This document shows, in pieces, positions 1-17,460 of a stretch of 17,460 bases of DNA (positions are counted from its first letter, which is position 1; every line of letters starts with the position of its first letter). The translations under genes were made by a program, and so were the position numbers. Under the pieces are notes generated by a model. The model saw only the letters and a program-made list of their open reading frames with translations, made no database searches and was not told the DNA's origin. This DNA is from an uncultured archaeon. GTDB taxonomy: Archaea; EX4484-52; JAADEF01. Where the stretch lies: assembly GCA_964407715.1 (NCBI GenBank), contig CAYOWP010000015.1, positions 1 through 17,460 on the forward strand. Reading direction: 5' to 3'.

Positions 1-465
1 TGCTTCTAATGGTGCTTTAAATGTGTAGTTATAATTTCCTTGTGAATCTGTTGATAGGGATTGATTACCATCTGAAGATACTAAATTAGTGATTGGATTA
101 TAAAGAAGTTCTGTTCCATCTAAATAGATATGAATTGTATTATTCACAACAGGACTTCCATCTGGTTGTAATATAGCTTTACCTGATATGGTTATGTTCT
201 CTTCTGGGTTTACTGTGTATTTATCCAAATTAATGGAAATTGAGATGTTTTGTACATAGAATTGAGTTGTAGGTGCAGGTATTTCCTGAGTAATGGTTGA
301 TCCATTTGCTAGAGTGGAATTAGCATAGAATGTCACTGTGTATGTGCCTAATAAATTACCAAATTCTTCAGTTATATTTAGGATTGCATACCAATATCCT
401 GTTTCTGTTTTTAGAGTGAGATTTGTTAAATAATATGGTCCATGGGTTATGCCATTAGGATCAGT
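1..465 (-). CDS. Frameshifted continuation of the large surface protein (155 open codons, runs off the window edge)
   Basis: After ...VWINI, skipping one base gives TDPNGITHGPYYLTNLT...NISISINLDKYTVNPEENITISGKAILQPDG...STDSQGNYNYTFKAPLEA with no stop to position 1. It repeats segments of the 962-aa ORF and has no start of its own. Confidence 0.85.
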
Positions 466-3349
466 GAATATTAATCCATACACTATCTATAGGATTGTCT
501 ATGTTTTTGTAAACTTTGGCTGAGATATTTATGAGAGGATTAACTGGAAGATTATCTGCATCTATATATTCTGTTCCAGAATATTCAAATGTTGCTTTTT
601 GATTTCTTATTGCTATTCTCTGCTGGATGAATGTAGTTGAGTTCTCTCCATATATTCCGTTTGGATTGGTTAGATTGACTTTGATTGTATGAGTTCCTGC
701 TTCTAATGGTGCTTTAAATGTGTAGTTATAATTTCCTTGTGAATCTGTTGATGTTATTGGTTGCTCAGAGCCTATTATTGCTGTGGGTTCTGGATCTGCA
801 TATTTGCGAACAAATACATAGTCAATATATATTCTTCGAGGATAATCGCTATTTCCTCTTACACCAAAAATAATATTCATCTCTGAAGTTGGAATATAAG
901 AAGTAAAGATATCATTATATATAGTTGATCCCCATTTTTTGTATAAATTAACCTTAGTTACTTTCCATTTTATTATTGCTTTATGATTAGTTAAAACATT
1001 TTGTGGTGCAGTATTAACTCCTGTATTTATTTTCGTTGAAGAATCTCCATTGCCAACTCCTGGTGTTTCTTTCCAATCTGCGATTCCTTCTCCAAACCCT
1101 ACAAAAGGACCATTATCTCCACTTAGAGAATATGAGATAGTTCCACCTAAAGTATTTCCTTTAAATCCATCATACTTAGTTCCTGAACCTCCCCAATCAC
1201 CATAATAATCAATAGAATATTCAAGTATAACCTCTGGTTGAAAAGATTTAACACTTTTTATATATTTCCAAGTACCATCACCAGAATTAAAGGTTATCTT
1301 ACTATCAGAAATTGAATATCCTCCTGTGTTATCGTTCCATTTGTTCACATCTATTTCTTCATCTTCAAAATCATCAAAAAACTCAAAAACATTACTTCCA
1401 TTACTCTCACTCACAGCATTTTGATTTCCATAGTAAAGATAAACCTTTGCTGTTCCATTTGCAGGAATGAATGGAACTTTTATCCATACATATGCCCATG
1501 AAGAGTTTACTTTTTGTTCTATCCAATATGGAATCTTTATTTCTTTATTTGAAGTTTCATTATAATATGTGAATCTTACATCATCAAAATCTGGTTGCAT
1601 GTGAGGAGCATAGGTTATATTTATTGGAATCTGATAATCTGTTAAGTTATTTCCTGAGTTTTCTTGGATTGTTATTGGTTTACGGTAGGTCCATCCTTGA
1701 TTATGTAAATTCACACATTCTCCTTTACAATTCCATCCTTCAACTAAGTTTAACCACATCTTTCCATCCAGCCAAATCCCAATTGTATTATTCACAACAG
1801 AACTTCCATCGGGTTCTAGGATGGCTCTACCTGATATGGTTATATTCTCCTCTGGATTCACTGTATATTTATCTAGATTTATGGAGATTGAAATATTCCA
1901 AGGATATATTGTTCCTCTTTCTCCTCTTTCATATCCACTACCACCATCAACAGAAAAAACACCCGAAAAATTATTATTCACATAATAAATAGCTATCCTA
2001 CCTCCAGATCCTCCTCCACCTTCATTATAGCTACCTGAGCCTCTATCTCCTCCTTTAGCACTAATAGTTCCTTTACCAATGAAATTCTTAGTAATTATCC
2101 ATATTGAACCTCCTGATCCACCACCAGCTCCACCATAACCTCCACCTGGTGGAGTTTCTCCGTTTGCAATAATAGAACCATTAACTATTAAAGTATCGCT
2201 AATATTAATGAATATAGCACCTCCACCATACCCTCCTCTATTCTCAGAACTTCCACCTCCACCAGAACCAAAACTTGTTGGTTGAGTTAATGAACCATAA
2301 GGAGATCCTCCACACGAACATCCGTATGATCTTCCTCCATAACCACCATAACCACCACCACATCCATCACCTCCAGCGGAGCAATATCCTCCACCTCCTG
2401 GACCTTGGCCAGTAGAGTTAATATTACCTCCAGGATATCCCTTTCCTGTTGCATCTATCTTTGCTCCTTCTTCTATAGTTAGATTCTGAGCTGTGATGTT
2501 CACATTACCACTAATATTACCTCCATTATCAATTCTTACCCAACCACCTATATTTATTTCAAATCTATCTCCTGGAGCACTATTAAGAGATCCTCCATCT
2601 TTAATCCGCAAATTACCCGTTCCATTTATACTACCGCCATCAGGTATAGTTACAGAGGAGTTTATTACACAGGTAGTATTTAAATCTCCTTCATCGCACA
2701 CCAATCCTCCAGCCCCCCAAGTTGAGAATTTAGCAACCTTTAATATGATATGAGTTTTGTTTTGCCTTGAACCTAAAATTGAGTTAAATGGTATAGATTC
2801 CCACTTTTCACATCTTTTTTCTAAAAGAGAATAGTTTTTACAATAATATATCGCATTACATCTTACTTCTTTATTTTTAGGAAGAATAATCTCCACATAG
2901 TTATAGTCTATAACATTATTTAGACCCTCTACTGTTATTAGAGGTGTATAAAGTACAATTTTTTCATTGCTTTTTTCCTTAGGTTCTGAAATCATCATTT
3001 TGAATGAAAGATTTGAAGGAATATTTTTTGTAGAGTTAATACTGATGTCCTTAACAATTAATATAACTCCCTTATCTGATAAAATTATCATATCATAAGT
3101 TTTTTCTAATAAATCACCAATAGATATTTCTCTTACGAATTTATTTTTATCTTTATCAAAGAATTTAATTTCATATGGCTGGTTGTTAGATTCATCATAA
3201 ACTGAAATCTTAACTTTTTTGTGTTTTTGAAAGGATGATATAAAATCTATTTTATTTGTTTTATAAAGAAAAAGAGAAATGTCTACAAAAAATAGAAGAA
3301 TTACTATTATTACAAGGATAACATTTAATGGTGATGTTTTATCCTGCAT
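461..3349 (-). CDS. Large membrane-anchored cell-surface protein: N-terminal TM, Gly-rich GGGxGG region, Ig-like repeat, DUF2341-like and lectin/ConA-like domains; interrupted by a frameshift
   Basis: 962-aa ORF with an N-terminal hydrophobic helix, GGGSGGSIWI/GGGSGGRIAI Gly-rich motifs, a DUF2341-type segment (WTYRKPITI..DFDDVRF..IPYWIE..WIKVP..LYYGN..FFDDFE) and many NxS/T sequons. Confidence 0.8.
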   Translation of the reverse strand: MQDKTSPLNVILVIIVILLFFVDISLFLYKTNKIDFISSFQKHKKVKISVYDESNNQPYEIKFFDKDKNKFVREISIGDLLEKTYDMIILSDKGVILIVKDISINSTKNIPSNLSFKMMISEPKEKSNEKIVLYTPLITVEGLNNVIDYNYVEIILPKNKEVRCNAIYYCKNYSLLEKRCEKWESIPFNSILGSRQNKTHIILKVAKFSTWGAGGLVCDEGDLNTTCVINSSVTIPDGGSINGTGNLRIKDGGSLNSAPGDRFEINIGGWVRIDNGGNISGNVNITAQNLTIEEGAKIDATGKGYPGGNINSTGQGPGGGGYCSAGGDGCGGGYGGYGGRSYGCSCGGSPYGSLTQPTSFGSGGGGSSENRGGYGGGAIFINISDTLIVNGSIIANGETPPGGGYGGAGGGSGGSIWIITKNFIGKGTISAKGGDRGSGSYNEGGGGSGGRIAIYYVNNNFSGVFSVDGGSGYERGERGTIYPWNISISINLDKYTVNPEENITISGRAILEPDGSSVVNNTIGIWLDGKMWLNLVEGWNCKGECVNLHNQGWTYRKPITIQENSGNNLTDYQIPINITYAPHMQPDFDDVRFTYYNETSNKEIKIPYWIEQKVNSSWAYVWIKVPFIPANGTAKVYLYYGNQNAVSESNGSNVFEFFDDFEDEEIDVNKWNDNTGGYSISDSKITFNSGDGTWKYIKSVKSFQPEVILEYSIDYYGDWGGSGTKYDGFKGNTLGGTISYSLSGDNGPFVGFGEGIADWKETPGVGNGDSSTKINTGVNTAPQNVLTNHKAIIKWKVTKVNLYKKWGSTIYNDIFTSYIPTSEMNIIFGVRGNSDYPRRIYIDYVFVRKYADPEPTAIIGSEQPITSTDSQGNYNYTFKAPLEAGTHTIKVNLTNPNGIYGENSTTFIQQRIAIRNQKATFEYSGTEYIDADNLPVNPLINISAKVYKNIDNPIDSVWINIH
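698..752. repeat. 55-bp exact intragenic repeat of positions 1-55
   Basis: tgcttctaatggtgct...gaatctgttgat is identical at 1-55 and 698-752 and encodes TDSQGNYNYTFKAPLEA. Confidence 0.95.
1781..1897. repeat. Diverged intragenic repeat of ~133-249
   Basis: Both encode NISISINLDKYTVNPEENITISGxAILxPDGSxVVNNTI, with mostly synonymous differences. Confidence 0.9.
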
Positions 3350-3728
3350 TATTTGTCACCTTAAATGAGGCTGAGATAATCTCAGCATCTTTTGGAAGTT
3401 TAATATAAGCATACTGAGGGCTATCGGAGACATTAAAAAAGCTCATATTTACAGCTAATGTAGATTGATTATTTTCATCTAAAAAATTTTTCTGCTCTTT
3501 TTTTATTCTACCTTCAGAATACACAATTATCTTGCGAATGTCTATCTTAGAAAGTTCTTCCATCTTACAAACGATTTCCTCATTACCTATCTTTATTTTA
3601 TTTAAAGTTTTTTCGACAAGTGATTTAATTTCACTCCCATAAAAATTAAAAATGATCACTCCTATTCCAATTGCAAATAATAACAACATAATTTGTGCCA
3701 ATAAAGGAGATGCAGATTTTCTTTTCAT
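3339..3728 (-). CDS. Archaeal type IV pilin-like protein (class III signal peptide)
   Basis: MKRKS-ASPLLAQIMLLLFAIGIGVIIF: short basic leader, SPL motif and hydrophobic helix. Overlaps the start of the surface protein gene. Confidence 0.65.
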   Translation of the reverse strand: MKRKSASPLLAQIMLLLFAIGIGVIIFNFYGSEIKSLVEKTLNKIKIGNEEIVCKMEELSKIDIRKIIVYSEGRIKKEQKNFLDENNQSTLAVNMSFFNVSDSPQYAYIKLPKDAEIISASFKVTNNAG

Positions 3729-3804
3729 AAAATTTAGATAAGATATCTAAAAATATTTAAAATTAATGTGATTTAGAGATCCATCCTACACTATACCTCT
3801 TTGA

Positions 3805-4280
3805 AAGTTAGTTGCCATCAAAAAACCACTTTAGAAGATTAGCTTCTGTAGGATACTTTTTGAAATATTATGTTTCCCCTTAACAAAATAAAAAAATTTG
3901 ATAGAAATGGTTAACAGGGAGGAAATCTCTTTCATTGGAGGTCTCAGAGCAGCTAACCTTAATAGAGGTTAGCTGGTTCTAAACCGAGCAAAAGATTAGA
4001 TTTCCACTTAACCAAATTTTTATTTTGATAACATAGTTAATGCGAAGAAATCGCTTTTCTGAACCACATGATAGCATGTTAACCGGCTTAAAGGTTAGTT
4101 GCTTTCTAATCCCTTTATGAGGTTAGCTGCTCCAATACGCCGAATGAACAGGTTTTGTTCTCGTTAACCATTTTTCTGAAGTTTTTACAGCATGCTAACA
4201 TTTCTTTAGGTGAGCTGCTCTGATTGGGTTGCTTGATAGTGTGTATTCCCTTTAACCAATAATGAAATTCTATTGACATG
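3805..4280. repeat. Degenerate array of bipartite repeat modules related to the 250-bp element
   Basis: AGGTTAGCTGCT-like boxes followed by TTCCnnTTAAC at 3836-3884, 3966-4012, 4120-4168 and 4208-4256 (+) and at 3910-3959 and 4036-4085 (-). Perfect 10-bp hairpin at 3950-3975. Degenerate right terminus at ~4252-4280. Confidence 0.75.
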
Positions 4281-4295
4281 AGGAAATTGCTATTA

Positions 4296-4554
4296 GGCAT
4301 TGTCCAATACTTCCATATTAATAAAATTTTGTTAAGCGGAAAGATAACCTCTTAAAGAAGCGCATTAGAGCAGCAAACCTTATAGAGCTAATGCAATTGT
4401 AAGAACGAGTTTTCTCGTTAACAAATCCTCATTAAAAAATTATTGGACATTTTGTTAACAGGAAGCAGAGCTCTATTCAAGAGGTTAAACCGCTATAAGT
4501 GCTATTTGCGCGTTAAGTTTCCGCTTAACAAATAAAGAATTATTGGATAATGTC
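4296..4554. mobile_element. MITE-like foldback repeat, copy A (259 bp)
   Basis: Termini GGCATTGTCCAATA / TATTGGATAATGTC, flanked by TA on both sides; homologous to 14144-14392 and 14904-15152; no credible ORF inside. Confidence 0.8.
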
Positions 4555-4625
4555 TACTAAGATTTAAAAATTTTACTAAAATAGAATAATTAAATTTATC
4601 TTGGTAGAAAGGAGGGGTGAAGGGA

Positions 4626-5807
4626 ATGAGGATAATTCCATTTAGGAAGTATGGAGAAAATCCAAGAGAGATATATGAAAAAGTGAGATCATATTTTAAT
4701 GAGATTTTAGAGCAAGAAAGATATACTGGCATGATAAGTGAAATCGCATCAAATTTTGATGAAAAATATAGAAATCTTGATGAGGAAGAGAAGGGAATCA
4801 TAAAGTATATTCTCTCAGGAAAACGAGGAGGATATAAGGAAGGCAAAACAAGAGAATATGATAAATTCTATAAAATTATATTAGATAAGAAACTTCCTAA
4901 GGAGGAGATTTATGGAAGGGTTGTGTCATGGAATGCTAGATTAGAGGTCCTTGAAAGATATTTCGAAATAGTAGAGAAAGTAAATAAAAAATTGAAGGAA
5001 TCTTTGGTGGCATATTCACGTGATATTCTAAGATCATACTTAGAGCAAATGGGAAAGAGAATAAATGAGAATACTAAGAATGCAATAGAGAGTTTTGTTA
5101 ATAAATATGAGGAAAAAGCAGAAGGAAGCGAAAAGAGAAGCAAGATTGCAGCTATTTTGGCAGGAGTTTCACTTATGATTGGAGGAGTTTTAACACCAGT
5201 ATATAGTCTCAATAAAGCTGGATCTGAGTCAAAGATACATATTCACGAGAATAAAACACCAAAGGTAGAGAAGCAATACAACATTGCTACTCCACAAAAA
5301 ATTCTTGATGCATTGAAGGAATATGCAAACAAAAATGATGCAAAGATTTTTATTAGGAAAAATGAAAATAAGCCAGTATATTATATTACATGGATAGATA
5401 AAACACCAGAAAGGTTAGAGCTATATAATAAAAAAGATAAATGGTTCGTAGGAAAAAGATTGGCAAGTTTTGGTGAGAAATTACAAAAATATCTAAAGAA
5501 AACATTTCAGAATATATCCACAAAAGCAGGGATAAAATCAACAAGGAAATATGCAGGATATGGCGTGGAAGTATCTTCAGAGAAAGGAAAGAATCATTAT
5601 ATTATATGGTTGGCTAGTATCAAGAAAAAACCATTAAAGAAAAAAACAGAATTAAAAGAAAGAAGAGAAGTAAGTAAAAAGATAACACATGAAAAAGTCC
5701 AAGAACTACCCGAGAAGATCAAAAAAGAAGCAAAAAAAGAGGAACAGAAGGGATATAATATTAGGATATGGGGTAGACCACTTGGTAAGGACATAATAAA
5801 AAAATAA
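4626..5807 (+). CDS. Hypothetical Lys/Glu-rich protein with one central transmembrane helix
   Basis: Long ORF (396 aa from GTG 4617). GGAGGGGTGA RBS favours ATG 4626. TM segment IAAILAGVSLMIGGVLTPVY. Family not recognised. Confidence 0.75.
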   Translation: MRIIPFRKYGENPREIYEKVRSYFNEILEQERYTGMISEIASNFDEKYRNLDEEEKGIIKYILSGKRGGYKEGKTREYDKFYKIILDKKLPKEEIYGRVVSWNARLEVLERYFEIVEKVNKKLKESLVAYSRDILRSYLEQMGKRINENTKNAIESFVNKYEEKAEGSEKRSKIAAILAGVSLMIGGVLTPVYSLNKAGSESKIHIHENKTPKVEKQYNIATPQKILDALKEYANKNDAKIFIRKNENKPVYYITWIDKTPERLELYNKKDKWFVGKRLASFGEKLQKYLKKTFQNISTKAGIKSTRKYAGYGVEVSSEKGKNHYIIWLASIKKKPLKKKTELKERREVSKKITHEKVQELPEKIKKEAKKEEQKGYNIRIWGRPLGKDIIKK

Positions 5808-5808
5808 A

Positions 5809-6735
5809 TTATTTCCTTTTATAACTCCATAAAGTGAACCACTTTATTATGGGTTTTACATAATCCTCGTTTGTGTAAAATTTTATGAACCCCGCATTGC
5901 TTTCAATGAAAAGTTTTTCATATTTTTTTTCCTGTTGTTTTGCTAACTTTTCGTATTTTTCTTTTATTTTATCTATATTAACCTCTGTGATACTTCCATC
6001 TATGGGATTTTGCACTCGTAAATATCCGACATCTCTTGGCAAATATGTATCTCTCAAATCTCTTACCATAATACCTAAAAGACCATCAAATTTAAATGCC
6101 GCTGATTTAAGTGTATCATCCCAATCATCTCCAGCATATATAAAATCCGAGATGATAATAAGGATGCTCCTTTGATAAGATACCTTCATGATAAAGTTTA
6201 GCATTTTTTTAAAATTCTTGCTACCTTTCCAGTTTTCCTTTAGAAGCAATTCCGATAATATGCGCACAGTTTGAATTGAGCTATTTTCAGGTGGAATATA
6301 TTTTATATCATCATTGAACATAAGCAAACTAACTCTATACCCGCTCTCAAGTGCTGCAATAGCTATGCTTCCTGCCAATAATGTAGCATATTCTCTCTTT
6401 AATATCTCTTGTGTCCCAAAATCCATAGTTGCTGAGGAATCAACAGCAATAATCACCTCAAGATCCTGCTCTTCCTCAAATACCTTCACATAAAGTCTAT
6501 CCAATTTACCAGAAGTTGACATTCTTGCCGAGACCTTCCAGTCTATCAAAGATGCATCATCTGTTGGTAAATACTTTCTTATATCAGAGAATTCTATCCC
6601 TTTTCCCCTTAAAACGATTTTATATTTAAGGATTAACTTGAAGAGATCAACTAACCTCTTCACATCCCTATTAATCATTATTAGATATTCTTTAACCTCT
6701 TTTTTTATGCCCTTATGTAATTTATTTGCTTCCAT
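5809..6735 (-). CDS. DUF58-family protein (vWA-like, usually MoxR-associated)
   Basis: GKGIEFSDIRKYLPTDDASLIDWKVSAR, LYVKVFEEE, VDSSATMDFG and IISDF are DUF58 hallmarks. Start uncertain (6765/6735/6678). Confidence 0.9.
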   Translation of the reverse strand: MEANKLHKGIKKEVKEYLIMINRDVKRLVDLFKLILKYKIVLRGKGIEFSDIRKYLPTDDASLIDWKVSARMSTSGKLDRLYVKVFEEEQDLEVIIAVDSSATMDFGTQEILKREYATLLAGSIAIAALESGYRVSLLMFNDDIKYIPPENSSIQTVRILSELLLKENWKGSKNFKKMLNFIMKVSYQRSILIIISDFIYAGDDWDDTLKSAAFKFDGLLGIMVRDLRDTYLPRDVGYLRVQNPIDGSITEVNIDKIKEKYEKLAKQQEKKYEKLFIESNAGFIKFYTNEDYVKPIIKWFTLWSYKRK

Positions 6736-6801
6736 AAATAAAATATTTATATGAGAACGTATCAATATATTAATTTATATAAGCTTGAAAGGTGATAAAA
6801 T

Positions 6802-7575
6802 ATGACCAAGATAATTGCGATAGCATCAGGCAAGGGCGGTGTTGGAAAGACAACACTAACAACAAACTTAGCAGCTTCCTTAGCAAATAAAGGAAAAAAA
6901 GTGATTGTTGTAGATGCCAATTTATCAGCACCAAACTTAGCAATTCATTTAGGGATTCCTACAGCATCTTTAATTACATTAAATGATGTAATAAAACATA
7001 ATGTGTACATTACTCATGCTTTATATAAGCATTCATCTGGATTTTATGTAGTGCCTGCTGATTTAGATGAGATTGAGAGAAATTATGGCGGATTAAAGAA
7101 GGCATTAAAACAACTCTTAGGAAATGCAGATGTTGTTATATTAGATGCTGCTCCAGGGATTAATAAAGAAGTAGAAGCAGCAGTAAGGATAGCAGATGAG
7201 GTTCTTCTCATCACAACACCTGATGAGGCATCACTGAGGAATGTTATGCTCCTCAAAAGATATATTGATAATATAGGAAAAAAGATAGCGGGAGTGGTGG
7301 TGAATCAAGCAAGAAATGTACATTATGAGCTCTCGGATAGAGAGATAGAAGAGAGACTGGGCGTAAAGGTACTTGGAAGAGTGCGCTATCATAGAAAATT
7401 CAGAGAAAGCATAGCATTGGGTGTGCCATTCGTAGATATAGCAAAAGGAACAGAGCAGCAGATGGTGATAGATAAGATATCTCAAACCATACTTGATGGC
7501 CAGGAGAGGAATCTTTCTTTACTTGAGAAGGTAGTGGCTTTTCTAAATAGAGATATAGTTATATGGAGTGAATAA
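6802..7575 (+). CDS. minD: MinD/ParA-family ATPase (archaeal MinD-like)
   Basis: Deviant Walker A SGKGGVGKTT, VVDAN, ILDAAPG, ITTPD; GGTGA RBS. Confidence 0.88.
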   Translation: MTKIIAIASGKGGVGKTTLTTNLAASLANKGKKVIVVDANLSAPNLAIHLGIPTASLITLNDVIKHNVYITHALYKHSSGFYVVPADLDEIERNYGGLKKALKQLLGNADVVILDAAPGINKEVEAAVRIADEVLLITTPDEASLRNVMLLKRYIDNIGKKIAGVVVNQARNVHYELSDREIEERLGVKVLGRVRYHRKFRESIALGVPFVDIAKGTEQQMVIDKISQTILDGQERNLSLLEKVVAFLNRDIVIWSE

Positions 7576-8113
7576 GATGTGGGAGGTATTTTTCCTTTCA
7601 GGTATTGTTTTTTTACTTCTTGGAATTTTTGAATTTAAAAGATATAGAAAGGAAAAATTTAAGGAATATACAGATACAAGTAAAGCCATAAAATCTATTC
7701 TTCAGCAGAATGAGAAAAGTACATCACCTCAGCAAAATATCATAAAGAAAAAGGTTATTCCTTTGGACTTGCCCTTAGATACCATTAAATCAGAGCATCC
7801 TGAAAATAAAGAACTCGAGCAATTCTCGCAGGATAATCTTGCTACGATAACACAACCTTCTTATGACATAGAAGAAAAGAAAAGATTATGGGAAAATCAT
7901 TGGATTGTGAAGAAGGTAAAGGAGAGATTTGAAAAAAAGCAGGAGATAGAGGAACCACAAGAAAATTCTTTGCCTAATCTGTTACCTTCTCAGGAACATA
8001 GCAAAGCAGAGGAATCTATTAAGGAACAGGATGTAGAGAAAAAGCCTGAAGATGATGAGAAGAAAAAAGAGAAAGAGGAGAAGGAGTTCAATCCATTTGA
8101 TATATTTGGATAA
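7568..8113 (+). CDS. Hypothetical protein with N-terminal membrane anchor and charged low-complexity tail
   Basis: 181-aa ORF overlapping the minD stop; TM segment VFFLSGIVFLLLGIF. Confidence 0.7.
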   Translation: MNKMWEVFFLSGIVFLLLGIFEFKRYRKEKFKEYTDTSKAIKSILQQNEKSTSPQQNIIKKKVIPLDLPLDTIKSEHPENKELEQFSQDNLATITQPSYDIEEKKRLWENHWIVKKVKERFEKKQEIEEPQENSLPNLLPSQEHSKAEESIKEQDVEKKPEDDEKKKEKEEKEFNPFDIFG

Positions 8114-8118
8114 GAAAT

Positions 8119-8283
8119 CTAATACCTTTTATATGATGTAATAGAATGCTCTAAAGAAGCAGATTTTTTTCTTTCTAAATCTCTTACACGTAAAGCAATC
8201 ATTTTGTTTATCCTCTGCACCTCCTTCCAGTTTCCCAATATCAACATCTGCTTTTTCATTTCAATTAATGTCCTCAAATCCAT
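8119..8283 (-). CDS. Small basic hypothetical protein (54 aa), not in the ORF track
   Basis: MDLRTLIEMKKQMLILGNWKEVQRINKMIALRVRDLERKKSASLEHSITSYKRY*, preceded by a GGGAGGG RBS and an AT-rich TATA-like region (~8335-8350). Confidence 0.55.
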   Translation of the reverse strand: MDLRTLIEMKKQMLILGNWKEVQRINKMIALRVRDLERKKSASLEHSITSYKRY

Positions 8284-8392
8284 AGCCCAACCCTCCCATT
8301 TCTTTTATGAGTATTACAAAAAATTAAAGTATGTGATATATTTAAATATTTCTACACTTTAATATATATATTGAAGTGTATACATTCTAATA

Positions 8393-8779
8393 TCAAGTTG
8401 TGTTATAAAGCGGAATTACCTCAAATGTAAGGTGATTGAATTGATTAATATATGGTATAAATAAATATCTCCCGTCAATAGTTGTATAAACAAAATCCCA
8501 TGAGTTATTAAGAGAAACATTATATTTATACAACCCATTCACAATCGTTAGATATTCAACTGAAATAGAGTTATTTGTGGAATTAACTCTTTCGCGAATG
8601 TATTCCTCTATTTTAGGAGTTATGTTTTGTGCATTTTCAATGTTAAGAACATTGATAAACCTATTGTATCTTGATATAGTTTCAGAGCATTCTTTTTCTA
8701 ATTTTATATATGCGAAAAACACGCAAATTAAGAGGAGAAGCAAAATCACAATAGCTATTCTCTCATTTGTTATTCTCAT
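8393..8779 (-). CDS. Hypothetical membrane-anchored protein
   Basis: 128 aa with an N-terminal TM. C-terminal GLYKYNV..VYTTIDGRYLF resembles DsbC N-terminal-like domains; no CxxC. Confidence 0.7.
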   Translation of the reverse strand: MRITNERIAIVILLLLLICVFFAYIKLEKECSETISRYNRFINVLNIENAQNITPKIEEYIRERVNSTNNSISVEYLTIVNGLYKYNVSLNNSWDFVYTTIDGRYLFIPYINQFNHLTFEVIPLYNTT

Positions 8780-8837
8780 ATAGATAAAATATATTTTTCA
8801 TAATCTTTAAAAAGATTTCATTATTATTTTTAATCTT

Positions 8838-9515
8838 ATGAGCGCAAAAAAACCCGTTATTGCAATAAATTTCAAGGCATATGAAAATGCATTTGGGCCT
8901 GGATGTGAGAGGTTATTGGACAAGATAGAGCATTTTGCAAAAGAATTTGATATAGATACAATAGTGGCTTTGCCTTTAACAGAGATATATAGGAGCAAAA
9001 AATATAAATATCTCAAAATCTATGCTCAAACAACTTATGGAATAGATTTTGGAGCACATACAGGAAAGATACCTATAAAGGCACTGTTACATTATGGTGT
9101 AAGAGGTGTTGTGGTGAATCATGCTGAGGATCAGAGAACAATAAAAGAGATTGAGGAAATATTAAATAGAGCTAATGAGTTGGATTTAGAGACTTTACTT
9201 TGCTCTTCCTCGATAGAATCATCTATGGCTTTTTCATATTATAGGCATGTCACTTATATTGCATATGAACCTCCAGAGCTGATAGGCAGTGGAAAGTCAG
9301 TTTCTGAATATAGGGGAGAAGATATCAAATATCTCTCTGAGAGAATAAAAATAAATAATTCATTGCTTTCCTTCTTGGTAGGGGCAGGAGTAACCAAAAG
9401 AAAAGATATTGATATTGCTTTGCAATTGGGTGCAGATGGTGTTTTTGTTGCATCTGCAATAATGAAATCAAAAAATATTGATAGAACCTTGGAAGAATTC
9501 TTTGCATTCTGGTGA
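8838..9515 (+). CDS. tpiA: Triosephosphate isomerase, archaeal short type
   Basis: INFKAY, GAHTG, NHAE (catalytic His), AYEPPELIG (catalytic Glu), VGAGV, VASAIMK; 225 aa. Confidence 0.97.
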   Translation: MSAKKPVIAINFKAYENAFGPGCERLLDKIEHFAKEFDIDTIVALPLTEIYRSKKYKYLKIYAQTTYGIDFGAHTGKIPIKALLHYGVRGVVVNHAEDQRTIKEIEEILNRANELDLETLLCSSSIESSMAFSYYRHVTYIAYEPPELIGSGKSVSEYRGEDIKYLSERIKINNSLLSFLVGAGVTKRKDIDIALQLGADGVFVASAIMKSKNIDRTLEEFFAFW

Positions 9516-9521
9516 GAGATT

Positions 9522-9890
9522 TCATTCTTCATTAGATATTGCATATATGAATCCTATGGACATAGCTATACCTATCAATACTCCAAAAACGATATATGCT
9601 GCGGCATATTTCTTTGGATCAGGAAGAGCGAATTCAACCTTATTAAAGAAATAATTCGCGATACCTAATAAAAACAAAGAAATAAGAGCTACATAAAAAG
9701 CTCTAATTCTGTATATTCTCAAAGAGAGAAGCAAATATGCTGTTATAAAAGAGGTTGTTGATATGAGATATATGGTTAAGAAAGTGACATCAATATAAGG
9801 TCTAAATAACAAAGCAATCAAAACACCAAAAAACAGACTCATTATAATAAATCCGAGTAGACGGGGAGATTCTTTGTCCTTGTCTACCAT
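9522..9890 (-). CDS. Hypothetical integral membrane protein (~4 TM)
   Basis: 122-aa ORF with four hydrophobic stretches. Confidence 0.75.
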   Translation of the reverse strand: MVDKDKESPRLLGFIIMSLFFGVLIALLFRPYIDVTFLTIYLISTTSFITAYLLLSLRIYRIRAFYVALISLFLLGIANYFFNKVEFALPDPKKYAAAYIVFGVLIGIAMSIGFIYAISNEE

Positions 9891-10058
9891 AATATTTAAT
9901 AAAGCATGATCCCTTATATATATTTTAATTTTGAAGAAGAGGTATTACTTATAAGTGGTTTATGATTACAGCAAGATTTAAATATTTTAAGTGAAAAATT
10001 ATTTAAATTAAACCATAAACATAGTTATATCATAGCATAGATAAAGGAGATTGAAAAA

Positions 10059-10634
10059 ATGGCAGAGAAGAGACAAGTTAAGAGGGACACATGGAGCAAA
10101 AAGACATGGTTTAAGGTATATGCTCCAGAGATGTTTAACAAACAGGATGTTATTGCAGAGACACCAGCATTAAAATCCAGTTATGTTATTGGCAGAGTAG
10201 TGGAGCTACCTCTGACAGAGGTAACAGGCAGTTTCAAACATTATAAATATAAGGTATTCTTAAAGATAATCGATGTAAAAGGTGATAAGGCATATACTCA
10301 GCTTGATGGGATAGAGCTTCTGAGAGATTTTGTTGCGAGGATGGTAAGAAAAAGGACATCTCGAGTTGATCTCATAGAGGATATCACAAGTAAAGATGGC
10401 ATAAAGGCAAGATATAAATTGATTCTTATCACAAAGAGAAGGGTTAAAACAAGTACAAAGAAAGATATCAGAAAAACAATGAAAAGTGTTCTTGAGGAAT
10501 TTGTTACATCTAACTACTTCAAGGATATTGTTCATGCTTTCTTAAACGAGAGCATTCATCGGAGGATGATAGAGAGGGCAAATAAGATATATCCTGTGGA
10601 GTATTTTGATTTGAGGAAATTGGAGGTGTTTTAA
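10059..10634 (+). CDS. rps3ae: 30S ribosomal protein S3Ae (eS1)
   Basis: DTWSKKTWFKVYAPEMF, IGRVVE, RMVRKRTSRVD, KIYPV..LRKLEV; AGGAG RBS. Confidence 0.96.
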   Translation: MAEKRQVKRDTWSKKTWFKVYAPEMFNKQDVIAETPALKSSYVIGRVVELPLTEVTGSFKHYKYKVFLKIIDVKGDKAYTQLDGIELLRDFVARMVRKRTSRVDLIEDITSKDGIKARYKLILITKRRVKTSTKKDIRKTMKSVLEEFVTSNYFKDIVHAFLNESIHRRMIERANKIYPVEYFDLRKLEVF

Positions 10635-10637
10635 AAC

Positions 10638-10844
10638 ATGCCAGTTCCAAAAGAGCTTTTAGAGATTTTAGCATGCCCTAAATGCAAAGGAGACCTTGAG
10701 GAGAAAGGCATGTTTCTTGTGTGCAAATCATGCGCTCTTGCATATCCTGTGCTAAATGATAAAGTGCCTGATATGTTAATCGAGGATGCTTGGGATTTGG
10801 ATAAGGCAAAGAAAAATGATTATAAACATAATCTAAAGCTATAA
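10638..10844 (+). CDS. trm112: Trm112-family methyltransferase activator (Zn ribbon)
   Basis: [14 protein letters not shown]...LVCKSC...YPV....PDML. Confidence 0.9.
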
Positions 10845-10854
10845 AGGGTAAACA

Positions 10855-11430
10855 ATGACGTTAAAAAATGTTTTAAAACATAAAAAACAAAAAGCAGAAA
10901 TAAAAGTTGATGAGGAAATTTTCTTGGTACCATATGGGAAGAATTATCATAAGATATATAAGAGCATAGTCTCTAAACTCATCAGCATATATGTTTCTGC
11001 ATATAAAGGAATCGAGAGATTTAGATACAAAACAAAGAGACAAATTAGAAAGCACATTAGATGGCTAATAAACAGATGCTGGGATAACTTCTATCTTATC
11101 TATATAAAGAGACAGAATAAAAGAAAATTAGTGGGGTTTATAGGGATAGAGTTTAACTGGTTTGATGAAGAGCTCTTGGAAAGGGGAGCCATTATTCATG
11201 AGTTTGCCATAAGAAAAGAATACCAATCTAGAGGTATTGGAGGCAAGGTCCTTCGGTATCTCCTTAATAATATTTCGCGATATAACATAAAAAAGATTAT
11301 ATTGACCGTAGGAGAGGATAATGAAAAAGCCTTGAGATTTTATGAGAAATTAGGATTCAAAAAGGTTCAAAAAGACATCACCGAAAAACATAAAGATGTC
11401 ATATGGGTTTATATGATAAAGGAGTTATAG
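10855..11430 (+). CDS. GNAT-family N-acetyltransferase
   Basis: Motif A IHEFAIRKEYQSRGIGGKVL and motif B NEKALRFYEKLGF. Confidence 0.92.
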   Translation: MTLKNVLKHKKQKAEIKVDEEIFLVPYGKNYHKIYKSIVSKLISIYVSAYKGIERFRYKTKRQIRKHIRWLINRCWDNFYLIYIKRQNKRKLVGFIGIEFNWFDEELLERGAIIHEFAIRKEYQSRGIGGKVLRYLLNNISRYNIKKIILTVGEDNEKALRFYEKLGFKKVQKDITEKHKDVIWVYMIKEL

Positions 11431-11440
11431 AAAAATGAAG

Positions 11441-12310
11441 TTACACATACTCCTCCAAGAGATCTTCGATATCCACATTTTCTATATCCTGTAATGCCGC
11501 TGGGATTGGGGTGTTGATATCTTTATATTCGTCCTCTAAAATCTCCTTTTGCTCCACATAGAACACGCCAATAGGTATTTTGTCATCTTTTTCATAACCT
11601 TCCCATGCCTTAGCAAGAGCAGCATTCTTATCGTATGGCTCATAATCCGTATCTTCCAGCTTATATATGCGAGAGGAATAATATGAATAATCCATAGATG
11701 GATTCATGCTTACACATGGCTGCAATACATCTATGAAGGCATATCCTCTATGTTGAAGTGCCTTTTTTACAAGTTCTGTGAGATGTGCTAAATCTCCTGA
11801 AAAGCCTCTTGCAATAAATGTTGCTCCTGCCTCAATAGCTAAAGCTATTGGATTAATGGCATGCTCAGGATTACCATGGAGTGTGGATTTTGTGATAACA
11901 TGATAATATGTTGTGGGAGATGCCTGACCTTTTGTTAATGCATAGATATGGTTGTTGTGAACAATATGCACTATGTCAATGTTCCTCCTCATATTTTGAA
12001 TCCAATGGTTCAGTCCAATGCCATAATTATCCCCATCCCCTGTATGAACTATAACCTTTAGGTTTGGGTTTACCAATCTTATAGCCATTGCGGGAGGTAA
12101 GGCTCTTCCATGGATTCCCTCAAATCCATAGGTTTTGATATAATGAGGTATTTTCCCAGAACATCCTATACCTGAAATCACAACAACATCCTTTGGATCA
12201 ATATTTAACTCAGCAATGGCTTTCCTTACAGCATTTACAATTCCGAAGTTACCACATCCAGGACACCACTGTATCCAATGCTTTGGATCCAATTCCTCTA
12301 TTCCTACCAT
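11441..12310 (-). CDS. korB: 2-oxoacid:ferredoxin oxidoreductase beta subunit (TPP-binding)
   Basis: WCPGCG, SGIGCS, HGRA, GDGD...NN TPP motif, TKGQASPT, QPC. Substrate not determinable from sequence. Confidence 0.95.
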   Translation of the reverse strand: MVGIEELDPKHWIQWCPGCGNFGIVNAVRKAIAELNIDPKDVVVISGIGCSGKIPHYIKTYGFEGIHGRALPPAMAIRLVNPNLKVIVHTGDGDNYGIGLNHWIQNMRRNIDIVHIVHNNHIYALTKGQASPTTYYHVITKSTLHGNPEHAINPIALAIEAGATFIARGFSGDLAHLTELVKKALQHRGYAFIDVLQPCVSMNPSMDYSYYSSRIYKLEDTDYEPYDKNAALAKAWEGYEKDDKIPIGVFYVEQKEILEDEYKDINTPIPAALQDIENVDIEDLLEEYV

Positions 12311-12319
12311 GGATATCCC

Positions 12320-14056
12320 CTATTTTCTTAATATCTCCAATGCTTTCTCAACAATATCCTCGGGCATGAAAGGTCTTCCATCATATTTCAGATATTTATC
12401 ATGTATCTCTATACCTGTGTGCTCCCTTATTAATCCACCCAATTGTGAGGTATAGTTCAATTCAATCAATAAATTCTTAGCGCTATCATTGAGATAAGCT
12501 ATACTATCCTCTGTTGGAAATGGCATGAGATAGAGATAATGCAATACCCTACTTCCTATATTATGCTCTTCATATAACATCCTTTGCGCCTCTAAGCATG
12601 GCATCTTTGTGGAGCCCCAACATATCAAGTTTATTTCAGGTTCTCCTTTCTCGTACACCCTCAACCTATATATTTCCTTATCCAAGGCATTTAGTTTTTT
12701 CATTCTCTTCTCCATTTGCTTATTTCTCATCTCAATGTTTTCTGTTGTAAACCCTGTCTCATCATGTTCATAGCTGCTCACAACATGGATAGTATTTGGA
12801 TAAGATGGCAAACTTCTATATGAGATCCCATCTTCCTCATTTAGAGAATATCTTTTATACTCACTTACTTTCTCTGCTTCTTCATAACTTAAAAGCTTCC
12901 CTCTATCTATTTTCAACTTGGATGTATCAAATCTTGGAATTGATTGATATGATGTGCAGAGATACTTATCTAATAGCACAATTACAGGTGTTTGAAGTTT
13001 TTCTGCAATATTAAATGCATCAAAAACAGCATAAAACGTCTCTTCCACATCTCCTGGAGCTATGACCACTCTTGGAGTTTCTCCCTGAGCAGCATGCATT
13101 ACAAATCTTAAGTCACCTTGCTCTGTATAAGTAGGCATGCCAGTACTAGGAGAGCCTCTCTGACCTTCAATTATCACTATTGGAAGTTCCATTAATCCTG
13201 CCATACCCAATGCCTCAACCATTAATGCAAATCCACCTCCTGATGTAGCAGCCATGCTTCTTGCTCCAGCAAATGAAGCACCGATCACGCTATTTATAGC
13301 CGCGATCTCATCCTCTGTTTGCTTTACCACAATCTTCTTTTTCTTTTCATACTTTGACATTAGGGTTAAGATGGGAGAGGTTGGTGTCATGGGATACATA
13401 CCAACATATTTTACACCTGCCTTTATAGCACCCAATACAGCTGCTGTGTTGCCATCCATGAACAGTCTTTCCTTATCTCTTTTTATCATATCTATCTTAA
13501 CCTTATAAAAGACATCCCTAACTTGAGAGAAGCCCAAATGAAATGCCTTTTTATTAACTTCTATGATTTCTTGAGATTTTCCTTTGAACGTATCTTCTAT
13601 TACCTCTTCAACTATGGATTTGTTCATATCAAGTATGCTTGCCACAACACCCAAAGCAATCATGTTATAATACTTTATCTCCCCAATCTCAGAGAGAAGT
13701 TTATTGAATGGAATTGCGATAAAGGAAATATCATCTCTTTTAACTGATGGTTCAAATGAGGCATCATGGATAATCATTCCCTCAGGTGATATCTCATGTA
13801 TATGCTTCTCTATACTCAGATTGTCAAATGCCACAAGTATATTTACATTTTTGTTTTGAGAATATATAGCATGCTTAGATGCCCTTATATGAACCATGTT
13901 GTGACCGCCTTTTATCAATGAAGGATAATCATCATACACAAAGACATTCCATCCATGTCTCTTTATTGCCCTTCCAATAGAGATTCCAAGGCTTATAATC
14001 CCTGCACCTGCCGGACCACCAACCATTATCCCTACTTCCGATTCCTTGCCGCTCAT
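12320..14056 (-). CDS. korA: 2-oxoacid:ferredoxin oxidoreductase alpha subunit (gamma-alpha fusion)
   Basis: GGPAGAGI, IKGGH, YPMTPTS, EDEIAA, ATSGGGFALM, QRGSPSTGMPT, WGST, KYDGRPF. ATG 14056 or GTG 14062 after GGTGAG. Confidence 0.95.
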   Translation of the reverse strand: MSGKESEVGIMVGGPAGAGIISLGISIGRAIKRHGWNVFVYDDYPSLIKGGHNMVHIRASKHAIYSQNKNVNILVAFDNLSIEKHIHEISPEGMIIHDASFEPSVKRDDISFIAIPFNKLLSEIGEIKYYNMIALGVVASILDMNKSIVEEVIEDTFKGKSQEIIEVNKKAFHLGFSQVRDVFYKVKIDMIKRDKERLFMDGNTAAVLGAIKAGVKYVGMYPMTPTSPILTLMSKYEKKKKIVVKQTEDEIAAINSVIGASFAGARSMAATSGGGFALMVEALGMAGLMELPIVIIEGQRGSPSTGMPTYTEQGDLRFVMHAAQGETPRVVIAPGDVEETFYAVFDAFNIAEKLQTPVIVLLDKYLCTSYQSIPRFDTSKLKIDRGKLLSYEEAEKVSEYKRYSLNEEDGISYRSLPSYPNTIHVVSSYEHDETGFTTENIEMRNKQMEKRMKKLNALDKEIYRLRVYEKGEPEINLICWGSTKMPCLEAQRMLYEEHNIGSRVLHYLYLMPFPTEDSIAYLNDSAKNLLIELNYTSQLGGLIREHTGIEIHDKYLKYDGRPFMPEDIVEKALEILRK

Positions 14057-14143
14057 GCTCACTCACCACAATTCAAAGTGAAGACTATAATAATTATTTA
14101 GTATCTCAGAGAATATAAAGATTTTTGGAAGAGCTGTGGGATT

Positions 14144-14392
14144 GGCATTGTCCAATAATTTTCTATTTGTTAAGCGGAAGAGTAACCTCTTAAAGAAGCG
14201 CATTAAAGTAGCGAACCTTATAGAGCTAATGTGATTATAAGAGCAAGATTTCTCGTTAACAAATCCTCATCAAAAATTATTGGACAATTTGTTAACGGGA
14301 AGCATAGCCATATTCAAAGGGTTAACTGCTCTCATGCGCTTCTGTGAGAGGTAATGTTTCCGCTTAACAATAAAGAATTATTGAACAAAGCC
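14144..14392. mobile_element. MITE-like foldback repeat, copy B (249 bp)
   Basis: GGCATTGTCCAATAAT...ATTATTGAACAAAGCC; about 17 substitutions from copy C by hand alignment; arms are imperfect reverse complements. Confidence 0.85.
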
Positions 14393-14460
14393 CCTTTGAT
14401 GTTTTTCATTAAACAACATTTTTAAACTTTAGATGAACTATATTCTTATAAGGTGGTAGA

Positions 14461-14649
14461 ATGTCTCGGGTAAGGTATGCAACTAAGGAGGATATAGAGA
14501 GGTTAGAAAGGAAAATTGATCTCATTCTTACATGTTTAGAAGAGGAGTTTATTGATATAGAGGAATTGCAGGAGGGTCTAAAAGAGATTAAAGATGGAAA
14601 AGTTGTTTCATTAGATGAATATATAAAGAAGAGGAGATTAAATGTATAA
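14461..14649 (+). CDS. Putative type II antitoxin (RelB-like)
   Basis: 62 aa, acidic, ending EELQEGLKEIKDGKVVSLDEY; overlaps the toxin start; AGGTGG RBS. Confidence 0.8.
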   Translation: MSRVRYATKEDIERLERKIDLILTCLEEEFIDIEELQEGLKEIKDGKVVSLDEYIKKRRLNV

Positions 14650-14899
14650 AATCATACTAACCAAGAAGTCCGAAAAGATCTTAGATAGGATAAAAGATGA
14701 GAAACTACTAAAATATATCATAAAGTCTCTCAAAAAATTAGAGCACAGCCCATACATTGGCAAGAAGTTAAGGGGGTTTGACTCTCTTTACAGAATAAGA
14801 GTTGGCAAATTTAGAATAATTTATAAAATAGATGAAAAAGAGAAGGTTATTTATATTGTCTTAATAGACAAAAGGTCAAGGGTTTATAAAAGGATTTGA
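14642..14899 (+). CDS. relE: RelE/ParE-family type II toxin
   Basis: 85 aa, basic; MYKIILT..., GKKLRG..LYRIRVGKFRIIYKID, RSRVYK. Confidence 0.93.
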   Translation: MYKIILTKKSEKILDRIKDEKLLKYIIKSLKKLEHSPYIGKKLRGFDSLYRIRVGKFRIIYKIDEKEKVIYIVLIDKRSRVYKRI

Positions 14900-14903
14900 T
14901 GTT

Positions 14904-15152
14904 GGCGTTGTCCAATAATCCTCTATTTGTTAAGCGGAAGAGTAACCTCTTAAAGAAGAGTATTAGAGCAGCAAATCTTATAGAGCTAATGCGATTATAA
15001 GAGCAAGATTTCTCGTTAACAAATCCTCATCAAAAATTATTGGACAATTTGTTAACGGGAAGCATAGCCCTATTCAAAGGGTTAACTGCTCTCATGCGCT
15101 TCTGTGAGAGGTTACATTTCGGCTTAACAATAAAGAATTATTGGACAATGCC
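14904..15152. mobile_element. MITE-like foldback repeat, copy C (249 bp)
   Basis: GGCGTTGTCCAATAAT...ATTATTGGACAATGCC; direct repeat of copy B. Confidence 0.85.
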
Positions 15153-15242
15153 TTAATTGATCTTGTTTCCTAAATCTTTTTATAAATCAAATTTCTTTTG
15201 TGTGGTCATACATATATGGGGTTTATCCCCCTATATATGTTT

Positions 15243-15256
15243 TATTGGACAATGCC
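15243..15256. repeat. Orphan right terminal repeat of the element
   Basis: TATTGGACAATGCC is the exact reverse complement of the first 14 bp of copies A and B; preceded by a hairpin at 15210-15240. Confidence 0.85.
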
Positions 15257-15747
15257 TATGAAATACGCTCGTTAGTTTTTCTGTCAAATATGTTTATCTT
15301 TAAATCAGCAGTAAGTCCAAAATTTGTGTTTTGCCAATGATGGATGCCTATTATAAGTTCATATTGCAGTTTTATTTTATCTGAATGGTCATAACTTTCA
15401 GTAATTTCCTTAATTATCCTCAAAGTTGATCCCAATTCCTTTAATTGCCAGGATGTTGCTATGTTCTCAGACAGCATATCAAGAAGATATTTTCTGAAGA
15501 TCATACCGAATAAAGAACTATTCACATCTATTTCTTCAGAATGAGATTTGATATCATTTCCGTAATAGTAAACTGTGTTTCCTATTCTCTTTCTCCATTT
15601 ACCTGACGAGAAACTTTCATCATAGTGAGCTTTTGAAACTTTTATTTTCCGTGGATACTGAGCGATTGGATAAATGTTAATGTATAAAACCCCTGAAGTT
15701 CCTCTCGCTAAGCTCTCAACATCCATAAAATTATCTAACCCCATCAT
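15256..15747 (-). pseudogene. Truncated N-L1-L2 subunit of a split prokaryotic Argonaute (AfAgo-N-like)
   Basis: SGVLYINIYPI, GKWRKRIG, FRKYLLDMLSENIATSWQLKELGSTLR and KLQYELII..HHWQNTNFG match Archaeoglobus fulgidus AfAgo-N as I recall it. Start ATG 15747 follows GGTGAGGTG and overlaps the OLD stop. The TAG stop is formed at the junction with the orphan terminus. Confidence 0.75.
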
Positions 15748-17401
15748 GATTAAACACCTCACCCAAAATAGTTTTGGTCTCACTTAAAAAGGAAGGATAG
15801 TAGTCAGGATATTCATTGAAAATCTTGTTAATAATAAATCTTAGTTTTTGACCTTTTCTCAGATTTAGAGTTCTTGCTTCATCTTCAAAGTTGGAATATT
15901 TATTATATTTCCCATTGTTTTCACAGTAACTGGTAAAATCTTCCTTTAATGCAGTCTCTATATTTCCTTTGAATATGAGTAATCTTTGTTTAAATCTCGC
16001 AGTCAATAATTTAAAAGTTTCATTTTCTCCTATATCCTCAATATCTTCAGCGTTTACATCAAAACAATCAGCAATGATCTTATTATTTCTTTCTGATTCT
16101 GGCTTATCAATATCGTTATCAAAAACAACTAGCATAGGTATTCCAAACTTATAGAATAATCTCCAATATTTTGGGATTTGGGATTTGCCTCCAACCCTAA
16201 TTACAGATATTCCTAGTTTATCTGGATCAAACCTTATTTTCTTAAGAAATACTGGAAAGCATAACTCTTCTGTTTCTCCTTCTACTAGAATAACATATCT
16301 TGCAAAGAAAGCTTCTTTTAATTTTTCATTGGAGGTTATGGCGTAAAATTCAGTGATGTTATCTACTGTAGAGCGACCACTTGCTCCTGTTTCATTCGAA
16401 AAATCAACAAGCTCTTGCTTTGTAACCTGTCTAATTTTTGTCCCCTCATCAGGATTTTTATAGACGAGAGCGATATTTTCAAAATGTTCTGTTTCAATGA
16501 ATGAGGAGGAATGGGTTGTAATTATTATTTGAATGTTAGAATCTTTAACTATATCTTTGAAAACATGTAATAAATGCCTTCTCGCCTGAGGATGCATATA
16601 TATCTCGGGTTCTTCAATAATTAACAACCCTTGAGCCTCTTGTTTGAAATTTTTTGCGTAAGCTCTTAATAGAGATAGGACTATTAAGTTTCGGGTTCCT
16701 TCTCCTAGTTCTTCAATATCTATGTCATAATTTTCTCCTAAAACCTTATCATTTACGAGAATATTAATCGTTTTAAAATAATTTAATGGTGTAAAAGGCT
16801 TGAAATCAACTTTTAACTTATAAGAGGCTGTTGTTTGGAGTTCTTCAAAAAATAGCGCAAAATCTTCTTTGAACTGTTTAAATTCCCCTATTTTGTCAAA
16901 AACATCCATTATTTCATTAAACTTTTTTTCCAATTCTTCTGTTAAATTACTTTCTTTTATGCGTTTATTAAGAGCCTGCGCAATTTTCCCCATTAAAGTC
17001 CATTTATGGAATGACAATGTTTGAGAAATATTTCTCTGTGCTGGAAGATAAATACATGGGAAATCTTCTTTAACATTACCCTGAGAAGGCCAGATTCGAT
17101 TGCCATTTTCATCAAAATATTTAGGCCATTCTCCCTCATCACTTTCGAACTCCACACGTCTTCCATTATCGAATTCGATCTTAATCTCGATTGTGTTGTT
17201 GGGATCTCTCATATAAAAATCGATTGGATCAATATCTTTTCCCCACCATGTTTCCCCAAGAATATTATTAAGCGTTCTTACTATGTTAGATTTCCCTGCA
17301 TTATTAGCACCCACCATAATCATTAAACCGCTTTCTGGAAAACGAAACTCAAGATTTTTTATAGAACGAAAATTCTTTATGTAAACCTTACTTATTTTCA
17401 T
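15731..17401 (-). CDS. OLD-family ATP-dependent nuclease (ABC ATPase + TOPRIM)
   Basis: IKNFRSI, Walker A GANNAGKS, ELGEG signature, Walker B IIEEPE..MHP, ITTHS, TOPRIM ILVEGETE and FDND. GAGGAGGTG RBS favours ATG 17401. Confidence 0.93.
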   Translation of the reverse strand: MKISKVYIKNFRSIKNLEFRFPESGLMIMVGANNAGKSNIVRTLNNILGETWWGKDIDPIDFYMRDPNNTIEIKIEFDNGRRVEFESDEGEWPKYFDENGNRIWPSQGNVKEDFPCIYLPAQRNISQTLSFHKWTLMGKIAQALNKRIKESNLTEELEKKFNEIMDVFDKIGEFKQFKEDFALFFEELQTTASYKLKVDFKPFTPLNYFKTINILVNDKVLGENYDIDIEELGEGTRNLIVLSLLRAYAKNFKQEAQGLLIIEEPEIYMHPQARRHLLHVFKDIVKDSNIQIIITTHSSSFIETEHFENIALVYKNPDEGTKIRQVTKQELVDFSNETGASGRSTVDNITEFYAITSNEKLKEAFFARYVILVEGETEELCFPVFLKKIRFDPDKLGISVIRVGGKSQIPKYWRLFYKFGIPMLVVFDNDIDKPESERNNKIIADCFDVNAEDIEDIGENETFKLLTARFKQRLLIFKGNIETALKEDFTSYCENNGKYNKYSNFEDEARTLNLRKGQKLRFIINKIFNEYPDYYPSFLSETKTILGEVFNHDGVR

Positions 17402-17459
17402 GTCCAAACACCTCCTCTAAAATACTTTCTTTCATCTCCTCGAGCTGGGTTATCTGATT
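17388..17459 (-). CDS. C-terminal end of an upstream gene, possibly type I restriction-modification specificity subunit HsdS
   Basis: NQITQLEEMKESILEEVFGHENK* overlaps the OLD start and resembles the LEELKxSILxxAF terminal helix of HsdS; only 23 residues visible. Confidence 0.45.
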   Translation of the reverse strand, partial: NQITQLEEMKESILEEVFGHENK

Positions 17460-17460
17460 C

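Follow-up and report, generated by a model that had tools for sequence, protein, structure and literature searches.

The window, that is, the whole stretch of 17,460 nucleotides that was analysed, belongs to a 0.9-Mb archaeon with a reduced DPANN genome (assembly 92% complete) and carries two kinds of non-coding repeat that share a 49-bp motif, together with a putative toxin-antitoxin pair. The first is a mosaic array, presumably old, at 3807-4256, in which a profile search places 49-bp arms at 3837(+), 3910(-), 3967(+), 4036(-), 4121(+) and 4209(+), and which begins with a degenerate short unit (3807-3827) read from the sequence. It contains a 107-bp palindromic module (3908-4014; tail-arm-head, 8-bp spacer, head-arm-tail) with the ends TGGTTAAC ... 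CTTAACCA, and a 137-bp module (4034-4170) of the same layout but with a 19-bp short unit, GGTTA..TAA(T)CC, between the heads at 4093-4111. The second is a MITE with IS903-group ends, of which a 259-bp copy adjoins the array (4296-4554, plus strand), two 249-bp copies that are 93% identical lie further on (14144-14392, with arms at 14169(-) and 14320(+), and 14904-15152, both on the plus strand), and a solo end stands on the minus strand at 15242-15256, where its outermost base completes the stop codon of a 175-aa ORF (15256-15783, minus strand) that had no match in Pfam, NCBIfam or PADLOC and for which no longer homologue was found.

The two 249-bp copies bracket a putative 62-aa antitoxin (14461-14649, plus strand), assigned this role by its position and by homologues found ahead of other toxins (Pfam, NCBIfam and PADLOC gave no match), and an 85-aa RelE/ParE-type toxin (14642-14899, plus strand; PF05016, E 5e-12). 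A 9-bp direct repeat, TTTGATGTT, lies just inside both copies: at 14395-14403, 2 bp from the left MITE, and at 14895-14903, where it contains the toxin stop codon and adjoins the right MITE. The transposon end and the toxin-antitoxin pair had both been missed in the preliminary description of this DNA.

All 12 motif copies listed in that description were recovered, with the places and strands it had given, by a profile built from genome copies (11.3-38.2 bits); the weakest, at 4483-4529, has a degenerate head box, and tail-only half copies were also seen at 14291-14339 and 15051-15100. Across the genome the profile search found 634 copies, about 5% of its DNA, after removal of contig C9 (43.7 kb identical to C8 at 100%). 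Matches of at least 10 bits numbered 672, whereas local shuffling of the genome gave a single match, of 8.7 bits, and a regular expression with a length window of 45-52 bp gave 406 matches against 13. The motif does have the fixed length first ascribed to it (47-50 bp in 348 of 366 distinct matches of the expression), but its middle, described as unrelated between copies, has a consensus (identity to the subfamily consensus is 63-71% for array classes and 85-86% for the MITE class), and TTGGACA, taken for a linker word, belongs to the transposon end (GGCATTGTCCAATAAT, reading inward). None of the 634 arms falls inside a long ORF and, according to the same crude ORF caller, arrays occupy 57/80 divergent, 44/80 tandem and 14/34 convergent gaps longer than 150 bp; the genes that modules flank are ordinary housekeeping genes. 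Viral contigs gave no match to the motif, nor did 41 genomes of the phylum, including that of G001, a member of the same genus (87% complete, 260 contigs), with diverged sister families possible in G001-G004. Relatives would be expected to carry a site that the host needs, and the lack of matches speaks against one.

In each arm, GGTTA/TAACC boxes set about 40 bp apart form an inverted pair. In the arrays, arms are combined into polar, palindromic modules of 104-108 or 132-136 bp that show no target duplications; heads are joined across 9 bp, or across 9+19+9 bp when the short unit is included, and tails across 13-27 bp of A/T. Orientation alternates in 429 of 501 neighbouring arm pairs (mode of the head spacer, 9 bp), A/B polarity is kept in 72 of 77 successive modules with no tie to the direction of flanking genes, and 2 of 150 modules stand alone. 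This is an intergenic mosaic of alternating palindromic units, as in REP, BIME and REPIN sequences, and the analogy with BIME/NIME mosaics drawn earlier fits the layout. The 9-bp head spacer was considered as a target duplication and rejected, as only 6 of 49 successive spacers match (mean similarity 0.57 vs 0.50), a likeness best explained by tandem duplication; the 9-mers flanking the short unit resemble each other no better than shuffled ones do, and no module duplication signal was found (best z 2.9 in 81 offset/length tests, 150 modules). The arrays would have grown through tandem duplication and recombination between copies, not through insertion with target duplication. A CRISPR array was also rejected: arms alternate and linkers are A/T tracts, and the real CRISPR, on contig C4, has an unrelated 30-bp repeat; Cas1 as the amplifier was set aside because this CRISPR is an ordinary one whose repeat is unrelated to the motif.

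The MITE is a short, non-coding element of about 250 bp (89-390 bp) with terminal inverted repeats, present in many copies (59 left and 59 right ends at no more than 2 mismatches). Direct repeats are present at 23 of the 49 adjacent end pairs, with a length of 9 bp in 17 cases, against 17/2352 in the control; duplication lengths run from 8 to 11 bp, and none of the three copies in the window, that at 4296-4554 included, has a target duplication of its own. Half of the 12 window copies of the motif (4331, 4483, 14169, 14320, 14929 and 15080) are subterminal in this MITE. The preliminary description had named a place in the subterminal repeats of an already described IS or MITE as evidence against its reading, and this is half the case here: these copies are subterminal in a MITE with IS903-group ends, but the MITE is not a described one as far as we searched.

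Outside the genome, in one of 67 metagenome loci (L103, 980-2093), there is an autonomous element that ends in the same sequence and encodes a DDE transposase of IS903-like type. It is a full-length IS5/IS903-like element of 1114 bp whose ends match the MITE end at 18/18 and 16/18 bases, and its 316-aa transposase scores 199 bits with NF033579 (cut-off 140) and matches at 36% a protein that bears the name IS903B family. The element and the MITE have no more than the terminal 18 bp in common, the 49-bp motif being absent from L103, and no clean target duplication was found beside it. An L103-type transposase is a putative mobiliser of the MITE. The host itself yielded no transposase or serine recombinase co-occurring with the motif, although the first reading had suggested looking for such genes: in the 92%-complete assembly there was no match to DDE, rve, IS110, IS630, TnpB, serine recombinase or HUH families (PF12762, PF13610, PF13737, PF01609, PF01797, PF00665, PF00239, PF13358, PF02371 and PF07282; for the Y1 HUH or RAYT family, PF01797, none at E 1), and tblastn with the L103 transposase gave a best E of 0.68. 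Among 42 genomes of the order, four have PF13737 matches, and the MITE end was not found in those four loci. Genome contigs held no relative of the L103 protein; the end 18-mer occurs there at 32 loci, none with a transposase or the motif, and the end 17-mer has 10 single matches in viral contigs, all without a partner end. In the 41 relatives the end pattern occurs 0-3 times per genome, similar to the reversed control (0-2).

The two direct MITE copies around the RelE/ParE-type pair are matched by a second composite on contig C7 (54162-55078), whose members have no duplication of their own and which is flanked by an 8-bp outer repeat (seen in 1 of the 51 tested pairs), pointing to MITE-mediated movement; the composite in the window has no outer duplication. 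The outer repeat on C7 is 8 bp long and not the modal 9. An inner 9-bp repeat occurs in the window (1/51) and on C7, against a background of 5/4492 other pairs, but a gap of 1-2 bp separates it from the left MITE and it ends in letters similar to native cassette sequence, so that part of it may be chance. The cassettes of the window and of C7 have different blocks at the antitoxin C-terminus and toxin N-terminus. As to an empty site in a related strain, contig joints across the composite are explained by other MITE copies, and no long spanning piece was seen; run X2 has no cover over 15715-17460 and carries no weight. Apparently the cassette was moved by the MITE, as a composite and probably via a one-MITE circle or a cointegrate. 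A limited literature search revealed no archaeal MITE composite with a toxin-antitoxin pair by title or start of abstract; we regard as new the MITE pair bracketing a RelE/ParE-type pair and the second composite with its 8-bp outer duplication. On the level of sequence, the window offers a clear example, in an archaeon, of a toxin-antitoxin cassette apparently moved by two non-coding MITEs, and L103 supplies the matching transposase.

The boxes of the array arms are more constant than decay would leave them. When arms were detected through head and middle only, the TTAAC end box was free of mismatches in 162 of the 166 array arms that remained once 15 of 181 matches, which have no tail, had been set aside. 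Neutral simulations, run at uniform rates and without gene conversion from a start of four consensus arms, left it intact in 261/356 (5/8% decay) or 115/234 (11/18% decay), that is, in 49-73%. The nearest-neighbour mismatch among 364 arms was 0.10 in the head, 0.31 in the middle and 0.14 in the tail, a pattern that holds within G/C and A/T sites; these and the profile figures for the boxes are inflated by local alignment trimming, which the detection by head and middle avoids. Constraint is uneven, positions G6, C7 and C41-G44 being free to vary, and conservation shows no peak at a 10-bp period. Covariation between paired arms was not seen: across the 49 columns of 76 modules, positive z did not exceed 1.6. 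The boxes, above all STTAACCA, are held by sequence and not by pairing, and most likely are putative sites in double-stranded DNA read by a sequence-specific protein. The protein-binding site proposed at the outset has support in the array copies; in the MITE copies the mismatch of box and middle differs less (0.08 and 0.16).

It is the reading of the modules as a live REPIN-type selfish element, with an enzyme acting in trans to cut or recombine at TGGTTAAC..GTTAACCA so that only copies with intact ends persist, that survives best among the alternatives, although we consider it unlikely. It would account for the sharply conserved ends (after TTAAC, C in 91% and A in 96%), the polar arrays, the restriction to one species and the fact that 23 of 41 near-identical arm pairs sit in different arrays. 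But a neighbour at 95% or more exists for only 41 of the 364 arms, and the majority of middle 13-mers are unique (183 of 706 recur in any other arm, so the copies are not young mosaics), which indicates that most copies are old yet intact; modules hardly ever stand alone, and the genome has no match to the enzyme families listed above.

It is improbable that the whole pattern reflects neutral decay of the IS903-type MITE, with the conserved boxes a detection artefact. The arm is indeed carried by MITE copies, where box and middle differ less, and 198 of the 634 arms are no more than 260 bp away from a MITE end; this reading is contradicted by the end box, intact even when unused for detection. 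Moreover, 46 of 68 clusters of at least four arms lack a MITE end, diversity is greater among array arms than among MITE arms (likeness 0.67 among 353 array arms vs 0.80 among 76 end-adjacent ones), the CCGCTTAAC tail is present in 64/76 end-adjacent arms but 2/353 array arms, and L103 lacks the arm. In a midpoint-rooted tree (49 columns, 100-arm subsample), 27 of 30 sampled end-adjacent arms fall in one clade. The earlier rejection of plain MITE decay has support in the array copies.

Equally improbable is a role of the head-to-head junctions as XerA or integron-like sites at which modules and genes would be shuffled. In its favour, each junction has a variable core of 7 bp flanked by a 12-bp inverted pair, GTT/AAC occurs in the boxes and the genome's only tyrosine recombinase shows the XerA domain layout. 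Partner sites of tyrosine recombinases require matching cores, and here 47 different cores occur in 78 junctions; no integron integrase was found, there is no covariation of the attC-hairpin kind, and the genes beside the modules are ordinary housekeeping ones. Further, PMC8371274 gives the XerA dif site as single-copy with 11-6-11 geometry, against a 9-bp spacer and hundreds of copies here. Structured RNA, the other possibility raised at first, is the weakest candidate and very improbable, for although the 107-bp module and the MITE fold well (z about -5 and about -11), palindromes fold anyway and equally on both strands, for the 137-bp module z is no better than -1.0 to -1.9, a Watson-Crick excess is missing from the top 20 within-arm column pairs, arms lack compensatory change, polarity ignores gene direction and the window has no Rfam match at E 5.

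We favour, as somewhat the likelier account, two layers that share the 49-bp arm: polar arrays and a MITE. It draws on the array grammar, the constraint without covariation, the ends and duplications of the MITE, the matching autonomous element and the two composites. We infer that the arrays are the older layer: IS903-group IS5 ends would have come to bracket one derived arm variant, giving a non-coding MITE (130-390 bp) moved in trans by a DDE transposase not seen in the assembly, while a protein would read the boxes and a circle would have carried the cassette. The array pattern fits a DNA site read by its sequence, and not RNA or plain decay. A genome in which one repeat with intact boxes takes up about 5% of the DNA raises the question of what reads them. 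That a host or domesticated protein now maintains the arrays may fall just short of probable, and maintenance by a live mobility enzyme is rather less likely. More speculatively, and on balance doubtfully, the GGTTA/TAACC pairs at fixed 9-, 19- and 49-bp spacings could form a species-specific, genome-wide lattice of about 500 predicted protein-binding sites; the host would have domesticated it from mobile DNA recently and would now keep it up, for instance for chromosome organisation or segregation, with the MITE spreading the site and shuffling toxin-antitoxin cassettes whose interface blocks are exchanged.

Among known systems, the BIMEs and REPINs of proteobacteria are likewise intergenic and species-restricted, with alternating palindromic units, fixed linkers and no target duplication, but have as their unit a hairpin of 20-40 bp that bears a GTAG/CGTC foot; the arrays have a 49-bp bipartite arm conserved in sequence without covariation, and no Y1 (RAYT) gene was found. 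The high density resembles that of archaeal and DPANN MITEs, for which up to 146 non-autonomous elements per Mb are reported (PMC11602168); the survey tallies elements bounded by ends, to which arrays without ends do not belong. With the IS903 group of IS5, whose entries are about 1050 bp long with 9-bp repeats (PMC3281130, Table 2), the MITE shares GGC-type ends of 15-18 bp and 9-bp duplications, and ISAba10 in L144, with a 9-bp duplication, agrees with the MITE end at 11/17 bases. It differs in its duplications of 8 to 11 bp, in that no transposase was found in the host assembly and in its interior of 49-bp arms, which L103 lacks. The composites resemble TIME-COMPs (PMC13367494), mobile insertion cassettes (PMC3281130) and IS26 translocatable units (PMC7986276): two direct non-coding elements surround a cargo, C7 has the outer duplication, and the inner repeat is what a one-element circle or cointegrate would be expected to leave. 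Compared with TIME-COMPs and IS26, the present case is of IS5/IS903 type and not Tn3 or IS6, lies on an archaeal chromosome and has a toxin-antitoxin pair as its cargo.

Using a profile built on 366 distinct regex matches, we recovered all 12 copies that the preliminary description had claimed for the window of a ~49-bp bipartite non-coding motif, here called the arm (head box, middle and a tail box with TTAAC), and collected 672 arms scoring 10 bits or more from the host genome (G000), shuffled DNA giving one match of 8.7 bits. This genome has 16 contigs and 898,521 bases, is 92% complete, includes the window as its contig C15, and its gene content and size suggest a small archaeon of DPANN type; from their translations we take two genes to encode an eS1-like ribosomal protein and an archaeal-type triosephosphate isomerase. 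The read runs that best contain the window DNA are labelled hydrothermal vent metagenome, and the top one is possibly the sample of origin. As 43.7 kb of contig C8 are repeated at 100% identity and in opposite orientation in C9, most likely an assembly artefact, C9 was excluded from all counts after the profile search, which leaves 634 arms in 136 clusters covering 41.7 kb, which amounts to 4.9% of the assembly and, with a crude ORF caller, to roughly 37% of its non-coding DNA. The motif was not found in the phylum's 41 other genomes searched and gave no match in viral contigs; a 251-bp query against 40 relatives returned just two 21-base matches, at chance level. Of the metagenome loci, L041 alone matched the profile, and it agrees with part of C8 at 99.7% identity. 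Window positions 1-3349 encode a glycine-rich DUF2341 surface-type protein of 962 aa. Here 55 bp recur exactly (1-55/698-752), paralogous stretches occur on other contigs, and read contigs show numerous variants and joints.

Orientation alternates in 429 of 501 neighbouring arm pairs. Arms join head to head into modules at a spacing of 9 bp (78/246) or of 35-40 bp enclosing a 19-bp short unit; modules measure 103-110 or 130-137 bp between outer TTAAC, which is followed by C in 91% and then by A in 96%. Modules are joined tail to tail into arrays by A/T linkers of 13-27 bp that start with CA and end with TG; two arm types alternate with the same polarity in 72 of 77 successive modules, and GGTTA/TAACC is present in head and tail box alike. 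Long ORFs contain no arms, and arrays occupy 57/80 divergent, 44/80 tandem and 14/34 convergent gaps. No target duplication was found at modules (best z 2.9 among 81 tests).

Among 364 array arms, nearest-neighbour mismatch is 0.10 in the head, 0.31 in the middle and 0.14 in the tail, the box values being biased low by alignment trimming, and this ranking is the same within G/C sites and within A/T sites. The middles, earlier called unrelated, show a subfamily consensus in the array classes (63-71% identity). In a bias-free test, where arms were detected on columns 1-36 alone and the tail was read afterwards, TTAAC was exact in 229/244 arms genome-wide (23/267 matches dropped) and in 162/166 array arms (15/181 dropped); consensus arms mutated neutrally and passed through the same pipeline kept it in 261/356, 115/234 and 17/73 with rising decay. 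The head box is laxer, at 84-95% for G1-A5. Plain decay thus does not explain the constraint on arrays, in agreement with what had been proposed. Young mosaic copies could mimic such conservation, but a neighbour at 95% identity exists for just 41 of the 364 arms, and middle 13-mers recur anywhere in only 183 of 706 cases, matching the expectation from ~10% decay per site; old copies therefore retain an intact box. For a structured RNA, an option also raised, there is no covarying column between paired arms (76 modules, highest positive z 1.6); the top scores among 118 linkers (z 3.9 and 2.4) both fall at almost invariant columns, the top 20 within-arm column pairs show no Watson-Crick excess, and pairing is not the conserved property of the boxes. 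Because old copies keep the box and pairing is not kept, we infer that the boxes are a putative site read by sequence in DNA.

One arm variant is carried by a ~250-bp non-coding MITE with IS903-group ends, of which the genome holds 118 matches to GGCATTGTCCAATAA with at most 2 mismatches. Flanking repeats occur at 23 of 49 adjacent end pairs, which include inner end-like words splitting whole elements; 17 of the 23 are of 9 bp, and mismatched flanks gave 17/2352. IS903-group entries are ~1050 bp with 9-bp repeats (PMC3281130, Table 2), and some DPANN genomes are dense in MITEs (PMC11602168). The 18-bp MITE end recurs at 67 metagenome loci, among them L103, a 1114-bp element whose ends match at 18/18 and 16/18 and whose 316-aa transposase matches PF01609 and PF13737, scores above the NF033579 cut-off and is 36% identical to a protein named IS903B family; L103 has no clean duplication and contains no 49-bp arm. 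MITEs of 80-81 bp on other metagenome contigs (L040, L052, L054, L081, L101) share the 18-bp end without the arm, with perfect 9-bp flanking repeats in one and 8-bp repeats in two; L067 holds a 206-bp MITE with this end. ISAba10, from a named plasmid, has ends that agree with the MITE end at 11/17 bases, and a 9-bp duplication. MITE-borne arms are 0.80 alike, versus 0.67 for array arms; CCGCTTAAC is carried by 64/76 of them against 2/353 array arms, and 27/30 fall in one clade (support 0.86). Since they form so narrow a clade, arrays are unlikely to be decayed MITE copies; the simpler reading, on a tree without outgroup root, is that IS ends captured one arm variant.

Besides a matching autonomous element, the MITE now has a toxin-antitoxin composite. 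Two direct copies in the window (14144-14392 and 14904-15152, 93% alike) enclose a ParE/RelE toxin gene preceded by a 62-aa ORF, and a second MITE pair on C7 (54162-55078), flanked by 5S rRNA and tRNA genes, brackets the same cassette. The C7 composite, alone among 51 left-right pairs 0.5-12 kb apart, has an outer 8-bp repeat, and neither member MITE has one around it. An inner 9-bp repeat, common to C7, is found at the window composite alone among 51 right-left pairs (background 5/4492 pairs). Direct elements with outer and inner repeats would be the expected trace of cointegration or one-element circle recombination; the window composite lacks the outer repeat, which counts against composite movement. 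In the contig data, joints across the composite are accounted for by other MITE copies, and no empty site was seen. One-element circles are described for IS26, with alternative pathways noted for IS903 (PMC7986276), as are MITE-bounded composites (PMC13367494).

The two cassettes (window 14461-14899; C7 54417-54858) agree at 95% and 91% in their end parts and at 57% in the middle, the swapped block being the antitoxin C-terminus and toxin N-terminus; this antitoxin C-terminus matches the same-genus relative G001 in the window (29/42 residues) and another relative, G002, on C7 (29/43). The antitoxin N-terminus recurs ahead of a PemK/MazF toxin on C5. A MITE may have inserted between two tandem paralogous cassettes, after which crossing-over in the homologous 5' or 3' parts would have released two hybrid circles; later gene conversion would account for the swapped block equally well. 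In G001 a window-type cassette without MITE comes first on the 3' side of a CDC48-type gene and lies within a repeat of that gene's 3' end (61 bp, 93%). The last codons of this ATPase are repeated about five times downstream (L155, C5 13938-19028; L146 in G001), the cargo between repeats being two small ORFs, an AAA_14/DUF4143 ATPase, a methyltransferase with a small antitoxin-like ORF, a PemK/MazF pair and a DUF2283/DUF4258 pair. No integrase was found within the stack, and the part of PMC4158269 consulted does not mention integration at CDC48 genes.

At window 15256-17407, a 558-aa OLD-family ATPase/TOPRIM nuclease gene overlaps a 175-aa orphan ORF, which may be truncated because a solo MITE end completes its stop codon. 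Contig depth here is 14 in run X1, versus 24 for the core, and one contig of run X5 diverges from the window at 15257.

Ten families of mobility enzymes searched in the 92% complete genome gave no match; it has one XerA-like recombinase. The dif site is described as single-copy with 11-6-11 geometry (PMC8371274), a description that the head-to-head junctions do not match. The CRISPR-Cas locus on C4 (65787-77848; Cas1 confirmed) is ordinary, and its ~20 repeats of 30 bp are unrelated to the arm. Judged from translations, its gene order is presumably cas6, cas7, cas5, cas3, cas4, cas1, cas2; the operon is interrupted by an unrelated 534-aa gene. Arrays fail the tests run for REPIN, attC, dif, CRISPR and RNA. 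The suggested BIME analogy holds for layout, in which the arrays resemble BIMEs.

Follow-up and report, generated by a model that had tools for sequence, protein, structure and literature searches.

An apparently intact OLD nuclease gene beside a split-Argonaute gene broken at a MITE end in a probable archaeal defence island

At one end of a contig from an uncultured archaeon (CAYOWP010000015.1, contig C15; all of its 17,460 nucleotides were analysed and are called the window), a gene for an OLD-family nuclease overlaps by 17 nucleotides (15731-15747), on the same minus strand, a gene that resembles one half of a split Argonaute and ends abruptly. The question raised by this arrangement is whether the nuclease and the Argonaute half belong to one defence system or whether the nuclease stands on its own. 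An earlier note on this DNA had placed the two coupled genes, an intact OLD gene followed by one of 163 codons, at 15256-17401, and these coordinates are exact. What it observed stands, and its interpretation stands in part: the homology to AfAgo-N, the truncation and the horizontal sharing are borne out, while the role and the partnership that it gave to OLD are not. The reading that we hold to be probable, with good confidence, is that the genes are one end of a horizontally acquired defence island, read in one direction, in which the Argonaute cassette is dead and the OLD gene intact and independent. The locus is no new system but a copy, fallen into decay, of a defence system already published, and no new mechanism comes with it.

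Consider the broken gene, here called AgoN (15256..15747, minus strand). Read from the ATG at 15747 it has 163 codons and a TAG stop, and read from an alternative GTG at 15783 in the list of open reading frames it has 175 codons. Its product matches the AfAgo-N chains 8ok9_C and 8pvv_C with E values near 2e-63 (1.8e-63 for 8ok9_C), and the close resemblance to AfAgo-N that the earlier note stated is in this way confirmed. Residues 29-175 of the 175-codon form align with residues 31-177 of the 264-residue AfAgo-N chain, with 67% identity to the A. fulgidus protein across 147 residues, and the alignment reaches the final residue of the query. The gene is of the AfAgo-N type, whose full-length product is the N-L1-L2 subunit in split long-B pAgos. 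Most of its database relatives (n = 53, 62-100% identity) have 243-259 amino acids, and in an alignment of 18 sequences the window's protein ends after ...NERIS, whereas all 17 others run about 86 conserved residues further. The relatives continue past the RIS motif, and therefore the gene is truncated, as had been proposed: it ends at residue 163, compared with about 249 amino acids in the relatives, and the conserved C-terminal third is missing. The truncation and the match to AfAgo-N are together far beyond chance.

The missing part was not found elsewhere in the genome, an assembly of 16 contigs and 898 kb that is 92% complete. When five full-length relatives were used as tblastn queries against the assembly, matches were obtained to residues 1-163 only, and none to residues 164-249; a search of the same 898 kb with the Piwi domain model PF02171 gave no match. 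The claim that the rest of AgoN and the MID-PIWI gene are absent accordingly holds for all 16 contigs. The dN/dS ratio of the fragment against seven intact relatives is 0.11-0.20, compared with 0.09-0.35 for intact pairs, and this low ratio indicates that the break is recent. A remnant of 163 amino acids that has no partner is probably functionless.

What an intact cassette contains can be seen in the related loci. In 16 of 19 distinct loci an Argonaute gene comes after AgoN, the other three being one contig that ends inside AgoN and two remnants, and an Aga2-like gene follows the Argonaute in all ten loci that extend far enough. A close intact relative, L004, is 88% identical. The AgoN relatives thereby share the order AgoN, MID-PIWI Argonaute and Aga2-like gene with the fAfAgo system (AfAgo-N/AfAgo/Af1317; Manakova et al. 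2024, PMC10954474; PDB 8ok9 and 8pvv). In the accessible part of that paper AfAgo-N is equated with Aga1 and Af1317 with Aga2, and the effectors belong to the class of gene that comes after the Argonaute. Through this equation of parts, the cassette can be likened to SiAgo-Aga1-Aga2 of Sulfolobus islandicus and to long-B pAgo systems with downstream effectors, in which recognition of the invader falls to an inactive Argonaute and the killing of the cell to a membrane or enzymatic effector encoded downstream; no sensing or killing part was found in the window's genome. When whole, the AgoN-Ago-Aga2 cassette would have been a split, catalytically inactive long-B Argonaute system of the AfAgo type. 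In the window, neither the MID-PIWI partner directly downstream of the AgoN fragment nor an Aga2/Af1317-like effector gene is present, and MITE sequence is found there instead. A. fulgidus DSM 4304 likewise has a broken partner gene, with an AfAgo-N copy of 172 amino acids after a 2-bp deletion according to the accessible text (PMC10954474). The two cases differ in that DSM 4304 has a frameshift and the window a break at a MITE end, and in that the window lacks the Argonaute and effector genes.

The position of the break is sharply defined. The similarity of the AgoN DNA to the intact L004 stops at ...TTTCATA, exactly where it meets a MITE terminal inverted repeat. This solo repeat end (15242..15256; TTATTGGACAATGCC on the plus strand) abuts the AgoN break, and the TAG stop was born at the junction: the Tyr codon that stood there before supplied T and A, and the repeat supplied G with its end. 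The elements to which it belongs are small, have terminal inverted repeats and many copies, and lack coding capacity; their ends have 120 matches genome-wide with at most two mismatches. Two copies of 251 nucleotides lie in the window, copy 1 at 14142..14392, 80 nucleotides off the start of a housekeeping-looking open reading frame of 580 amino acids (12320-14062), and copy 2, 93% identical to copy 1, at 14902..15152. Between them, on the plus strand, is a two-gene cassette (14461..14899), consisting of an open reading frame of 62 amino acids (14461-14649), which matched no family in a family search, and an 85-amino-acid ParE/RelE-family toxin gene (14642-14899; ParE_toxin at 5e-12).

With their length of about 250 nucleotides, their 15-16-nucleotide terminal inverted repeats and their many copies, these non-coding elements are like other prokaryotic MITEs, but the AgoN junction differs, having only a solo end and 89 nucleotides of unrelated sequence, without target duplication. 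The 89-nucleotide stretch, which extends from MITE copy 2 to the solo end (15153..15241), is nearly unique, a BLAST search of the genome giving only a 24-nucleotide match in contig C6 besides the repeat end. The junction shows no target-site duplication, and no second repeat end in the genome has the flank TATTTCATA or its complement, so that insertion before deletion is a presumed order. Among pairs of repeat ends 700-2500 nucleotides apart, inspected in the search for a transposase-bearing autonomous copy, seven are listed, two of them in the window. Scans for tRNA and Rfam families found nothing in the window, so that there is no attachment site or RNA gene at the AgoN break. The most likely course of events would be the insertion of a MITE followed by a deletion, e.g. 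by recombination between MITE copies. These steps would have severed AgoN behind codon 163, at the repeat end of the element, and removed its remainder together with the genes for MID-PIWI and the membrane effector.

Repeats of this kind may also mislead an assembly. A MITE could simply have inserted in AgoN, with the 3' part of the gene, Ago and Aga2 still behind the repeat in DNA that was left unassembled or unbinned, and with the contig misjoined through the repeats. That MITE ends are abundant, that contigs break at them, that the MITE copies have a depth raised 10- to 40-fold, that no Logan contig spans them and that the assembly is 92% complete all agree with such a course. MITE copies 1 and 2 are not linked by any single Logan contig, so that the path from the AgoN fragment to the housekeeping genes is that of the original assembly, and the AgoN, Ago and Aga2 sequences that are missing could be in unassembled or unbinned DNA. 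However, the probable source run has a Logan contig that agrees with 15125-15387 without a single difference and joins the AgoN fragment to the repeat end, the 89-nucleotide stretch and MITE copy 2 at its right end, a sequence that does not continue AgoN. There is, furthermore, no AgoN 3' part, PIWI sequence or matching target duplication in the 16 contigs, and AgoN is interrupted regardless, by the stop codon at the junction. An assembly limit of this kind is in our judgement improbable, and insertion followed by deletion is kept as the preferred course.

Turning to the nuclease, the OLD gene (15731..17401, minus strand) starts with ATG at 17401 and encodes 556 amino acids, to which an alternative TTG at 17407 would add two codons. 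Its product matches the Pfam families AAA_15 (3.6e-44), AAA_21 (2.8e-20) and the OLD-like TOPRIM PF20469 (1.5e-23, residues 367-432), and its closest full-length homologues (P0056 and P0058-P0068) have 62-84% identity and 548-574 amino acids. The invariant ATPase columns G31, G36, K37, S38 and E263-E264-P265-E266, which we take to be the P-loop and the acidic Walker B region, are present, and so are the invariant acidic TOPRIM columns E374, E378, E379 and D428-N429-D430. The best solved structure is the OLD protein of Thermus scotoductus (6p74, E value 1.3e-33), and GajA chains follow at about 2e-6. Judged from its sequence, the gene is intact and class-1-like, with an ABC-type ATPase and a TOPRIM domain, an architecture shared with P2 Old and 6p74, and with a length that fits the family. 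Gabija, where the class 2 OLD protein GajA is paired with GajB, has the same two domains, but the window's protein scores better with the PADLOC model 'Old' (6.1e-58) than with the best of many GajA models (1.1e-43). A UvrD/PcrA-type helicase of the GajB kind is absent next to the gene, whose neighbours are an hsdS tail and the AgoN fragment, and in having no adjacent UvrD-type helicase it is again like class 1. In the accessible part of a review, class 1 OLDs are single genes that do not stand beside other defence genes (PMC10568477), and in this respect the window's OLD is different, as it overlaps hsdS upstream and AgoN downstream. Family membership suggests that the protein most likely acts alone, as a class-1-type ATP-dependent TOPRIM nuclease directed against invading DNA.

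The upstream neighbour is the 3' end of hsdS, the specificity gene of a type I R-M system (17388..17460, minus strand), which is cut by the contig end. It was recognized by translation and by alignment with the hsdS/AgoN junctions of L001, L006 and L010; its tail reads NQITQLEEMKESILEEVFGHENK up to the stop codon and overlaps the OLD start. Neither this tail nor the MITE end as the cause of truncation appears in the earlier note. Contig C5 starts with hsdR-hsdM-orf178-hsdS, where hsdS is again cut by the contig end, and its positions 2-5705 contain ResIII/EcoEI_R_C, N6_Mtase/HsdM_N and Methylase_S, so that hsdR, hsdM and hsdS of a type I R-M system occur in one cluster. C5 overlaps the end of the window by 23 nucleotides, 22 of them identical, in a continuous reading frame, and the C5-C15 join rests on these 23 nucleotides with one mismatch. 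The putative order of the island would be hsdR-hsdM-orf-hsdS, then OLD, then the AgoN-Ago-Aga2 cassette.

At both ends of OLD the coupling to the neighbouring gene has the same form. A motif of 25 nucleotides, composed of an hsdS tail, a GAGGTG ribosome-binding site and ATG, has exactly two matches in the 898-kb genome, both flanking OLD, and the two copies agree at 19 of 25 positions. In copy 1 (17399..17423, minus strand, found by motif scan) the last codon is the OLD start; copy 2 (15745..15769, minus strand) encodes the C-terminal tail of OLD, ILGEVFNH, and its last codon is the AgoN start. Of the 19 distinct related loci, 15 have the motif in front of AgoN, regardless of the upstream gene. 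With the motif at both its ends, OLD looks like a cassette inserted precisely at the joint where the translation of hsdS and AgoN is coupled.

Alternatively, and in line with the earlier note, OLD and the split Argonaute could constitute one four-gene system, with OLD as a nuclease effector that guide-directed target recognition sets off; here the sensor half would have been lost and the effector kept. The 17-nucleotide overlap and the conserved ribosome-binding junction shared by the OLD tail and the AgoN start are in accordance with this, and L004 and L008 retain the overlap of OLD with AgoN, with OLD tail identities of 71-100%. The same adjacency may also occur in the runs X3 and X4, where a 97%-identical OLD is followed by 30 loose letters that by eye are like the start of AgoN, with a TAA after six codons. 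These two runs had been considered as cases of OLD without AgoN downstream, as the similarity stops at 15746, but this was rejected because other AgoN alleles have a 5' end similar to the 30 letters; the stop probably reflects a more divergent AgoN allele under the 90% threshold. The overlaps in L004 and L008, together with the letters in X3 and X4, make a functional link between OLD and Argonaute possible.

Such a link is, however, opposed by the frequency with which the genes meet. Upstream of AgoN in the 19 related loci is a Pfam-confirmed HsdS in ten and OLD in only two (L004 and L008), which goes against the suggestion that OLD is a regular partner of the cassette; an hsdS-like tail precedes AgoN in two more short contigs, and the same overlap and junction tie AgoN to hsdS in 10-12 loci without OLD. 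The OLD-linked AgoN genes, moreover, are not one clade, as that of L008 pairs in the tree with that of the hsdS-linked L013, although with weak support (81/75). Nor is there an OLD gene beside AfAgo-N in A. fulgidus, where the earlier note had AfAgo-N 'encoded with an OLD nuclease': the low-GC island of about 3.5 kb contains only the AfAgo-N fragment, AfAgo and the Af1317-like gene, tblastn of the window's OLD against it gave no match, and the word OLD does not occur in the accessible text of the AfAgo-N paper (PMC10954474). Every complete locus already has an Aga2-like gene, the effector class in the accessible part of that paper, and the view of OLD as the effector retained here finds no support, the published effector being the gene after the Argonaute, which the window has lost. 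Two junction copies that bracket OLD are, finally, what one expects from insertion into a pre-existing hsdS-AgoN joint, and among solved structures a class 1 OLD comes closest, of a class described as single genes in the accessible part of PMC10568477. A four-gene system is thus quite unlikely, and OLD would not be the effector of the Argonaute.

A further thought concerns the 25-nucleotide junction itself. It might be a cassette-exchange site, at which defence genes, here OLD, are slotted in or looped out between the R-M operon and the split Argonaute while the coupling is kept. R-M, OLD and pAgo would then be made as one unit and might cooperate, e.g. by nuclease products being loaded as guides, and low-GC vent archaea, among them the host here with its small genome and a GC equal to that of the island, would be in the long-sought low-GC donor pool of the AfAgo island. 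This is a speculative extension, which we consider unlikely.

Neither AgoN nor, at E <= 1e-20, OLD has a match in 41 other genomes of the host's phylum, and the view that the cassette is horizontally shared is upheld by this absence. Viral contigs scanned with the AgoN alignment and with OLD contained no relatives. In A. fulgidus the island is foreign by composition (31% GC compared with 50% for the genome), whereas here the host GC of 32% equals that of the island; and the window's cassette comes after hsdS and OLD, both of which the A. fulgidus island lacks.

Within the family, the AfAgo-type cassette moves among low-GC genomes of hydrothermal-vent and sediment metagenomes. It is usually joined to a type I R-M operon at the operon's 3' end, and the A. 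fulgidus model strain lacks this context. At the joint of hsdS and AgoN, OLD is a facultative insert flanked by duplicated junctions, and offers a concrete and testable case of how a defence island is assembled gene by gene. The intact L004 is a natural source for comparing OLD with and without the Argonaute module. The cassette decays repeatedly, by the 2-bp deletion in DSM 4304, as remnants in L003/L020 and L019, and by the MITE-linked truncation here, and this repeated decay fits a quick loss of costly abortive-infection systems.

The assembly comprises 16 contigs with 898,521 bases, is 92% complete and has a GC content of about 32%, and the window is all of its contig C15. At the right end of the window two genes on the minus strand overlap by 17 nt: an OLD gene (15731-17401, 556 amino acids from an ATG at 17401) and a truncated gene, AgoN' (15256-15747, 163 codons from an ATG at 15747). 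In the crystal structures, the chains of A. fulgidus AfAgo-N, the N-L1-L2 subunit of a split Argonaute, match the product of the latter with an E-value of about 2e-63. Coordinates, overlap and homology thus bear out the earlier note, which had described an OLD gene coupled to an abruptly ending gene resembling AfAgo-N. The alignment ends at the last residue of the query, which in the 264-residue chain corresponds to residue 177. Among 53 database relatives most have 243-259 amino acids, and in an alignment of 18 sequences all 17 others run on after ...NERIS for about 86 well-conserved residues. From this follows that AgoN proteins do not naturally end at this position, the alternative that the earlier note had set against its own reading. 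When the surviving 162 codons are compared with seven intact relatives, dN/dS is 0.11-0.20; since this range lies inside that of intact pairs (0.09-0.35), the break looks recent.

The breakpoint can be placed by DNA alignment with locus L004, a metagenome contig of 2.4 kb whose intact AgoN gene is 88% identical to that of the window in protein. The similarity reaches ...CGTATTTCATA and then ends abruptly, where L004 stays coding and the window reads GGCATTGTCCAATAA. The TAG stop of AgoN' arises at this joint, with T and A from an old Tyr codon and G from a repeat: the 15-mer GGCATTGTCCAATAA is the terminal inverted repeat of a MITE-like family of about 250 nt, of which the genome has dozens of copies, with 120 matches to the repeat end. 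Two full copies lie just downstream of AgoN' (14142-14392 and 14902-15152) and a partial copy near 4300-4550. The solo repeat end is separated from the MITE copy at 14902-15152 by 89 nt with almost no counterpart elsewhere in the genome. A Logan contig of the probable source run of the assembly spans 15125-15387 without a difference, so the joint exists in the reads and not only in the bin. In the same run, the summed contig depth is 250-660 over the MITE copies (14046-14414, 14907-15152) versus 14-27 over unique sequence, as expected of a family with so many copies. The 9-mer TTTGATGTT occurs directly to the right of the first MITE copy (14393-14403) and to the left of the second (14893-14903), so that direct 9-mers, each on the inward side of a MITE, enclose a ParE-type toxin-antitoxin cassette; speculatively, this fits a small MITE-bearing circle that recombined into a chromosomal MITE.

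When the genome is searched by tblastn with five full-length AgoN relatives, residues 1-163 are matched and nothing beyond, and there is no Piwi-domain match in the genome. The AgoN C-terminus and the Argonaute gene, which the earlier note had taken to be lost or relocated, are thus on none of the other contigs and are absent from the assembled sequence. Within the window, no Aga2-like gene follows AgoN'. An insertion followed by a deletion would be a likely route to the truncated gene; genome-wide, no other repeat end has the flank expected of a target-duplication partner.

What an unbroken locus looks like is seen in 19 distinct related loci (L003 and L020 are one contig) from scans of genome and metagenome collections. 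The MID-PIWI gene comes next after AgoN in 16; among the other three, one contig stops inside AgoN and two are remnants. An Aga2/Af1317-like membrane-protein gene then follows in all ten loci that extend far enough, and this order is that of the published fAfAgo operon. The paper on it (PMC10954474) identifies as the effector class the gene that lies downstream, and none that lies upstream. The two remnants are frameshifted (L003/L020, 8001-8370, residues 1-126; L019, 3653-4019, residues 1-122), and one of them, in an Archaeoglobaceae MAG, sits between the housekeeping genes for prepilin peptidase and CoaBC. The AgoN cassette undergoes repeated loss. Window 15100-15800 resembles L004 1-700 as a mosaic: identity is complete or almost complete in the OLD tail and in AgoN codons 13-100, is interrupted by a short divergent patch within the first 12 AgoN codons, and is about 85% from codon 100 onward. 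This suggests that cassette alleles may recombine with one another.

The OLD gene is, as judged by its sequence, an intact OLD-family nuclease gene. Its protein matches Pfam AAA_15 (3.6e-44) and OLD-like TOPRIM (1.5e-23), and keeps all invariant columns of the ATPase and TOPRIM motifs in an alignment of 13 sequences. The nearest full-length homologues (P0056, P0058-P0068) have 548-574 amino acids and 62-84% identity, and one database entry, a 478-residue partial, is 97% identical. The PADLOC 'Old' model (6.1e-58) ranks above AriA and many GajA models. Among solved structures, Thermus scotoductus OLD, of class 1, matches best (6p74, E 1.3e-33), while GajA chains reach only about 2e-6. The protein is class-1-like and probably autonomous.

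Is OLD a regular partner of AgoN? The earlier note assumed so for A. fulgidus, and here its interpretation is not supported, while AfAgo-N identity, truncation and missing Argonaute stand. In the representative A. fulgidus genome, a low-GC island of about 3.5 kb with flanks of 50% GC holds only an Af1317-like gene, AfAgo and a broken AfAgo-N, with no OLD match, and the word OLD does not occur in the accessible text of the AfAgo-N paper (PMC10954474). Directly upstream of AgoN, and overlapping it, ten of the 19 loci have HsdS of type I restriction-modification (R-M), as nine separate proteins and one HsdM-S fusion; two more have an hsdS-like tail on contigs too short for Pfam. Only L004 and L008 have an OLD C-terminus there, 30 residues with 100% identity in the former and 52 residues with 71% in the latter; the remaining five (L002, L016, L018, L019, L003/L020) are uninformative or have a different upstream region. 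In the AgoN tree the window groups with L004 (support 93/94) and L008, weakly, with the hsdS-linked L013 (81/75), so that OLD-linked copies do not make one clade; this scatter fits gain or loss at the junction.

The junction itself is alike under either upstream gene. The roughly 25 nt that lead up to the AgoN start, of the form ATTTTGGnTGAGGTGTTTAATCATG, include GAGGTG and the ATG, and their translation gives the upstream protein its tail ILxEVFNH. Of the 19 related loci, 15 have the motif once before AgoN (L001, L003-L015, L019). In the whole genome it occurs exactly twice, at 17399-17423 and 15745-15769, so that OLD has one copy on either side; the two agree at 19 of 25 positions. The motif seems to serve both as a joint for translational coupling and as a cassette boundary. 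The 59 nt before OLD at the window edge read NQITQLEEMKESILEEVFGHENK* and, in an alignment with L001, L006 and L010, correspond base for base to the ends of hsdS, and the OLD ATG occupies the exact position of the AgoN ATG in other loci. With both junction copies flanking OLD and an hsdS tail before it, OLD is best read as a cassette seated in a pre-existing hsdS-AgoN weld. Two runs from other studies, X3 and X4, contain an OLD with 97% identity; its 30-letter loose ends, read by eye, resemble an hsdS tail and, on the opposite side, an AgoN-like start, which is no more than a hint of the same order.

The start of contig C5 (1-5705, locus L033) has an hsdS gene running off the end, preceded by a 178-residue ORF that has no Pfam family, hsdM and hsdR. 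Its first bases overlap window 17438-17460 by 23 nt, 22 of them identical, with a continuous frame, so that C5 and C15 are probably adjacent. Across the related islands variable genes lie between hsdM and hsdS (L006 3288-4746, L010 3080-4765, L012 2992-4731, L015 3268-4723, L033 1212-1748), encoding DUF6731 with a small ORF, unassigned proteins of 561-579 residues or, in L033, the 178 residues. It seems that the R-M operon offers several slots for cassettes.

That the cassette is horizontally shared, as earlier proposed, is upheld: among 41 other genomes of the host phylum there is neither an AgoN gene nor an OLD match at E <= 1e-20. HsdR and HsdM of C5 are 94% and 97% identical to their counterparts in L001, which lies within a 2.2-Mb genome labelled 'uncultured bacterium', outside the 42 phylum genomes. 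Island GC is 30-34% in all cases; it equals host GC in the window genome, and in A. fulgidus and L018 the flanking DNA is far richer in GC. In Ryazansky et al. 2018 HsdS is one of the proteins with enrichment around pAgos, and the main text makes no mention of OLD; in its accessible text the OLD review (PMC10568477) covers classes 1-3, has a single mention of class 4 and names Argonautes in the introduction only. We found no description of an OLD-pAgo unit in the accessible texts on AfAgo-N, long-B pAgo and OLD, whose supplements may hold neighbourhood tables. The window locus is the known AfAgo-type cassette in a new host, in a copy that looks recently broken, and it adjoins an intact OLD gene inside a defence island led by type I R-M.
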